A DNA stretch of 64,000 bases from Bacteroidaceae bacterium (lineage in GTDB: Bacteria > Pseudomonadota > Alphaproteobacteria > RF32 > CAG-239), in contig CAVIDY010000008.1 in the NCBI GenBank assembly GCA_963641885.1, positions 1,398 to 65,397 on the forward strand, given 5' to 3'. The number at the start of each line of letters is the position of its first letter. The stretch's first letter is position 1. Positions 1 to 64,000 of the stretch are shown piece after piece. The notes under the pieces were generated by a model that was not told the origin of the DNA, did not search any database, and was given only the letters and a program-made list of their open reading frames with translations. The position numbers and the translations under genes were made by a program.

Positions 1-54
1 GCTGGTCATTAACAATCGCCCGACTGGTGAAGCGCTATAGAAAGAATAGAACAT
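1..54 (-). CDS. partial CDS: first 18 codons (MFYSFYSASPVGRLLMTS) of a leftward gene that leaves the window
   Basis: ATG at 54..52 lies 5 nt downstream of GGAGG (complement of 60..64), and the frame is open to position 1. The Y..SP.G.L pattern recalls methylated-DNA-protein-cysteine methyltransferase N-termini, but 18 residues cannot establish that. Confidence 0.3.
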   Translation of the reverse strand, partial: MFYSFYSASPVGRLLMTS

Positions 55-118
55 TTTTTCCTCCATTTTTATCAAGTTATCAGTTGTCAAAGTTGTTTGT
101 CAAGTTTATAAATAAAGT

Positions 119-865
119 ATGAGAAATGAAGTTTTGATATATCGCGATTACGGTTGCGCCGATGTTAATGCGTTGGCGGAAGAGTTGCGCGCTTATTTTG
201 AACCGCGCGGCTGTAAAGTTGGTTTTGCTGACGCTAACGATATTATTTACCGCGATCAGCTGAATGATAAGGTTTTAGCTTTGTTTATGCCAGGGGGAGC
301 AAGCACACCCTATCGTCATAAATTGAAAGTGCTGGGCAATGAAAAAATTCGTTCGTTTGTGCGGGAAGGCGGTGTATATTATGGTATTTGCGCCGGAGCC
401 TATTATGCCTGCAAACAAACTGAATTTGAAAAAGATTTGCCGCAATCGCGCATTGTGGAAGAATATGAATTGGATTTGCTAAACGCTAAAGCGATAGGTT
501 CTTTATATAAGGAATTAAAAATAGAACCGTTTGCCAAAAATCCGGCATCGGCGGCTGCAGTTGAACTTTTTGATGAAAACGGCGATATTTTGGTTGCACA
601 TTATCACGGCGGTCCATATTTTGAGCTAAATGATTCTAAAAATACAGAAATTCTAGCGCGCTACAATTTGTCAGGGTTTAAGCCGGCAGTGGTTTTGCAG
701 CCTTACGGTAAAGGCAAGGTGATTCTTTCCGGCGTGCATTATGAAGATAGGGGAGCAGTGTTAGAAAAATCAGCGGCACAGCCCAATATAGTGCAAAAGC
801 TAAAAGAAAAGGAAGTTGCTAGACAAGTTTTCTTTAATAAGCTGATGAGTTTAAGCGGTAGATAG
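119..865 (+). CDS. class I glutamine amidotransferase-like / biotin-protein-ligase N-terminal-like domain protein
   Basis: 248-aa ORF. FMPGGAS and GGVYYGICAGAYYA (nucleophile-elbow-like) motifs are typical of the GATase1-like fold. Confidence 0.5.
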   Translation: MRNEVLIYRDYGCADVNALAEELRAYFEPRGCKVGFADANDIIYRDQLNDKVLALFMPGGASTPYRHKLKVLGNEKIRSFVREGGVYYGICAGAYYACKQTEFEKDLPQSRIVEEYELDLLNAKAIGSLYKELKIEPFAKNPASAAAVELFDENGDILVAHYHGGPYFELNDSKNTEILARYNLSGFKPAVVLQPYGKGKVILSGVHYEDRGAVLEKSAAQPNIVQKLKEKEVARQVFFNKLMSLSGR

Positions 866-948
866 ATTTTTTTTAAAAAATATTGCTAAATTTATGAAAT
901 GCTGTATATACTAATGCAAATTTTATTATTAACTTAAACTGTATTTTT

Positions 949-1638
949 ATGGCTGAATTATCTAATTATGAAATTGCCAGACGCAAAGCTTTTGCCGAGT
1001 TTGTGGCTGCTCAGAGTTTGCCGGAATGGGTATTGGCAGAGGTTGACGATATGCCGGTTTGCGCTCGTATGCCGCTGCAGCTGATATGGTATGCCAATGA
1101 AAGAAATGATGAGACTAAACAAAACTTTAATTTTTTGTTTAAGCTTTATCAAGTGGTTTTGCAGCTTTATAAGCGCAGGTGTCCTCTGGATAGCGAAAAT
1201 AATCCGGATTATTTTATCGGTTACTTTATTATGTCTGGTGTTTCAATTCCGAGAGGAGAGCTTTGGCAATATTGCAGACCTTTTTTGCGTCAAAAGGCAG
1301 ATGATGGTGACAAAGTGGCTTTGTTTATGCTGGACTATCGGGCAGAAGTGGCTGAGGCGGTGCAAAATGCATTTGGCGGAGAAATTCCCGAAAATGTGCT
1401 TGGTTTTATGATAGATCAAGTTATTGTTTTGCTGGCAGAGTATGCAGAAGATGTAAAGACTTTGTATTCCAAAGCCGAAAAATCTCCTTGGGATAGGTCG
1501 CGCCTGTATTCTGATAATCGTGAGTATTATAATCACCGCGATGAGTTTAAGCTTTTGCAGCATGAAATGTTTGTTGACTTGAAACAGCCAAGCAGAAAAG
1601 ACAGCGAAGACTTTTTTGAAAGATATCGCTATTGCTAA
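949..1638 (+). CDS. hypothetical protein, paralog A of a tandem orphan pair
   Basis: 229-aa ORF followed by its own terminator. Shares blocks with the next gene: MPVCARMPLQLIWY/LPICARAPLLALYF, VLLAEYAEDVKTLYS/FVALYAQDVQKFYS, EDFFERYRY/AVFFENYSL. Confidence 0.6.
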   Translation: MAELSNYEIARRKAFAEFVAAQSLPEWVLAEVDDMPVCARMPLQLIWYANERNDETKQNFNFLFKLYQVVLQLYKRRCPLDSENNPDYFIGYFIMSGVSIPRGELWQYCRPFLRQKADDGDKVALFMLDYRAEVAEAVQNAFGGEIPENVLGFMIDQVIVLLAEYAEDVKTLYSKAEKSPWDRSRLYSDNREYYNHRDEFKLLQHEMFVDLKQPSRKDSEDFFERYRYC

Positions 1639-1646
1639 AATCAAAA

Positions 1647-1682
1647 AGTCCTGTTCTAAGAAAAAGAACGGGACTTTTTTGT
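1647..1682 (+). terminator. rho-independent terminator
   Basis: AGTCCTGTTC / GAACGGGACT stem (one G-U pair) followed by a T6 run, directly after the stop codon. Confidence 0.7.
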
Positions 1683-1762
1683 ACAAAAAATCTTGCTATT
1701 TGGCAAATATGTTATATAATCACATTATCATTTTTATTATTCATTTTTAAATTATTATCGTT

Positions 1763-2455
1763 ATGGGACAGATTAACCATTTTGCCGAGACGAACGCTGA
1801 TGATAAGCTGAAGTCGATGATTGGTGAGTGTATCAACGGTACATCGCTGAAAATAAGCGATGCGGAAGAGGTTATTTTGCAGCTGCCGATTTGCGCTAGA
1901 GCTCCTCTTTTAGCTTTGTATTTTACCAAAGTGCGGGGAATTGTGGAGGACGGCACTCTGCAACATCATCGTTTTGTGCTGCTGATATCTTTATTCCAAA
2001 CGGCGGTGCGCATTTATGAACGCCATGCGTTGTATGGCGCTTATAACCGCTTTATCGGAACTGACCGTTTTGACAACACAAAGGTAAAGCGGCTGGTTGA
2101 AAATTTGGGCGTAAGACAGCAGACCAACACATTTAAGCTGGATTCCGTCATTGACAATGACCCTTATTACAAAGAGGTCTTGTTTGACGTGAAGCATAAC
2201 AAGCTTATGAATTGCAATGTGAAAGCGACAATATCTGACTACTTTGTTAAGAAGGTTATGCAGTTTGTTGCTTTGTATGCTCAAGACGTGCAGAAGTTTT
2301 ATTCTGTGCGCGGCAATTCTACAATTTGCGATGAGCAACTTTATAAGCAAAGCTGGAGTAAATATAAACTTCTGACCGTAAGAAGCTTATTTTTCACTAA
2401 TGACTTGGAGCCGGAAGAGCTTGCCGTGTTCTTTGAAAACTATAGCTTGCGCTAA
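1763..2455 (+). CDS. hypothetical protein, paralog B of a tandem orphan pair
   Basis: 230-aa ORF, nearly the same length as paralog A with the same conserved blocks, and its own terminator. Confidence 0.6.
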   Translation: MGQINHFAETNADDKLKSMIGECINGTSLKISDAEEVILQLPICARAPLLALYFTKVRGIVEDGTLQHHRFVLLISLFQTAVRIYERHALYGAYNRFIGTDRFDNTKVKRLVENLGVRQQTNTFKLDSVIDNDPYYKEVLFDVKHNKLMNCNVKATISDYFVKKVMQFVALYAQDVQKFYSVRGNSTICDEQLYKQSWSKYKLLTVRSLFFTNDLEPEELAVFFENYSLR

Positions 2456-2462
2456 TTAAATA

Positions 2463-2507
2463 AAATCCCTTGTTTCAGAAAATGAAACAAGGGATTTTAT
2501 TTTTTTA
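2463..2507 (+). terminator. rho-independent terminator
   Basis: Perfect 14-bp stem AAATCCCTTGTTTC / GAAACAAGGGATTT with a 7-nt loop, followed by a T-rich run. Confidence 0.75.
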
Positions 2508-2653
2508 GAATCTGAAATCTTAACAAAATATTACATTGTGAATTATTTAAAAAAATTTTTTATGCCCTATCCCACTGTTTTTATAGGGCGATTTTTAATC
2601 TTATGTATATTTTATGCGAACAAAAATAGAACAGTTAACAAAATACTAAAAAA

Positions 2654-2690
2654 TCCCATTGAAACCCATAAATTACCATGTTATACCATA
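2654..2690. promoter_or_regulatory. four 10-bp phased direct repeats (CCCAT, CCCAT, ACCAT, ACCAT); candidate MraZ operator
   Basis: Repeat starts at 2655, 2665, 2675 and 2685, which is 30-65 nt upstream of the mraZ ATG. The complement reads ATGGG/ATGGG/ATGGT/ATGGT, resembling the TGGGN/GTGG[GT] repeats bound by MraZ. Confidence 0.4.
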
Positions 2691-2719
2691 AATAGAAGTT
2701 AACCCGAAAGGAATCTGAC

Positions 2720-3187
2720 ATGAGAAAAGTTTTTCTCTTTATGGATACCATTATTAACAAAGTAGACGCAAAAGGTCGCGTTTCTTTGCCGTCAGATTAT
2801 CGCGCAATAGTTAAAGATTTATCAACAGAGATTGTTTGTTATCGCAGTTTGAGTGCGCCTTGCATTGAAGGCTGTTTGGAAGACACTTTGGATAAGCTGG
2901 CGACGGAAATTGAAAATTCCACGGATTTCTTTTCGGAAACACAAGATAATTTAACTAATTTGATTTTTGGTGATGCCAAACGCTTTCCGTTTGATAGTAC
3001 GGGGCGAATCGTTTTGACTGAAAAACTTTTGAAGCATGCGGGCATTACTGATACGGCAGTGTTTGTGGGTAAAGGTCGTAAATTTCAAATTTGGAATCCG
3101 GAAAATTGGGCAAAAGAAGAAGCTCGTATTCGCGCTGAAGTAATGAAAAACCGTCCGGTTTTGAAACAAAACAGGGAGGTTGAATAA
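2720..3187 (+). CDS. mraZ: transcriptional regulator MraZ
   Basis: VDAKGRVSLPSDYR and STGRIVLTEKL are the two SpoVT/AbrB-like halves. AAGGAA RBS. First gene of mraZ-rsmH-ftsL-ftsI. Confidence 0.9.
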   Translation: MRKVFLFMDTIINKVDAKGRVSLPSDYRAIVKDLSTEIVCYRSLSAPCIEGCLEDTLDKLATEIENSTDFFSETQDNLTNLIFGDAKRFPFDSTGRIVLTEKLLKHAGITDTAVFVGKGRKFQIWNPENWAKEEARIRAEVMKNRPVLKQNREVE

Positions 3188-4101
3188 TGACAGAAACTAA
3201 GCAAAAGCACATTCCTGTGATGCTGCAAGAAGTTTTGGTGGCTTTAAAACCGCAAAAGGGCGAAGTTTATGTAGATGCTACTTTTGGCAACGGCGGTTAT
3301 ACCAAAGCAATTTTAGAGGCTGCAAATTGCAAAGTTATTGCTTTGGATAGAGACCCGACTGTGAAAATCCGTGCTAATGAAATGAAAAATATGTATGGCG
3401 AACGCTTTGAGTTCAGAACTGGTCAATTTGGCGATTTCGCAGATTTAGTGTCGGAAAAAATTAACGGTGCGGTTTTTGATATCGGCGTTTCCTCTATGCA
3501 GCTTGACGAGGTGGAACGCGGTTTTTCATTCAGCAAAGAAGGTGCTCTTGATATGCGTATGTCGCAAAGCGGCGTGTCGGCTAAAGATATTGTCAATACA
3601 TATGGTGAAGAAGAGCTGGCGGATTTGATTTATCAATATGGCGAAGAGCGCAAGTCGCGGCAAATAGCCAGGCAAATTGTGGAATACCGCCGCACCAAAG
3701 AAATTGAAACCACAACGGAATTGGCGGAGATTATATATAAGGTAATTCATAAAAAATTTGGCGAAATTGATCCGGCAACCCGTACCTTTCAGGCGTTGCG
3801 CATAGCTGTTAACGATGAGTTGGGTGAACTTTCGCGCGGGCTGAACGGAGCGGCGTCACGTTTACTGAAAGGTGGGCGCTTGGTGGTGGTGGATTTTCAT
3901 TCACTTGAAGACCGAATCGTAAAAATGTTTTTTAAAGAAAACGGCGGACGTAAAGTTCGGGTTTCAAAATATGCGCCGGAATTGGTGCAGGAAGAGCATT
4001 TGTTTGCTGAAGTTTCTAAAGTTATTATGCCGACAGTCGCGGAATGTGAACAAAATCCGCGGGCGCGTTCGGCTAAATTAAGATATGCAATAAGGGGATA
4101 G
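3187..4101 (+). CDS. rsmH: 16S rRNA (cytosine1402-N4)-methyltransferase RsmH
   Basis: HIPVML, DATFGNGGY, FDIGVSSMQLD, DFHSLEDRIVK and NPRARSAKLR motifs. ATG overlaps the mraZ stop. Confidence 0.9.
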   Translation: MTETKQKHIPVMLQEVLVALKPQKGEVYVDATFGNGGYTKAILEAANCKVIALDRDPTVKIRANEMKNMYGERFEFRTGQFGDFADLVSEKINGAVFDIGVSSMQLDEVERGFSFSKEGALDMRMSQSGVSAKDIVNTYGEEELADLIYQYGEERKSRQIARQIVEYRRTKEIETTTELAEIIYKVIHKKFGEIDPATRTFQALRIAVNDELGELSRGLNGAASRLLKGGRLVVVDFHSLEDRIVKMFFKENGGRKVRVSKYAPELVQEEHLFAEVSKVIMPTVAECEQNPRARSAKLRYAIRG

Positions 4102-4103
4102 CA

Positions 4104-4475
4104 ATGGGTAGTATCAAAACGGCAATGGTTGTTTTATGGTTGACATTGACTTTATTTGTGGCAGTGGCGCAGTCGGTGCTGAAAAACAGAGTGCAGGGGC
4201 TGGAACGCCGTTTGGATACCATTAACGAAAATATCCAAAAAGATATTCGCGATATTCATATTCTGAAAGCTGAATGGAGCTTGAATAATTCGCCGGAACG
4301 CTTGAAAAAATTGGCATACGAACAATTATCTTTAGAAAAAGCCAAACCTGAACAAATTATTAACTATTCTGCTTTACACTTTAACTATGAAGATGATACG
4401 CAGACAGGTGGTCGTGCAATGCCAAACAGAAAAGGTTTGACAACACTGGTCAAAGCAGAGGTTAAAAAGAAATAG
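4104..4475 (+). CDS. ftsL: cell division protein FtsL-like (bitopic, coiled coil)
   Basis: 123 aa with an N-terminal TM helix followed by a coiled-coil segment. Position between rsmH and ftsI. Confidence 0.6.
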   Translation: MGSIKTAMVVLWLTLTLFVAVAQSVLKNRVQGLERRLDTINENIQKDIRDIHILKAEWSLNNSPERLKKLAYEQLSLEKAKPEQIINYSALHFNYEDDTQTGGRAMPNRKGLTTLVKAEVKKK

Positions 4476-4477
4476 CT

Positions 4478-6247
4478 ATGCAGTTTAATGTAAGTTTTTC
4501 TAAGCGGAAGAAGACCGAGCAATTTTATCTCCCAGGGCAGGAGATAAAATTTTCGCACGGCTTTATTTCTCAGAAAAACTTTAGCGCTGAAGGCGACAGT
4601 GTTTCTATGTGCCGCAACCGCATTTGGTGGACAATGGCGGCGTTTGCATTTTTTTATTGTATTTTAGGCTTGCGGGTGACATATGTTTGTTTGGGCAATG
4701 GTATCAATATTGACACGGCAATTGTCGACGATGGTGCAGAAGAACAAGAAGTCCTACATTTGAAGAATCCGGTTAAACGTGCCGATGTGATGGATAGAAA
4801 CGGAGAAATTATTGCCACTTCGTTGCCGACGGCAAACCTTTCGGCAAAGCCAGAGCTGATTAAAAATCCCGAAGAAGTAGCCGAAAAATTAAGTGTAATT
4901 TTTCCCGATGTTACTTATGAACGTTTTTTAGATTTGCTAAGCCGGCATAAAAAATTTGTATATTTAAAACGCAATCTGTCTCCGGCGCAGCAAAATTCGG
5001 TAAATGCTTTGGGAATACCAGGGCTGGAATTTGAAAACTGCGAAAAACGAATCTATCCGCATAATAATTTGTTTGCGCATATTTTGGGTAATACAAATGT
5101 GGACAATCAGGGAATTGCCGGATTGGAAAGCTTTATGGACGATCGTTTGACAACCTCTACAAAACCGGTAAAACTTTCGGTGGATATGGGAATTCAAAAT
5201 ACGATTCGCGAAGAATTGATTGCAGGCATGAATCATTTTATGGCAGAAGGTGCGGCGGCGATTTTGATGAACGTCAATACCGGACAGATTATAGCAATGA
5301 TTTCCGTGCCGGATTTTAATCCGAACGACAATATAAAAGTATCGGACAGGGCTATGTTCAACTTTGCTACCAAGGGCGTGTATGAAGCAGGTTCTGTGTT
5401 CAAAGTGTTTAACACGGCAATGTGTTTGGACAGCGGCAAAATAGATGTTAATAGCCGCTTTGATACTTCTAAGCCGATATACTTTGGGCGCTATCGGGTT
5501 TCTGACCCGCACGGCTCGCATAAAATGTTGACGCCGGAAGATATTTTGGTGGAGTCGTCAAATATCGGTTCAACATTGGAAGTTATGCAGGTTGGCAAGC
5601 AATATCAACGTTCTTTTTTCCAAAAAATAAATATGGATAAGGCGCTGAGCGATTTTGAAGTTACGGAAACTGCAAAGCCTTTGTTCTTGTCAGAAAAACG
5701 CTGGACAGACCATTCTATGGCAACCATCAGCTATGGGTATGGTATTTCAACAACGCCTTTGCATATTATTACTGCGTTTTCAGCGGTGGTGAACGGCGGA
5801 ATTTATCATGAACCAACTCTTTTAGCCGAGCCCAAAGACACGGGACGCCGGATTGTTTCAAATGAAACATCCGAAAAAATGCGTTCGCTGCTGCGGGCAG
5901 TAGTTGTGCGCGGAACAGGTCGTCGCGCCAATGTCGAAGGCTATCAGGTGTTTGGTAAAACCGGTACCGCCGACAAGTTGGTTAACGGTCGCTATGACCA
6001 CAAAAAAAGTATATCAACCTTTATTTCTGGCTTTCCAGAATCCGATCCGAAATATGCGTTATTGGTAGTGTTTGACGATCCGAAAGGTTTGAAAGAAACT
6101 TGGAATCATACCGAAGCCGGCTGGAACGCTGTGCCGACAGCAAAAAATATTATTACCGCGGTGGCACCGCAGCTTAATATTAAGGCAGATTTTGATTTGG
6201 AAAAGCAAAAAAACATTGTCGATGCCGCCTATAAAAAGAAAAATTAA
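4478..6247 (+). CDS. ftsI: peptidoglycan D,D-transpeptidase FtsI (PBP3)
   Basis: N-terminal TM helix. SVFK (SxxK), SSN and KTGTA motifs. dcw context. Confidence 0.85.
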   Translation: MQFNVSFSKRKKTEQFYLPGQEIKFSHGFISQKNFSAEGDSVSMCRNRIWWTMAAFAFFYCILGLRVTYVCLGNGINIDTAIVDDGAEEQEVLHLKNPVKRADVMDRNGEIIATSLPTANLSAKPELIKNPEEVAEKLSVIFPDVTYERFLDLLSRHKKFVYLKRNLSPAQQNSVNALGIPGLEFENCEKRIYPHNNLFAHILGNTNVDNQGIAGLESFMDDRLTTSTKPVKLSVDMGIQNTIREELIAGMNHFMAEGAAAILMNVNTGQIIAMISVPDFNPNDNIKVSDRAMFNFATKGVYEAGSVFKVFNTAMCLDSGKIDVNSRFDTSKPIYFGRYRVSDPHGSHKMLTPEDILVESSNIGSTLEVMQVGKQYQRSFFQKINMDKALSDFEVTETAKPLFLSEKRWTDHSMATISYGYGISTTPLHIITAFSAVVNGGIYHEPTLLAEPKDTGRRIVSNETSEKMRSLLRAVVVRGTGRRANVEGYQVFGKTGTADKLVNGRYDHKKSISTFISGFPESDPKYALLVVFDDPKGLKETWNHTEAGWNAVPTAKNIITAVAPQLNIKADFDLEKQKNIVDAAYKKKN

Positions 6248-6456
6248 GGTTTTTCACTGATAAAAGTCATTACTTTGTCACTTTGTTTTTAAAAATAATG
6301 CACAAATTTTGCAAATATTCGCATTTTTTTTATTTTTCTTATTGAAAAATTTACAAATATTTCTTAAATTACCAACTGTATTAGTTGTTATGCAATTAAA
6401 TAAACTGTTCTGTAGCAATACAGACAAATTGTAAAAAACCATATGGAGAAAATAAA

Positions 6457-6921
6457 ATGAAAAAACTTTTAAGTTTGTTCTGCGCTCTTGTTGCTTTGTC
6501 AGGCTGCTCTACTTTCGGTGCTGACGGCGGCTTGTTCAGCGGTGCTGACTGTGAATCTAGATTGGCTCGTGATTTCGTAGAAAACACAACCGATACTGTA
6601 TTCTTTGCTTTTGATAGCTCTGCTTTGTCTGCAGAAGCTCAATCTGCTTTGGACACTCAAGTTGCTTGGTTGAAGAAACATGACGATGTAAACGTTATTG
6701 TTCAAGGTCACTGCGATGACAGAGGTACTCGTGAATACAACATGGCTTTGGGTGAACGCCGTGCCAATGCTGTAAAACAATACTTGGTATCTCAAGGCAT
6801 TGAAGAAAGCAGAATTTCTACAATTTCTTACGGTAAAGAAAGACCAGCTGTTTTGGGTAACAACGAAGCTGCTTGGGCTCAGAACCGTCGTGCGATTACA
6901 GTTGTTAGCGCAGCTGAGTAA
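6457..6921 (+). CDS. pal: peptidoglycan-associated lipoprotein Pal (OmpA_C domain)
   Basis: Lipobox LSGC. FAFDSSAL...GHCDDRGTREYNMALGERRA...ISYGKERP OmpA-like domain. Confidence 0.85.
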   Translation: MKKLLSLFCALVALSGCSTFGADGGLFSGADCESRLARDFVENTTDTVFFAFDSSALSAEAQSALDTQVAWLKKHDDVNVIVQGHCDDRGTREYNMALGERRANAVKQYLVSQGIEESRISTISYGKERPAVLGNNEAAWAQNRRAITVVSAAE

Positions 6922-6943
6922 TCAGACAGTTTTATTACCAAAA

Positions 6944-6973
6944 AGCGCTGCCGAATCGGCGGCGCTTTTTTTG
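6944..6973 (+). terminator. rho-independent terminator
   Basis: AGCGCTGCCG-AAT-CGGCGGCGCT hairpin followed by a T7 run. Confidence 0.7.
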
Positions 6974-7074
6974 TGCCGATTTTTTATATTAGAAACAATC
7001 TTGACAAAGTGGTGGAATTTGCTTATGATTCTGGCAATTAACAATTATTGATACACTAATTAAATTTATTTATT

Positions 7075-8061
7075 ATGGAAACACAAGTTTTAGCTCTTTC
7101 CAAAGATGCGGTATTGATGGACATGAGTCTGTGGAACAATGGTGTGCACAGCGTTTATGCTGATTTTGAAACATTGTGGCAGATGTTTCGCAGTGTTTTA
7201 GCATCAAGCAGCTACGGTACTTCGGAATTTGGTGGTCCAGTTTGGCTGCTGGATTTCAGCTTGGCAAATTTGAGAAAACTTTTTCCTGAGAATCCGTGGC
7301 TTGACGCTGTGGAGCAGGAAAAAAGCAAAGTTCTTGACTCCGGAAAATCCAAAAATTTCAACAAATTTTTCGAATGGTTCAGATTTCGTGCGGAATGCAT
7401 GGTGAAATTTTTGGGTTTAGGCAACGTTATCATTAAATATGAAACGATTTCCGGTGAAAGCGTTGCTCTGTATGGCTGGGGTGTTTTTTTGGACACTGTG
7501 CAAAGCTTTGTGAACGGCTCGGTCAGACGTCTTAGCTTGGGACTGATGATGAAGTGGAATTATTCTTTGCGTGAAAGCGAGGCTGTGCGCAAAGGAGAGT
7601 TCTTTACCTGTCTGAACACAGATTCCATGGTTAAACAATACCCGAATGCGTCAGAAGATGCAGACGATGTTAAACACAGCGATGTTTACGGCGACTGCTA
7701 TCACTTAAAGCACTTTAGCCCGACCACTGGTTATGTTATACTGGAGACCGTGTCTGAAAAAATCTTGACGCTGGTTGTCAATGATTTGATGGAGTATATG
7801 GCTCAGAGGTTAAGTAATGAGTCGGATCGCAGTGGGTTGCTTTGTACTTATCCGCAAATGAAATACGATAGATACCTTGACGGTATCGGCGGTTGCGGTC
7901 ATCACTTTAAACCGACAACAGATGTGTTTCGTTGGAGGAGGAAAGACGGCGGTATCGAAGAAATTAAAGTCGAGCTGCCGAAGATTGAGGAAAAGTACGG
8001 TGAATTTTGGCATCGTCAGTTCCCGCCAAAACAGAATTGGCGCGAACTGAAAGAAGATTAA
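7075..8061 (+). CDS. hypothetical protein (orphan inserted between pal and cpoB)
   Basis: 328-aa ORF with its own AT-rich upstream region and terminator. No motif that I recognise. Confidence 0.6.
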   Translation: METQVLALSKDAVLMDMSLWNNGVHSVYADFETLWQMFRSVLASSSYGTSEFGGPVWLLDFSLANLRKLFPENPWLDAVEQEKSKVLDSGKSKNFNKFFEWFRFRAECMVKFLGLGNVIIKYETISGESVALYGWGVFLDTVQSFVNGSVRRLSLGLMMKWNYSLRESEAVRKGEFFTCLNTDSMVKQYPNASEDADDVKHSDVYGDCYHLKHFSPTTGYVILETVSEKILTLVVNDLMEYMAQRLSNESDRSGLLCTYPQMKYDRYLDGIGGCGHHFKPTTDVFRWRRKDGGIEEIKVELPKIEEKYGEFWHRQFPPKQNWRELKED

Positions 8062-8083
8062 CCTGTTCGCTGATTATGTAAAA

Positions 8084-8110
8084 AAGACTGCTTTTAGGCA
8101 GTCTTTTTTT
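8084..8110 (+). terminator. rho-independent terminator
   Basis: AAGACTGC-TTTTAG-GCAGTCTT hairpin followed by a T7 run. Confidence 0.7.
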
Positions 8111-8176
8111 GTGCTTGTACTAAGGCAAAAAATATTTTATAAATAGACTAGGTTTAGAATTTTGAGGAGGCTTTTT

Positions 8177-9160
8177 ATGAAATTAGCAGCTTGTTTTTTA
8201 TTGTCGGGAAGTTTGTTGCTGGCGGCAATGCCAGCAAGGGCAAATTCGGATATGCAAAAAGAAATAGATGATTTACGCGAAGATTTGATGGTACTGCAGC
8301 GCCAAATTTACCGCGGAGCAGGAAGTTCCGGCGAAGTATCAAAATCAGCAATCGTGTCGCAGGAACAAGCCGCCGCAGGAAACATGCAGGTAAAAATCGG
8401 TGAATATGATGAAGTTATCCGCAAAGTTAACGGACGCATGGATACTTTGGAATATCAGGTAAAACAATTGGAAAGCAAGCTGGATAAAATAAACCGAGAT
8501 ATGGAAATTCGTTTCAAAATTTTAGAGGGACGTCCAGTGCCTAGCAATTTAAGCTCTCCGACTCCGACAATTCCGACTACCTATGAAGCTAAAGTCGCTT
8601 CCGGCGCATCTAAAACCGTGACCGGAGATGGTATTCAAGGCGATGATTTAGCTCCGATAGCTGGTTCTAATGTGGCTGCTCCCCAAAATATTGCAGCCAG
8701 CAGTGCCGATGGAACTCCTCAACAGTTGATTGCTGATGATACAGAGGCAAAACCGGTGGTAACTGCTCAACCAAAGTCCGCTGAAGAAATTTACGCCAGT
8801 GGCATGGAAGCGCTGAACAGTAGTTTGTATGATGAGGCGGAAATGGCTTTCCAGCAAATTTTAACGCAATATCCAAATGATAAATTAGCAGGTAACGCAC
8901 AGTATTGGATTGGCGAAGTATACTTTAAACAGGGAAATTATAACAAAGCTAAAGTGGCGTTTAAAAACGGCTATGAAAAATATCACAACGGCAATAAAGC
9001 GCCTGACAGTTTATTCAAACTGGGACTGACTTTTAAGGCTAATAAAGAAAATAAAAATGCTTGCATTGTACTTTCCAGCTTTGGTGCGGAATTTCCTAAA
9101 GCTAACGCTGATTTAGCCAAAAGAGTGCAGGCAGAAGCATCTAAGCTTGGGTGCAAATAG
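8177..9160 (+). CDS. cpoB: Tol-Pal system protein CpoB/YbgF (coiled coil + TPR)
   Basis: Signal peptide, coiled-coil N-domain and a C-terminal TPR region (AQYWIGEVYFKQGNYNKAKVAF). ATG at 8177 with GAGGAGG 6 nt upstream is preferred over the TTG at 8162. Confidence 0.75.
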   Translation: MKLAACFLLSGSLLLAAMPARANSDMQKEIDDLREDLMVLQRQIYRGAGSSGEVSKSAIVSQEQAAAGNMQVKIGEYDEVIRKVNGRMDTLEYQVKQLESKLDKINRDMEIRFKILEGRPVPSNLSSPTPTIPTTYEAKVASGASKTVTGDGIQGDDLAPIAGSNVAAPQNIAASSADGTPQQLIADDTEAKPVVTAQPKSAEEIYASGMEALNSSLYDEAEMAFQQILTQYPNDKLAGNAQYWIGEVYFKQGNYNKAKVAFKNGYEKYHNGNKAPDSLFKLGLTFKANKENKNACIVLSSFGAEFPKANADLAKRVQAEASKLGCK

Positions 9161-10233
9161 TGGAAGAGCTTTTTGCTAAATACGGAATTAAAGACGAGGT
9201 TGTAGCCGTTGGAGTTTCCGGCGGGGCAGATTCTTTGGCTTTAGTTTTGCAGGCGGCGGAAGAATTAGCCGTATTCGGGCGAAAGGTTGTGGCGCTGACT
9301 GTTGACCATGGCTTGCGTCCGACTTCGCGTCTGGAAGCGGAATATGTCGCTGGTTTAGTGCAAAAGTATGGTATTGAACATCATATTTTGAGCTGGCGGG
9401 GCGAAAAACCACAAACCGGCGTGGAAGAAGCGGCGAGACAAGCAAGGTATGCGCTGATAGCAGAGTGGTGTTTGCAAAACGGAGTGCGGGTTTTGTTGAC
9501 GGCGCATCATGCCAAAGACCAAGCCGAAACATTTTTAATGCGTCTGCAGCGCGGCAGCGGTTTGGAAGGGCTTTGCGGAATCCGTGAATACAGCGTGCGC
9601 GGCGGACTGGTTATTTTACGCCCGCTGCTGAATACAGCCCCTGAAGAGCTGCGCAATTATTTGAAGGCGCGCAAAATTGAATGGGTTGAAGATGAATCTA
9701 ATGCCGATACCAAATTTCTGCGCGGAAGAATCAGAAAATTTTTACCGGAACTGGCGGTGCAAACCGGAATTGATATGGCAAAAATCGGCACGGCTGTAAA
9801 TAATTTGCAAAGCGCCGAAGATTATATTGAACAGCAGCTTAATTTGTTGCTGGCTAATGAAGTTTTATGGGATTTCGACACAGTTTGCCGCTTTGAATAT
9901 ACCAAATATTTAAGCTGGCATAAAGAAATGAAATTCCGAGTGCTGGCGCGTTTGTGCCGCCATGATTATATTCCGCGCGCTGAAAGCGTTTTGGCTTTGG
10001 CAAACGCTTTAAATACGCTGCCTTTTACGGGGGCAACTTTAGGCGGAAAAGAATTTATTTTGGCGTATGGGTTTGTGTGGGTAGTACCTGAACAAAATTC
10101 TAAAAGGGTGAAAACCCGCAAGCAATGGGTAGAATTTGTAAAGCAGCATTCGCTGTATAAAAATGTGAAAATGCCGTATAAAGCTAAGCTGGCTATTTTA
10201 AATAAAGTTGGAGCAAAAGAAAATGGTCTATGA
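9151..10233 (+). CDS. tilS: tRNA(Ile)-lysidine synthase TilS
   Basis: PP-loop VGVSGGADSLAL, and LTAHHAKDQAETFLMRLQRGSG. Start is ambiguous (GTG at 9151 or 9161). Confidence 0.85.
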   Translation: MQIVEELFAKYGIKDEVVAVGVSGGADSLALVLQAAEELAVFGRKVVALTVDHGLRPTSRLEAEYVAGLVQKYGIEHHILSWRGEKPQTGVEEAARQARYALIAEWCLQNGVRVLLTAHHAKDQAETFLMRLQRGSGLEGLCGIREYSVRGGLVILRPLLNTAPEELRNYLKARKIEWVEDESNADTKFLRGRIRKFLPELAVQTGIDMAKIGTAVNNLQSAEDYIEQQLNLLLANEVLWDFDTVCRFEYTKYLSWHKEMKFRVLARLCRHDYIPRAESVLALANALNTLPFTGATLGGKEFILAYGFVWVVPEQNSKRVKTRKQWVEFVKQHSLYKNVKMPYKAKLAILNKVGAKENGL

Positions 10234-11206
10234 TAACTTGTTGGAAATCTCAGATAATTTTGAAGTGTTTTTATTTGATGCTTACGGAGTTTTTTGGGGC
10301 GGAAACGGATTTTTTCCAAACAGTAAAGAGACTATGCAAAAATTGATGGCGGCAGGCAAAACGGTGGCGGTGCTTTCTAATAATGCAACGCTGATGCATG
10401 AGGATATGATTGCTTCTTATCAACGCAAGGATTTGCTAGAAAATCGAGACTATACGCTAATGGTTAGTTCCGGCGAAGTGCTGCATGGTGATTTGAAAGC
10501 CGAAAAACTTAGTTTTGCCAGCTGTTTGCAGCCACGTAAAGTCTATACTATCGGCGCGAAAAATGAAAAAATGTTTGCCGGAACGGTTTATCAGCCAGTT
10601 GAAAATCTGGAAGAAGCCGATTTTGCATATTGCGGAGTACCTTTTTTAAGTGCTGAAGAGGCTGCAGAATATCCGCAGTGCGCAGAGGATTTTTTGCCAG
10701 TTAAGGCTGATGAAAACGGTAAGATAATTTTATGGGACAGCGTGATTGAAAAACCTTTTGAAAAAATTGTTGATCGAGTAGTTTCGCTTGGGCTGCCAGC
10801 ACTTAATGCAAACCCTGACTATTTGGCGCAGGAAGGTCATCCGCTGGCAAAAGACAAATCATCGCATTTTGTAGTGCGCAACGGAACTTTGGCAAAAATG
10901 CTGCGTCAGCGCGGTGCAGAAGTTTTAGAATACGGCAAACCGCATGCCAACGTATATGATTATGTGTTTGAAAAGCTGAAAGAACTTGGAAAAATGTGCG
11001 CAAAATCAAAAATCTGTATGATTGGCGATACGGTGCGGACAGATGTTAAAGGCTCAGTTAATTCCGGTATTGTTCCGGTTCTTTGTGTTGAAACCGGAGT
11101 GACAGCCTTGGAACTTTCTAAAGGAAATACGGTTAAAAACCTTTGCGAAAATGAAAATATTGATGTACAACAAGTGATAGAGATTAACAGCGTCGGAGGA
11201 AAATAA
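10223..11206 (+). CDS. HAD superfamily class IIA hydrolase
   Basis: LFDAYGVFWGG motif I variant, LSNN, and MIGDTVRTDV motif. ATG at 10223 with GGAG upstream. Confidence 0.7.
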   Translation: MVYDNLLEISDNFEVFLFDAYGVFWGGNGFFPNSKETMQKLMAAGKTVAVLSNNATLMHEDMIASYQRKDLLENRDYTLMVSSGEVLHGDLKAEKLSFASCLQPRKVYTIGAKNEKMFAGTVYQPVENLEEADFAYCGVPFLSAEEAAEYPQCAEDFLPVKADENGKIILWDSVIEKPFEKIVDRVVSLGLPALNANPDYLAQEGHPLAKDKSSHFVVRNGTLAKMLRQRGAEVLEYGKPHANVYDYVFEKLKELGKMCAKSKICMIGDTVRTDVKGSVNSGIVPVLCVETGVTALELSKGNTVKNLCENENIDVQQVIEINSVGGK

Positions 11207-11640
11207 TGGCGTTTGAATTAGTGTCGGGATTGGCGGCAAAAGATTATGTGACAGATTTGAAATTATGCCGCGTTTTGTTTGAAGATAACAAATATTATCC
11301 GTGGATTTTTTTGGTGCCAATGAAAGAAAACACTAAAAATATGACAAATTTAACCATGGAAGAGCGTTTTCAGCTGATGAGGGAAATTGCGTTGGCAGAA
11401 AAAGTTATGATGTCGCTGTTTCCTTGCGATCAAGACAATGTGGCGATGATCGGCAATATGACGCCGCAGCTGCATGTGCATGTGGTTTGCCGTAAAAAAG
11501 GCGATCCGGATTGGCCTGGTACGGTGTGGAACTCCGCGACTGCCAAATATGAGCTGGCGGAAAAAGAAAAAATTATTGCCAAAATCCGCCAAGCAATAAA
11601 TGAAGAAATGCAAAATCCAATTTATCAAATTTCTAAATAA
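11206..11640 (+). CDS. HIT family protein
   Basis: Histidine triad QLHVHVVCR. Confidence 0.75.
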   Translation: MAFELVSGLAAKDYVTDLKLCRVLFEDNKYYPWIFLVPMKENTKNMTNLTMEERFQLMREIALAEKVMMSLFPCDQDNVAMIGNMTPQLHVHVVCRKKGDPDWPGTVWNSATAKYELAEKEKIIAKIRQAINEEMQNPIYQISK

Positions 11641-11653
11641 AAGGACATAAAAA

Positions 11654-12427
11654 ATGAGTAGAGTAATTACTTTAATGCCGGTTAGACTGGCAGCAACTAG
11701 ATTGCCTAACAAACCTTTGCGCGTGATTAACGGCAAAACTATGGTGCAGCGTGTTTATGAAAATGTAAAAAAGGCATTGCATACGGATATTGCCATTGCC
11801 GCGGGCGATCAAGCTATTGTGGATGAATGCAAAAAGTTTGGCGCTACTGCGATTTTGACTGATCCCAACTTGCCAAGTGGTACGGATAGAATCGCCGCTG
11901 CTTTAAAAGAACTTGACCCTAATGGTTCAAAATATGATATTGTGGTTGACTTTCAGGGCGATAATATCAATGTTGACCCTAAAGTTACATTGCCTTTGAT
12001 AGAAATGGTTGAACGCACCGGCTGTGATATTGCCACTTGCGGTATGCTGATTAAGTCTGAAGAAGACAAGAACAATCCGAATGTGGTGAAAATTATTATG
12101 GGATTGAAAGAAGGCGAAAAAGAAGCCCGTTGTCTGTATTTTACCCGTGCGACAGCTCCGTATACCCGCAATCCGGAAAAATGCCCGAATCAAGATTTAT
12201 ATTATCACATCGGTATTTATGTATTTAAAGCAGCTTCTTTGCATAAAATGGTTTCACTTCCAACTGGCGTGCTGGAAAAGCGCGAGGCTCTTGAACAATT
12301 GCGCGCATTGGAAAACGGTATGGAAGTACGCGCTATGCTGGTGGACAATATTAAGCTTGTTCCGGAAGCTCCGGCGGATATAAATACTGAGGAAGATCTT
12401 GCCAACGCCCTCCCATACATTAAGTAA
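11654..12427 (+). CDS. kdsB: 3-deoxy-manno-octulosonate cytidylyltransferase (CMP-KDO synthetase)
   Basis: MPVRLAATRLPNKPL, SGTDRIA, FQGDNINV and HIGIYVF motifs. Confidence 0.85.
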   Translation: MSRVITLMPVRLAATRLPNKPLRVINGKTMVQRVYENVKKALHTDIAIAAGDQAIVDECKKFGATAILTDPNLPSGTDRIAAALKELDPNGSKYDIVVDFQGDNINVDPKVTLPLIEMVERTGCDIATCGMLIKSEEDKNNPNVVKIIMGLKEGEKEARCLYFTRATAPYTRNPEKCPNQDLYYHIGIYVFKAASLHKMVSLPTGVLEKREALEQLRALENGMEVRAMLVDNIKLVPEAPADINTEEDLANALPYIK

Positions 12428-12706
12428 AAATCACATCTAGCAGCGCATCTAGCGCCAAAACTGCGAAAGAGAGAAAATTCACGTACCTCTATGTACGCTA
12501 AAATTTTCTCTCTTCTTGTTTTAACGCTATCTGTACTACTATCTGCAATTTTTGAGGACTATAATTTGTACACGTCGCTTAAAAATTCCGTCGCATCTAC
12601 GCACGCTATCCAAGTTTCCGAGTATATAGGGTATTGTCATTCTTTGCTTTGAGCGTCAGCTCATTCGCAGAGAATCCAGTATGGCATATCCGCTTAAAGA
12701 ACAAGT

Positions 12707-12745
12707 AAAAGCCTGATTGAATTAGCAATCAGGCTTTGGTTTTTG
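12707..12745. terminator. bidirectional hairpin terminator
   Basis: GCCTGATTG-AATTAG-CAATCAGGC stem flanked by an A-run on one side and a T-run on the other. Lies between convergent units. Confidence 0.65.
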
Positions 12746-12762
12746 TATTATTTACTGCTTAT

Positions 12763-13494
12763 TTATTTTGCAGGTTCGGTTTCAGTTTGAGATTGATTTT
12801 TCAGCAATATATTTGCGGCAAAGTTAACAACTAAAGCCCAAACAAATCCTATTATGAAGGTGCTGCCAAAAGCAACAAACACATACAAAATACTAAAAAT
12901 CACATAGCTGTAAGTTGTCAGACGTAAAGTTTGACGATACGGAGCTTTATAGATTGCCGACATAATCCAATGCAGAACAAGTGAATACAATCCCATAATA
13001 ACTAATCCGCTCAAGACAAACCAAAGCATAAGGCAGCTGAAAATAACCGGTCTGATATAGTTTTTTATAGAATCGGCAACAACGTTTACTACGTCATTGT
13101 CAATGACCATATTAGGAGTGTTGTGCAAGCTGTTAATACGAACTTCGTTTTTGTTGCCGTTTACGGTATAAATTGCCGCACGGCTGATATAAATACCGCT
13201 GTCTTGCAAAAGTGATGTTTCAAATTCTTCGGTGCGAGTATCCAAAACTACCTTAAATTTGTAATCATCATCGCCGTAGTCGCGTTCAATCACGGTGTTT
13301 TCAGGTTTGCTAATCATTCCGTCTTCAATAGTAATCGGCAAAAAATCGGAGATATTGCTTTTTAAGGTCGGCATATAGAGTGACACGGCGTCATTTACTG
13401 AATTTGTCAGATATAATGAATACAGCAGGCAAAACAAAATAAAAGTCAAGGCGCCTAGCCATTTTTTAGTTAGTAAAAATTTTAAATCTTTCAT
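12763..13494 (-). CDS. hypothetical polytopic membrane protein
   Basis: 243 aa: N-terminal TM helix, soluble middle region, then 3-4 C-terminal TM helices. Last gene after cckA-hdaA. Confidence 0.6.
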   Translation of the reverse strand: MKDLKFLLTKKWLGALTFILFCLLYSLYLTNSVNDAVSLYMPTLKSNISDFLPITIEDGMISKPENTVIERDYGDDDYKFKVVLDTRTEEFETSLLQDSGIYISRAAIYTVNGNKNEVRINSLHNTPNMVIDNDVVNVVADSIKNYIRPVIFSCLMLWFVLSGLVIMGLYSLVLHWIMSAIYKAPYRQTLRLTTYSYVIFSILYVFVAFGSTFIIGFVWALVVNFAANILLKNQSQTETEPAK

Positions 13495-13512
13495 GTTTTT
13501 CTCCTTGTAAAG

Positions 13513-14265
13513 TTAAAACAAACCGTCAAATAAATCAGGCTGACGGCTATCTGTCTGAGCCAAAAGTTCCATAGCTTTTTTGACTACATTGTAATTTACG
13601 GCGCATTGATAAGCAAGCGATATGTTATCGCATTCCTCAACAAGTTTGCCGATATATTCAAATGAGCGCGGGGCGTTGGCTACAATGAAATTCAATATTT
13701 CGGGGCTGATTAAAATCTGGCGGTCGTTGAAAAGTTTTACAATCAGCGTTTGCAGCATTAAATCATCGGGTTCTTTGATTTCCACGCTGGGCAGCATATT
13801 CAGCCGTGACTGCAAGTCTTTTAGGGCAAAGGACATACGGCTTGGTGCGGTTTCTGCCGTCCACAGCATATATCGTCCTTCGGTATTGAAAATATTAAAC
13901 AGATGAAACAGCGCCTCGGCATTGGCTTTTGGGGTTAGATTTTCAATAACAATGCTTTGATTTTCGGAAGCTATTTTGTTGACATTGCGTAAATTTATGC
14001 GTCCGGCATCAATTAGCGAAACTTTAATAGGCTTGTCGGAAAATATTTTTACCTTATCGGCGAAAAGGTTGGCTAAATGCGATTTACCGCAGCCTTTCGG
14101 ACCGTAAATAATCATTCCCTGCGCCAGCCATTTAGGCCAAGAATCGACCAAATTAAACGCCTCGCAATTACATGGAGCAACCATAAAATCTTCGCGCCCC
14201 ATATAGGTTCGCGGCACAAAATCAAACGGTATTTGTTTTAGTTCTTCATCTTCAACCATTGTCAT
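13513..14265 (-). CDS. hdaA: DnaA regulatory inactivator HdaA-like AAA+ protein
   Basis: Walker A YGPKGCGKSHLANLF. Size and layout match the short DnaA-related Hda family. Confidence 0.7.
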   Translation of the reverse strand: MTMVEDEELKQIPFDFVPRTYMGREDFMVAPCNCEAFNLVDSWPKWLAQGMIIYGPKGCGKSHLANLFADKVKIFSDKPIKVSLIDAGRINLRNVNKIASENQSIVIENLTPKANAEALFHLFNIFNTEGRYMLWTAETAPSRMSFALKDLQSRLNMLPSVEIKEPDDLMLQTLIVKLFNDRQILISPEILNFIVANAPRSFEYIGKLVEECDNISLAYQCAVNYNVVKKAMELLAQTDSRQPDLFDGLF

Positions 14266-16900
14266 TTTTTGCCAACACTTCCTGTACTTTTTTATATAAA
14301 TCTCCCAAACTGTACGGCTTGCTCATAAAATAAAAGTCTGAGGAGCCAGCAAGTTCTTTGCGGGCAATTTCTTCAGAATATCCCGATGCCAAAATAATTT
14401 TGGTCAGCGGATTGTCTTTATGCATAATTTTTGCTAAATCAGCACCGCTTAGCCCCGGCATCATCATATCCGTAATCATCATATCAAATTTTTCGCCTTT
14501 TTCAATATGTTCAAGTGCGTTTTCGGCGGAAATGCAATCAATAACATCAAAGCCTTTTTGTTTCAAGCCGCGGACACCGACAGTCCGTACCGCGTCTTCA
14601 TCTTCCACAAACAGAATCTTTATGCTTTCGGTTTCATTTTTCAGGCGGCGCTGGCTGTCAAAGGCAGAAACATTTAGTCCCAAAATCATTTTTTGAGTTT
14701 GTCCCATATTCACCATTGGGGCAGCAACGGTTTCAAGCGCGGTGTTACCGGCTTTATCGCGGATAATTTCTTCTTGAGCCGTTTCGGCGGAAACTTCTCC
14801 CTGATCATTTTCGTATGCCGGCAGATAAATTTCAAAAGTAGTGCCTTTGCCGACTTCACTGTGTACCTTGATAAATCCTTCAGTTTGGCGTACAATACCA
14901 TAAACCATAGCCAATCCCAAGCCTGTGCCGGAGCCGACTACGTTCTTTTTGGTTGAAAAAAACGGCTCGAAAATGCGGTTGATATTTTCAGGCGGAATGC
15001 CGCAGCCGGTATCGGTAACGCTGACAACAACAAAATCTCCCGGTTTGATGATGTCAGTGCCAAAATGATACGGCTCGCTTAAACGTTCGCCGCGGGTGGC
15101 AATGGTCAATGTTCCTTTGCCGTTCATAGCGTCTTTGGCGTTGATTACCAAATTTATCATAACTTGTGAAAATTGCACAGGATCTACGCGGATATAGCCT
15201 AAATCTGAGCCATAATTTATTTGGAAATGAATTTGTTCGCCGATAAGCCGTGAAAGCAGATGATCTATTTCCGTGAATGCTTCGGTCACATCTATCAGTT
15301 TCGGATTCAGAGGCTGCTTGCGGGAAATTGCCAAAAGCTGCCGTGCCACGCCTGCCGCGCGATTAGCATTTTGTTTGAGTTGCACCAAATCAGAAAATGA
15401 CGGATCGCCGACACCATGGCGCTGAATCAGTAAATCGCAATAGCCGATAACTGCCGTCAGCAGGTTGTTAAAGTCGTGCGCCACACCGCCAGCAAGCTGT
15501 CCGAAAGCCTGCATTTTTTGAGCTTGGGCCACTTGCATTTCCAGGTTTCTTTTGTTTGTGATATCGGTGATATAGATGAGCATACCGTTGATTTCACCTG
15601 ATAAATCGGTATAATGCATGGTCATCGGGCTGATGTGTATTTGAACATTTTTTTCTTCATCATTAAAGTTCAAAACCGTTTCAAAGTTATATTCTTCGGA
15701 ATTGTTTTTAGCATATTCGCGCAGAGCGTCTTTTATTTTTTGCTTCACTTCATCATTAAAGTATTCACCGATTTTTTGATGCTCTATTTCTTGCGGAGAT
15801 TTTTCAAAGATTTCGGCAAAGTGGCGGTTTGTTTCTAAAATTCTTTGATGTTTATCAACCAAAGCAATGCCGATTGGCGCAGTATTGAACAGCCATTCAA
15901 ATTTATCTGTAACCTCATTCAGTTTTTGCTTTAAGGCTGTATCGTTCGGTAAATTCCAAATGACGACGCCGCGGGTTTTTATTTCATTGTTTTCCCGAAC
16001 ATTCTGCTGTTTTACAAAGGCTTCAATATTGCCTTGTTCGGTTTTGAAAATTATATTGCCGTTAAACGCGCCGGAAGCGTCATGCAGCTGTTCGGCTTTA
16101 TAGGCGACAAAATCATCAATTTTTTTGCCGATGGCATCATTTTTATCCGCTGCCAAATAGTCGGCAAGCGTGTTGTTGATATATTCCAAATTTCCATCGC
16201 TGTTGCAGGTGTATAAACCAACCGGCAGAAAGTCGACAAAGTTATGCAGAGACGACATTTCATTTTGGTAAACTTGTTCCATATTTTTGTAGGAAGTGAT
16301 ATTTTCCACCGTCCAAAAAATATAGGTTTCTTTGCGTATTTTTTTTAGTGAAAATTCATCTTCAAAAATATCGGCTTTGTTCAAATAGATTGGTTTAATG
16401 CGGACTCTCAGCCATTCTTCGGCAACAAACACGCTGTTTTGGTGCGGATTTATGGATAGTGTGACGGTGGTTTCCTGTAATTTATTTACGGCTGATGACA
16501 GTTTCTGCAAATCTAGTTTATTGGCGGCGGAATCAATTATGTTGTGTTCTAAAAAGTCTAAAACCGATTCATTCTTGAAATATTCCAAAGCAGCGCGGTT
16601 GGCTAAAATCGGCAAGCCGGTAGAGTTATCAATACGGTGATATTTGCTGTTATCGTTTAAAATTTCAGCGGCTAAAGTACCAAAGCCAATGGCGTTTTCA
16701 CTGACTTTTAGAATACGAATAGTGATTAAAATACAAATAACATTCCAAATCACAATCGATATAATGATATATAATGTGTATTGCGGATATAAAAACAGGG
16801 CGAACAAGCTCAAAGACATAAACATAATCGAATAAGCTAAAAAGACCAAGTTTCTTTCCAGCTGTCGGTCAGGTCTCCGTTTGTTTATATCTTTGAGCAT
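14252..16900 (-). CDS. hybrid sensor histidine kinase / response regulator, CckA-like
   Basis: Two N-terminal TM helices and PAS-like repeats. H-box GGVAHDFNNLLTAV, HATPase (DTGCGI, GTGLGLAMV), and a C-terminal receiver (ILFVEDE...MITDMMMPG). Confidence 0.7.
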   Translation of the reverse strand: MLKDINKRRPDRQLERNLVFLAYSIMFMSLSLFALFLYPQYTLYIIISIVIWNVICILITIRILKVSENAIGFGTLAAEILNDNSKYHRIDNSTGLPILANRAALEYFKNESVLDFLEHNIIDSAANKLDLQKLSSAVNKLQETTVTLSINPHQNSVFVAEEWLRVRIKPIYLNKADIFEDEFSLKKIRKETYIFWTVENITSYKNMEQVYQNEMSSLHNFVDFLPVGLYTCNSDGNLEYINNTLADYLAADKNDAIGKKIDDFVAYKAEQLHDASGAFNGNIIFKTEQGNIEAFVKQQNVRENNEIKTRGVVIWNLPNDTALKQKLNEVTDKFEWLFNTAPIGIALVDKHQRILETNRHFAEIFEKSPQEIEHQKIGEYFNDEVKQKIKDALREYAKNNSEEYNFETVLNFNDEEKNVQIHISPMTMHYTDLSGEINGMLIYITDITNKRNLEMQVAQAQKMQAFGQLAGGVAHDFNNLLTAVIGYCDLLIQRHGVGDPSFSDLVQLKQNANRAAGVARQLLAISRKQPLNPKLIDVTEAFTEIDHLLSRLIGEQIHFQINYGSDLGYIRVDPVQFSQVMINLVINAKDAMNGKGTLTIATRGERLSEPYHFGTDIIKPGDFVVVSVTDTGCGIPPENINRIFEPFFSTKKNVVGSGTGLGLAMVYGIVRQTEGFIKVHSEVGKGTTFEIYLPAYENDQGEVSAETAQEEIIRDKAGNTALETVAAPMVNMGQTQKMILGLNVSAFDSQRRLKNETESIKILFVEDEDAVRTVGVRGLKQKGFDVIDCISAENALEHIEKGEKFDMMITDMMMPGLSGADLAKIMHKDNPLTKIILASGYSEEIARKELAGSSDFYFMSKPYSLGDLYKKVQEVLAKNDNG

Positions 16901-16917
16901 TGCCGCACCTTATATTT

Positions 16918-18537
16918 TTATGTCAGCACGTCGGCTTTAACTTTGCCTGTGCGTTCAGTTATTTCGCCAATTTGCCGAGAGACGTCTGCCAAGCTTTCCA
17001 GCATGGCTTCAACATTCTCGTCCAAATCTTTGGTTTCGTAACGCTCTAAATAAACACGCAAAGTCGCACCGTTAGTTCCGGTTCCGGATAAACGGTAAAC
17101 AATGCGGGAGTTGTCGGTAAAGTAAACAATCAAGCCGTTTTTGGTGGAGCTGCCGTCGACAGGATCGTTATAAATAAATGGTTTGGCTTCAGACACGGTG
17201 TAAGCGCCAAAAGTTTTACCGGCTAAATTCGGCAAACGGTTTTCCAAATCTGCCATCAACTTATTGGCAACATCGGTATCCAATCCTTCGTAGTCGTTAC
17301 GCATATAATAGCTGCGTCCGTATTTTTTCCAATGTTCTTCAGTAATTTCCTGAACTGATTTCCCAGTAGCGGCAATAATGCTCAGCCAAAACAGAACCGC
17401 CCAAATTCCGTCTTTTTCGCGGATATGGCTGGAACCAGTGCCGAAGCTTTCTTCTCCGCAGAAGGTGATGCGGTTGCTGTCCATTAGGTTGCAAAAATAT
17501 TTCCAGCCAGTCGGAACTTCATAGTAGCCGATATTCAGTGCTTTTGCCACACGGCTAACGGCTGTAGAGGTAGCAGCAGATTTTGCTACGCCGTAAATGC
17601 CGTTTTTATAAGCAGGAATCAGCTTGTAGTTATCGGTTAAAATTGCCAAGCTGTCACTAGGCGTAACAAAAAATTTTTTACCCAAAATCATATTGCGGTC
17701 GCCGTCTCCGTCATTGGCTGCGCCAAAATCAGGAGCTTTGTCTGAATACATCAAATCAACCAGCTTTTTAGCATAGATTAAATTCGGGTCAGGGTGCAGA
17801 CCGCCAAAGTCTTCCAAAGGCACATAGTTCAAAACCGAGCCTTGTTTTGCGCCCAAAATCTCTTCAAAAATTTTGCGGGCATAAGGACCAGTTACGGCGT
17901 TCATGGCGTCAAACACCATGGTGAAACCATTGGCAAACAGTTTTTTGATGGCGGCAAAATCAAAAATTTGCTCCATCATATCAACATAATCTTTGACTGG
18001 GTCAATTACCTCAATTTCCATATCGCCGAGTTTTTGCGAACCTAATTTGCTTAGGTCTACATCAGGAGCGTCAAGAGTTTTGTATTCGCTGATGGTTTTG
18101 GATATTTCATAGATTTTATCGCTGATAGAAGTAGGGCATTGTCCGCCGGAAGCAATGGCGTATTTTATACCAAAGTCGCCGTTAATTCCCCCTGGGTTAT
18201 GCGAGGCTGAAAGTACGAATCCGCCATCGGCCTTGTTCATCAGCAGCACATGAGACGATGCCGGAGTTGAAATAAAGCCGTTTTGACCGACAATCATCTT
18301 TTTCATACCATTAGCCGCCGCCATTTTCATAATTTTTTGAATGGCGATTTTATTATAGTAGCGTCCGTCTCCGCCCAAAATAAAGGTCAAGCCTTTAACA
18401 CCGCCAATGGCATTAAAAACACTTTGCACAAAATTTTCTAAATAGTTTTCTTGTAAGACGATTTTTGATTTTTTGCGTAAACCTGCCGTACCCATTTTCA
18501 TATCGGAATAGGCGGTTGTTTTAACAACTTTAAGCAT
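16918..18537 (-). CDS. pgm: phosphoglucomutase (alpha-D-glucose phosphate-specific)
   Basis: SASHNPGG phosphoserine loop, GDGDRN metal loop and GEESFG sugar loop. Confidence 0.85.
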   Translation of the reverse strand: MLKVVKTTAYSDMKMGTAGLRKKSKIVLQENYLENFVQSVFNAIGGVKGLTFILGGDGRYYNKIAIQKIMKMAAANGMKKMIVGQNGFISTPASSHVLLMNKADGGFVLSASHNPGGINGDFGIKYAIASGGQCPTSISDKIYEISKTISEYKTLDAPDVDLSKLGSQKLGDMEIEVIDPVKDYVDMMEQIFDFAAIKKLFANGFTMVFDAMNAVTGPYARKIFEEILGAKQGSVLNYVPLEDFGGLHPDPNLIYAKKLVDLMYSDKAPDFGAANDGDGDRNMILGKKFFVTPSDSLAILTDNYKLIPAYKNGIYGVAKSAATSTAVSRVAKALNIGYYEVPTGWKYFCNLMDSNRITFCGEESFGTGSSHIREKDGIWAVLFWLSIIAATGKSVQEITEEHWKKYGRSYYMRNDYEGLDTDVANKLMADLENRLPNLAGKTFGAYTVSEAKPFIYNDPVDGSSTKNGLIVYFTDNSRIVYRLSGTGTNGATLRVYLERYETKDLDENVEAMLESLADVSRQIGEITERTGKVKADVLT

Positions 18538-18631
18538 ATACAGCCCCTTTCGTTAATAATTAAAACTCTTTTATATATATGTATCATTAAAAAAAAGAAC
18601 AGGTAAAGTTTTTTTATTAAGCTAGGCACAT

Positions 18632-19303
18632 TTATTTATGCTGCCAGATAAAATCGGCTAAAATTAACAGCTCGCGGCGGGCATAAACATCGGACATAGA
18701 CATTTTCAAACAGTCGGTACTGATTAAATCCGCAGCGCCGTAGCCGTCTTTTATATGGGTATAGGCTTCACGTTTGCACAAAGCCGGAGCAAGCCTGAAA
18801 CCAAAACGTCGGCTTTGTTGTTCAAGCTGTTGAGATAAGGAATCTGATTTGGTGTCTATTAAGCTTTCCGCCACAGACCAGTTCAGGTATTTTATTCCCT
18901 GCGCCGCCTGCTGCTTTTTTACATTCCATATGATGTTTAAATAAGCGTCTTGAGGCTGCCAGCTTAAATCATTTTCGCTTTTTATTAAGGTGATTAGAGT
19001 GTGCGCTTGGGCGAGAATCGGGGTAAAAACTGAATTTTGTTCCGACGGCACATCAATAATTAGCGCATTGCAATTGCTGAAGTTTCCGGCAAATAAAGCT
19101 TCTTGGCTGATGTTTTGCGGAATTTTTAAGGCTGTTTCCGATTTTTGCAATTCTGCACGTTTTTGTAAAAACTCCGTGGCAAAGTCAGAGTAGATACCCA
19201 CATTATAACCATCATGCAGCAGAGCAGAGGCAAGGTTGAATGCCAATGTGGTTTTACCTGTGCCGGATTTAGGACTGCTGATGACAATTAGAGGAATAGT
19301 CAT
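18632..19303 (-). CDS. ParA/MinD-family P-loop ATPase, MipZ-like
   Basis: Deviant Walker A SPKSGTGKTT. The C-terminal RFGFRLAPALCKREAY...AADL...ARRELL resembles the MipZ C-terminus as I recall it. Confidence 0.5.
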   Translation of the reverse strand: MTIPLIVISSPKSGTGKTTLAFNLASALLHDGYNVGIYSDFATEFLQKRAELQKSETALKIPQNISQEALFAGNFSNCNALIIDVPSEQNSVFTPILAQAHTLITLIKSENDLSWQPQDAYLNIIWNVKKQQAAQGIKYLNWSVAESLIDTKSDSLSQQLEQQSRRFGFRLAPALCKREAYTHIKDGYGAADLISTDCLKMSMSDVYARRELLILADFIWQHK

Positions 19304-20550
19304 TAACGTCGTGCCATTTTCATAGAACCATTATCGGAGGTGACTAAGCAAGACTGTTTGCTGCGTTTCATGGTTTTGCAAATAGCATTGGCATCGTTTT
19401 TAGCTAAGCCGATAACTTTAGAACGGTAAATTGTTCGATTTTCTGATTGTGCTTTTTCAACTTTAATGTCATGAACCGCATATTTTTTAGCCAATTTGTT
19501 TTTAACGGTTAAAGCATAGTTGCGGGCGCGCTGATAGTCGGAAAAAGAACCGACTTGAACAGCATAACGACCGTTAGTAATTGCTGCAGCGGTTTGTACG
19601 GCTTTTGCCGACGGTTTAGCCGAAGCTTTGGCTATGCGTGCGGTTTGTGCTTTTACCGGAGTTTTCTTTTGTATTGCGGCAGTACGCTGTTGTTTTGGCG
19701 CGGCAACAGTTTTGCCGTTGATTTCATTAGTCAGCATAGCAACATCAATTTCACCTTCCTGCTGCATGCGGGTCAGTCCTTTATCCATCATTTTAGAAAC
19801 TTTTTTATCGCGTTCGCCAACGCTGTTGTGTCCCATGGTTACGGCAATTACGCGTTTGCCTGAACGTTTTGCCGAGGTGATAATATTGTATCCTGATGCC
19901 GCGGTATAGCCGGTTTTCATGCCGTCTGCGCCGGCAAAAGTTTTGAGAATATAATTATGTCCGCCGATAGTTTTTCCTTTGTATTGAAAGCTTTTTGCCG
20001 AAAACCATTTATAGTATTGCGGAAAATGGTGATATACAGCCATTGCTAAAACCGCCATATCGCGGGCAGTGGTTTTTTGCTGTTTGTTAGGCAAGCCGGA
20101 AGCGTTTTTAAATGTGGTGTGGTTCATTCCCAATTTGTGCGCAGTATCGGTCATTAACACGGCAAAATCAGCCTCGCTGGCAGAAAAATGTTCGGCTAAA
20201 ACAGTGGCGCAGTCATTTGCCGATTTTACAATAACTGCCATAATTGCGTCTTTTACGGTAATGGTTTCTCCGGCGCGCAAGCCAAGTCGAGAAGGAGAGC
20301 GATTTGCCGCAGTGCGTGAAACTTTTAGTTTGTCGGTGAGTTTTATGTGATTGTTTTCAAGAGCATTAAATGTGATGTACAAGGTCATCAACTTGGTTAA
20401 TGATGCCGGATAACGGCGTTCATCAGCGTTCATTTCATACATAACATCGCCGTTTTGAGCATCTATCATAATTGACGAAACCGAAGCATTTGCCGCGATT
20501 GTGTGCAGCATTGCTGAAAACAAAATACATAAAAACGCAAATTTTTTCAC
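19303..20550 (-). CDS. D-alanyl-D-alanine carboxypeptidase (S11) with C-terminal SPOR domain
   Basis: Signal peptide. SLTK (SxxK), SAND (SxN) and KTGYT motifs. C-terminal YAVQVGSFSDYQRARNYA is SPOR-like. Confidence 0.8.
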   Translation of the reverse strand: MKKFAFLCILFSAMLHTIAANASVSSIMIDAQNGDVMYEMNADERRYPASLTKLMTLYITFNALENNHIKLTDKLKVSRTAANRSPSRLGLRAGETITVKDAIMAVIVKSANDCATVLAEHFSASEADFAVLMTDTAHKLGMNHTTFKNASGLPNKQQKTTARDMAVLAMAVYHHFPQYYKWFSAKSFQYKGKTIGGHNYILKTFAGADGMKTGYTAASGYNIITSAKRSGKRVIAVTMGHNSVGERDKKVSKMMDKGLTRMQQEGEIDVAMLTNEINGKTVAAPKQQRTAAIQKKTPVKAQTARIAKASAKPSAKAVQTAAAITNGRYAVQVGSFSDYQRARNYALTVKNKLAKKYAVHDIKVEKAQSENRTIYRSKVIGLAKNDANAICKTMKRSKQSCLVTSDNGSMKMARR

Positions 20551-20711
20551 TACTTTATCCTCTGGATTTTTATATTACATATACAATATTCGTTAAAAGG
20601 TAAAAAATAGTTAAGATTGAAAAGTATTTGGCAGAAAGATTTTTTTATTTTTTGAAACTTTGATATTGACTTTTGGCAGGTTTAATTGTATTAACAACTT
20701 TGTCACCCAAT

Positions 20712-20789
20712 GGCGGATGTAGCTCAGTTGGTTAGAGCGCTGGTTTGTGGTACCAGATGTCGTGAGTTCGAATCTCATCATCCGCCCCA
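20712..20789 (+). tRNA. tRNA-His (anticodon GTG) with encoded G-1, C73 and CCA
   Basis: Manual cloverleaf. Acceptor GCGGATG/CATCCGC; D arm GCTC..GAGC; anticodon stem CTGGT/ACCAG with loop TTGTGGT. T arm GTGAG-TTCGAAT-CTCAT; extra 5' G opposite C73. Confidence 0.9.
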
Positions 20790-20796
20790 ATTAAAA

Positions 20797-20824
20797 AAGC
20801 TCGCTTTTAAGCGGGCTTTTTCAT
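20797..20824 (+). terminator. rho-independent terminator after tRNA-His
   Basis: AGCTCGC-TTTTA-AGCGGGCT hairpin followed by a T-run. Confidence 0.6.
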
Positions 20825-20904
20825 TTAGACAGCATTTATGTTGAGGCAAATTTAAAAGCAATATCCCTTAACAAGCGGAGCTTAATTAAGGGATATTGAT
20901 TAAA

Positions 20905-21381
20905 TCAGAAGTTCTTGTGCTGGTTAATCAGATATTCGATTAACTCGTTAGTGTCATAGACTTTTCCGACAAGATGTAAATAGTAATCATAACCAAAGCA
21001 TTCTTTGTAGATAAGCCCGTCAAACTGGCAGAGCACAGAAGTGTTGACAGGAGTATAAAGCACAAAGTCGTTTCTATTGCAAAATAGAAAACGTACTTTG
21101 CCGTTTAACTTCTCGTTTTCAACCATACGATAAATGGTGTGGAAGAGCTTATAGACCTCTTGAATAGCCCATTCGTCAGCATCAGCAAATTCTTTATCAT
21201 ATTTGACAATGAGCAAATATAAGACACGAGTTCTGCCTAGAGAAAGTTCTTTAACAGACACTTCCACATATGAAGGACAAACTGACTTGACTTTAAGCAA
21301 AAGTTCTTCAATAATTTCCTTTGTCATAACAGAATAATTTAAATGAGACATAAATGTAAATACTATGCTCCAATAATGCAC
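20905..21381 (-). CDS. hypothetical protein (orphan)
   Basis: ORF of up to 158 aa. The real start may be the internal Met at 21351 or 21327 (MTKEIIEELL). No recognisable motif. Confidence 0.45.
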   Translation of the reverse strand: MHYWSIVFTFMSHLNYSVMTKEIIEELLLKVKSVCPSYVEVSVKELSLGRTRVLYLLIVKYDKEFADADEWAIQEVYKLFHTIYRMVENEKLNGKVRFLFCNRNDFVLYTPVNTSVLCQFDGLIYKECFGYDYYLHLVGKVYDTNELIEYLINQHKNF

Positions 21382-21407
21382 TTTAACGGGATTTTTGTCA
21401 AGTTACT

Positions 21408-22799
21408 TTATTTGCCGACAAGAATATTGCTGAAGAGTTCGTGCACAGTCGGAATATGTCCATTAGCGTAAAGCGGATCGCTGCCAAAACGATACACATT
21501 GTGACCAGCAAAGGCTAGGTTGTTTTGCACATCGCCGTTGTGTCCGATTTCCATTAAAGTATGATGAATGCAATAGGTGCGCGGGTCGGGGATTTTGCCA
21601 GTTGTTCCGTTGGCGCGCGACCAGCAGGAGAATTGACATTGCGACAAACAGCCGACACAATGCGCGCGTTGCTGCTGCATTTCCTGCCATTCGCTTGGAG
21701 TTAAAAAAACCAAAGTCGAATCCGGAGTTTCTTTGATGATTGTATAACCAGCTTGCTGTTGTTCTTTTATATGTTTTTGCGCGGTTGAGGCAACATAAAC
21801 AGTTTTAGCCTCTGAAATAGCCACAGGCGTGTTTAGTTCGGTCGTTGCCTGCAAACTATACGGAATTTCAGCAGCTTTACGGCGCATCAAATTAGCTAAA
21901 AAGTTGTTTTTTATGGCTGAAGAATAAAAGCCGGTCGGGCTGAATTTCTGCAAGATAACATCGCCTTTTTGGGTGTTAAGCATAAGTTTTTTCCATGCGT
22001 CGCTAGTCGGACTTTCTTTGGTAATCATCGGACGGGTGCCAAATTGAAAAGCCACATTTCCCAATTCCGGATTATTTATATAGTCTTGCCAATCAGCCAA
22101 ACTCCATACACCGCCAGCGATGATTATCGGAAGTTCCGGCAAGCCCAAGTCAGTCAAAGCTTTGCGCAAAGCGACAAGTCTTTCGTATGGACGTTGTGGT
22201 TCCAATGGATTTTCGGCATTTGACAATCCGTTATGTCCACCTGCCAGCCACGGGTCTTCATAAACCACACCGCCTAAAAATTCGGCGTAGTTTTTAAACG
22301 AGCGTTTCCACAAAATCTGCATAGCTCTTGCCGATGAGATAATTGGATAATAATAAACGCCGTGTGTTGAGGCTATTGCGCCCAGATTGTATGGCAGACC
22401 GGCACCGCAGGTTACACCGTGTATAAGACCTTTAGCGCCTTCTAAAACACGGGTAATAACTTCTTCGGAGTCTGCCATTTCCCACAGCATATTGATGTGA
22501 ATTCTGCCGTTGCCGCCGGCAATTTCGTGGGCAATCTGCGCCTGTGAAATTCCTCCTTTTACGGCGTATTCCACCATTTCACGATGGCGTTTTTCCCGAA
22601 TCTTTTCATTAAACAATTCCGGAATTTCATTGCCGTTTTTATCCAAAGCCGTCGGGCTGACCATAGAAATGGTGCCGACTCCGCCTTCTTTTGCCCAAGC
22701 ACCCGAACTTTTGCCGTCGGTGCCGTTAATGCCTTTTCCGCCTTCAACAAGCGGGAAAACTTCAGCGCCGGATAATTTTATTTTATGGAGTTCTTTCAT
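21408..22799 (-). CDS. nitronate monooxygenase / NPD-family FMN oxidoreductase
   Basis: TIM-barrel NPD-like pattern (GVTCGAGLP, IIAGGVW) plus a Cys-rich C-terminal extension (CVGCLSQCQFSCW). Confidence 0.7.
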   Translation of the reverse strand: MKELHKIKLSGAEVFPLVEGGKGINGTDGKSSGAWAKEGGVGTISMVSPTALDKNGNEIPELFNEKIREKRHREMVEYAVKGGISQAQIAHEIAGGNGRIHINMLWEMADSEEVITRVLEGAKGLIHGVTCGAGLPYNLGAIASTHGVYYYPIISSARAMQILWKRSFKNYAEFLGGVVYEDPWLAGGHNGLSNAENPLEPQRPYERLVALRKALTDLGLPELPIIIAGGVWSLADWQDYINNPELGNVAFQFGTRPMITKESPTSDAWKKLMLNTQKGDVILQKFSPTGFYSSAIKNNFLANLMRRKAAEIPYSLQATTELNTPVAISEAKTVYVASTAQKHIKEQQQAGYTIIKETPDSTLVFLTPSEWQEMQQQRAHCVGCLSQCQFSCWSRANGTTGKIPDPRTYCIHHTLMEIGHNGDVQNNLAFAGHNVYRFGSDPLYANGHIPTVHELFSNILVGK

Positions 22800-22906
22800 C
22801 AGTTCCTCTATTTCTAAAATTTAACTGATGAGAATATAAGACTATTTGCGAAAAAAATAAAGTAGGCACTTTTAAGTGGTATAGTTTCTTAAAGGAAACA
22901 AATGAA

Positions 22907-24367
22907 CTATTCAGCCAATTTAAATAAATCAAAAGTCAGATTATTTAGCGACAAAAAAGCGATTATAAGACAGATAAACGCATAAATTTGCAGCATGCTC
23001 AAAATATTTTGATTTTTGGTTTCGGGAATGTATTGCGGAATAAGCGCAAGCAGCTTGTTAATTCCTGCCGCGGTAAACAGAATTATTATTATCTGAATGA
23101 AAATTCCCAACTCTTTTAAGGCAACGGCAAAAGGAGTTATCAACTTGAATAAAAAAGTAAAAAATAATAAATAGAGCGCTAAAAATATGTAATACCCTTT
23201 ATGCATGAGCAATTTTAAGTTTTCTTGATGTTGCTGCTTTGCTTTAATTTTGTCGGAAGTAAGCTCTGAAACATCAACTCCGCGAATCGTTTGAGGCTCG
23301 GTTTGCTGCTTTTTTAAATTATTCAGATTGGCTTTAAGTTTTTCATTTATCATACAAAGCCCGCAGCCTTTAGGCGTAAAATATATGTGGTTGTGGTCTT
23401 TTTTGCATTGATAATGATGTTCTTTTTGCAACATATAGGCTAAGCGGTCCTGCCATTCCAAAGCGGTTGGACGCTCATTGCCTTTGGTGAAAGCACGCTC
23501 AAACAAAGTCATGGTTGCTTTGTCAAAATAGTCGTGCATACTGTAAGGGTGGGGTGCCTGATAGGTATCAGGCCAAATTCCATAAGCATAGTGATAGCCG
23601 GCAATACGCTCCTGAATGGAAAGCATTGCTTCTTTTTTGTTGCGCGGAGTACCGGAAAATGGGTGAATACCATCGTTTAATAATTTGAAAATGATAACGG
23701 CTAGGGCAAATTTATCTTGCTCTTCGCCCATGTTTTCACAAGTTTCATTCAAGCCTTCAGGATAAATGTATTCTTCACTGACATATTCTGCCGGATAGCG
23801 CGCGCCATTTTCTCCTTTAATGGAAAAACCATCGCAATCAAACATGGCAACCAGCATATTTTCTTTATAAATAGAAACGTTGGAGGGTTTTAGGTCTATG
23901 ATATAGTGTCCGCAGGCGTGTAGAGCCGCCACTACCGAGGTGATGTTAAACGCGGCAAACACACGGTTGATATAAAGTTCGGTCAAACCCAGCTTGCGGC
24001 GCACGGCCTTTTGAATTAAATAGTCCAAAGAAACCGCTTGCTCGGTGTCTATCAGCGGCATTAAATAGCCCATGCAGTAGCCCTGCTTATCTTCAAGCAA
24101 AGCAACTGGCCAAGCAATTTGGATATATTCCACGCCTTTGTCTTTGATGGTTGGAATATCCGGCTTGTTGTGCAGCATGGCTTCCAGCTTTTTACGGTTG
24201 CTTTCGCTTTTACTGCGTTCGTGAAAGATTTTTGCCACAATCTTTGGTTGACCAGCAACTTCAAATATTTTGCCGGCGGCACCGCCTTTATTAAGCATTT
24301 TGCCTAACGTGATTTCTTCATGCTTTCCGTCTGGATATAAGGCTAAATATGTCAAATCTTCAGTCAT
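22907..24367 (-). CDS. Ser/Thr protein kinase with zinc-ribbon-like CxxC pairs and 3 C-terminal TM helices (TerY-P triad kinase)
   Basis: GGAAGKIF G-loop, VAKIF Lys, IIDLKPSNV catalytic loop and FDCDGF. The TAATG overlap with the PP2C stop supports the ATG at 24367. Confidence 0.8.
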   Translation of the reverse strand: MTEDLTYLALYPDGKHEEITLGKMLNKGGAAGKIFEVAGQPKIVAKIFHERSKSESNRKKLEAMLHNKPDIPTIKDKGVEYIQIAWPVALLEDKQGYCMGYLMPLIDTEQAVSLDYLIQKAVRRKLGLTELYINRVFAAFNITSVVAALHACGHYIIDLKPSNVSIYKENMLVAMFDCDGFSIKGENGARYPAEYVSEEYIYPEGLNETCENMGEEQDKFALAVIIFKLLNDGIHPFSGTPRNKKEAMLSIQERIAGYHYAYGIWPDTYQAPHPYSMHDYFDKATMTLFERAFTKGNERPTALEWQDRLAYMLQKEHHYQCKKDHNHIYFTPKGCGLCMINEKLKANLNNLKKQQTEPQTIRGVDVSELTSDKIKAKQQHQENLKLLMHKGYYIFLALYLLFFTFLFKLITPFAVALKELGIFIQIIIILFTAAGINKLLALIPQYIPETKNQNILSMLQIYAFICLIIAFLSLNNLTFDLFKLAE

Positions 24368-25113
24368 TACAGTTTTGCCCACAAAATTGTTTTATCGTCA
24401 GAGTTGATGCGTTGTGCGCGGTTATTGCTTAAAGTGTTGCGCAGAGCTTCAACAGCATGGGTTTTGCGCGGTTCGTTTTCCAAATATTCAATAACCGGAA
24501 TTAAAAAGTTGCGGTGGATTTTATAGAAATCACCGGAAAAAGCAAAGCCGGTAACACCATCGGTCATCAGCAAAATACGGTTGGCGTTTTCAAAGTCGGT
24601 AAAACGCAGGCTGTCTTGCCAGTCGTCCATGGTGTAAAAGTAGGTTTCGCAAGAAAAAGCGCCGTTTTCCGGTTCGGATATAACAAAATTGCCGTATTCG
24701 CCGTTTTTGAAGGCAATGCCCGCGCCGTCGCCGATGTGGAAAAACACGCCTTTGTTTTTTTGATAGAACACACCGACAATCGTTGCTGAAAAATTAACTA
24801 ATCCGGCGCTGTTTTTACTGTTATTGTTTTTGTGCAGTATAAGTTTTTGGCGGGCAATGTTTATGGCATTAGCTACATCATCGCGAATCGAAGAAATATC
24901 AGACTTTATCAGTAAATCACACAAAGTATCGCAAATTATTTTAGCGCCGATTTTGCTGTATTTTGCCGAGCCGGCTCCGTCGGAAACCACGGCAACCAGT
25001 TTATTTTTGGCAGAGCGGGCACGACTGTAATCCTGACACGGCAAACCCAGCGACTTGTGCAGGCTGCCGCGGATACTGGTGGATAGTACGTGTATACGCT
25101 CTTGTTGTTTCAT
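24367..25113 (-). CDS. PP2C-family protein phosphatase (TerY-P triad)
   Basis: VVSDGAGSA and LLMTDGV metal-binding Asp motifs. Start directly abuts the vWA stop. Confidence 0.75.
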   Translation of the reverse strand: MKQQERIHVLSTSIRGSLHKSLGLPCQDYSRARSAKNKLVAVVSDGAGSAKYSKIGAKIICDTLCDLLIKSDISSIRDDVANAINIARQKLILHKNNNSKNSAGLVNFSATIVGVFYQKNKGVFFHIGDGAGIAFKNGEYGNFVISEPENGAFSCETYFYTMDDWQDSLRFTDFENANRILLMTDGVTGFAFSGDFYKIHRNFLIPVIEYLENEPRKTHAVEALRNTLSNNRAQRINSDDKTILWAKL

Positions 25114-25797
25114 CTAGTTTTTCTTTTCATTCCAGTCGTTGATGTCGTCCAAATAGTGATTGGCGTTTGGAGCTGCTTTAGAGATGCAGGAAACGCTGCG
25201 GCTCAGCCATAAGAAAAATTCCGTGAACTTTAAGCCGGTTAAGCGTTTAGGCGGCAAAATGGAAAATTTAGCCAATTTTTCTAAATTAGCGCCCTGCGTG
25301 CCGATGGCGTGAATTACCACTTTTTTATTTTTTTGGGCATAGCGGCAGATTTCAGCAGATTCTTCCCAGCCGTAATCGGTTGGTTCGCCGTCGCTGATTA
25401 AAAAAATCCACGGACGTTTGGAAGTAATGCCGCAGCTGTCATATAGGCATTTTTGCTCTTCTATTTTTTGCAATGCTAATTCCATGGATTTGCCGAGCGG
25501 CGTCAATCCTCCGGCTTCCATGGTCGGAGCGCTGAAATTCATGGCGTCGGTCCAATCTGAAGTTATTTGCACTTCATCTTTGCCGAAAGCTTTGATAATG
25601 AGCAATTGTACGCGCGAACTGGCGTCAATATCGTCTTTTAATTCTTTTTCCAGCGCACTTAATCCGGCGTTAAGCTGCTTTATCGGTTCGCCGCGCATTG
25701 AGCCGGAACAATCCAAAACCAACACGCAGGGAGTTCTTTCATTAGCGTTGTCGGCAAATTCAACATAAGGAATTGTGTTATTGCTTTTTTCGGTCAT
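25114..25797 (-). CDS. von Willebrand factor A domain protein, TerY-like
   Basis: MIDAS motif VLVLDCSGSM, plus GLTPLG and FLISDGEPTD. GAAGGTG RBS. Confidence 0.8.
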   Translation of the reverse strand: MTEKSNNTIPYVEFADNANERTPCVLVLDCSGSMRGEPIKQLNAGLSALEKELKDDIDASSRVQLLIIKAFGKDEVQITSDWTDAMNFSAPTMEAGGLTPLGKSMELALQKIEEQKCLYDSCGITSKRPWIFLISDGEPTDYGWEESAEICRYAQKNKKVVIHAIGTQGANLEKLAKFSILPPKRLTGLKFTEFFLWLSRSVSCISKAAPNANHYLDDINDWNEKKN

Positions 25798-25808
25798 TTT
25801 TTCACCTT

Positions 25809-25943
25809 CTATTGATTCGGATAATTGTGCGGATAGCCGCTGCCTTCAATCGGAGACGGCAGCGAATAGCGTCCGCAGCCTGACAGAGCGCAGAAACCAG
25901 CAAGTATACAGAGAATTAACAATATTTTTTGCAAAGATTTCAT
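25809..25943 (-). CDS. 44-aa small lipoprotein (not in the ORF track)
   Basis: Manual translation: MKSLQKILLILCILAGFCALSGCGRYSLPSPIEGSGYPHNYPNQ. Lipobox LSGC. Stop is 11 nt upstream of the vWA start on the same strand. Weak RBS. Confidence 0.5.
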   Translation of the reverse strand: MKSLQKILLILCILAGFCALSGCGRYSLPSPIEGSGYPHNYPNQ

Positions 25944-26040
25944 TTTTTAACCTTTTTTTTGATGTATTTAGGATATATTTAGCACAAGTGTAGCTAAATT
26001 GGAAAACTAATTTAGTTTTTTAACAGAAAGTTGTTAAGGA

Positions 26041-26568
26041 ATGAATAAAATTTTAAGAATATGCTTGTTTTTGTTGACGGTTATTTTTTGTGCAAACAAT
26101 GAGGCGCAGGCAAAATTAAATATGTTTCCGCAGCCTCGCTATGTTCCTGATTTGAGCTTTTACGGCGACAGCGGAAAAGCGTATAAACTGAAAAACTTTG
26201 GCGCAGATTTGCTGATTGCCGTGGTTTGGTCCAGACGCTGCGGTCCGTGTTTGGCTGATTTGAAACAGCTGAATGAGTTTGCACTGGCGACGGCGGATCA
26301 GGGAATTAGGGTAATTTTAATTTCTCCTGATGGCGAATGGCGCAGCGTTGATGAAAAACGACTGTTTTTAAAAAAGTTTGGAGCGCCAAATTTAGTTAGC
26401 TATTTAGATAAAAAAGCTGGTTTTATGAATGGTATGGGCATTATGGTTACGCCGACGGCTTTGCTTATCAACAAAGAGGGATTGGAAGTCGGGCAGGTTA
26501 CCGGTGCCGTGCAATGGAGCAATCCTAAGGTTATTGACTATATGGTGCGTTTGAAAAACCGTCTTTAG
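26041..26568 (+). CDS. TlpA-like periplasmic thiol:disulfide oxidoreductase
   Basis: Signal peptide and a thioredoxin-fold CGPC motif (WSRRCGPCLADL). Confidence 0.75.
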   Translation: MNKILRICLFLLTVIFCANNEAQAKLNMFPQPRYVPDLSFYGDSGKAYKLKNFGADLLIAVVWSRRCGPCLADLKQLNEFALATADQGIRVILISPDGEWRSVDEKRLFLKKFGAPNLVSYLDKKAGFMNGMGIMVTPTALLINKEGLEVGQVTGAVQWSNPKVIDYMVRLKNRL

Positions 26569-27161
26569 TTTATGTATTTAACTGCAGCGAATCCGCCGAT
26601 TAGCAGTATCAAAAACACAACAGAGAGCCAACCGAGATTTTTTTCAATAAACACGCGCATGGTTTCGCCGTATTTTTTCAAGAGCCACGCTACAAGGAAG
26701 AATCTCATGCCGCGGGCAATTACAGAGGCAATGGTGAATACCAGCAAATTCATATGCACTACACCGCTGGCGATGGTGATGATTTTATACGGGAACGGAG
26801 TTATGCCTGCGCCGAAAACTATCCAAGCGCCATATTGATTATACAGGTCTTTAAACGAGTTGAATTTTTCGAGGTAGCCGTAAAAATTTAAGAGCGGTTC
26901 GGCTATCAGCTGGAAAAAATAAAAACCGATGGCATAGCCTAAATAAGCGCCGATAACGCTTCCGGCAGTGGCAATTCCGGCAAGGTTCCAAGCTTTTTTA
27001 GGAGCAGCTAAAATCATTGGAATCAGCATCACATCTGGCGGAATCGGAAAAAAGGAACTTTCTATAAAAGAAACGGCAAAGAGCCAATATACGGCGCCGT
27101 TTTCTTTGGACAGATGAAAGACCGCATCATAAATTTGACGCACAAATTTGCTAAACCACAT
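26565..27161 (-). CDS. DedA/YqaA family membrane protein
   Basis: FIESSFFPIPPDVMLIPM signature and multiple TM helices. Confidence 0.75.
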   Translation of the reverse strand: MWFSKFVRQIYDAVFHLSKENGAVYWLFAVSFIESSFFPIPPDVMLIPMILAAPKKAWNLAGIATAGSVIGAYLGYAIGFYFFQLIAEPLLNFYGYLEKFNSFKDLYNQYGAWIVFGAGITPFPYKIITIASGVVHMNLLVFTIASVIARGMRFFLVAWLLKKYGETMRVFIEKNLGWLSVVFLILLIGGFAAVKYIN

Positions 27162-27200
27162 AAAAGTTCCTTTGATAAATTAAAAAATCTATCAGAGAAT

Positions 27201-27830
27201 TTACTGTAAAAATTTTCGAATTTCAGCAATATCCTGTTGTCTATCCACATAAAAAATATGCGGGCGGTTCATTAGGCGCGGCACCGGCGTAAAATGTTGC
27301 CCGTATTCAACGCAAATAACATCAGGCGAGTTCTTCTCCAAATATTGGCGGGCGGCGTTTTGATTGTGCACCTCAAAACAGTTTGAATCATTAAGCTCCG
27401 GTATAAGAGTGCAAAAGCTTGGTGTGTTCGGCGAATATTTATTTAAGAGCATAATACGGTGCTGTTTGCTGCCAAGGCTGTAACTTTCTAAAATATTCAG
27501 CAATCGTTTTGCCGAATCGGCTTCACTCAGATAATGCGCCGCCTGAATGTTTTGAGATAGAGCCAGCTTTTGCGGTTTTAAAAGAATAAGTGGAAAGCGG
27601 AGGTTATGCTTGCTTAATTCTTCTAAAAGCGCGTTAGCCGGTTTGTCGTTGTGATGAACCGTGATTAAAAGTGCGTCGATTTTCAGCTCTTTAATATAGT
27701 TTAGCAAGCGAAACAAATTGTCGGTGCCAAACATTTTTATGTGGCGTTTGTTCAAAGCATTTTGCAAAATTCTTAAATTCAGGCGGCTGCGGTCAAACGC
27801 TACAATATATCCGTGCGATGTTTGTTTCAT
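27201..27830 (-). CDS. hypothetical protein, possibly a degenerate receiver-like (CheY-fold) domain
   Basis: Alternating beta/alpha pattern (YIVAFDRS...IKMFGT...DALLITVHH...PLILLK). The canonical acidic pocket/phospho-Asp residues are not evident. Confidence 0.45.
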   Translation of the reverse strand: MKQTSHGYIVAFDRSRLNLRILQNALNKRHIKMFGTDNLFRLLNYIKELKIDALLITVHHNDKPANALLEELSKHNLRFPLILLKPQKLALSQNIQAAHYLSEADSAKRLLNILESYSLGSKQHRIMLLNKYSPNTPSFCTLIPELNDSNCFEVHNQNAARQYLEKNSPDVICVEYGQHFTPVPRLMNRPHIFYVDRQQDIAEIRKFLQ

Positions 27831-27874
27831 TATATTTCTCCCATACGGAAAAATATAATCAATGTTCGGTAATT

Positions 27875-28723
27875 TTAAAGGGAAGGGTGCTGCAAAAGAT
27901 AGGCATCAACGGTGTTAGACAGCAGCATGGCAATAGTCATTGGACCGACGCCCCCCGGAACAGGAGTAATTGCCAAAGTTTTTTCTTTTACATTATCAAA
28001 ATCAATGTCGCCGCAGATTTTTCCATTATCGCGGTTTATGCCAACGTCAATCAGCACGGCATTTTCTTTTATCCAATCAGCTTTAACAAGCTTTGCTACG
28101 CCGCAGGCGGCAACAAGAATATCGGCTTTTGCCGTCAGCTCTTTGATGTTTTTGGTTTGTGCGTGGGTAATGGTGACTGTGCATTCTTGATTTAATAGTA
28201 AAGTGGCAAGCGGGCGTCCGACAATCAGGGACGCGCCGATTAAAACAACATTTTTGCCGCTTAAATTCGGCAGCACGCTTTTGATAAGCTGCATAACTCC
28301 CAGCGGAGTAGCGGCAACAAAATAGGGCTTTTCATTGTTTTGCAGCATTCCGGTGTTATAAGGGTGAAAACCGTCAACATCTTTTAGCGGTGAAATGGCG
28401 TTAATGATGCGGTTGGTGTTAAGGTGCTTAGGTAGAGGCAGCTGCACGATAATTCCGTTTATTTCAGAATCGTTGTTAAGCTGAGCAATAATTTCCAGCA
28501 GTTTTTCTTCGGAAATATTTTCATCTAAGTGATGCAGTTGAGATAAAAGACCGATTTGCGCCGCCGCTTTTTGTTTGTTGCGCACATAAATCAGGCTCGG
28601 TTCATCGTTGCCGACCAAAACAATAGCCAGTTGCGGCGCAGAAGGCAACAGAGTAATTTTTTCCTTTAAAGTATCTCTGATTTCGGCGGCGATTTTTTTG
28701 CCATCTATAATTTGTGCGGTCAT
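27875..28723 (-). CDS. folD: bifunctional methylenetetrahydrofolate dehydrogenase/cyclohydrolase FolD
   Basis: IIDGK, YVRNKQKAA, VQLPLP, GRPLA and PVPGGVGPMT motifs. Confidence 0.9.
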   Translation of the reverse strand: MTAQIIDGKKIAAEIRDTLKEKITLLPSAPQLAIVLVGNDEPSLIYVRNKQKAAAQIGLLSQLHHLDENISEEKLLEIIAQLNNDSEINGIIVQLPLPKHLNTNRIINAISPLKDVDGFHPYNTGMLQNNEKPYFVAATPLGVMQLIKSVLPNLSGKNVVLIGASLIVGRPLATLLLNQECTVTITHAQTKNIKELTAKADILVAACGVAKLVKADWIKENAVLIDVGINRDNGKICGDIDFDNVKEKTLAITPVPGGVGPMTIAMLLSNTVDAYLLQHPSL

Positions 28724-28725
28724 TA

Positions 28726-29040
28726 TTATTCCTTTATTAAGCCATTTAATTTTGCCGTAAATTCTTCAGTCGGCATCAGGTTAAGGCGCAGTTTTTTCAA
28801 ATGGTCGGTTTCTCCGCTTACCAAAGAAATTAAACTTTTGCCGATTTTGAGCTTTTTAGCCAATAATTCAATCAGAGCCTTATTAGCTTTGCCTTTTTCC
28901 GGCACAACCGTAACGGCTGCTTTCAAAAAAGCTTGATTGCTTTCATCAAAAAATAACCCCTTAAAACCGTTAAAAGACGCTCCGGGGGTTAGTTTTAAGC
29001 GCAGAAGATATGCATTATTTTCAATTACAAAAAAGCTCAT
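28726..29040 (-). CDS. DUF167 (YggU) family protein
   Basis: PEKGKANKALIELLAKKLKIGKS...SGETDHLK signature. Confidence 0.75.
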   Translation of the reverse strand: MSFFVIENNAYLLRLKLTPGASFNGFKGLFFDESNQAFLKAAVTVVPEKGKANKALIELLAKKLKIGKSLISLVSGETDHLKKLRLNLMPTEEFTAKLNGLIKE

Positions 29041-29357
29041 TGCATATATTGGTCAATCCAGCGGCTGAAGTGGTTAACAAACGAACCGATGAAAGCTATG
29101 CACAAAAGCAAAACATACGGCGCAACGTCATAACCGGAAAACGGCGGAACTTTTGAGCGGATATATTTGTAGGCAGGTTCGGTCAACAGTTTCAGTATAC
29201 TCATAAATTTTTCGGCATATTTGTTATGCACGGTCATAATTTTGTAGTGCAACATCCAATATAAAATTATATCTACCGCTACAATTTTAAAATAAATTCC
29301 GATAACCGCACTTAAAATATCCAGCACCGGCATAAGAAAAAGTCCGATAATTCCCAT
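29037..29357 (-). CDS. YggT family membrane protein
   Basis: 106 aa with 2-3 TM helices, upstream of a yggU-like gene as in many bacteria. Confidence 0.6.
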   Translation of the reverse strand: MGIIGLFLMPVLDILSAVIGIYFKIVAVDIILYWMLHYKIMTVHNKYAEKFMSILKLLTEPAYKYIRSKVPPFSGYDVAPYVLLLCIAFIGSFVNHFSRWIDQYMQ

Positions 29358-29383
29358 TTGTATTTTCTCCTTTATGGTTTGGG

Positions 29384-30280
29384 TCAGCGGTTTGTTTTAC
29401 CGCTTTCATAATTTTCTTCTAGCATATTAAAACGGCTGCTGTCAAACCTTCTTTTTCGCAATGCTCCGCGTAATTCGGCAATGCGACCGCCGATGTCGTC
29501 AAAAAGAGTGGCGCTTTTACCAAGATTGGTGTTAAACATTTCCGCTAAATTGTTAGAATTTAGGTTGGCGTTGCCGCGGGTTTCTCGGCGCAGCTGCAAA
29601 AGCATTAAGCGGCGCAGCCAGTTATCAAAGGCATAATCTTCTGACAAGTCTTCATCTTCATCATGGCTTATGCCTAGATTTTCTTTTTCTTTAGGACTTA
29701 TTGTATAGCCGTAGCCAAGTCCTTGCAAAGATTTAAGCATTTTATAAATAAGTTTGGCGCGCTCAAAATCCTGCTCGTCGGTGTTGACGGCAACGGCGTC
29801 TTTGGTATATTTGCGGATAAGGTCGTTCAGTTCGCGCAGGCTGCGGATTTTATAAATAAGCTGCCCCACAAGTTCGGAATTATCTAAAGAACGGCAGGAT
29901 TTAAGCAGCGCCAGCAGCACAAAAACCTGAAATTCTTTTTTATTGATTACGTCTAAAAACTTTTTGCGTTCCTCATAATCTTCTTCGGTGATGTAACCGT
30001 CGTTCATATGTTTTACAGTTTTTAGCGCGGCTTCCAGCAAATCATGATAGCGTTCGTCAAACGGCTTTTCTTCATTTTCGCCGTTAAGCTGATATTGCAG
30101 GGTTTTAATTACCTCAGAGCGGGCATATTGAGTATTGCCGATAGTCAAAGCGTCGGATTTGGGGGCTAAAATCAGTTCACGCAAAACGTCACGTGCACCA
30201 GCTTTATCCAGTTGCGGATAGCAGCTTTGCACAACTTGATATAAGCTATCAAAATATTTTCCGTCCTGATAAGGAAACAT
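29384..30280 (-). CDS. hypothetical protein translationally coupled to a TerB-domain gene
   Basis: 298-aa helical, charged ORF. Its ATG overlaps the upstream stop by 1 nt. Confidence 0.55.
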   Translation of the reverse strand: MFPYQDGKYFDSLYQVVQSCYPQLDKAGARDVLRELILAPKSDALTIGNTQYARSEVIKTLQYQLNGENEEKPFDERYHDLLEAALKTVKHMNDGYITEEDYEERKKFLDVINKKEFQVFVLLALLKSCRSLDNSELVGQLIYKIRSLRELNDLIRKYTKDAVAVNTDEQDFERAKLIYKMLKSLQGLGYGYTISPKEKENLGISHDEDEDLSEDYAFDNWLRRLMLLQLRRETRGNANLNSNNLAEMFNTNLGKSATLFDDIGGRIAELRGALRKRRFDSSRFNMLEENYESGKTNR

Positions 30281-30720
30281 TAGTCTTTTTCCTCAAAAAT
30301 TATTTTAGCTTGTTCCAGCCAAATAATGTGGTCAATAATCCAGTTGCTTATCTGCTCGATTTTTTCAAGCTCAACTCCCATAGCCAAGCCGATTTTGCCG
30401 ATTATCAAAGTTTCGTTGTCGGACAGTACATTGTCAACATGTGAAAGCATACACATTTCACGCATCAGTTCCAGCGCTAAATGGCGATTTTTGATTTTAG
30501 CCGCGTCTTTTATAACTTTTTCGGTGTCCTGACCGTCAATTATTTCTGATATGTTTTTAATTCCGTGGGAAACGGCAGCTTCGGTGATGAATTTTAATTC
30601 ATCGCTGTCAAAGTTGTCATCGGCGCAGGCTACTGCGATCAGTGCTTCAAAAAATATGCGCTTTTCTTCCATGGAAGCGGAATCTAAATATGAGGGTAAA
30701 ATATCTCTAATGCCGTCCAT
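30280..30720 (-). CDS. TerB-like (tellurite resistance TerB / DjlA N-terminal type) domain protein
   Basis: FEALIAVACADDNFDSDELKFI and a second DNVLSDNETLIIGKI half, typical of the TerB helical bundle. Confidence 0.55.
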   Translation of the reverse strand: MDGIRDILPSYLDSASMEEKRIFFEALIAVACADDNFDSDELKFITEAAVSHGIKNISEIIDGQDTEKVIKDAAKIKNRHLALELMREMCMLSHVDNVLSDNETLIIGKIGLAMGVELEKIEQISNWIIDHIIWLEQAKIIFEEKD

Positions 30721-30853
30721 AATGGCTCTCCTTTATTAAACTGAACCATATTTTAGCGAAAATCTCTTAATTTTTCAATAAAAAAGTATTTGTAAAAAAT
30801 TAAACTTTGGCGTACATAATAGGGCTATGTTATAACAAATTTACGGAGACGAT

Positions 30854-32188
30854 GTGTCTAAAAAATATTTTATAAAAACTTTCGGCTGCCAAATGAATGT
30901 CTATGATTCATCACGGATTGCCGATATGCTGAAAAATGAAGGCTATGAAGAGGCTAAAAAACAAGAAGACGCCGATTTAGTGCTGTTTAATACTTGCCAT
31001 ATCCGCGAAAAAGCTGCTGAAAAATTATTTTCGGATTTGGGACGAGCCCGCGAAATTGCCGAAGAACGCTTGGAAAAAGGCAAAAAAACCGTTATCGGCG
31101 TTGCTGGCTGCGTGGTGCAGGCAGAAGATGAGCAAATTGTAAAACGCGCGCCGTTTGTGGATTTTGCCGTCGGACCGCAGATGTATTATAAAATTCCGCA
31201 GATGCTTAAAGATATTGAACGGAAAAAAGGTCATGCCGGTTTGGTGGATACCGAATTTTCTGCTGACAGCAAGTTTGACTTTTTGCCGGAAAATAAAGCA
31301 CAAGGCGCTTGCTCATATTTAGCAGTGCAGGAAGGCTGCAACAATTTTTGCACATATTGCGTGGTGCCGTATACTAGAGGCGCGGAATATTCCCGTCCGG
31401 TTGCCGAAATTTTGAAAGAGGCAAAGCGTTTGATTGCCACTGGCACTTTGGAATTAAATTTGCTGGGTCAGAACGTAAACTCTTATCACGGCGAAGATGA
31501 AAACGGCAAAGAACGAGATTTGGCGTATTTGCTGCGGCGTGTGGCAGAACTGGATGGCTTAAAGCGTTTGCGCTATACCACTTCATATCCGGCTGATGTG
31601 AATGAGGATTTGATTGCCTGCCATCGTGATTTAAAAGTTTTGATGCCATATCTGCATCTGCCGATTCAATCAGGTTCTGATAAAATTTTGAAAGCGATGA
31701 ATCGCCGCCATACTTCCGGCGACTATTTGCGAATCGTGGAAAAATTGCAGAAAGCTAATCCGGATTTGCGGATGTCGTCAGATTTTATTGTTGGTTTTCC
31801 TGGGGAAACAGATGAGGACTTTCAAGCAACTTTAGATGTGGTAAACAAAGTGAAGTATATTCAGGCGTTTTCATTCAAATACAGCCGTAGAGCTGGAACT
31901 CCGGCGGCGATTATGCCTAATCAGGTAGAAGAAAAAGTTAAAAAAGAGCGTTTGGATATTTTGCAGACATTGCTGTTTTCTTATCAAGAGGCGTTTAATA
32001 AATCCTGCGTCGGCAAAGTGATGTCGGTGTTGTTTGAGCAAAAAGGTCGCCATAAAGGGCAGCTTATCGGGCGCACTCCGTATATGCAGAACTTGCATAT
32101 TGAAACGGAAAGTGATAATATAAACAAAATTATAGATGTGGAAGTTACAGAAGCTACCACAAACTCTTTAAGCGGAAAGGAGATTTAA
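30854..32188 (+). CDS. miaB: tRNA-2-methylthio-N6-dimethylallyladenosine synthase MiaB
   Basis: FIKTFGCQMN, radical-SAM CNNFCTYCVVP, and a TRAM C-terminus. GTG start. Confidence 0.9.
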   Translation: MSKKYFIKTFGCQMNVYDSSRIADMLKNEGYEEAKKQEDADLVLFNTCHIREKAAEKLFSDLGRAREIAEERLEKGKKTVIGVAGCVVQAEDEQIVKRAPFVDFAVGPQMYYKIPQMLKDIERKKGHAGLVDTEFSADSKFDFLPENKAQGACSYLAVQEGCNNFCTYCVVPYTRGAEYSRPVAEILKEAKRLIATGTLELNLLGQNVNSYHGEDENGKERDLAYLLRRVAELDGLKRLRYTTSYPADVNEDLIACHRDLKVLMPYLHLPIQSGSDKILKAMNRRHTSGDYLRIVEKLQKANPDLRMSSDFIVGFPGETDEDFQATLDVVNKVKYIQAFSFKYSRRAGTPAAIMPNQVEEKVKKERLDILQTLLFSYQEAFNKSCVGKVMSVLFEQKGRHKGQLIGRTPYMQNLHIETESDNINKIIDVEVTEATTNSLSGKEI

Positions 32189-32190
32189 CC

Positions 32191-33159
32191 ATGGCTGAAA
32201 TTTGTTTTGAACTGTTTAACAATCAACTTGTACAACAGCTGGTGGGGGCGGCGGATTCTAATCTGCGCCTGATTGAAAAAATGCTGAATGTCGAAATTTT
32301 GAGCTTTGGCAATCAAATTACGGTTAAAGGAGCAGCCAGTGATGTGGAAAGCGCCAAAAATGCGATTGAGCTACTTTATAATAAAGTGAGTCGCGGTATT
32401 GAAATTGGCGAGCAAGAAGTTAAAGCCGCAGTGCGTATGAGCGGAGAATGCCATACGGAAGATGATAAGCAGAACTTAAACGATATTGTTTTGAAAACTA
32501 AAAAACGCTATATTTATCCACGCTCGGCTACCCAAGCTAAATATATTCAGGAAATGATGAAAAACGAACTGGTATTTGGACTTGGTCCTGCCGGTACTGG
32601 TAAAACTTATTTGGCGGTGGCGCTGGCGGTATCTATGATGCTGGAAGGAACAATAGATAAAATCATCTTGTCGCGTCCGGCAGTGGAAGCAGGTGAAAAC
32701 TTGGGTTTCTTGCCTGGGGACTTAAAAGAAAAAGTAGATCCGTATCTGCGTCCGTTGTATGACGCTTTGTATGAAATGCTGCCGGCAGAGCAGGTGGATA
32801 AAAAATTGGCTCTCGGGGAAATTGAAATCGCTCCGCTGGCGTTTATGCGCGGACGTACTTTGGCAAACTCATTTGTGATTTTGGACGAGGCGCAAAACAC
32901 CACGCCGATGCAAATGAAAATGTTTTTAACCCGTTTAGGCGAAAACTCCCGCATGGTAGTTAACGGCGACTTGAGTCAGGTAGACTTGCCGCGCGGCGTG
33001 ATTTCTGGTTTGCGCGACGCTTTGGATACTTTGCGCAATGTTCCGAACATTTCATCTGTGACATTCAGTTCCAGCGATGTGGTGCGCCATGGTTTGGTGG
33101 CTAAAATCGTTCAAGCCTATGAAGAAAAAAGCAAAAAGATGCAAGAAGAACATGATTGA
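32191..33159 (+). CDS. phoH: PhoH-like ATPase
   Basis: GPAGTGKTYLAVA Walker A and ILDEAQN. Confidence 0.9.
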   Translation: MAEICFELFNNQLVQQLVGAADSNLRLIEKMLNVEILSFGNQITVKGAASDVESAKNAIELLYNKVSRGIEIGEQEVKAAVRMSGECHTEDDKQNLNDIVLKTKKRYIYPRSATQAKYIQEMMKNELVFGLGPAGTGKTYLAVALAVSMMLEGTIDKIILSRPAVEAGENLGFLPGDLKEKVDPYLRPLYDALYEMLPAEQVDKKLALGEIEIAPLAFMRGRTLANSFVILDEAQNTTPMQMKMFLTRLGENSRMVVNGDLSQVDLPRGVISGLRDALDTLRNVPNISSVTFSSSDVVRHGLVAKIVQAYEEKSKKMQEEHD

Positions 33160-33673
33160 TAGTTTTTTGAATCTAGATGTTGAAGATAACCGCTGGAGTT
33201 CGGCGGTTTCTCAAATAGAAAAAGTGTCGGAAGAAGTAAAAAACGCCGTGTTCGACTATGTGGCGGAACATACCGAATCGGAAGTTCTGCACGCAGGTTT
33301 GCCGATTATCGTCAATGTGTGCCTGAGCAATGATGAGCGCGTGCATGCTCTCAATAAAGAGTTCCGCGGCATGGATAAACCGACAAATGTTTTGTCTTTT
33401 GCCAATGTGGATTTTGAAGGCTTTGCGCAAGAGCGTGATTTGTATCAGGAAATTGAACTCGGCGATATCATTATTGCTTTTGAAACTATGCAGAAAGAAG
33501 CCGATATTGAAGGAATTTCTTTGCATGACCATTATTGCCATTTGTTGGCGCATGGTTTGCTGCATTTGCTGGGTTTTGACCACCAAACAAATGAAGAAGC
33601 CGAATATATGGAAGGCTTTGAAATTGATATTTTGCAGTCTATGGGCATCGCGAATCCATATAAGGAAGACTAA
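33152..33673 (+). CDS. ybeY: rRNA maturation endoribonuclease YbeY
   Basis: HGLLHLLGFDH zinc motif. The ATG at 33152 overlapping the phoH stop is preferred over the tracked start at 33077. Confidence 0.9.
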   Translation: MIDSFLNLDVEDNRWSSAVSQIEKVSEEVKNAVFDYVAEHTESEVLHAGLPIIVNVCLSNDERVHALNKEFRGMDKPTNVLSFANVDFEGFAQERDLYQEIELGDIIIAFETMQKEADIEGISLHDHYCHLLAHGLLHLLGFDHQTNEEAEYMEGFEIDILQSMGIANPYKED

Positions 33674-35254
33674 GTGGCAAAACTAAAGGCAATATGGCAA
33701 AAAATTTGCGGAACGGCAGCGCGGAGATATAAAACCTCGGCGCTGCTGTTTGGTTTGCTGCTGGTTGCCGCTTTGCCGCCTTTCTATCATATATGGGCTG
33801 TTTTTGCGGCTTTTTGCGGAGTATTCACATTGAGTCAGGGACAAAGCTCCGTGAAACGTTTGTCGGCTATTGGCTATTGGTTCGGTTTCGGTTATTTCTC
33901 CGTCGGATTTTATTGGGTTGGCAACGCGCTTTTGATAGACGCGGCGAAAACCGGCTGGCTCTATCCTTTTGTATTGCTTTTGGGCGGTGGATTTTTCGGT
34001 TTGTTTACGATTTTCCCGTTTGTGATGATGAAATTCGGCAAAACTAGGTTCAGCAAAATTTTATTGCTGGCGGTCGGTTGGTTTTTAAGCGCCGAATGGC
34101 TGCGCAGCGTGTTTTTAACAGGCTTTCCGTGGAATCCTCTCAGCTCAGTATTGGCTTTCAATCCCTTATGGCTGCAGACTTTGGCGTGGTGGGGAACTTA
34201 CGGCTTGTCTATGCAGGTTGTGATTATGGCGGCGTTGCCAGCAGTTTGGCTGCTGAATCCAAACAATCGCAATATTTGGGCGCCGTTTTGCTCTTTGTTG
34301 CTGATTTTTGGGCTATACCTATACGGCGATTTTGCTTTAGTGCAATGGGGCAGGTTAAATGTCGGAGAGCAAATCCGTGTGCGTTTGGTGCAGCCGAGCA
34401 TTCCGCAAACTATGAAATGGAGCCGCGATGCGGTAGAAAAGAATTTTGCGCAATATGTGGATTTAAGCCGCGCTGCAGGGCTGGAAAATATTGATTTTGT
34501 AATTTGGGGAGAAACCGCATCGCCGTTTAACTTGGCTTATGATTTAGAACATCGGGTTATGGCGCAGGAAGCGGTGCCGCCCAAAGGCTATCTGCTGGCG
34601 GGAATGCTGCAGGACGGCTACGACCAGAACACCGGCGACTATTTATTATATAACTCTTTGGTTGCAATGGATTATTTCGGGCAAATTCATGGTATTTACA
34701 GCAAAAACCATTTAGTTCCGTTCGGCGAATATATCCCGCTTAGGCAATATCTTCCCAAATGGGTAAAACCTTTGACTAATATGGTGGGGCAGTTTGCCAA
34801 AGGGGAAAAGTATCAGACTATAAAGTTGGACGGCTATGCTGAATTTGCACCACTGATTTGCTATGAAGTAATTTTTTCAGGTCAGATAGTGCGTAAACAA
34901 AATAAGCCGAAATGGGCGGTGGTGCTGACGAACGATGGCTGGTATGGTATCAGTGCCGGACCTTATCAACACTTGGTCGCCGCGCAGATGCGGGCGGTGG
35001 AAGAGGGAATTTCCATTGTCCGCAGCGCCAACAGCGGTATCAGCGCTGTGATAAATCCGTATGGAATAATCACTTCGCAAATCGGTTTGTCGGAACGCGG
35101 CTATATTGATGACGTAGTCAAAATCAGTATGTCGCATGACACGCTGTTTGGAAAATACGGCAACATGGCGCCGCTTTGCTTAGCTGGTTTGTTGGTGCTG
35201 CTGGCTGTTGCTATAAATAAATATTGGGAAATTGTAAAAAGGAATCAGGTATGA
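33674..35254 (+). CDS. lnt: apolipoprotein N-acyltransferase Lnt
   Basis: Multi-TM N-terminal region and a CN-hydrolase domain (WGE, LICYEVIF catalytic Cys). GTG start. Confidence 0.85.
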   Translation: MAKLKAIWQKICGTAARRYKTSALLFGLLLVAALPPFYHIWAVFAAFCGVFTLSQGQSSVKRLSAIGYWFGFGYFSVGFYWVGNALLIDAAKTGWLYPFVLLLGGGFFGLFTIFPFVMMKFGKTRFSKILLLAVGWFLSAEWLRSVFLTGFPWNPLSSVLAFNPLWLQTLAWWGTYGLSMQVVIMAALPAVWLLNPNNRNIWAPFCSLLLIFGLYLYGDFALVQWGRLNVGEQIRVRLVQPSIPQTMKWSRDAVEKNFAQYVDLSRAAGLENIDFVIWGETASPFNLAYDLEHRVMAQEAVPPKGYLLAGMLQDGYDQNTGDYLLYNSLVAMDYFGQIHGIYSKNHLVPFGEYIPLRQYLPKWVKPLTNMVGQFAKGEKYQTIKLDGYAEFAPLICYEVIFSGQIVRKQNKPKWAVVLTNDGWYGISAGPYQHLVAAQMRAVEEGISIVRSANSGISAVINPYGIITSQIGLSERGYIDDVVKISMSHDTLFGKYGNMAPLCLAGLLVLLAVAINKYWEIVKRNQV

Positions 35255-36669
35255 AAGAAAAAATATTAAGCCGCGTATTATGGGTATTTATAGCCATAAA
35301 TGTTATATATTTGTTTGCTTCTATTTTTATCAGCCGCCGCGCTGTCGGCGATGATTTGGAGCACATTCACGCTTCTTGGCTGGTTTGGCAAGGCTTAATT
35401 CCTTATACTGATTTTTTTGAACATCATCATCCTTTGATGTGGTATCTTTTTGCGCCGTTAACCGGACTTTTCAGCGGTAATGTTATGGTATTTTTGGTAA
35501 TACGCTGTATTATGGCGTTGGTTTCGCTGGCTGTGCTTTATGTGGTTTATCGTTTAATAAAAGATTTTTGGGGTAATAAAATTACCGCATTGATTGCCGT
35601 TAACTTGTTTTGTTTTAGCAATATTGCGCTTGACGCTATGGTTCAATTTAAGCCTGATACTTTTATGCATTTGTTCTTTTTTGTTGGATTATATTTGTTT
35701 TTTGCGTTTTGGAAAAATAACAAACAAAAGTATTTAAATTTGGCATTTTTGAGCTGGGGCGTTGGTTTTTTGTTTTTGCAAACTATTATCTTTTTGCTTT
35801 TCCCGCTCGGCTTATGCGGAATCTATTTGTTGGTTAAAAAGCAAATCAGCTGGAAAAATATTTTAAAGGCGCTTCCTTTGGGTTTGATGCCGTTGGCGCT
35901 GTTTGGCGTATATTTACTGATTTGTGGCAATGCGCAGCGTTATTTTGAAACAAACTGGCTGTTAAATTCGCATATTATGGAAGATATTTGGGATACGCGT
36001 ATAAAGGATTTCAGCGATTTATACGGGATACTTTGTTTGGGTGTTGCTTCGGCTATTTATTTGCTGATGAACAAGCCGAATAAATATGTGCTTTGCTTGT
36101 TGGTGATGTATGCAGTGGAGCTGCTGCTGCGCACTACCTACATTTCTATTTGGATGTATTACTTTAAGATTCTGATTCTGTACAATGCTGTGTTGATAGC
36201 GTTAGTTTGCGCCAAATTTTATGAAGTGAAAAAATGGGCGGCGTGGATTATTATGCTGCTGATGTTGCTGGGAAGTGGAAAATTTTGGCTGTTTGAAGGC
36301 TTAGAGCCTGATGAAATTGATACATTTTCAGTACTTGGAATAATGACGCATATTTCTCAGAACACGGATTCAGACGATGTAGTTTTGGGACTTTCAGGTC
36401 TTCCATTCGGTGTTTTCAATAAAGACGCTCACTATTATTGGTTTTCATGGAGTTATATGGGACTGCTGGACGAAAAATATTTTCACTATGCCGAACCTTT
36501 TGATATCAACAAAATCATAATCAAAACAAAACCAAAATATGTGTATTATGAGGAATTTAAAAAGAAGAAAAAAGAAAACCGTCAGCAATACGCCATAATG
36601 CCGCAGATTATATTCTCTATGTATCGTCAAGAAGTGTATGACACTTTGTTTAGACGGCGTGATGAATAG
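35251..36669 (+). CDS. polytopic GT-C-fold glycosyltransferase-like membrane protein
   Basis: About 12 TM helices. First loop GDDLEHIHASWLVWQGLIPYTDFFEHHHPL resembles GT-C (PMT/ArnT/GT87-like) loop motifs. ATGA overlap with lnt. Confidence 0.45.
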   Translation: MKEKILSRVLWVFIAINVIYLFASIFISRRAVGDDLEHIHASWLVWQGLIPYTDFFEHHHPLMWYLFAPLTGLFSGNVMVFLVIRCIMALVSLAVLYVVYRLIKDFWGNKITALIAVNLFCFSNIALDAMVQFKPDTFMHLFFFVGLYLFFAFWKNNKQKYLNLAFLSWGVGFLFLQTIIFLLFPLGLCGIYLLVKKQISWKNILKALPLGLMPLALFGVYLLICGNAQRYFETNWLLNSHIMEDIWDTRIKDFSDLYGILCLGVASAIYLLMNKPNKYVLCLLVMYAVELLLRTTYISIWMYYFKILILYNAVLIALVCAKFYEVKKWAAWIIMLLMLLGSGKFWLFEGLEPDEIDTFSVLGIMTHISQNTDSDDVVLGLSGLPFGVFNKDAHYYWFSWSYMGLLDEKYFHYAEPFDINKIIIKTKPKYVYYEEFKKKKKENRQQYAIMPQIIFSMYRQEVYDTLFRRRDE

Positions 36670-36757
36670 ATTTTTTATAACTTTGGTATGTATAGACTTT
36701 GGATTAAGACAAAGTTAATCTTTATTTTGCTATTTTGAAAAGATGAAATGCCTGTAA

Positions 36758-38220
<1,463 letters not shown>

Positions 38221-38221
<1 letters not shown>

Positions 38222-38616
38222 TGCAATTAACGGTTTGTTCGCCATTAGGCACGGTTTTAGAAACAAAAGTGTTAAAAGTTACGTTTGAAACGCTGAACGG
38301 CTTTTATACGCTGATGCCGAAGCATGTTGATTTTGTGGCGGCGATGAAACCGAACATAGTGCGATATACCGATGAAAACAATGATGAAAGTTATGTGGCC
38401 TGTCACCGCGGAATTGTGGTAAAAAAAGGACAAAACGTAACTATGAGCGTGCAAAACGCCGTAATCAGCAAATCGCTGGACACTCTTTCGCTGGTTATCA
38501 GAAATGATTTTAAAGAAAATGAAGAGCGCCGCAAAGAGCTTAATTTGGCAATGGCTCGTTTGGAACTTGGCTTGGTGCGCGGGTTCGGCAAACTCAAAGG
38601 AGATGAAAATGGCTGA
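38221..38616 (+). CDS. atpC: N-type ATPase epsilon subunit
   Basis: 131 aa. Position after beta with a TGATG overlap. Beta-sandwich plus helical hairpin size. Confidence 0.7.
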
Positions 38617-38959
38617 TGATTTTGACGATACGGCGGAAAAAGAAATTCGCAATACGCTGATTAAAAAGGCGCAGCAGCTTAAAACCAGCAAACAGCAGCG
38701 TTGGAATGCTAATTTTGGCATGATAGCCTCGCTGGGCGGTGTGATTATTGTACCGATTTTGCTGGGAGTTTTCAGCGGCGGCTGGTTGGACGAGCATTTT
38801 CCGGCTGATTTTTCTTGGCGTTTGAGTTTGTTGTTTTTAGGCTTTGTTTGGGGTTTGGTCAACGCTTGTTATTGGATAAAAAATGAAGAAACAAAAATAG
38901 AAAAAAATGAGCAAAGAACAATTGAAGGTTTAAAGCAAGGAGAAAAAAATGAGCGCTGA
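38603..38959 (+). CDS. atpQ: AtpQ (AtpI/AtpZ-like small membrane protein of N-ATPase operons)
   Basis: 118 aa with two TM helices (MIASLGGVIIVPILLGVFSGGWLD; LSLLFLGFVWGLVNACYWI). Position after epsilon. Confidence 0.6.
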   Translation: MKMADDFDDTAEKEIRNTLIKKAQQLKTSKQQRWNANFGMIASLGGVIIVPILLGVFSGGWLDEHFPADFSWRLSLLFLGFVWGLVNACYWIKNEETKIEKNEQRTIEGLKQGEKNER

Positions 38960-39296
38960 TTCTTATTTGGTGCAGATGTGGCGGCAAATGGCGCTGTGGC
39001 AGATGCTGGCGACGCCGCTTTGCGGAGCGTTGGTCGGCGTAATCTATTTTCAGAGTCTGCGCTGGAGTTTGAATCATTTAAGCACCTTCAAGCATAAAGT
39101 GCGTTTATTTGCAAGCGTGGCTTTGTTGCGTATTTTGTTGTTTTTCGGCGTGTTGGTGCTGATAGCACAGCATAATCCGGTGGTGGTTTTGCTGTATGTT
39201 TTAGTTTTTTTCGTTACTAAAATGGTAATAGTGGTACACGAAAAAGGACGGATTGTTAAATTTGACGAGGAGCAAAAAAACGATGGCGCTGTTTGA
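38949..39296 (+). CDS. atpR: AtpR (N-ATPase-specific membrane protein)
   Basis: 115 aa, hydrophobic, with Arg inside TM segments (YFQSLRWSL, LLRILLFF). Position between atpQ and atpB. Confidence 0.6.
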   Translation: MSADSYLVQMWRQMALWQMLATPLCGALVGVIYFQSLRWSLNHLSTFKHKVRLFASVALLRILLFFGVLVLIAQHNPVVVLLYVLVFFVTKMVIVVHEKGRIVKFDEEQKNDGAV

Positions 39297-40053
39297 TTTT
39301 GACTTTTCGCGTTGGTGGGATATTCCGCTTTCCGGACGGCAAATCGGGCTGGATAGCTATGACAAAATAATCCTGTTTAAAATCGGCGATATCGGAATAA
39401 ATGTGACAATTTTTAACAGCTGGTTGGTGATTGCTTTGATAGTTTTATGCTGCCGTTTGGCTACCCGCAATCTGTCATACGAGCGAAAAGCTTCGCGGCT
39501 GCAAGTGGCGTTGGAAGCACTGGTGCTGTGGCTGCAAAAAGAGGCAAATGAGATAAGCGGCTCTAAAACGAATCAATATTTAGGGCTGGCTATGGGGCTG
39601 TTCTGCTTTATTTTAGTCTGCAATTTGCTGACGGTTATTCCGTGGTTCCGCGCGCCGACGGCGTCTATCAGCACCACTATGGCTTTGGCGGCGGTTGTGT
39701 TTTTGGCAATACCATATTTTTCGGTTAAGAATGCTGGCTTAAAGGGATATTTAAAGAAATTTATCGATCCGATACCGCTGATGCTGCCGATGAATATTTT
39801 TAGCGAGTTTTTCTCGAGCTTTGCCATGGGACTGCGTTTGTTCGGCAATATGCTGAGCGGAGTGATGTTTGTGAGTATTCTTAGTGCTTTTATTCCGCTG
39901 ATTGCTCCGCTGAGTATGCAGGGTTTAGGTCTTTTAACCGGTTCAATTCAGGCATATATTTTTGCTTTGCTGGCGGTGGTTTATTCATCGAGCGTGCAGG
40001 GCGAAATTGTGCCGGAAAGTAATTTATCAAATTTAGAAAAAGGAGAACAATAA
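39283..40053 (+). CDS. atpB: N-type ATPase a subunit
   Basis: Essential Arg motif GLRLFGNMLSG and 5-6 TM helices. The ATG at 39283 is preferred. Confidence 0.8.
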   Translation: MALFDFDFSRWWDIPLSGRQIGLDSYDKIILFKIGDIGINVTIFNSWLVIALIVLCCRLATRNLSYERKASRLQVALEALVLWLQKEANEISGSKTNQYLGLAMGLFCFILVCNLLTVIPWFRAPTASISTTMALAAVVFLAIPYFSVKNAGLKGYLKKFIDPIPLMLPMNIFSEFFSSFAMGLRLFGNMLSGVMFVSILSAFIPLIAPLSMQGLGLLTGSIQAYIFALLAVVYSSSVQGEIVPESNLSNLEKGEQ

Positions 40054-40328
40054 TGGATGCAATTTCTTTAATTGGGGCGTTTTCAGTTTTGGGTGCCTGT
40101 CTGTGTATGGGTATCGGCAGTATCGGTTCGGCTATGGGCGAAGGTCATGTGGCGGCTTCAGCTTTGCAGGCAATGGCGCAGCAGCCGGACGAAGCAAGCC
40201 GTATCCGCAGTACAATGTTTGTGGCGATTGCCATGGTGGAAACCACGGCTTTGTACGCTTTGCTGATTGCGTTTTTGGTGCTGTATGCCAATCCGTTTTG
40301 GAATTATGCAATCGCACAGGCTCAATAG
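40053..40328 (+). CDS. atpE: N-type ATPase c subunit
   Basis: 91-aa helical hairpin with QQPDE loop. Helix 2 is AMVETTALYALL...YANPF. Helix 1 carries an extra Glu (MGEGHV). Confidence 0.85.
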   Translation: MDAISLIGAFSVLGACLCMGIGSIGSAMGEGHVAASALQAMAQQPDEASRIRSTMFVAIAMVETTALYALLIAFLVLYANPFWNYAIAQAQ

Positions 40329-40348
40329 TTATATTTTAGGAAAAGTTG

Positions 40349-41122
40349 ATGAGTATTGATTTGTTTACATTTTTTGCTCAGATGTTTAATCTGCTGCTGC
40401 TATTGTATTTGCTGCGCCGCTTTTTATATTTGCCAGTGCTGAAAGCGGTTGACGAGCGGCAGAAGTTTATTGAACGCGAGCTGAAAAAAGCGGCTTCTTC
40501 ACATAAGGAGGCTTTGCGCTTGGAGGCTGAATGCCAGCAGAAAATGGCGGAAATTGATGCTCAAAAACAAAATATCTTGAGTCAAACTCGGGCGGAAGCC
40601 GCTGTTTTGGCAGAAAAATTGGCAAACGAGGCAAAAGCGCAGTTTGAAACAGATAAAAGCCAATGGAAACAGCGTTTATCCAGCGAACAGAAGACATTTG
40701 AACTGGCTATGCAGGACTTGATTTTGGAATATTTCAACAAGCTTGCGGATGGTGCGCTGAAACAAATGGCAGATGTTTCGCTGAGCGATTTGATGGTAGA
40801 CAAGCTCAAAGAAAAAATAAGCGCTTTGCCGGTTCGTAAAAAACAGGAATTTGTCGCCGCTTATCAAAATAAAAAACAGCTGTTTGTCCGTTCGGCGCAA
40901 AAAATTTCGGTTGAGCAAAAGCAAAAAATAAAAGACTTTTTGCGGGTGCAGCTGGAATTGCCGGAAGAAACAAAATTCAAATTTGAAATTGATAAAAAGC
41001 TGGTTTGCGGCGTGGCTTTGCAGGCTGATGAGCAGCTGATAGACTGGAATTTAGCGGGATATATGAACGAGTTTCAAAAGAATATGCAAAGTGATGTGCA
41101 GCAGTTAATAAACAGGGGATAG
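40349..41122 (+). CDS. atpF: N-type ATPase b subunit (long form; no separate delta gene)
   Basis: N-terminal TM helix followed by a long charged coiled coil. At 257 aa it is longer than typical b subunits. Confidence 0.65.
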   Translation: MSIDLFTFFAQMFNLLLLLYLLRRFLYLPVLKAVDERQKFIERELKKAASSHKEALRLEAECQQKMAEIDAQKQNILSQTRAEAAVLAEKLANEAKAQFETDKSQWKQRLSSEQKTFELAMQDLILEYFNKLADGALKQMADVSLSDLMVDKLKEKISALPVRKKQEFVAAYQNKKQLFVRSAQKISVEQKQKIKDFLRVQLELPEETKFKFEIDKKLVCGVALQADEQLIDWNLAGYMNEFQKNMQSDVQQLINRG

Positions 41123-41125
41123 AAA

Positions 41126-42646
41126 ATGATTAAAACAGACAAGACATTTGCCGTCATAGAGCAGGGAATTGCTCAAACCAAAGCGGAACTGAAAACGGAA
41201 GAAGTCAGTGTTATTCATTCTATTTCTGCTGGCACAGCGATTGTGAAAGGTTTGGCTAAGGCACAAATGGAAGAACTGCTGGAATTTCCTAACGGCGTGT
41301 GGGGAATGGTGCAGACTTTGGCAAAAGATGCGGTCGGCGTGGTGTTTTTAGATAGTCCGGATAGTTTGAAAGCTGGCGACAGAGTGCGCCGCAGTGGACG
41401 TGTTCTAGACGTTCCGGTCGGCGATGGATTGCTGGGCAGGGTGATAAATCCGCTGGGCAAACCTTTAGATGGAAAAGGACCGATAGCCTACAGCGAGCGT
41501 CGGGCTTTGGAAATGGAAGCCTATCCGATTATGGATAGAGCGCCGGTGCAAACTCCTTTGCAGACAGGTATTAAAGCGGTTGATGCGTTTACGCCTATCG
41601 GACGCGGGCAGCGCGAGCTTATTTTAGGCGATAGGCAGACTGGTAAAACAGCTATTGCCGTTGATACGATTATAAACCAAAAGCAAACCGGAGTTATCTG
41701 CATTTATTGTGCTATCGGACAGCGTAACTCCGCAGTGGCTTCGGTTATTGCCGATTTGGAAAAATACGGCGTGATGAATCAAACAATTGTGGTGGCGGCT
41801 GCTGCCAACGATACGGCGGGTATGCAATATGCGGCGCCGTATGCGGCGACATCTATCGGCGAATATTTTATGGCGCAAGGCAAAGATGTGCTGGTGGTTT
41901 ATGATGATTTGACCAACCATGCTAGAGCATACCGTGAAATGTCGCTGCTGCTGCGCCGTCCGCCTGGACGAGAGGCTTTCCCTGGGGATATATTCTACAT
42001 TCATTCTCGCTTGCTGGAACGCTCAACTCATTTGCGTGAGGAACTTGGCGGCGGTTCGCTGACCTCGCTGCCGATTGTTTCGACTGAAGCCGGAAATATA
42101 TCGGCTTATATTCCAACCAATATTATTTCTATTACCGACGGACAGATTTATTTGGCGGCTAATTTGTATCAAAAAGGCATTATGCCGGCAATAGATACCG
42201 GACGTTCGGTTTCCCGCGTGGGCGGCGATGCTCAGCTTCCAGCGTATAAGACATTGATTGGTCCGCTGAAACTGTTTTATTCGCAGTTTGAAGAGTTGGA
42301 ATCATTTACCAAATTCGGCACCCAGCTGGATAAGGAAACTAAAAAGCGCATTAACCGCGGGCGGGCTATTCGTGCTGTGCTGGAGCAAAGCCGCTTTGAG
42401 CCGCTGACAGCACCGGAGCAGATTGCCGTGTTTATGGCGACTAACGCCGGTTTGTTTGACGGCTTGGCAACTGAAGACAATAAGAAAGCGCAGAAAACTG
42501 TGCGTGAGGTTTTGCAAGCGCAATTTTCAGCAGAAGTAACCGATATTTTAGCTCGTAAGAAGCTGTCGGCTGAAACACAGGAAAAAATGCTTTCTGTTTT
42601 CAAATCAGCCTTGCAGCGTGAGGGGATAAAGTCTGATGACGATTGA
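41126..42646 (+). CDS. atpA: N-type ATPase alpha subunit
   Basis: GDRQTGKTA Walker A and [32 protein letters not shown]. Confidence 0.9.
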
Positions 42647-43508
42647 AGCGTTGAAAAAGCGGATTAAGGTTACGGAGGATTTGCGGGAGATAGTCGGCAC
42701 AATGAAAGCGCTGTCTTCAGTTAGTATTTTGCAGTATGAACAGGCAAATACGGCGCTGGCGCAATATCGCAGCAATCTGCAGGACGCTTTTCAGGCTTTG
42801 ATTAAACAAGGCGGGCTGCCAAGTAGTGATGTTAAATCAGAACAAGGCAAACAGCTGGTGATTTTAATCGGCACCGATAACGGTATGGTCGGTAAGTTTA
42901 ATAAAGAAATTTTAGATAAAGCCAAGGTCGATTTAAAAAAACAAGGGGTTTCGCTTAAAAATACTCTGTTCTTGACTATCGGCAAAAGAATCGGCGGTTT
43001 GGCAGTGCAAAGCAATCTAAAACTTTATGCCAAGTACGCTGTAGCAAATTCAGTGAAAATGGTCAATACCATTGCCGAAACCGTGATAATGAAAATAGAC
43101 GAGGCAACCCGCAAAGAACATATTACAAGCGTTTGCGTTTGGTATCATAAGCGTAACAAAAATGAACCGGTTAGTTTGCAAAAACAGCAGATTATTCCGT
43201 TTGATTTTGCCGCTTATCAAAAGCTGAAAGAAAAGCCGTGGGGAACAAATAATCTTCCACTGATACCTATTGAACGCAAGCAGATGTTTGCCGCTTTGCT
43301 GAATGAATATTTAACCATTGCTTTGGCAAGTCAGCTTAACTATTCTCTGGCTGCGGAGCATTATACGCGTATGACCAATATGCAAAACGCTGAAAAAAAC
43401 ATTGATGAAAGTTTGGAGCAAATGAATTTGGAATATCAGCAGGAACGGCAGGAAAATATTACAGATGAGCTGATAGATGTTATTTCCGGTGCCGAAGCGG
43501 TTAAATAG
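42636..43508 (+). CDS. atpG: N-type ATPase gamma subunit
   Basis: [19 protein letters not shown]-terminal helix and the C-terminal [15 protein letters not shown] signature. Confidence 0.8.
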
Positions 43509-43700
43509 AAAAATATCAAAGGGCGGAGAAAATAATTTGAAAACGCTTGAAAACTCCGTCTCACCATGTGCCTTTCAGCTCGTTAGGGCGGTTGGGAAAA
43601 AGCCAAGTAGTTGCCGCTACAAGGCTCTTTATTTATGTCTAAGCTAAACTAAAAAGTTAACTGCACGTTTTAGGTATTTTAAGGGAGCGGCGAAAACTAA

Positions 43701-43727
43701 TAAAAAAAGCCTCCGAAAATGGAGGCT
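43701..43727 (-). terminator. rho-independent terminator closing the minus-strand accessory cluster
   Basis: On the minus strand: AGCCTCC-ATTTTC-GGAGGCT followed by T7. Lies 14 nt after the stop of the 200-aa gene. Confidence 0.7.
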
Positions 43728-43740
43728 CTGAGTTCTTAGG

Positions 43741-44343
43741 TTAGTTGTTGTTAGAAAGAGGCGGAATGTTGATTTGGGCAATATACCCTGGGCGAATCCG
43801 CTTGCTGCTGTAGTGCATATTTCCGGTTTCTATCAAATAGCGTTCGCGGCGCGTCCATTGTGCAGCTGTCGCAAAAAAGTCTTTGCCTGTTACTTCTTGA
43901 TTGCGCGGGTTCATAATATAGAGCACGCAGCCTTGATGAGGTTCAACCAAGCCGCAGCGGCTGCGTCCTACCGGCACATCAGAGTTTACAACAACGCCGT
44001 CAAGACCTTTTTTAGCCGTTTCTTGGGTGGAAAACAGGGTAGAGCCTAAAACAACACCGAAAAGCGCTGCCAATACCAGCATTAGCAGGACAGTTTTGTT
44101 TTTCAAAAAATATGTTACAGTTTCCGGTTCTTGCGGCATTAACTCTTCGTCTGTAATAAAATGGATATTTTCGGCATCGCCGTTGTCATCGTAATAATTT
44201 TCGGTAGTTTCGTTTTGCAGGCTATTTTGCGGTACAGAAATTTTTTCGGGAACTCCATAGGTTGCCGGCTGATTTTCAGGTACGCGCGGACGTTTGATTT
44301 TTCTGATTTTACGAGGCGCATTTTTAAACTGAGTTTCTTCCAT
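43741..44343 (-). CDS. bitopic membrane protein (basic/acidic cytoplasmic head, one TM helix, ~100-aa periplasmic domain)
   Basis: 200 aa. TM helix VLLMLVLAALFGVVLGSTLF. 11-nt gap after the secretin-like gene. Confidence 0.55.
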   Translation of the reverse strand: MEETQFKNAPRKIRKIKRPRVPENQPATYGVPEKISVPQNSLQNETTENYYDDNGDAENIHFITDEELMPQEPETVTYFLKNKTVLLMLVLAALFGVVLGSTLFSTQETAKKGLDGVVVNSDVPVGRSRCGLVEPHQGCVLYIMNPRNQEVTGKDFFATAAQWTRRERYLIETGNMHYSSKRIRPGYIAQINIPPLSNNN

Positions 44344-44354
44344 TTTTCTCTCCG

Positions 44355-45692
44355 TTAAATTCTGTTTTTCAAGGTTTCATTAGTTTTTAATGTGCGGACA
44401 AGGCGCGGAACCATAAAGATAATGGTTTCCGACTTAGGGTTTTGAATGCCGAATAGTTCGTTCGGTAAGCCAATAATTAAGAAATTTTCGCCAAGCTTGC
44501 TGCGGATTTTAAATTGCGTAACCTGACCATCAGTTTCTTCTAAGGTAATATCTGAAAAGATTTCATTTTTCTTTTCTACCGAAGCTTTAGCCAAAACCGA
44601 CATACCATAGGCGTTGCTTTCTGGTTTGCTGCATTTGCCTATGTCAAAGCGGGAAAGCCACAAGTTAGGCACAATAAATTTGCCTTCAGAAACTGTTTCA
44701 ATTTGAGCTTGGTTTCCTAAGAACTGCTGTAGTTTTTCAATTGAAATGTCATTTGTGGTGGTTAATACGCGACCAATAACTCCGGTTTGCGCTGTTGTGA
44801 TTGAGCCAAAGTCAAAGGCGTTCAGCAAATCTTTCCATTCAATATCTTGCTGAATGTATGGGTATAGGCGGAATACGCTGACGTCATATGCAATAAGAGT
44901 AGGGCTGTTTTCAAATGACTTTATCAGTTCCTGAATTTTGTTGCGGGTTTCAATGTCTGCGTCAAAAGTAATGGAATAATCCGCCCAGTTGGTTACAATG
45001 TTGGTTATTCCTGCGCCGCGGATAACATCAAGCAAGCCTAAAATAATCGGGCGAGACGGAGGGGTGTATAGCGTCATATTGACGCGGCGGCTTAAAGTTA
45101 AAATTTTATCTTTGGCGTTGTAGGTGGTGTAAATGTCCGCCGAATCGGCAATCATTTTAACCACTTCCGAAAATTCGCCTTTTAAATCTTCGGCAGAAAT
45201 GCTGGTATATGGACCATCGGCGGAAGAAACGCGTATGCCTGCTTCTTTGGTTAGTTTTACCAATGCTTGCTCCGCCGGCATCATATCAAAAGTGTAGCCG
45301 GTTACTTCAAAGCGCGGCAGTGGGTCGTTGCGACCGTTTCGCTCAAGTTTGAAGGCGGAGTTTATATATGGCAAAGTCAGTACCATCTGCTGGGTTTTCC
45401 AGTTAACGTTGCAGCGCAGCGGAGTTTCCAAGTCCAAAGCATTAGCTCCTTCCGGAGTGCGGACAATCGCTGGTTCTTCAGGGTCTTTGAACACGATTTC
45501 TTCTTTGGAAAACTTCATAGTGTTTATGTCTGAAGTAGGCTGATTTACGGTTTCTGCCGGAACTTGCGCGCTTATGGCAGCGGTGTTGTCTTCGCTAAAA
45601 TCAATATCATCGCGGGCAATGCAGGCTGAAAGTCCGGATAAAAGCGCGGACAATCCTAAAACTAAACTGAAAGTGTTAATGTGTTTTTTCAT
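44355..45692 (-). CDS. outer-membrane lipoprotein, secretin-like (tentative)
   Basis: Lipobox LSAC. N0/N1-like alpha-beta modules (MPAEQALVKLTKEAGIRV...ILTLS; ITNIVTNWADYSITFDADIETRNKIQELIKSFENSPTLIAYDVSVFRL). C-terminal pattern FKIRSKLGENFLIIGLPNELFGIQ...ETIIFMVPRLV resembles the end of secretin domains. Confidence 0.5.
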   Translation of the reverse strand: MKKHINTFSLVLGLSALLSGLSACIARDDIDFSEDNTAAISAQVPAETVNQPTSDINTMKFSKEEIVFKDPEEPAIVRTPEGANALDLETPLRCNVNWKTQQMVLTLPYINSAFKLERNGRNDPLPRFEVTGYTFDMMPAEQALVKLTKEAGIRVSSADGPYTSISAEDLKGEFSEVVKMIADSADIYTTYNAKDKILTLSRRVNMTLYTPPSRPIILGLLDVIRGAGITNIVTNWADYSITFDADIETRNKIQELIKSFENSPTLIAYDVSVFRLYPYIQQDIEWKDLLNAFDFGSITTAQTGVIGRVLTTTNDISIEKLQQFLGNQAQIETVSEGKFIVPNLWLSRFDIGKCSKPESNAYGMSVLAKASVEKKNEIFSDITLEETDGQVTQFKIRSKLGENFLIIGLPNELFGIQNPKSETIIFMVPRLVRTLKTNETLKNRI

Positions 45693-45704
45693 TTTATGTT
45701 GTTC

Positions 45705-46211
45705 CTATTGCTGCTGATTATTGTCATCGGTGTTGTCTGAATTTTGGCTGATGTTGTTTTCTGCCATAAGTTTGTTCATTAACTCATCTATATTCATACC
45801 AGCACCAGAGGTTGGATCAACCGATTTATCAAAATTACTCATAACTTCATTCATTTTTTGCACTTCGTTAGGGTCGGATCGCAGCATTTCTGGAGATTGG
45901 TTGCTGGTCAGCTCTTCTTGATAAATGGATAGATTTTTACGCAGAGCTTCTACACCGCCAGCGATTTTCTTTTCTATATACGGATAGAGTTCTTTATGCT
46001 CTAAAATATAGTTGCCAGTTTCACAAATTTCTTCCAAAACATCAAGCACATAAGGATAAAATTTATATTCTTCAAGCGCAATGTTGCCGCTGCGGATACA
46101 ACGTGCCGCAATGCGGGAAATGGTGCGGTCGTAATAATCTATCAGAACAATGTAGTTGTCCACATACCAGAGAGATTCCTTGGTAATTGGTGCGAGATTT
46201 TCTTCTGCCAT
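45705..46211 (-). CDS. hypothetical acidic cytoplasmic protein
   Basis: 168 aa, helical N-terminal part, acidic Asn/Gln-rich tail. 12-nt gap to the secretin-like gene. Confidence 0.55.
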   Translation of the reverse strand: MAEENLAPITKESLWYVDNYIVLIDYYDRTISRIAARCIRSGNIALEEYKFYPYVLDVLEEICETGNYILEHKELYPYIEKKIAGGVEALRKNLSIYQEELTSNQSPEMLRSDPNEVQKMNEVMSNFDKSVDPTSGAGMNIDELMNKLMAENNISQNSDNTDDNNQQQ

Positions 46212-46274
46212 ATTTTTTATCCTCTCAAATTTGTTCCTATTTTACTAGCGCTCTGTTGTTTTGTAAATACCTTT

Positions 46275-48725
46275 TTATTTTGGATTTTGCGGTAAAGGAT
46301 TACCGTTTTCATCGACATACTCCCAGTCTCCGTCATCGCCGGAAACAGGATTACCGTTTTCATCGACATATTCCCAGTCTCCGTCATCGCCGGAGATCGG
46401 GTTACCGTTTTCATCGACATATTCCCAATCGCCGTCATCGCCGGAAACAGGATTGCCGTTTTCATCAACATATTCCCAATCGCCGTCATCACCTGAAACA
46501 GGATTGCCGTTTTCATCGACATATTCCCAATCGCCGTCATCTGCTGCAGAATTGTTTTCTTTGGTGAAGGCGGTTTGCGTTTGTTGAGCCGCTGCTGTTT
46601 GAGCCTGCGGTTTCGGCAATTCATCGTCACCGCCCAAAGATATAGGCTTTATATTGTCCAAGGAAATATCATCATCCGAGCTTAGCGCATTTTTTATTTT
46701 TAACAAAGCATCTTCGTACGAATGCAACTGTGACTTTTTATATTCTTGGTTTTGCGGTTCAGGTTCTTTCGGCAAATCTACGGCAGGCTTGCTGGTAGGA
46801 GTTGGTTTTGTTTCAACAGGTCTTACCGATTCAGACTTTTGAACCGCAGCAGGCGTGGTGAAAGAATCAGCAGAGAAAATATCCGGTTCAAAAGAATTGT
46901 CTTCTTCGGAAGGAATGGCTGCCAATATATCTTCTATACTAAGGTTTTCATCTTTGGGAGTAGGTTTCGGTTGCTCCTTAACCGGTTCAGAATTAGGAGC
47001 AGGTTTTGGCTGCTCTTTAACCAATTCAGGCTTTGGAGCAGGTTTTGGCTGCTCCTTAACTGGTTCAGGATTTGGAGCAGGTTTCGACTGCTCTTTAACC
47101 AATTCAGGCTTTGGAGCAGGTTTCGGCTGCTCCTTAACTGGTTCAGGATTTGGAGCAGGTTTTGGCTGTTCCTTAACTGGTTCAGGCTTTGGAGTAGGTT
47201 TTGGCTGCTCCTTAACTGGTTCAGGCTTTGGAGTAGGTTTGGGCTGTTCCTTAACCGGTTCAGGCTTTGGAGCAGGTTTCGGCTGTTCTTTAACCAATTC
47301 AGGCTTTGGAGCAGGTTTTGGCTGCTGCTGAACAGGGGCAGTTGGTTGTTTTTCTTTGTCTTTAAGGTTGACCGTTAAAGCCTCGTTATTTTTATGCTCG
47401 TTTGCCGAATTGTCTTTTTTAGAGGCTTTTTCATCAATTTTTTTGTTCGGCTGTTGGTCGTTTTTATTCTGATTTTTCAGGTCGTTAATTTTGTTTAAGC
47501 TTTTATTTATGCGGCTAAGCAAAGTGTCAGAAGAGTTTTTTGCCTCGTTGCTGAAGTTTTGGGTTAACTTATTGGTTGTTTCGCTTATTTTATCGCTGAA
47601 GCTTTTTATAAAATTATTTTTATCTTTTGCTTGCTCTGCTTTTTTTGTATTATTGCTTTCATTCTTTTTTGGCTGCTGAGCATTTGCCGTATTAGAAGTA
47701 TTTTGTTTAGAAACAATAGTATTACCGCCAGTTTGGTCTTCTACATCAACATCTTGCGAAACCACAACTTTTACAGTGGAGCGTGGTGCGGACTGCGCTA
47801 GAGTTTGCGCTAATTCCTGCTGCGATTGGGTGATTGCCTGCACTAGCATTTCACCAAAAGATTTTATGGCTTCAAGCTGTTGCGAGTTGTTTTGACGCAA
47901 TGCTTCGGCAAGAGCCGTTGCCGGTATTCCGGAATTTAATGCTGCGGCTAGTCCGGCGTTGTTTTCTGTCGAGGTGCCGCCGTTTAGAATATTTTTATTC
48001 AAAGCAGCAATAATTTGCATCATATCTTCATGGCGGCGGGCATCGTTTTGCATAAGCGTTTGATTTATGCTGCTAAAGTAGGAGGTATCCATATTGATGT
48101 TGTTAACAGTGGTTGAAGAATTATTTTGCTGCTGAGCTGTCATTCCTGTCGGCTGTACTGGTGCTGCAGAAAAGGTTTGCTGCTGCGTCGCTGATGTTGT
48201 ATTAACCTGACCTGCAAGGCGGTTGGTTAAAGTTTGCATACTGGCAGCATAGGCATTGAATGATTTGTTCAGCAAAATTGCCAAATCGGTCATATTGTTA
48301 TTAGATGCAGCATTGCTGCTTTGCAGTGCCGCCGCCAAAGAATTTGCTAAACTTTCGGCAAAATCAGCGCCTAAAGTAAGCTCACCGCCGTTTCCGGAGT
48401 GCTGTTTCAGGCTGTCGATTGATTTTTTTTCTTCTTCTATGTTTTGGGCTATGAGTTCGCTGGTGCCGCCGGAATTTTTACCTTGTTTTTCTTCAACTTC
48501 TTTAACGTGTTCCAAAAAAACGCGTCCGCCAGGCAGGGTTGCCAGCAATTCTTTGGTTTTTTCTGAGATATTAAGCAGAGACTCGTCAAATTCATCTTTT
48601 TTTGCTTGATTGAAAATATGAATTTGGTGGAAAATATTTAAATAACGTTGGGCAACCAGAATCGGGTCTTCTTCTTCCGGATTGCTGGAATATTCTACAT
48701 CATCTTCAATTAAGTCTTCTGCCAC
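46275..48725 (-). CDS. 816-aa repeat protein: conserved N-domain, Q/N/A-rich middle, PKP repeats, five acidic Trp repeats
   Basis: GTG start with GGAG/GAGG upstream and no TM helix. The N-domain (AQRYLNIFHQIHIFN...LPGGRVFLEHVKE) is shared with the 272-aa gene upstream. Confidence 0.7.
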   Translation of the reverse strand: MAEDLIEDDVEYSSNPEEEDPILVAQRYLNIFHQIHIFNQAKKDEFDESLLNISEKTKELLATLPGGRVFLEHVKEVEEKQGKNSGGTSELIAQNIEEEKKSIDSLKQHSGNGGELTLGADFAESLANSLAAALQSSNAASNNNMTDLAILLNKSFNAYAASMQTLTNRLAGQVNTTSATQQQTFSAAPVQPTGMTAQQQNNSSTTVNNINMDTSYFSSINQTLMQNDARRHEDMMQIIAALNKNILNGGTSTENNAGLAAALNSGIPATALAEALRQNNSQQLEAIKSFGEMLVQAITQSQQELAQTLAQSAPRSTVKVVVSQDVDVEDQTGGNTIVSKQNTSNTANAQQPKKNESNNTKKAEQAKDKNNFIKSFSDKISETTNKLTQNFSNEAKNSSDTLLSRINKSLNKINDLKNQNKNDQQPNKKIDEKASKKDNSANEHKNNEALTVNLKDKEKQPTAPVQQQPKPAPKPELVKEQPKPAPKPEPVKEQPKPTPKPEPVKEQPKPTPKPEPVKEQPKPAPNPEPVKEQPKPAPKPELVKEQSKPAPNPEPVKEQPKPAPKPELVKEQPKPAPNSEPVKEQPKPTPKDENLSIEDILAAIPSEEDNSFEPDIFSADSFTTPAAVQKSESVRPVETKPTPTSKPAVDLPKEPEPQNQEYKKSQLHSYEDALLKIKNALSSDDDISLDNIKPISLGGDDELPKPQAQTAAAQQTQTAFTKENNSAADDGDWEYVDENGNPVSGDDGDWEYVDENGNPVSGDDGDWEYVDENGNPISGDDGDWEYVDENGNPVSGDDGDWEYVDENGNPLPQNPK
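46297..46541 (-). repeat. 51-bp tandem coding repeat, ~4.8 copies (GDDGDWEYVDENGNPVS)
   Basis: Period counted directly: ATTACCGTTTTCATCGACATACTCCCAGTCTCCGTCATCGCCGGAAACAGG is 51 nt. Copies differ by only a few bases. Confidence 0.85.
46958..47328 (-). repeat. 39-bp tandem coding repeat, ~9.5 copies (PKPAPKPEPVKEQ)
   Basis: Period counted directly as 39 nt. The protein shows nine xVKEQ units with P/L, A/T and K/N variation. Confidence 0.85.
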
Positions 48726-48778
48726 CTGTTGTGCCTCACTCCATAAAAAACAACTTATTCTTTTCTAATATATAAGAA

Positions 48779-48806
48779 AGAGAGTAAATTTCTTGTTAAA
48801 ATATAG
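48779..48806 (-). promoter_or_regulatory. conserved 28-bp upstream element, copy 2 (minus strand CTATATTTTAACAAGAAATTTACTCTCT)
   Basis: 25/28 identical to 49687..49714. Lies 54-81 nt upstream of the GTG of the 816-aa gene and contains a -10-like TATATT. Confidence 0.35.
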
Positions 48807-48823
48807 GCAGTAAGAGCGAAAAA

Positions 48824-49642
48824 TTATAGCCCGATAAGCACTACTTTGTGGATTTTTGCAATATTGCTGATAGTAAACAGTATTTTTTCTTCAGGATTGC
48901 AGCGCAAACCATATAATTGTCCGCGTTCGTCCGTATAGAGCCTAACCAGTTTTGCTTCGGCTTTGTTAAAAAAGTAGAGCGCTAAATCGCCTGAACCGAC
49001 AAGCTCGGATTTGTCAATATAAAGTATGGCTTTGTCGGATAAATCCAGTCCGACGCATTTAGCGTTAAGTTTAACCGCATAAACCGAATGCTTGTTTTGC
49101 AAGGCAATGGGGCAGGATATCAATCTTAGGATTGTGGATTTACTGATAAGCAAGTTTCCGTCAGCAGTGGTTGAGCCAAAAAGCGGAATTGTGCTAATTG
49201 TATGCGCAAGATCAGAATTTGTTGTCAGATTTGCACTTTTGAGTGCGTCAACCAAAGAGTTTGCTAATTTTTCGGCAAATTCGTTGCCGATAGCCAGCTC
49301 GCCGACTGTTACGTTTATGTTGTGCTTTTTGTGATGTGTTTCTGCTGATTTTTTTTCTTCTTCAATGTTTTTAGTAATCTGATTAAGCGTTTCGTCCGAA
49401 ATTGTATCGTCATCTTCAAGTTCTTTTATATGTTCCAGCAAAACTTTTCCGCCAGGCATATTGACCAGCAGTTTTTTTATTTTGTCATTCATCTGCAAAA
49501 GAGATTGGTCAAATTCCGCTCTCTTTTCAGCATTGAAAATATGAATTTGATGAAAAATATTTAGATAGCGCTGAGCATCAAGAATCGGATATTCTTCATC
49601 TTTTTCGCTGGCAACATCATTTTCTCTTATTACGTCTGACAC
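48824..49642 (-). CDS. chimeric 272-aa protein: N-domain of the 816-aa protein fused to an S24-like C-domain of the XRE regulator
   Basis: N-terminus: PILDAQRYLNIFHQIHIFN...MPGGKVLLEHIKE. C-terminus: PLFGSTTADGN...GQLYGLRCNPEE...KIHKVVLIGL, versus LPVFGTSNAEGN...GQLYGLRWNPDE...KIHKVVAINL in the regulator. Confidence 0.65.
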   Translation of the reverse strand: MSDVIRENDVASEKDEEYPILDAQRYLNIFHQIHIFNAEKRAEFDQSLLQMNDKIKKLLVNMPGGKVLLEHIKELEDDDTISDETLNQITKNIEEEKKSAETHHKKHNINVTVGELAIGNEFAEKLANSLVDALKSANLTTNSDLAHTISTIPLFGSTTADGNLLISKSTILRLISCPIALQNKHSVYAVKLNAKCVGLDLSDKAILYIDKSELVGSGDLALYFFNKAEAKLVRLYTDERGQLYGLRCNPEEKILFTISNIAKIHKVVLIGL

Positions 49643-49686
49643 TATAAAACCTGTTTAAAAAAATTTACTCCCGCTTTATAAAAACG

Positions 49687-49714
49687 AGAGAGTAAATTCT
49701 TTATTAAAATATAG
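49687..49714 (-). promoter_or_regulatory. conserved 28-bp upstream element, copy 1
   Basis: AGAGAGTAAATTCTTTATTAAAATATAG on the plus strand. Lies 45-72 nt upstream of the GTG of the 272-aa gene. Confidence 0.35.
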
Positions 49715-49730
49715 CGAATATTCAAAAAAA

Positions 49731-50720
49731 TTATAAGTTGATAGCCACAACCTTATGAATTTTTGTTAAATCGCTGTTGCTGAAATTTGTCCGTTCATCA
49801 GGATTCCAACGCAAGCCGTAAAGCTGACCGTTTTCATCTTCGCGAACGCTGATTAGCATAGCTTCGGTTTCGCTGATGTAATATAAGGCAATGTCGCCGG
49901 CGCTGACAACTTCTGTTTTATCTATAAACAAAATAGCGCGGCTCGGCAAAAGCGAACCCAAACGGCGGGTGCACAAATTTACGGCATAAGCTTCCGGTTT
50001 GTTTTGCAGCTGCACTGGGCAAACAACTTCTTTTACGGCATTGGCGCGGTCAATGACAATATTGCCTTCGGCGTTGCTGGTGCCAAAAACAGGCAGCATA
50101 GCCGTTTCATCGTCATCGGCAGTTTGCGCGGCAACATTAGAATATCTGGAGTTGTTTAAAAGTTTATAGCGGGTTTCATTGTGTTCGATAATATCTTCTA
50201 AAACGCCTTCATTTTCCAGCTTTTTGATTTCGGCTTTCAATTTGTCGAGAGGCATAGAAAAAGCTTTGGCGATGTTTTGATATTCTTTGTCAGAAACTTC
50301 TCTTTGTCCCATTTCTATACGGTGATAAACCGACAGAGTCATATCAGCGCTTTCGGCAACTTCAATTAAGGTCAAACCTTTGTCAGTGCGAATGTGGCGC
50401 AAACCAGCACCCAAAGTTTTCAAACCAGCATTTTGGTTGATTTTGCAGCGTCTTTCCTGTTCGCGTTTCCAAGCTTGAACAACATCTTGCTGTGAATTTT
50501 GTTCATTAACGTATAAATCTTGCAGCGAGCAGTCAATAAGTTCGGCAACCTGAATCAGCTGTTCTTGATTGAGACGGCGGTAACCTTTTTCAATTTTAGA
50601 AATAGCCGACAAGCTGACTCCCAAATGATCAGCCAATTCTTGCATAGACATACCGCGCAATCTTCTGTGCATTCTGATTTGATTAGGGAAAATAATTTCT
50701 TCCATATCATCTTTCTCCAT
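49731..50720 (-). CDS. transcriptional regulator with two XRE-type HTH domains and a C-terminal S24/LexA-like beta-barrel domain
   Basis: HTH 1: IRMHRRLRGMSMQELADHLGVSLSAISKIEKG. HTH 2: LRHIRTDKGLTLIEVAESADMTLSVYHRIEMG. The C-domain follows the S24 pattern. Confidence 0.75.
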   Translation of the reverse strand: MEKDDMEEIIFPNQIRMHRRLRGMSMQELADHLGVSLSAISKIEKGYRRLNQEQLIQVAELIDCSLQDLYVNEQNSQQDVVQAWKREQERRCKINQNAGLKTLGAGLRHIRTDKGLTLIEVAESADMTLSVYHRIEMGQREVSDKEYQNIAKAFSMPLDKLKAEIKKLENEGVLEDIIEHNETRYKLLNNSRYSNVAAQTADDDETAMLPVFGTSNAEGNIVIDRANAVKEVVCPVQLQNKPEAYAVNLCTRRLGSLLPSRAILFIDKTEVVSAGDIALYYISETEAMLISVREDENGQLYGLRWNPDERTNFSNSDLTKIHKVVAINL

Positions 50721-50851
50721 AAATAATAGCTATTGCTCATAATATGGTGAAGTTTGAAAAAAGCAAGACAAAAAAAATAGTTATGTACAATCCCTTTTGG
50801 AAAAACAAAGTTAAACACCTTGTTTCGGCTGCTCTCAGCAACATAAAAACA

Positions 50852-50901
50852 CTTCGGCAAATGTCTAAATTTTTGTAAAATTTTTAGCGATATTTGCCGA
50901 A
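50852..50901 (-). terminator. 10-bp perfect inverted repeat (TTCGGCAAAT ... ATTTGCCGAA), possible terminator or operator
   Basis: Starts 2 nt after the stop of the 1083-aa gene. On the minus strand a U-rich stretch (GTGTTTTTAT) follows. The loop is long (30 nt), so the function is uncertain. Confidence 0.35.
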
Positions 50902-50902
50902 A

Positions 50903-53900
50903 CTATTTAGAGTCTTTATCTTTAACATCTTTACCAGCTAAAATGTCTTTCATTTCTTCGGCTGTAAGTACGGTTTTGTGCAAACCTTTTTTCAGTTTTT
51001 CATCTTGCAGCTGGTTAAGGTGTTCTTGGAACTCTTTGGCGTTGAAACCAGCCATGGCTTTTTGCGCGTCCATACCATAGCCCCAAGCTCCGTTTTCATC
51101 TAAAGGCTGAGAAATTCGGCTGCGGCTGTGGGCTTCATCAGTAAAGCTGTATTTTATAGTTTTAATAAAAGTTCCATCAGTCTGTTTAGCAAAAGATGTG
51201 GTTTTGCTTTGCACGCCGTTGCTCTTCTGCATTGTGATGTTGCCGTTGATGTCAGTGGTTTTATTTTCTATAATCATCTGACCATTATCCATTGAGGCGC
51301 GTATTTCCTGTTTGCTGCCGTTATTGTTGATTTGCTGAATAGTGACGCTGCCGTCCTTATTCATTGTAACTTTGCGGTCTTTGAAACGGCTGTCAAGGTT
51401 TTGACCACGAGCTTTTAAGTGCAGAGCCGCCATCGCAGCCAGGGCGTCGGCTTTGTTTTCGGCGCTGACGCCGTTCATAATTTGATTATAGGCGTGCATA
51501 TTGGTTGAACCGTCTTTGTTAATTAAATATTTTGAGCTTACGTTTTTGAACTGCACATCGCTGCCAATTACTTTACCGTTAGCGTCAACCATGGTGCGTT
51601 TGCTCATAAAGGTGTCATTGGTAGTTTGTACGCTGCCTTTGTGGCTTTCAGTTACCATATCCGTATCTTTGGCGCGTTTATATTTAAGTATATTGCCGTT
51701 TTGGTCGGTAACTAAAACGCTGCTGCCGTCTTTTGAGGTATATTTAACAGTGCCGTCATCCTGAACGGATTTGGTCATTTGCTCATATTTGGCAAACGCA
51801 CCTTTACCGCTGGTTCTGACTGCGAATGTCTGCTCGCCGTTAGCATCAGTCATTGGCTTAAATGCTTTATCGGCAACAGTTTTTTGATGCGTTTCTTTGG
51901 TTTGCGTCCACACGCCGTTAGCGTCCTTGGTAACGGTGCGGGTTTGTGTAAACCCTGGGAGACCCTTGAAACGAGCCTGATAGCCAATTACATTGCCGTC
52001 GGCGTCGCGGAGCTTGCGTCCGCCGAGAGCAACCAAAGCCATGCCTTTTAGCTGATTCTTTTTGCTGCGCACCCAGTTGCCAGCAAGCGAGTTTGTGGCT
52101 TCACCAACAGCTTCCGCACCTTTCTTGGCGATATGACCTGCGCCTTTGGCTATCGGCTTAGCGGCGGAAGCAACCGCACCGCCGACCATGCGACCGATAC
52201 CTTGGCGACCAAAGTCGGCTCCGGTTGCAAATTTGCTTGCCATAGACGGAACTTCATCAATAAAGCATACAAACAAGAATATAAAGGCAAAGATTTTGAA
52301 AAATCCGACCCCCCACCAAGCAAGCCCGTTTGCTTTGAAAGCGGTGATTAGCAATACAGGGTCAAAAGTGGAGAGCGATTCATCGGTTAGCCCAATCCAC
52401 TCTTTGAACATAGAGGTTAAAATAAACATCAGCACGGCTAAGAATATCAGGTTGAACATGGCGTTCATAAAGAAGTTCCAAATAATGCCAAGGTATTTAG
52501 CCGTTGATTTGAAGGCAAAAGCGGCTATAGAGCACGGAATCATCGCCGCGGCAATGCACAGCTGCAAAATGCAGTCTATCAGACACCATGGGAAGGCAAA
52601 GAGCAAAAAGACGCCGACCAGCCATAATCCCATGCCGGACAGAAAGTAGCCAAGGTGCGGGATAACGCCGTCCCACAAGGCCTTGTCATGAAAAGCGTAG
52701 CAGGTGGAATAGTTACCGAGCGCCAAGAGAACACCGACGCTGTCTTCCAAATTTTTGATAGTGCAGATGATTGATTGTCCAAGGTTGCGAGGCAAACCGC
52801 CTTGAGAAGTTTCTTGCATGCCTTTGTCGGTGTCATAGCCGACAATTCCCCCCATATAGTCGGCGGAACTGTCGCAGTTGGAGTTAGGGTTGAGCATGTT
52901 GGCAAAAGTCAAGCCAGTTTGCATTACAGGGGTTAAAGTTAAGTCCATTACCTGATACAGCGCGCCTGATAAAATATATACAACAATGGCGACGCGTGCG
53001 CCCTGCAGAAATATGCCTTTCAGCAAATCTCCAGGGGAGGCGCCTTGGAACGAAGAAATTTGTTTTAAAATATAAATGGCTAGCCAAATTAAAAAGCCGA
53101 TAAGCACAAGGTTTTTGCTGGGAGCCGCTAATTTGCTGATGGCGGTTTGCGCAAGGTTGCTGGCAGCGTTGAAAATTGTTTTGAAAATACCGCAAGTGGT
53201 GCAGGTTTGCTTATCCAAATAATCTGAAAGTATGCAAGATGATTCTCCGCTGCCGTCAACAAATTCTTCACCATTCGGAGCGCCTGGTCCAACAGGCATA
53301 CTGGCATCATCAACTTCGTTGCCGGAAGCCGAATTGCCGTCACTGAAGCTTTGCATACCACCTATGCAAGATTTTGTGCTGGTAGGGCAGCTGCCGCAAA
53401 GGGCTTGCAGGTTACCGCAAGACGCTTGCATGGTTTGACTGTTGCCTACATAAGTTGAACTTGCGGACATTGCGCTATTAACAACTTCAAAGTGCAGGTG
53501 GATTGCATAGTAACGGGAGCAGTTTTTAGCCTGAAGTGGGTTATCGCAGACTGGACCGGAGCGGCTGGAAGCATTAGAGCCGCCGACAACACCGATTGCT
53601 TGGTCTTTTTTTACTTCGCCGCTGCATTTAGTCTGCTTAAATAAATGGCGGTAAATGGTGGAGTAATATTGTCCATTTTTGCCTGCTCCGTCACAGTGTT
53701 TGGTGTGACGGATAACGGTTGTACGTCCGCCGCCAGTGGATATGGAGCAACCCATAACAACGCCGTCAGCTGCGGCATAGGCAAGCACGTTAGTTTTTTT
53801 GCCAGTACCTAAATCGCTTCCGTAGTGGTTTCGAGTGGAGGAACGGGCACCTTCGCGGTTATAGGAGCCGACACTGCTGACGGGAACAGAGTTGAAACAC

Positions 53901-54154
53901 CCGCCGCTGGTTTGGTCGGCAACACATTTTGCTTTAACTTGTTGGGAAGCGCTGCCGACTAAGGAACCGCTTGAAGTTTTGTTTGGTGAGCAGCCGCCCT
54001 GCGATTCACTGTTGGTTGCGGCGCTGCATTTAGGAGTAACGCCGTTGCAGCTGGAAAAAGCCGGAGCCGCAGACAAAGCAAAGCAGCCTGCACTTAAACA
54101 AAGTATCAGCAGGTTTGTTGAAAATTTTTGTAAAAATGTTTGCCGCTTTTTCAT
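50903..54154 (-). CDS. M23 (LytM-type) metallopeptidase head + TrbL/VirB6-like polytopic module + ~400-aa hydrophilic C-terminal extension
   Basis: Signal peptide. HYGSD (HxxxD) and HLHFE (HxH) zinc ligands. CTTCGIF motif. VirB6-like blocks (LIGFLIWLAIYILKQI...; LIDCILQLCIAAAMIPCSIAAFAFKST). Confidence 0.65.
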   Translation of the reverse strand: MKKRQTFLQKFSTNLLILCLSAGCFALSAAPAFSSCNGVTPKCSAATNSESQGGCSPNKTSSGSLVGSASQQVKAKCVADQTSGGCFNSVPVSSVGSYNREGARSSTRNHYGSDLGTGKKTNVLAYAAADGVVMGCSISTGGGRTTVIRHTKHCDGAGKNGQYYSTIYRHLFKQTKCSGEVKKDQAIGVVGGSNASSRSGPVCDNPLQAKNCSRYYAIHLHFEVVNSAMSASSTYVGNSQTMQASCGNLQALCGSCPTSTKSCIGGMQSFSDGNSASGNEVDDASMPVGPGAPNGEEFVDGSGESSCILSDYLDKQTCTTCGIFKTIFNAASNLAQTAISKLAAPSKNLVLIGFLIWLAIYILKQISSFQGASPGDLLKGIFLQGARVAIVVYILSGALYQVMDLTLTPVMQTGLTFANMLNPNSNCDSSADYMGGIVGYDTDKGMQETSQGGLPRNLGQSIICTIKNLEDSVGVLLALGNYSTCYAFHDKALWDGVIPHLGYFLSGMGLWLVGVFLLFAFPWCLIDCILQLCIAAAMIPCSIAAFAFKSTAKYLGIIWNFFMNAMFNLIFLAVLMFILTSMFKEWIGLTDESLSTFDPVLLITAFKANGLAWWGVGFFKIFAFIFLFVCFIDEVPSMASKFATGADFGRQGIGRMVGGAVASAAKPIAKGAGHIAKKGAEAVGEATNSLAGNWVRSKKNQLKGMALVALGGRKLRDADGNVIGYQARFKGLPGFTQTRTVTKDANGVWTQTKETHQKTVADKAFKPMTDANGEQTFAVRTSGKGAFAKYEQMTKSVQDDGTVKYTSKDGSSVLVTDQNGNILKYKRAKDTDMVTESHKGSVQTTNDTFMSKRTMVDANGKVIGSDVQFKNVSSKYLINKDGSTNMHAYNQIMNGVSAENKADALAAMAALHLKARGQNLDSRFKDRKVTMNKDGSVTIQQINNNGSKQEIRASMDNGQMIIENKTTDINGNITMQKSNGVQSKTTSFAKQTDGTFIKTIKYSFTDEAHSRSRISQPLDENGAWGYGMDAQKAMAGFNAKEFQEHLNQLQDEKLKKGLHKTVLTAEEMKDILAGKDVKDKDSK

Positions 54155-54174
54155 TTATTCCTCTTTTTCTGCCA

Positions 54175-56475
54175 TTAGTTAGAACTGTTGTTTCTTTCTT
54201 GCTCGCTTTGGTATTCTGCATCTAGCTGACGCTGATAATCACTGTCATCATAGCCTTTGTTCTTTTGTTTTTGGCGTTGTCTATAGTATTGCTGCGGTTT
54301 CTTTTGCATGCTCTTGCCAAGACTTTGCAGAAAACCTCCGGCTATGCCCATTCCGGCGTTGGCGGTTTCGGTTGCAGTGCCGCGGACGCTGCGGATAACC
54401 ACTTGACCGCTCTTTTTCAAAACCAATTTACCTTTATCTTTTAGCGTTTCTGCATTTTTCCAATCTTGAGAGCCTTGCCGAGCCAGTTGTTTTATGGTTC
54501 TGTAGGCTTGCTGCGGATGGCGGACAGCCTTAAAAGCGTTGCCGATTGTCAAACTGTGACCAGTAGGGCGGGAATAGCTTTTGAATTGCTGCCATTTGGT
54601 TTGCGGTAATTCTGCGGATTGAGCATTTTCAGACTGTGTTTCTCTGGTGTTGGAATTTTTAGAGCCAGTTACTCTGTTGTCTGTTGTTTGCGGAGTACCG
54701 CTGTTATCAGCTGTCGGCTGACCGCCACTTTCCGAATCGTTATTTATAGGGGTATCCGGCGTATCGTTGGTGTTATCAGGCATATCATTGTTACCTGCAG
54801 TGTCGTCGGCATTGTTTGTCGGAAACGGGGTCGCTCCGCCGGAAGGCGAAGTTTGCGGATTGGTTCCGCCTTGCGCAGGAGCAGCGCCGCCGCCAAATTT
54901 TTTGTTAGCCAGTTTATTGCCAAGTTTTTCTATGCCTTTTCCACCTTGAGTTAAAGCGACGTCTCTGGCAAAACGACCGATAGGATTAACAACGCTTTTT
55001 TTAATTTGACCAACGGCTTGAGTGCCGAGATGGTGCATAGCGGTATCGGCAGAGCCAAGCGCACCGTCGCCAAAGAAAGTGGAAAGATAGTTTTGAATGC
55101 TTGACGATAGAATTTTGAAACCAAAAATCAACGCGAACAGAATGATTAGAATGTTAACCGAGCTTAAATCGTAGGATTCACTGAATTTTTCCATGCTGTT
55201 CGCGTATTTGCCGGAGTTAAGAGTTAGCCAAGTTTTAGCGGTGTTTGCCAAACCATCGCCCAAACCATTATCTGTCGCACCCATAATCATCCAAAATTCA
55301 TCATCTTTTACCATGCCAAGGCTGGCGTCAACTAATTTTACCGCATAGGCAGTACCGATGGAAACAAAGGCAAACAGCATAGCGTTATAGATGACGATGG
55401 CAATGTTTTCGGACAATTTACTTTGGGTTGGAGGAAACGGCCAAAGCGAAATAGACAGCGGCAAAAGCAAAGTGGCAAAGCCAAGCTTGAAAGAAATATC
55501 TATAAAATACATACCAATCGACATGCACATAAAGAAGCCGGTGAGGTAAATTAAGAGACCGGAAATAAAGTAGTTAAGCAGCGGTACAACTACCGTGCAG
55601 CTGACTAATGATTTGACTGCGGCGGAAAAACCAGCACCGCCGTCCAAGCAGATAGGAGAAACTTTGGTCGAAAAGCACATCAAAGCGTGTCCGCGGGCAA
55701 ACAGCACGCTAAGTGACTGATAAATCAGCGCCATCATATCTTTGAGGTCTATTAAAATATCTTCGGCAAACAGGCGGTGTTTCATTATTTCATTGTTGAC
55801 AATTTGACCGTTTTTCTCTGCAGCGCTTTGGCAATCGGAAGGTAAAACATACATATTTTCAGGATCGTTGGCTAAATCGTAGTCGCTGGAGCTGCCGCCA
55901 CTAAGAGCGCCTCCGCCGCCAGCAAGGGAAGTGCTGCTATGCCAGGTTTTAAGCGCGCTTAAACCAACACCGTAGACAATTTTATGGTTTCCGACAACTT
56001 TATAGTTTCTGCCTCTTGCCCAAGCCGGAGCTTTACCTTTTTTATCCATCCAGGTTGCATAATAAAAAGTGGCGCCGTTGGTAACATCTTTCAGGCTTCC
56101 GGCAATGGCTTGCCGCGCTATTTCCAAGCATTTTTTCCAGGCCCGAGCATTAGCGCTGTTTAGTTTGCTTGCCCAGCTTTCTATGTTTTGAACAGTCCAG
56201 TTTCTCTTATCATTCCAAAATGAAAATTGGTATCTTGCCAAGCAGACGTCAGATAGTTTTACCGTTTGTCCGCCTTTAGCGTGAGCCTGATAATAGTTGC
56301 GGCGGTTCATAATCACGCTGGCAACGGTTTGCATGCCGGTGACGCCTTCGCCGCCAGCTTCGCCGAACAATGTGGCGGTTAAATAAGCTTCTTCATATGA
56401 CAAAGTAAAAGCAGTGCTTGTGTAAAGCAGCAAACTTGCGAGGGTTATAAGTATGTATTTCTTAAACTTTTTCAT
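54175..56475 (-). CDS. SleB/CwlJ-type cell wall hydrolase head + C-terminal half of a TrbL/VirB6-like module + low-complexity tail
   Basis: Signal peptide. LFGEAGGEG...VASVIMNR...YQFSFW...GATFYYATW...VGNHKIVYG (Hydrolase_2 pattern). TM block YFIDISFKLGFATLLLPLSISLWPFPPT. Confidence 0.65.
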   Translation of the reverse strand: MKKFKKYILITLASLLLYTSTAFTLSYEEAYLTATLFGEAGGEGVTGMQTVASVIMNRRNYYQAHAKGGQTVKLSDVCLARYQFSFWNDKRNWTVQNIESWASKLNSANARAWKKCLEIARQAIAGSLKDVTNGATFYYATWMDKKGKAPAWARGRNYKVVGNHKIVYGVGLSALKTWHSSTSLAGGGGALSGGSSSDYDLANDPENMYVLPSDCQSAAEKNGQIVNNEIMKHRLFAEDILIDLKDMMALIYQSLSVLFARGHALMCFSTKVSPICLDGGAGFSAAVKSLVSCTVVVPLLNYFISGLLIYLTGFFMCMSIGMYFIDISFKLGFATLLLPLSISLWPFPPTQSKLSENIAIVIYNAMLFAFVSIGTAYAVKLVDASLGMVKDDEFWMIMGATDNGLGDGLANTAKTWLTLNSGKYANSMEKFSESYDLSSVNILIILFALIFGFKILSSSIQNYLSTFFGDGALGSADTAMHHLGTQAVGQIKKSVVNPIGRFARDVALTQGGKGIEKLGNKLANKKFGGGAAPAQGGTNPQTSPSGGATPFPTNNADDTAGNNDMPDNTNDTPDTPINNDSESGGQPTADNSGTPQTTDNRVTGSKNSNTRETQSENAQSAELPQTKWQQFKSYSRPTGHSLTIGNAFKAVRHPQQAYRTIKQLARQGSQDWKNAETLKDKGKLVLKKSGQVVIRSVRGTATETANAGMGIAGGFLQSLGKSMQKKPQQYYRQRQKQKNKGYDDSDYQRQLDAEYQSEQERNNSSN

Positions 56476-56488
56476 GATAACCGCCTTT

Positions 56489-57064
56489 TTAACCGCTTGC
56501 CGCTCCGTTTTGCGCCAACATTTCCGTTAAAATTGATTTGCCAATTCCGGTACCGGTTGAAACAATCGGGTTCAAAATGTAGTTGGTGATAAAATCTGTG
56601 CCCATTTCCAGCGCGTAATAGGCAAACGCACACTTAAAGCCCATCATAAAAATTTCTTGTAGCATTTTTCCGGGGGTTATTCCACCCATGGAACTAAGCT
56701 GTTGCAAAAGAAAAATTCCCAGCCAAATTAAAAAGCCCCATTTAAGAATAACTTTGCCTAAACTCTGCGTGGTGGGAATTGAACTTTCCGCCGCCTGCAA
56801 AAAAGCATCGGTCATCAAGGTAACAATACGGCAATACCAGCAGTTTTGCGCATCTTTGGCATTATACATCGAATCCATGGCTTTTTTGGTGCAAGTTCCC
56901 GTAACTTCCGCATTTTCTGCGGTTTTGTCTGCGTTAGTGGCAGCGGTTTTGCTAGCATTATCATCGGCAGCGGCATAGCTTAAATTTGCGCTGGCAAAGC
57001 TGAAGCACAGTGTGAAAATAAGTAAATATAAAAAACTTTTAGAGAGATTAACTATCTTTTTCAT
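56489..57064 (-). CDS. 191-aa protein equal to the N-terminal half of a TrbL/VirB6-like module
   Basis: Signal peptide, CWYC motif, LKWGFLIWLGIFLLQQLSSMGGITPGKMLQEIFMMGFKCAFAYYAL and YILNPIVSTGTGIG. It stops in the loop where the paralogs continue. Confidence 0.55.
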   Translation of the reverse strand: MKKIVNLSKSFLYLLIFTLCFSFASANLSYAAADDNASKTAATNADKTAENAEVTGTCTKKAMDSMYNAKDAQNCWYCRIVTLMTDAFLQAAESSIPTTQSLGKVILKWGFLIWLGIFLLQQLSSMGGITPGKMLQEIFMMGFKCAFAYYALEMGTDFITNYILNPIVSTGTGIGKSILTEMLAQNGAASG

Positions 57065-58427
57065 TGCGGTTTATCCCCCTTAACTTATCCATTTTTTGTT
57101 GAACAGCTTTGATTTTTGCCGTAGCTTTCTGTACCTTGGCACGAGCTTTACGCAAAGATTCCACATGGTCTATGATAGAAGTGGCAATTTTGCCGGCGCC
57201 ACCGGAGATAATATGAAATCCCCATTTTGCAGCCATAGCAACCAGCTGCTGAATTTTGCGCTGCATGCCCGCTTTACCTCCTCCTCCGGTGATTTTGTTG
57301 GAAAGCTCCACAGACATACCGGTTGCCTTGACAATTAAAAAGCCCATAAAGATAAGCGCCATGGCAGTGGTGCCGAAATTTTCATATTTGCTTTGTTCAG
57401 CCAGCCCGATACCGTCCTGCGTTAATAATTTCTGCATGGCGAGAATGGTCATGGAAACAATGATGCCCAAACAAAACATAATAGCCGAAGAATTGAGGAT
57501 TATCTTAAAACCGGTAACGCTCCATTTGCGGATTTGCTCAAAAGGATACGCCATTATCAGGAATGGTAAAATAATCATTATCATATTCAAACGGAAAATG
57601 CTGTCGGCTAAATAGAGCACAAAACAGAGCTTGGCAATGGTGAACCAAACAATTAAGAAACAGCCGCAGATAAAACTGGTCAGGCTGACAATTTTCATTA
57701 AGCGTATGGCAATGTCATAGCCGATGGCAAGTCTGGAGCTGACGGCGCACGCCATGCAGCTCAGCATATTAAGCGGTTCTTCCGGAAAAGATTTTGCCGA
57801 AAAATCAGTCATGCTTTTAGGGTTGAACTTGCAGCCGCTTTGTCCCCAGTTGGCGTCGCCGTAATACTCGCACATAATTCCTTCTGTGTCATCGCCGAAT
57901 GTTGATTTCCAAGCAATGGTCTTTACCTGCGCGTCAGGATCTTGAGCCAGCCTTTGCATAATTTCGGACGTAAACTCTAAAATGGTGATGTATATAGGAA
58001 ATATAAAGTTATTTATCACATAATAAATTTGCTCGGTAGAAGAGGCTAAAATGCCGCAAAACGCGCATAAAAAGGCTTTGCGGACAATCTTGGTCCAAAA
58101 TTCGCCCAAGGATTCGGGAGTAGGCGTGCTGATGTGGCGCAGAATTTGATATGCCATCCAGATGGTAAAACCAAGCAAAACAATGTTTAGCAGATTTTCT
58201 TTGGTCAGATTGCTGTAAACGTTTAGGGTTTGAGTGCCGATATTTTTGTAAAAAAGTTTCAAGAAACCAGTTTGCCAGCAAGTGTTCTGCATTTCTGCGG
58301 CTTTGCGGGGGTCTTCCTGCCCAACACTAGTTCCACCTTCTTCGGTGCTGCAGGCGGTCAGCAAAAACAGTAGGGAAAAGGCAATAAACAATACCTTTAA
58401 GATATTATGCAGCTTTGGTGCTTTCAT
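57048..58427 (-). CDS. TrbL/VirB6-like polytopic membrane lipoprotein
   Basis: Lipobox LLTAC. Both conserved blocks are present (LLGFTIWMAYQILRHI...; YLADSIFRLNMIMIILPFLIMAYPFEQIRKW). GGGGKAG tail. Confidence 0.65.
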   Translation of the reverse strand: MKAPKLHNILKVLFIAFSLLFLLTACSTEEGGTSVGQEDPRKAAEMQNTCWQTGFLKLFYKNIGTQTLNVYSNLTKENLLNIVLLGFTIWMAYQILRHISTPTPESLGEFWTKIVRKAFLCAFCGILASSTEQIYYVINNFIFPIYITILEFTSEIMQRLAQDPDAQVKTIAWKSTFGDDTEGIMCEYYGDANWGQSGCKFNPKSMTDFSAKSFPEEPLNMLSCMACAVSSRLAIGYDIAIRLMKIVSLTSFICGCFLIVWFTIAKLCFVLYLADSIFRLNMIMIILPFLIMAYPFEQIRKWSVTGFKIILNSSAIMFCLGIIVSMTILAMQKLLTQDGIGLAEQSKYENFGTTAMALIFMGFLIVKATGMSVELSNKITGGGGKAGMQRKIQQLVAMAAKWGFHIISGGAGKIATSIIDHVESLRKARAKVQKATAKIKAVQQKMDKLRGINRNEKDS

Positions 58428-58536
58428 ATTTATAGTCCTTTTCCGTTATACCTTACTTTACCAATATATCATAATTTTTATGCAAAATGTGTTACAATAT
58501 GATTAAGATTTGCATTTTTACCCGCTGTTCTCTGAA

Positions 58537-60498
58537 TTACGGATTTTGTTGATTGTTATTTTCTTCAGTTTGCTCTGTGTTTTCTATTTTTGAAGTTTCA
58601 GCGTCTTTGTCGGATGGCGAAGTTGGCGTTGGCTTAGGAGTTGTATCTTTACCGTCAGACTTGGTCGGTTTTGGCGGCATACCGCGTTGTGCTCCCGGCT
58701 GGAATTTCTTTAAGCCGACTTTTGCTCCGACGGCAGCCGCGCCCTTCAGTGCTGCTCCGGAAATTGCATTGCCGGCTTTGTTGGCTAAATTTGTAATACC
58801 TGTTTTATCCGCAGCATATCCGGCAGCCGAAGAAACAACTCTGCCACCGATTTTGGCAGCACCTTTGCCGATAGAGGTTGCAGCAGACGCGGTAGCTCCA
58901 CCGATTTTAGCGGCAATGCTTGAGCCGGAGCCGGAAGCGAATTTATTGGCAGTACCATTGATAATGCCTATCATTTTGAAGGCAAAAATGCAGCAGGCGA
59001 TTAAAATCAAAGTTTCCATACCATCAAGACTGGCGATTTCATTAACCTTGTCCAAATCGTTTTCATTCAAAGCATTTAGCAATGTAGATAAATCACCTTT
59101 TTTGCCGCCAGCTGAATAGCCGATTATTTCCATGCCCACAACCAGCATAACACCAGCAAGCGCAAAGTTGAAAAATGTGTTCATCAGCATGCTCATGCCT
59201 TTGTTGGCGTATCTAGTCGTCAACTTAAACGGCCAGCAGGCGATCAAAACCGGCACAAAAGCGCATAAAATACCTAGCTGAACCGTGCAGTCTATTAGAT
59301 AAAAAACGATAACCATCCAAATTCCCAAGCCAAAAATATAAACGACTAGTCCATTTGCCCATATGCCAAAATCAGGAATAAGGTCTTTTTTCCAGCCATA
59401 GCAAATAAGCGCGCGTCCCACAGAAGGCATGGTAGAGGCAGATTGGCTGAAACAGTCGGCGGTGTTATAAATGCTGCCCAGCAACGAAGCGTCCATTTCG
59501 CCGCCCGGTGCCATTGAAAACATTGAAACTTTGTCTATACAGCTTTTTGCCCCAGGGTTGCCGATTGAAAGCAGCGCCAGTCCCATATCTAAGCCGCCCT
59601 TGACTATTGGTGAAATTACATAATTGTAAATATCGGCGGAGTTGCTTAGCAAATAATAAGCGATAGCGACTCTAAGTCCCAATCCGATAATCGCTTTTAA
59701 ATAAGCGCCAGTGTTGGCTCCGGACGGAGTGAAAATGGTTCTGAGCGTCTGTAAGGCAAGATATACCAAGAAAAAGGTCAGAACAATCGGCTGCAGGGCA
59801 GAGGCAAGGGCTTTCCAAGCAATGGAGGCAAGGGAGGCGTCTGCACTCAAAACTGTTTGAAATATAGGGCAAAGCGGACAGCCGGCGTAATCGCTTAAAT
59901 AGCTGGAAAACGGTTTGCAGCCTTTTACTTGGTCTTTGAGTTCGTGGGTTTGGTTGGAATAGCTGACACATTCAGCGTTTTGCCCGTTGTCGTCGCAAAC
60001 GCAGGATAAATTTGCGTCAGGGTCTTGACGGACAACACCTAAAACATTTTCTGCCTTAGACCGTAGGTTGATAAATTTTTCCAGCATTTGGGCTGCTTGG
60101 TTTTTTAGCTTTACACATTCAGGTTTTTTCGGGTTTTCAGCGTTCCAAGCAACACCAGTATATTCAAAATTATCTTTGCGGATATAGTAAGCGCTGTCAA
60201 TGCTGCCGGAAGAAGTTTTTTCCAGCATAATAATGCTTTGTCTAGCTAAATCAGTGAAAATTGTGGGTGTCTGTTTATTTAATCCGCGGTTGCAGTTTTC
60301 TTCATATTGTTTGGCAACGGTGTTATAAGCGTCAAGCTGGCTTTTTACGCTGTTCAACGAAGCAATAGCTGTTTGATTTATGTTTTTTTTGAGATTTTCA
60401 AGTTCTTGAGGCTTGCACTCTGCAGCGTCGGCATAAAGTTTCGGCATAGCGGAGAACAGGCAGAAAAAAATAAATATAAACAGTTTAAGTTTAGACAT
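58537..60498 (-). CDS. TrbL/VirB6-like polytopic membrane protein with Cys-rich coiled-coil periplasmic head
   Basis: Start set at MSKLKLFIF (signal peptide, GGGGAGAA RBS), not at the tracked 60669. CPLCPIF motif, both conserved blocks, Gly/Ala/Lys tail. Confidence 0.65.
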   Translation of the reverse strand: MSKLKLFIFIFFCLFSAMPKLYADAAECKPQELENLKKNINQTAIASLNSVKSQLDAYNTVAKQYEENCNRGLNKQTPTIFTDLARQSIIMLEKTSSGSIDSAYYIRKDNFEYTGVAWNAENPKKPECVKLKNQAAQMLEKFINLRSKAENVLGVVRQDPDANLSCVCDDNGQNAECVSYSNQTHELKDQVKGCKPFSSYLSDYAGCPLCPIFQTVLSADASLASIAWKALASALQPIVLTFFLVYLALQTLRTIFTPSGANTGAYLKAIIGLGLRVAIAYYLLSNSADIYNYVISPIVKGGLDMGLALLSIGNPGAKSCIDKVSMFSMAPGGEMDASLLGSIYNTADCFSQSASTMPSVGRALICYGWKKDLIPDFGIWANGLVVYIFGLGIWMVIVFYLIDCTVQLGILCAFVPVLIACWPFKLTTRYANKGMSMLMNTFFNFALAGVMLVVGMEIIGYSAGGKKGDLSTLLNALNENDLDKVNEIASLDGMETLILIACCIFAFKMIGIINGTANKFASGSGSSIAAKIGGATASAATSIGKGAAKIGGRVVSSAAGYAADKTGITNLANKAGNAISGAALKGAAAVGAKVGLKKFQPGAQRGMPPKPTKSDGKDTTPKPTPTSPSDKDAETSKIENTEQTEENNNQQNP

Positions 60499-60799
60499 TT
60501 TTATTCTCCCCGTTGGTTTTACCGCGGCGTCTGCGGGATTTTTTCTGCGTTTTTGTCGGCTCGGCAACATTTTGTTTGAGGTGCAGTTTTTGTTTAATAA
60601 AATTAGAAATCCTGACAAGGAAATTGGTATATTTGTTTTGCGGAACGCCGACCAGCAGCAAACCAGCAAGCAATACTAAAATAAAGCCGATTTTAGCCGA
60701 ATAGGCAAAGAAACTTGTGCCGATAATATCCAAGGCGTGCGAACTCACTAGTGAAAACACGACAATAAACATTAGCAATGTAAGAAAAATCGACTTCAT
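60491..60799 (-). CDS. 102-aa two-TM protein with strongly basic C-tail
   Basis: Overlaps the next gene start by 8 nt (translational coupling). Hydrophobic segments at residues 4-20 and 37-52. Tail KKSRRRRGK. Confidence 0.5.
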   Translation of the reverse strand: MKSIFLTLLMFIVVFSLVSSHALDIIGTSFFAYSAKIGFILVLLAGLLLVGVPQNKYTNFLVRISNFIKQKLHLKQNVAEPTKTQKKSRRRRGKTNGENKNV

Positions 60800-60834
60800 A
60801 TTCTTTTACCTTTTCAGTTTTCGTTAACCTGATT

Positions 60835-63063
60835 CTATGATTTTGAACCGCTGCTTGGCTTTGCTCCTCCGCCGGATTCCTCTTTGTTTTCACCTTCGGT
60901 GTCACCTTTTTCAGCGTCTTCAGCATTGCGACCGCCAGCAATTTTGGCTTTGCTGCCAATACCAAATTTGCCTGAGATATTTTTAGCACCAGTAGATATT
61001 TTATTGCCGACAGCTTGAACTGCGCCAGTAACACCAGCGGCTTCAGCCATGGCTCCGCTGGCAGAAGCAATTGCTTTAGCTCCTTTAGCAGCAGCTGGTT
61101 TGGCAACGGCTGTCGCCACGCTGGCGGCAGTACCGCCAAGTTTCGAGCCCATGTCTCCGGTTGGAACGCCGCCGCTGGCAAAGCGGTCTGTGACTTTTGA
61201 AAGCTGTGAAACTAATTTCATGGAAATCATACAGCAAACCAGCAAAATCAGCATTTGCAAACCGTTTATGCTCATCGCTTTTTCCAATTCATCGGTGTTG
61301 TTGCTGTTCAGCCATTCTTCCAGCTGACTTTTATCCAAACCGGAAGTAAGCGCCGCTTCTATCAATTCAATCACCGAAGCTAAAAGCACTCCCATTATAA
61401 TAAAGCGGAAACATACATTCAAAATCATATTCCAGCCAGTTTTAGTGTAGCCGGAAGTTATTTTAAACGGCCAGCAGGCAATTAAGAACGGCAGCAGGCA
61501 GGCAATTATGCCTAAATGAAGAGCTATATCTAACAGATAGAAACCAACAGCCAGCATTATCATCAAACCAAAGGCAAAAATGAGAACGCCCTCAATCAGC
61601 ATTTGCCAATGCGGCAGCACATACCAGGTTTTATTTACCCAAGAATTACAATATAAGGAACGACCGATTGCCGGAAAAGTAGAGGTTTTGGCGTTGTAGC
61701 CTTCTACTGCGCCCATAACTTTTTTCAAAAAATCGGCAGTGAGTAAATTGTTCCCTTCGTCAAAAGAATCGTATTTGCTGGCAAAGCCTTCAATGACGCT
61801 TTGGTCAGCACTGCTAGGAATTAACGAAAGTCCGAATTCAAAGCCGCTTTCTATTAACGGCGTCAAGCCGAGTTCATAAACAGTATTCGGCAGTGCCAAT
61901 AACCCTATGGCTAAGGCTACTTTGAAGCCTTGCAACAAAAGAGTGTTTAAAAATTTACCGATAGTTTGCTTGGCAGGAGAAGCAATCAGTATTAAAACTT
62001 GATAACCGATAAATATTGAAAAACCCAACAGTAACAGATTGATTAAAGAATCGCTTAATGCTTCAAAAGCTCCGCCGGATAATTTTTGGTCAGCTTTCAA
62101 TATGGTTTCAAAAATACCGCAAATCGGACAAATCGTAAAATCTGCCTCATATTCATTCAGCTGTTTGCATTCCGCATCATTGAGGTCATCTTCTTGAAAA
62201 GTATCATCTTTAACTTCACAAGACAAAAGCTCGCCAGTTGAGGCACAGGTGCAATGGCTTTCAACTTGTTTTGACAAAGTGGTTAAATATTGGTGGGCTT
62301 TATCGCGGCTGGCGGAAAAAGCACGGCGATAATTCATTACGTTATTGAAAGCTTTTTGGCAGTCGGTTAATATTTCTATTTTCGCCTCTAATGCCAGGGA
62401 ATGAGCCTCGGCGACAGCTATTGCTTCGGCGGTTTGGGCGTTTTGCATTTCCGTTTTTCGGTCTTGGCGGTTGCTTATATATTCATGCCGTGCACTGTTA
62501 ACATTTTCGATGTGGTATTTTATGTCTATGTGCGTGTCTTTAAGCTCTTTATCTAAAACGTCAAAATTTTCTTGCAATGCTGGAACGTATTTTGCTCCCG
62601 TAACAGCTCCGGCAGCGTCATTGGCGTTAAATTTTAGGTCGCTGTTTGCTATGTTTTTGAAAACAATTTTAGTTTTGTCGATGGCGCTTGTTAAAACGCC
62701 TTTAATCCATTGACTCGCTTTGCCACTTAAACTTTGCTTATCGCCAAGCTTAAAGTCCAGTTCCGACGGTGTAAAGCAAACCAGCGTGTTGTCGTTTTTT
62801 TTCATGGCATTAAGGGATTTTTCATACTCATCGTAGTTTTTTTTCATTTCTATCAGCTGCAAATTAGCTTGTTCTGCTATTTTTTTGTAGTTGTCATCAG
62901 TTAATTCGCATTCTTTAGTGCCTGAAGATAAGCTGGTGGTAGAATTTGCAGCAGTTTCGGCGGCATTTGCAGCCTGTATTGCCGCAAGCAAAGCAAAACA
63001 GCATAAAAACACTGTTTTTATAAAAAAGTTAGGGTTTAATTTTTTCCTGCTTTGCCAAATCAA
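60835..63063 (-). CDS. TrbL/VirB6-like polytopic membrane protein with Cys-rich coiled-coil periplasmic head
   Basis: TTG start with AAGGA upstream gives a signal peptide with an RKK n-region. CPIC at 62119..62130. Both conserved blocks. Gly/Ala/Lys tail. Confidence 0.65.
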   Translation of the reverse strand: MIWQSRKKLNPNFFIKTVFLCCFALLAAIQAANAAETAANSTTSLSSGTKECELTDDNYKKIAEQANLQLIEMKKNYDEYEKSLNAMKKNDNTLVCFTPSELDFKLGDKQSLSGKASQWIKGVLTSAIDKTKIVFKNIANSDLKFNANDAAGAVTGAKYVPALQENFDVLDKELKDTHIDIKYHIENVNSARHEYISNRQDRKTEMQNAQTAEAIAVAEAHSLALEAKIEILTDCQKAFNNVMNYRRAFSASRDKAHQYLTTLSKQVESHCTCASTGELLSCEVKDDTFQEDDLNDAECKQLNEYEADFTICPICGIFETILKADQKLSGGAFEALSDSLINLLLLGFSIFIGYQVLILIASPAKQTIGKFLNTLLLQGFKVALAIGLLALPNTVYELGLTPLIESGFEFGLSLIPSSADQSVIEGFASKYDSFDEGNNLLTADFLKKVMGAVEGYNAKTSTFPAIGRSLYCNSWVNKTWYVLPHWQMLIEGVLIFAFGLMIMLAVGFYLLDIALHLGIIACLLPFLIACWPFKITSGYTKTGWNMILNVCFRFIIMGVLLASVIELIEAALTSGLDKSQLEEWLNSNNTDELEKAMSINGLQMLILLVCCMISMKLVSQLSKVTDRFASGGVPTGDMGSKLGGTAASVATAVAKPAAAKGAKAIASASGAMAEAAGVTGAVQAVGNKISTGAKNISGKFGIGSKAKIAGGRNAEDAEKGDTEGENKEESGGGAKPSSGSKS

Positions 63064-63171
63064 TACCGTTGTCCTTAATGATTATAGTCCTGTTTGAAGG
63101 TTATTATAGCACAAACTTGTGGCAGATTATATGACAATATCGTTAAATATTCGTAATCAAAGAGAGAGTAT

Positions 63172-64000
63172 TTATTTTTTTTCGGCAGCTGAAGTCTGCG
63201 GAAGTTTACCGTTGCAGATAAAGTATCGGCAAATTTTGCCTAGTTCTAGGTCGTTTAGCGGAAATAGCCTTGGTACGTTTATGGTTTGTACATCATCGGC
63301 GAAAGAAGTTTCACTTGGCGGAGTTTGAAACGGAAAACTTTCATAGCGGCTGAGGATTTTTTTTATCATATGCGTATAAACGGGCGGGTAAAAAAGTAGG
63401 CTATGTTTAATTTCTTTGGGCAGTTTAGGCAGCTCCATCGCTTTTTTAGGAGTAATTGAAATTAACATTGGACCTAGAATTTGGCGGAAAAAGTTAGAAC
63501 GGCACAGTAAATCTGCTAAATCACTGCCTGAATTGAGTGGGTTTATATCCAACACTCCGGCAATATGATACTCACGGTAGTCGTCTACCTGCGAAAGGAA
63601 CCGACGCAGCAATAAACAGCCAGCGCCGTTAGTGATAAAGTACGTCTTTCCTTGAGTATCTAAGTTTTTTATAAATGAGCAGAGTATATCTGCCTGATAG
63701 TTTAAATTTTTGTGCAGAAAAGGGTAATTAAAAGCAATTATGTTGGTTTTTAAATCTTTTAGCGATTCGGCGATTCGTTTCATGGAAAATTTTGTACGTC
63801 CGAAGTTGTGCAATAAGATAACCGAATCGGAATATGGCGATTCCAATTCGTAAGCGTCTATATATTTTAAAAGTGTATTTTTACATTCTTCAAAACTTCC
63901 AGATTCGCGTCGAATGGAATAATTATCTAAAAGTCGGTATTTTTTTGTGCGGACATGGCGCTGAATTACCCAATTTTGGTAATTAAAAACGTCTTCCCAA
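63172..64000 (-). CDS. alpha/beta-hydrolase-fold protein, partial (frame stays open to the window edge)
   Basis: VILLHNFGRTKFSM resembles the beta3/oxyanion region. The nucleophile-elbow position reads ITNGAGC (no Ser). The reading frame has no stop between 63846 and 64000, so the tracked TTG start is probably internal. Confidence 0.45.
   Translation of the reverse strand, partial: WEDVFNYQNWVIQRHVRTKKYRLLDNYSIRRESGSFEECKNTLLKYIDAYELESPYSDSVILLHNFGRTKFSMKRIAESLKDLKTNIIAFNYPFLHKNLNYQADILCSFIKNLDTQGKTYFITNGAGCLLLRRFLSQVDDYREYHIAGVLDINPLNSGSDLADLLCRSNFFRQILGPMLISITPKKAMELPKLPKEIKHSLLFYPPVYTHMIKKILSRYESFPFQTPPSETSFADDVQTINVPRLFPLNDLELGKICRYFICNGKLPQTSAAEKK

What the first reader, a model, noticed from the sequence alone, without database searches (positions are those of the whole stretch)
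50903..56475. Peptidoglycan hydrolase domains fused to VirB6-like membrane modules
The last two array members replace the Cys-rich coiled-coil periplasmic head of the other paralogs with enzymes. Residues ~25-175 of the 766-aa protein (55951..56403) follow the SleB/CwlJ Hydrolase_2 pattern: GEAGGEG, VASVIMNR, YQFSFW, GATFYY, VGNHKIVYG. Residues ~95-240 of the 1083-aa protein (53435..53872) form an M23 domain with intact HxxxD (HYGSD) and HxH (HLHFE) zinc ligands. Classical T4SSs breach the sacculus with a separate VirB1 lytic transglycosylase. I do not know of described systems in which an amidase/endopeptidase-type hydrolase is covalently joined to the VirB6 channel subunit. Both proteins have signal peptides, so the hydrolase heads should face the periplasm.
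Basis: partly seen in the sequence, partly recalled or inferred. Interest (0 to 1): 0.75.

Follow-up and report, generated by a model that had tools for sequence, protein, structure and literature searches.

The report
Cell-wall-cutting enzymes fused to VirB6 subunits
In an uncultured gut alphaproteobacterium, two members of a tandem array of VirB6-like type IV secretion membrane proteins carry cell-wall-cutting enzyme domains on their periplasmic ends, which suggests the secretion machine brings its own tools for opening the cell wall.

Summary
The 766-aa ORF (54175-56475, minus strand) has a SleB-type Hydrolase_2 head. Pfam scores it at 52 bits, its predicted fold matches SleB (PDB 4FET), and the catalytic Glu39 is invariant. 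The 1083-aa ORF (50903-54154, minus strand) has an M23/LytM head. Its Pfam score of 26 bits is just below the cutoff, but the predicted fold matches M23 structures and H110/D114/H170/H219/H221 are conserved. Both heads sit on VirB6/TrbL membrane modules, as shown by paralogy to a TrbL-positive neighbour and by Foldseek matches to R388 TrwI.

Three corrections apply:
- SleB is a lytic transglycosylase, so this head is a functional analogue of VirB1, not an amidase.
- The 766-aa protein carries only the C-terminal half of a VirB6 module. The adjacent 191-aa ORF is the N-terminal half, and this gene split is conserved across species.
- The architecture is not rare.

The whole block is syntenic in 66 species-level gut and rumen alphaproteobacterial MAGs. 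The hydrolase head varies in position between lineages. Relatives carry SLT or VgrG3-like heads instead.

In sister lineages the block abuts a virB8-9-10-11 operon. No such operon was found for the window's own sub-clade.

Best reading: a T4SS resembling the Rickettsiales rvh system, in which enzymes tethered to VirB6 open the sacculus. I found no description of this in the literature. I rate it a new variant of a known kind.

The parts
63172..64000 (-). Conserved first gene of the block, about 288 aa in full. The window end cuts its 5' part. Function unknown.
   Evidence: Homologues head the block in 47 loci. The full ORF starts MKFDFF..., as seen in L001 and L217. No Pfam match.
60835..63063 (-). 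VirB6 paralogue a (742 aa): signal peptide, Cys-rich periplasmic head and VirB6 module.
   Evidence: Pfam TrbL 19.8 bits. BLASTP against the 710-aa paralogue gives E=6e-66. My N-half and C-half HMMs hit its orthologues.
60491..60799 (-). Small conserved ORF with two transmembrane segments (102 aa), lying between paralogues a and b.
   Evidence: Conserved in L001, L003, L004, L006, L007, L009 and L011. Called as a gene in an independent assembly. No Pfam match.
58537..60498 (-). VirB6 paralogue b (653 aa). The longest ORF runs to 60669 (710 aa), but the shorter start is supported.
   Evidence: Pfam TrbL 30.1 bits, above the cutoff of 25.9. The 653-aa start is used in orthologues and in independent gene calls.
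57048..58427 (-). VirB6 paralogue c (459 aa), with a lipoprotein-like signal (LLLTAC).
   Evidence: BLASTP against the 742-aa paralogue gives E=3e-11 and against the 1083-aa protein E=6e-6. N-half and C-half HMM hits in its orthologues.
56489..57064 (-). VirB6 paralogue d, N-terminal half (191 aa): signal peptide, CxxC motif and the first two transmembrane helices.
   Evidence: Aligns to aa 269-414 of the 1083-aa protein and aa 219-368 of the 710-aa protein. In L009, L069 and L072-L078 this part and the C-half are one protein.
54175..56475 (-). VirB6 paralogue d, C-terminal half (766 aa): signal peptide, Hydrolase_2 head, Gly/Ser linker, three transmembrane helices of VirB6 and a disordered tail.
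55951..56403 (-). SleB-type Hydrolase_2 domain (aa 25-175), with predicted catalytic Glu39.
   Evidence: Pfam 52.2 bits. Foldseek best match 4FET at probability 1.0. Glu39 invariant.
50903..54154 (-). VirB6 paralogue e (1083 aa): signal peptide, Cys-rich segment, M23 head, linker, five-helix VirB6 module and a beta-rich repeat tail.
53435..53872 (-). M23/LytM domain (aa 95-240), with H110-x3-D114, H170 and H219-x-H221.
   Evidence: Pfam 26 bits. Residues conserved. Foldseek matches 3NYY, 3SLU and SpoIIQ at probability 1.0.
52220..53239 (-). VirB6/TrbL membrane module of the 1083-aa protein (aa 306-645).
   Evidence: Foldseek matches TrwI 8RT9_F and 8RTD_L at probability 1.0 and TM-score about 0.56. 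BLASTP against the 710-aa paralogue.
50906..52057 (-). Beta-rich repeat tail (aa 700-1083) resembling YD/RHS repeats, predicted cytoplasmic.
   Evidence: Model is beta-rich with pLDDT 80-93. Weak Rhs match. Homologues carry RHS_repeat or MORN_2. Five transmembrane helices place the C-terminus in the cytoplasm (inference).
49731..50720 (-). Double-HTH (Xre-type) regulator, always immediately downstream of the array.
   Evidence: Pfam HTH_3 86 bits. Present in 69 loci.
43741..49642 (-). Five conserved co-located genes of unknown function: 272 aa, 816 aa (repeat-rich), 168 aa, 445 aa (lipoprotein) and 200 aa (single transmembrane segment).
   Evidence: Found in 43-63 loci with the array. They lie between the array and virB11 in about 45 sister genomes. 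No Pfam or PDB match.

Best explanation
The region is the distal end of a chromosomal operon of five tandem extended VirB6 paralogues. They belong to a P-type T4SS that resembles the Rickettsiales rvh system and is found in an uncultured clade of gut and rumen Alphaproteobacteria. Records in this clade carry names such as CAG:495, Azospirillum sp. 51_20 and Ca. Scatocola.

Shown:
- Paralogue e (1083 aa) carries an M23 endopeptidase domain upstream of a five-helix VirB6 module.
- Paralogue d is split in its central periplasmic loop into a 191-aa N-half and a 766-aa C-half.
- The C-half has its own signal peptide and a SleB-type lytic-transglycosylase-like head.
- The catalytic residues of both heads are conserved.

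Inferred mechanism:
- Sec export places both heads in the periplasm. Flexible linkers of about 50-65 residues tether them to the inner-membrane VirB6 platform. In R388 that platform is a pentamer at the base of the stalk.
- One head cuts glycan strands and the other cuts peptide cross-links. Together they open the sacculus locally, exactly where the stalk and outer-membrane complex must pass.
- This does the job of the soluble VirB1 of classical systems.
- The five paralogues may assemble as a mixed pentamer.
For: Domain identities are established by Pfam, fold matches and conserved residues.

Topology: each protein has a signal peptide, followed by 5 transmembrane segments in the 1083-aa protein and by 2+3 in the split pair.

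The whole block is syntenic in 66 species-level genomes.

The heads are under constraint like the membrane modules. Mean identity is 53% for M23 against 60% for its VirB6 module, and 52% for Hydrolase_2 against 56%. Linkers and tails are at 36-46%.

The same VirB6 paralogue recruited a cell-wall enzyme repeatedly and in different ways:
- Hydrolase_2 on the C-half in 20 genomes.
- Hydrolase_2 on the N-half in 12 genomes.
- An M23 inside the loop of the unsplit protein in L009.
- A free-standing Hydrolase_2 gene at the end of the block in L011.

Among 39 large-headed relatives, 25 carry M23, 7 carry SLT (the VirB1 domain family itself) and 7 carry the T6SS_VgrG3-like_C domain.

T4SS link: in L069/L080 the block is followed, tail to tail, by VirB8 (79 bits), VirB9/CagX+SPOR, a beta-flower protein, VirB10/TrbI (121 bits) and VirB11/T2SSE (79 bits). 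The same adjacency is seen in about 45 of 80 VirB11-centred loci. At least 20 MAGs hold both the array and VirB11.
Against: - No VirB4, VirB8-11 or VirD4 lies in the 64-kb window. Nine of the ORFs of at least 150 aa in the first 10.3 kb had no family or structure scan; they were compared only with the VirB8-11 locus proteins by BLASTP.
- Two genome scans for VirB11 did not return any MAG of the window's own sub-clade among the 80 loci kept in each scan.
- VirB4 was not located in any genome of the clade.
- The window's M23 domain scores just below the Pfam cutoff.
- Enzyme activity, membrane topology and assembly into a T4SS are all untested.
- Whether a separate VirB1/SLT gene exists elsewhere in the genome is unknown.
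Confidence: 0.6

Rival explanations
1. The VirB6-like array, together with the conserved downstream genes (HTH regulator, 816-aa, 168-aa, 445-aa lipoprotein, 200-aa protein), is an envelope complex of its own. It would remodel or anchor the cell wall without a T4SS, at least in the window's sub-clade.
For: No T4SS ATPase or core gene lies in the window or next to the array in the window-like lineages, the loci that carry Hydrolase_2 on the C-half or N-half of paralogue d. The window's sub-clade did not appear in two VirB11 scans. The five downstream genes match no known family.
Against: The modules match a bona fide T4SS VirB6 structure. The same block abuts virB8-11 in about 45 sister genomes. 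Scattered T4SS loci are normal in the Rickettsiales rvh system (established knowledge; PMC2653234). Each VirB11 scan kept only the best 80 of 210 or 269 relatives, so absence from the list is weak evidence.
Confidence: 0.15
2. The heads are payloads, not assembly tools. They would be clipped off at the linker, as VirB1 is processed to VirB1*, or exposed at the surface. They would then act on the cell walls of neighbouring bacteria as T4SS-associated antibacterial weapons.
For: Relatives carry a VgrG3-like C-terminal domain, a family named after a T6SS spike protein. The linkers are long and disordered. Cell-wall-degrading T4SS effectors are known in Xanthomonadales (PMC6759196, PMC8262851).
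Against: The heads are N-terminal, Sec-exported and covalently joined to a polytopic inner-membrane protein. No immunity-like gene is conserved next to them. No XVIP-type C-terminal signal was looked for or seen.
Confidence: 0.12
3. The heads are non-catalytic protein- or peptidoglycan-binding scaffolds, like the degenerate LytM domains of SpoIIQ, EnvC or NlpD. They would anchor the stalk base to the sacculus or to partner proteins.
For: SpoIIQ, a degenerate LytM that forms part of a channel, is among the structural matches. The VirB9 of this clade carries a SPOR peptidoglycan-binding domain, so anchoring to the wall seems to matter in this system.
Against: All five M23 active-site residues and the Hydrolase_2 glutamate are conserved across the family. 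Degenerate LytM factors have lost them (established knowledge).
Confidence: 0.08
4. The 191-aa and 766-aa pair is a decaying, frameshifted VirB6 pseudogene, and the fusion is an annotation artefact.
For: Together the two ORFs make up one VirB6 module, and they are unsplit in distant lineages.
Against: The split is kept in 53 of 66 species-level genomes. Each half has its own signal peptide, and the sequences are conserved. Independent assemblies give identical gene calls.
Confidence: 0.03

Closest known systems
Extended VirB6 paralogue arrays of the Rickettsiales vir homolog (rvh) T4SS (RvhB6a-e; Anaplasma and Ehrlichia VirB6-1 to -4)
   Same: - Four or five tandem VirB6 paralogues.
- Each is much longer than the roughly 300-aa canonical VirB6, with N- and C-terminal extensions.
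- T4SS genes are scattered over several chromosomal loci.
- virB8-9-10-11 form a separate operon.
- The host is an alphaproteobacterium (PMC2653234, PMC7648143).
   Different: - No virB3-virB4 lies upstream of the array.
- The organisms are gut and rumen Alphaproteobacteria filed under Rhodospirillales, not Rickettsiales.
- I found no report of hydrolase heads in RvhB6 proteins.
- One paralogue is split into two genes.
VirB1 (SLT-type lytic transglycosylase of Agrobacterium VirB and other Gram-negative T4SSs)
   Same: Proposed role: local opening of peptidoglycan for machine assembly. The SleB-type head belongs to the same enzyme class, lytic transglycosylase. Some relatives of these VirB6 proteins carry a true SLT domain.
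   Different: VirB1 is a soluble periplasmic protein of the SLT family (PMC12857230). Here the enzymes are Hydrolase_2 and M23 folds, covalently tethered to VirB6.
Membrane-anchored multidomain VirB1-like hydrolases of Gram-positive T4SSs (PrgK of pCF10, TraG of pIP501, Orf14 of Tn916)
   Same: They are membrane-tethered, and a glycan-cleaving activity is combined with a peptide-cleaving one. PrgK contains LytM, SLT and CHAP domains (PMC12857230, section on PG-degrading enzymes).
   Different: Their anchor is a simple transmembrane segment in a dedicated protein, not the VirB6 channel subunit. Here the two activities sit on two different VirB6 paralogues of a diderm organism.
TraG of the F plasmid (VirB6-like N-terminal domain plus a functional extra domain)
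   Same: It is a precedent for VirB6 serving as a platform to which a second functional domain is fused (PMC4027160).
   Different: The extra domain of TraG is C-terminal and acts in mating-pair stabilisation and entry exclusion. It is not a cell-wall enzyme.
FlgJ of beta- and gamma-proteobacterial flagella (rod-cap scaffold fused to a muramidase)
   Same: It follows the same design logic: a cell-wall hydrolase fused to a structural part of an envelope-spanning machine. Fused and unfused versions occur in different lineages (my own knowledge, not tested here).
   Different: It belongs to a different machine with unrelated protein families.

Membership tests
Hydrolase_2 (SleB/CwlJ; PF07486) | Profile match above the curated cutoff | tested here: met
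   52.2 bits against a cutoff of 27, aa 42-164. 26 of 35 homologues also match.
Hydrolase_2 (SleB/CwlJ; PF07486) | SleB catalytic-domain fold | tested here: met
   The best Foldseek match is 4FET, at probability 1.0 and TM-score 0.76 on the target.
Hydrolase_2 (SleB/CwlJ; PF07486) | Catalytic glutamate in the N-terminal (Y/F)GE motif | tested here: met
   Glu39 is invariant in 17 diverse heads and aligns to the YGE of SleB 4FET/4F55. That this Glu is the catalytic residue rests on my knowledge of the SleB structure papers.
Hydrolase_2 (SleB/CwlJ; PF07486) | Muralytic activity | not testable with these tools
   Needs enzyme assays.
Peptidase_M23 (LytM; PF01551) | Profile match above the curated cutoff | tested here: inconclusive
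   The window protein scores 26.0 bits against a cutoff of 28.7. Orthologues and relatives score 70-72 bits, with best E=3e-29.
Peptidase_M23 (LytM; PF01551) | LytM fold | tested here: met
   pLDDT is 83-95 over the domain. Foldseek matches 3NYY, 3SLU, 3UZ0 and 3TUF at probability 1.0.
Peptidase_M23 (LytM; PF01551) | HxxxD and HxH zinc and catalytic residues, plus the middle His | tested here: met
   H110, D114 and H221 are at least 90% conserved, and H170 and H219 are invariant, in 43 homologues.
TrbL/VirB6 (PF04610) | Profile match | tested here: inconclusive
   Neither of the two proteins hits at E<=0.01. The 710-aa paralogue scores 30.1 bits. Orthologues score 30.2 (L011), 44.3 (L009) and 32.7 (P0221). 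BLASTP paralogy gives E=1e-31 and 1e-12.
TrbL/VirB6 (PF04610) | Structural match to a T4SS VirB6 | tested here: met
   R388 TrwI (8RT9_F, 8RTD_L, 7O3V) matches at probability 1.0 and TM-score 0.55-0.58 for the 1083-aa model. It matches at probability 0.9-0.97 for the 766-aa model.
TrbL/VirB6 (PF04610) | Polytopic protein of about 5 transmembrane segments, with a periplasmic N-terminus and a central periplasmic loop | tested here: met
   Hydropathy and model helices give 5 transmembrane segments in the 1083-aa protein and 2+3 in the split pair. Orientation is inferred from the signal peptides.
TrbL/VirB6 (PF04610) | Encoded together with other T4SS subunits | tested here: inconclusive
   Not in the window. 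In L069/L080 and about 45 sister genomes the block is adjacent to virB8-9-10-11. VirB4 was not located.
VirB1 / SLT (PF01464) | SLT-family lytic transglycosylase domain | tested here: not met
   Neither protein has an SLT match. They are analogues of VirB1, not members. Seven of 39 relatives do carry SLT on VirB6.
Rickettsiales rvh T4SS | Tandem array of extended VirB6 paralogues | tested here: met
   Five modules in the window and 4-5 across 66 genomes.
Rickettsiales rvh T4SS | Array preceded by virB3-virB4 | tested here: not met
   Upstream lie a 288-aa unknown gene and then the contig ends. In L011 the upstream genes are a TPR-methyltransferase and rpsD.
Rickettsiales rvh T4SS | Host in the order Rickettsiales | tested here: not met
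   All records are gut or rumen Alphaproteobacteria. Named ones are filed under Rhodospirillales.

The most novel reading that the evidence does not exclude
A large, uncultured order of human and animal gut Alphaproteobacteria runs a T4SS without VirB1 that resembles the Rickettsiales rvh system. Its stalk base would be a mixed pentamer of five VirB6 paralogues. Two of them would carry complementary wall-cutting enzymes, one for glycan strands and one for peptide cross-links. VirB6 would then be the general docking platform for the peptidoglycan-breaching activity of T4SSs. The repeated independent capture of four different hydrolase folds (Hydrolase_2, M23, SLT, VgrG3-like) and the movement of the head between the two halves of a split VirB6 would record that constraint.
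Probability: 0.3. Interest if true: 0.75.

Novelty: new variant of a known kind. Interest (0 to 1): 0.6.

Why it matters
Where and how T4SSs get through the sacculus is poorly defined. VirB1 is soluble, often dispensable, and absent from the solved machines.

A natural covalent fusion acts as a Rosetta-stone argument. It places the wall-cutting step at the VirB6 stalk base. The repeated capture of different hydrolase folds shows that selection acts on the tethering itself.

The finding also reveals a conserved chromosomal T4SS of the Rickettsiales rvh type, with proliferated VirB6 genes, in a common but uncultured group of gut Alphaproteobacteria. Nothing seems to be published on the secretion biology of this group.

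The stable split of VirB6 in its periplasmic loop is a natural experiment on how the subunit is built.

Tried and rejected
Searches that gave nothing useful:
- NCBIfam gave no hits for any array protein.
- Single-sequence and full-length profile searches of PDB sequences were uninformative for both heads. Only the domain-level profile weakly reached SleB.
- Pfam and PDB profile searches of the 445-aa, 200-aa, 168-aa, 224/288-aa and small two-transmembrane proteins found nothing.
- I suspected from its C-terminal motif that the 445-aa lipoprotein was a secretin. Nothing supported this, so I dropped the idea.
- The N-terminal extensions of the 240-300-aa N-half proteins, in lineages without a detectable Hydrolase_2, matched no family.
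- A regex search and two PDB searches failed to identify which relatives carry the SLT heads.

T4SS core genes for the window's own sub-clade:
- Two genome scans with VirB11 probes (L069 and L151) returned only the more distant half of the clade, at 81-100% identity.

Assembly breaks upstream of the block:
- I tested whether an rRNA or tRNA gene explains them. Rfam and ARAGORN found only one tRNA-His elsewhere in the window and nothing at the contig starts.

Literature:
- Searches for VirB6/TrbL with hydrolase, M23, SLT fusion or RF32 returned nothing relevant.

Rejected idea:
- A recent frameshift as the cause of the 191/766 split, because the split is conserved in 53 of 66 species-level genomes.

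Full report
**What is in the window.** The minus strand from 64000 down to 43741 carries a tight, co-directional gene block. In order it contains:
- a conserved gene of unknown function, cut by the window end (about 288 aa in full);
- a 742-aa protein;
- a 102-aa ORF with two transmembrane segments;
- a 653/710-aa protein;
- a 459-aa protein;
- a 191-aa protein;
- the 766-aa protein of the finding;
- the 1083-aa protein of the finding;
- a double-HTH regulator;
- five further conserved genes of 272, 816, 168, 445 and 200 aa.

The rest of the window is ordinary chromosome. It includes ftsI, a phosphoglucomutase, a D,D-carboxypeptidase, folD, miaB, phoH, lnt and an ATP synthase operon. I detected no T4SS ATPase or core subunit in the window. 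Nine of the ORFs of at least 150 aa in the first 10.3 kb had no Pfam or PDB scan; they were compared only with the VirB8-11 locus proteins by BLASTP.

**Check of the observation.**
- All quoted motifs are present.
- The 766-aa protein matches Pfam Hydrolase_2 at 52 bits.
- Its modelled head (pLDDT about 80) finds the SleB catalytic domain 4FET as best PDB match, at probability 1.0 and TM-score 0.76.
- Glu39 is invariant in 17 diverse heads and aligns to the YGE of SleB.
- The 1083-aa protein matches Peptidase_M23 at 26 bits, just under the 28.7-bit cutoff.
- Its model (mean pLDDT 78.6) matches LytM-type structures at probability 1.0.
- H170 and H219 are invariant, and H110, D114 and H221 are at least 90% conserved, in 43 homologues.
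- Orthologues reach 70-72 bits.

**VirB6 identity.** Pfam TrbL does not hit the two proteins directly. The following evidence supports the assignment:
- The 710-aa paralogue passes the TrbL cutoff at 30.1 bits.
- BLASTP links both proteins to that paralogue at E=1e-31 and E=1e-12.
- Orthologues pass the TrbL cutoff.
- Both models match R388 TrwI/VirB6.
- Hydropathy gives a signal peptide plus five transmembrane helices in the 1083-aa protein.

**A correction: the 766-aa protein is half of a VirB6.** It aligns only to the C-terminal part of the module, aa 409-634 of the 710-aa paralogue. The 191-aa ORF just upstream aligns to the N-terminal part, which holds the CxxC motif and the first two helices. 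In distant lineages (L009, L069, L072-L078) both parts are one protein. The break lies in the central periplasmic loop. The C-half has acquired its own signal peptide, which preserves the topology. The split is kept in 53 of 66 species-level genomes, so it is a stable gene fission and not decay.

**A second correction: SleB is a lytic transglycosylase.** The PDB entries name it so. This head is therefore the enzymatic analogue of VirB1. The M23 head supplies the complementary peptide-bond activity.

**Distribution.**
- Homologues of both proteins come only from gut and rumen metagenomes.
- A profile scan of one genome per species found the block in 66 uncultured Alphaproteobacteria.
- Gene order is conserved from the 288-aa gene through to the 200-aa gene.
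- The array proteins diverge fast, at 44-56% identity in L006, where the regulator and the 168-aa and 445-aa proteins stay at 83-91%.
- Within the two proteins, the heads are about as conserved as the membrane modules. Linkers and tails are not.

**The head moves between lineages.** I built HMMs for the heads and for the two VirB6 halves and scanned all loci.
- M23 sits on paralogue e in 54 of 66 genomes.
- Hydrolase_2 sits on the C-half of paralogue d in 20 genomes, as in the window.
- Hydrolase_2 sits on the N-half instead in 12 genomes. Pfam confirmed this for L007.
- Hydrolase_2 is undetectable in 27 genomes.
- In L009 the unsplit paralogue d carries an M23 inside its periplasmic loop.
- In L011 an extra free-standing Hydrolase_2 gene closes the block.

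An exhaustive HMMER search found 865 representative relatives of the N-terminal 700 residues. I scanned 39 of them that have large heads. Of these, 25 carry M23, 7 carry SLT (the VirB1 family itself), 7 carry the VgrG3-like C-terminal domain, and some carry two such domains (P0221: M23 + VgrG3-like + TrbL). Repeated capture of four wall-hydrolase folds at different positions of a VirB6 protein argues that selection favours the tethering itself.

**Is it a T4SS?** Not from the window alone. In L069/L080, however, the 200-aa gene is followed tail to tail by VirB11 (T2SSE, 79 bits) and VirB10 (TrbI, 121 bits, with beta-flower repeats). Further along are a beta-flower/RHS protein, VirB9 (CagX) with a C-terminal SPOR domain, and VirB8 (79 bits). 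VirB11 homologues at 81-100% identity exist in at least 269 genomes of the clade, including CAG:495, Azospirillum sp. 51_20 and Ca. Scatocola. In about 45 of 80 VirB11 loci the same block lies next door, and at least 20 MAGs hold both. The MAGs closest to the window were not among the best 80 of either scan. The core machine is therefore inferred, not shown, for this genome. VirB4 was not located anywhere in the clade.

**Mechanism proposed.**
- Shown: the domain order, the signal peptides, the conserved catalytic residues and the VirB6 fold.
- Inferred: Sec export puts the heads in the periplasm on 50-65-residue flexible linkers (pLDDT below 50). The VirB6 modules assemble at the stalk base as in R388, perhaps as a mixed pentamer of the five paralogues. 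The two enzymes then cut glycan strands and cross-links at that spot.
- Rivals: an autonomous envelope complex, released or weaponised heads, and non-catalytic anchors. Each is weighed in its own entry.

**Novelty.** Full-text searches found no description of hydrolases fused to VirB6. The 2025 T4SS nomenclature review lists only soluble VirB1 in Gram-negatives and dedicated membrane-anchored hydrolases in Gram-positives. Database names for these proteins are 'M23 family metallopeptidase', 'type IV secretion system protein' or 'hypothetical'. I rate this a new variant of a known kind. The parts and the task are familiar. The covalent union with VirB6, the split subunit and the host clade are not.

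Noticed in passing
window 63847-64000; starts of L001-L007, L008, L013, L217: At least ten independent assemblies end 0.2-5 kb upstream of the first gene of the block. Several share the sequence ...ACCGCACCTCATCGGCCGGTGATTGACTGTATAGAATAATCC... at the break. A multi-copy element (rRNA operon or IS?) probably lies there. Rfam found nothing in the retained bases.
   Followed up: partly
window 60491-60799 (-): A 102-aa ORF with two transmembrane segments lies between VirB6 paralogues a and b. It is conserved across the clade and is called as a gene in an independent assembly. It overlaps the long version of the 710-aa ORF, whose real start is probably at 60498. It might be a counterpart of VirB3 or VirB2, but no family match supports this.
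   Followed up: partly
window 43741-49642 (-): Five genes of unknown function always accompany the array: 272 aa, 816 aa (with PKPEPVKEQ and DGDWEYVDENGNP repeats), 168 aa, a 445-aa lipoprotein and a 200-aa single-transmembrane protein. In sister genomes they lie between the array and virB11. The 445-aa and 168-aa proteins are far more conserved than the VirB6 paralogues. They are candidates for unrecognised T4SS parts.
   Followed up: partly
window 48824-49642 (-): The 272-aa protein is a chimera-like paralogue. Its first 145 aa are 52% identical to the start of the 816-aa protein. Its last 123 aa are 46% identical to the C-terminal domain of the HTH regulator.
   Followed up: no
L080 1-10969: The T4SS core operon of the clade is unusual. 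VirB9 carries a C-terminal SPOR (peptidoglycan-binding) domain. VirB10 is 1441 aa, with beta-flower repeats. A 1140-aa beta-flower/RHS-repeat protein sits between VirB9 and VirB10.
   Followed up: partly
window 50906-52057 (-): The C-terminal 380 residues of the 1083-aa protein form a confidently modelled beta-rich repeat domain resembling YD/RHS repeats, predicted to be cytoplasmic. Homologues carry RHS_repeat or MORN_2 hits there. Its role is unknown.
   Followed up: no
window 36800-43508 (+): An ATP synthase operon begins with the beta subunit. Small ORFs, a, b/delta, alpha and gamma follow. This order is typical of N-type ATPases (my own knowledge). It is convergent with the block, at the place where sister genomes have virB11.
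   Followed up: no
window 22907-25797 (-): A trio of adjacent genes encodes a Ser/Thr protein kinase, a PP2C phosphatase and a VWA-domain protein.
   Followed up: no
P0221 and 38 other relatives (alignment A6): Extended VirB6 relatives carry other heads: SLT (7 of 39), T6SS_VgrG3-like_C (7 of 39), GDSL lipase (1) and bactofilin-like (2). Some combine M23 with a VgrG3-like domain in one protein.
   Followed up: partly
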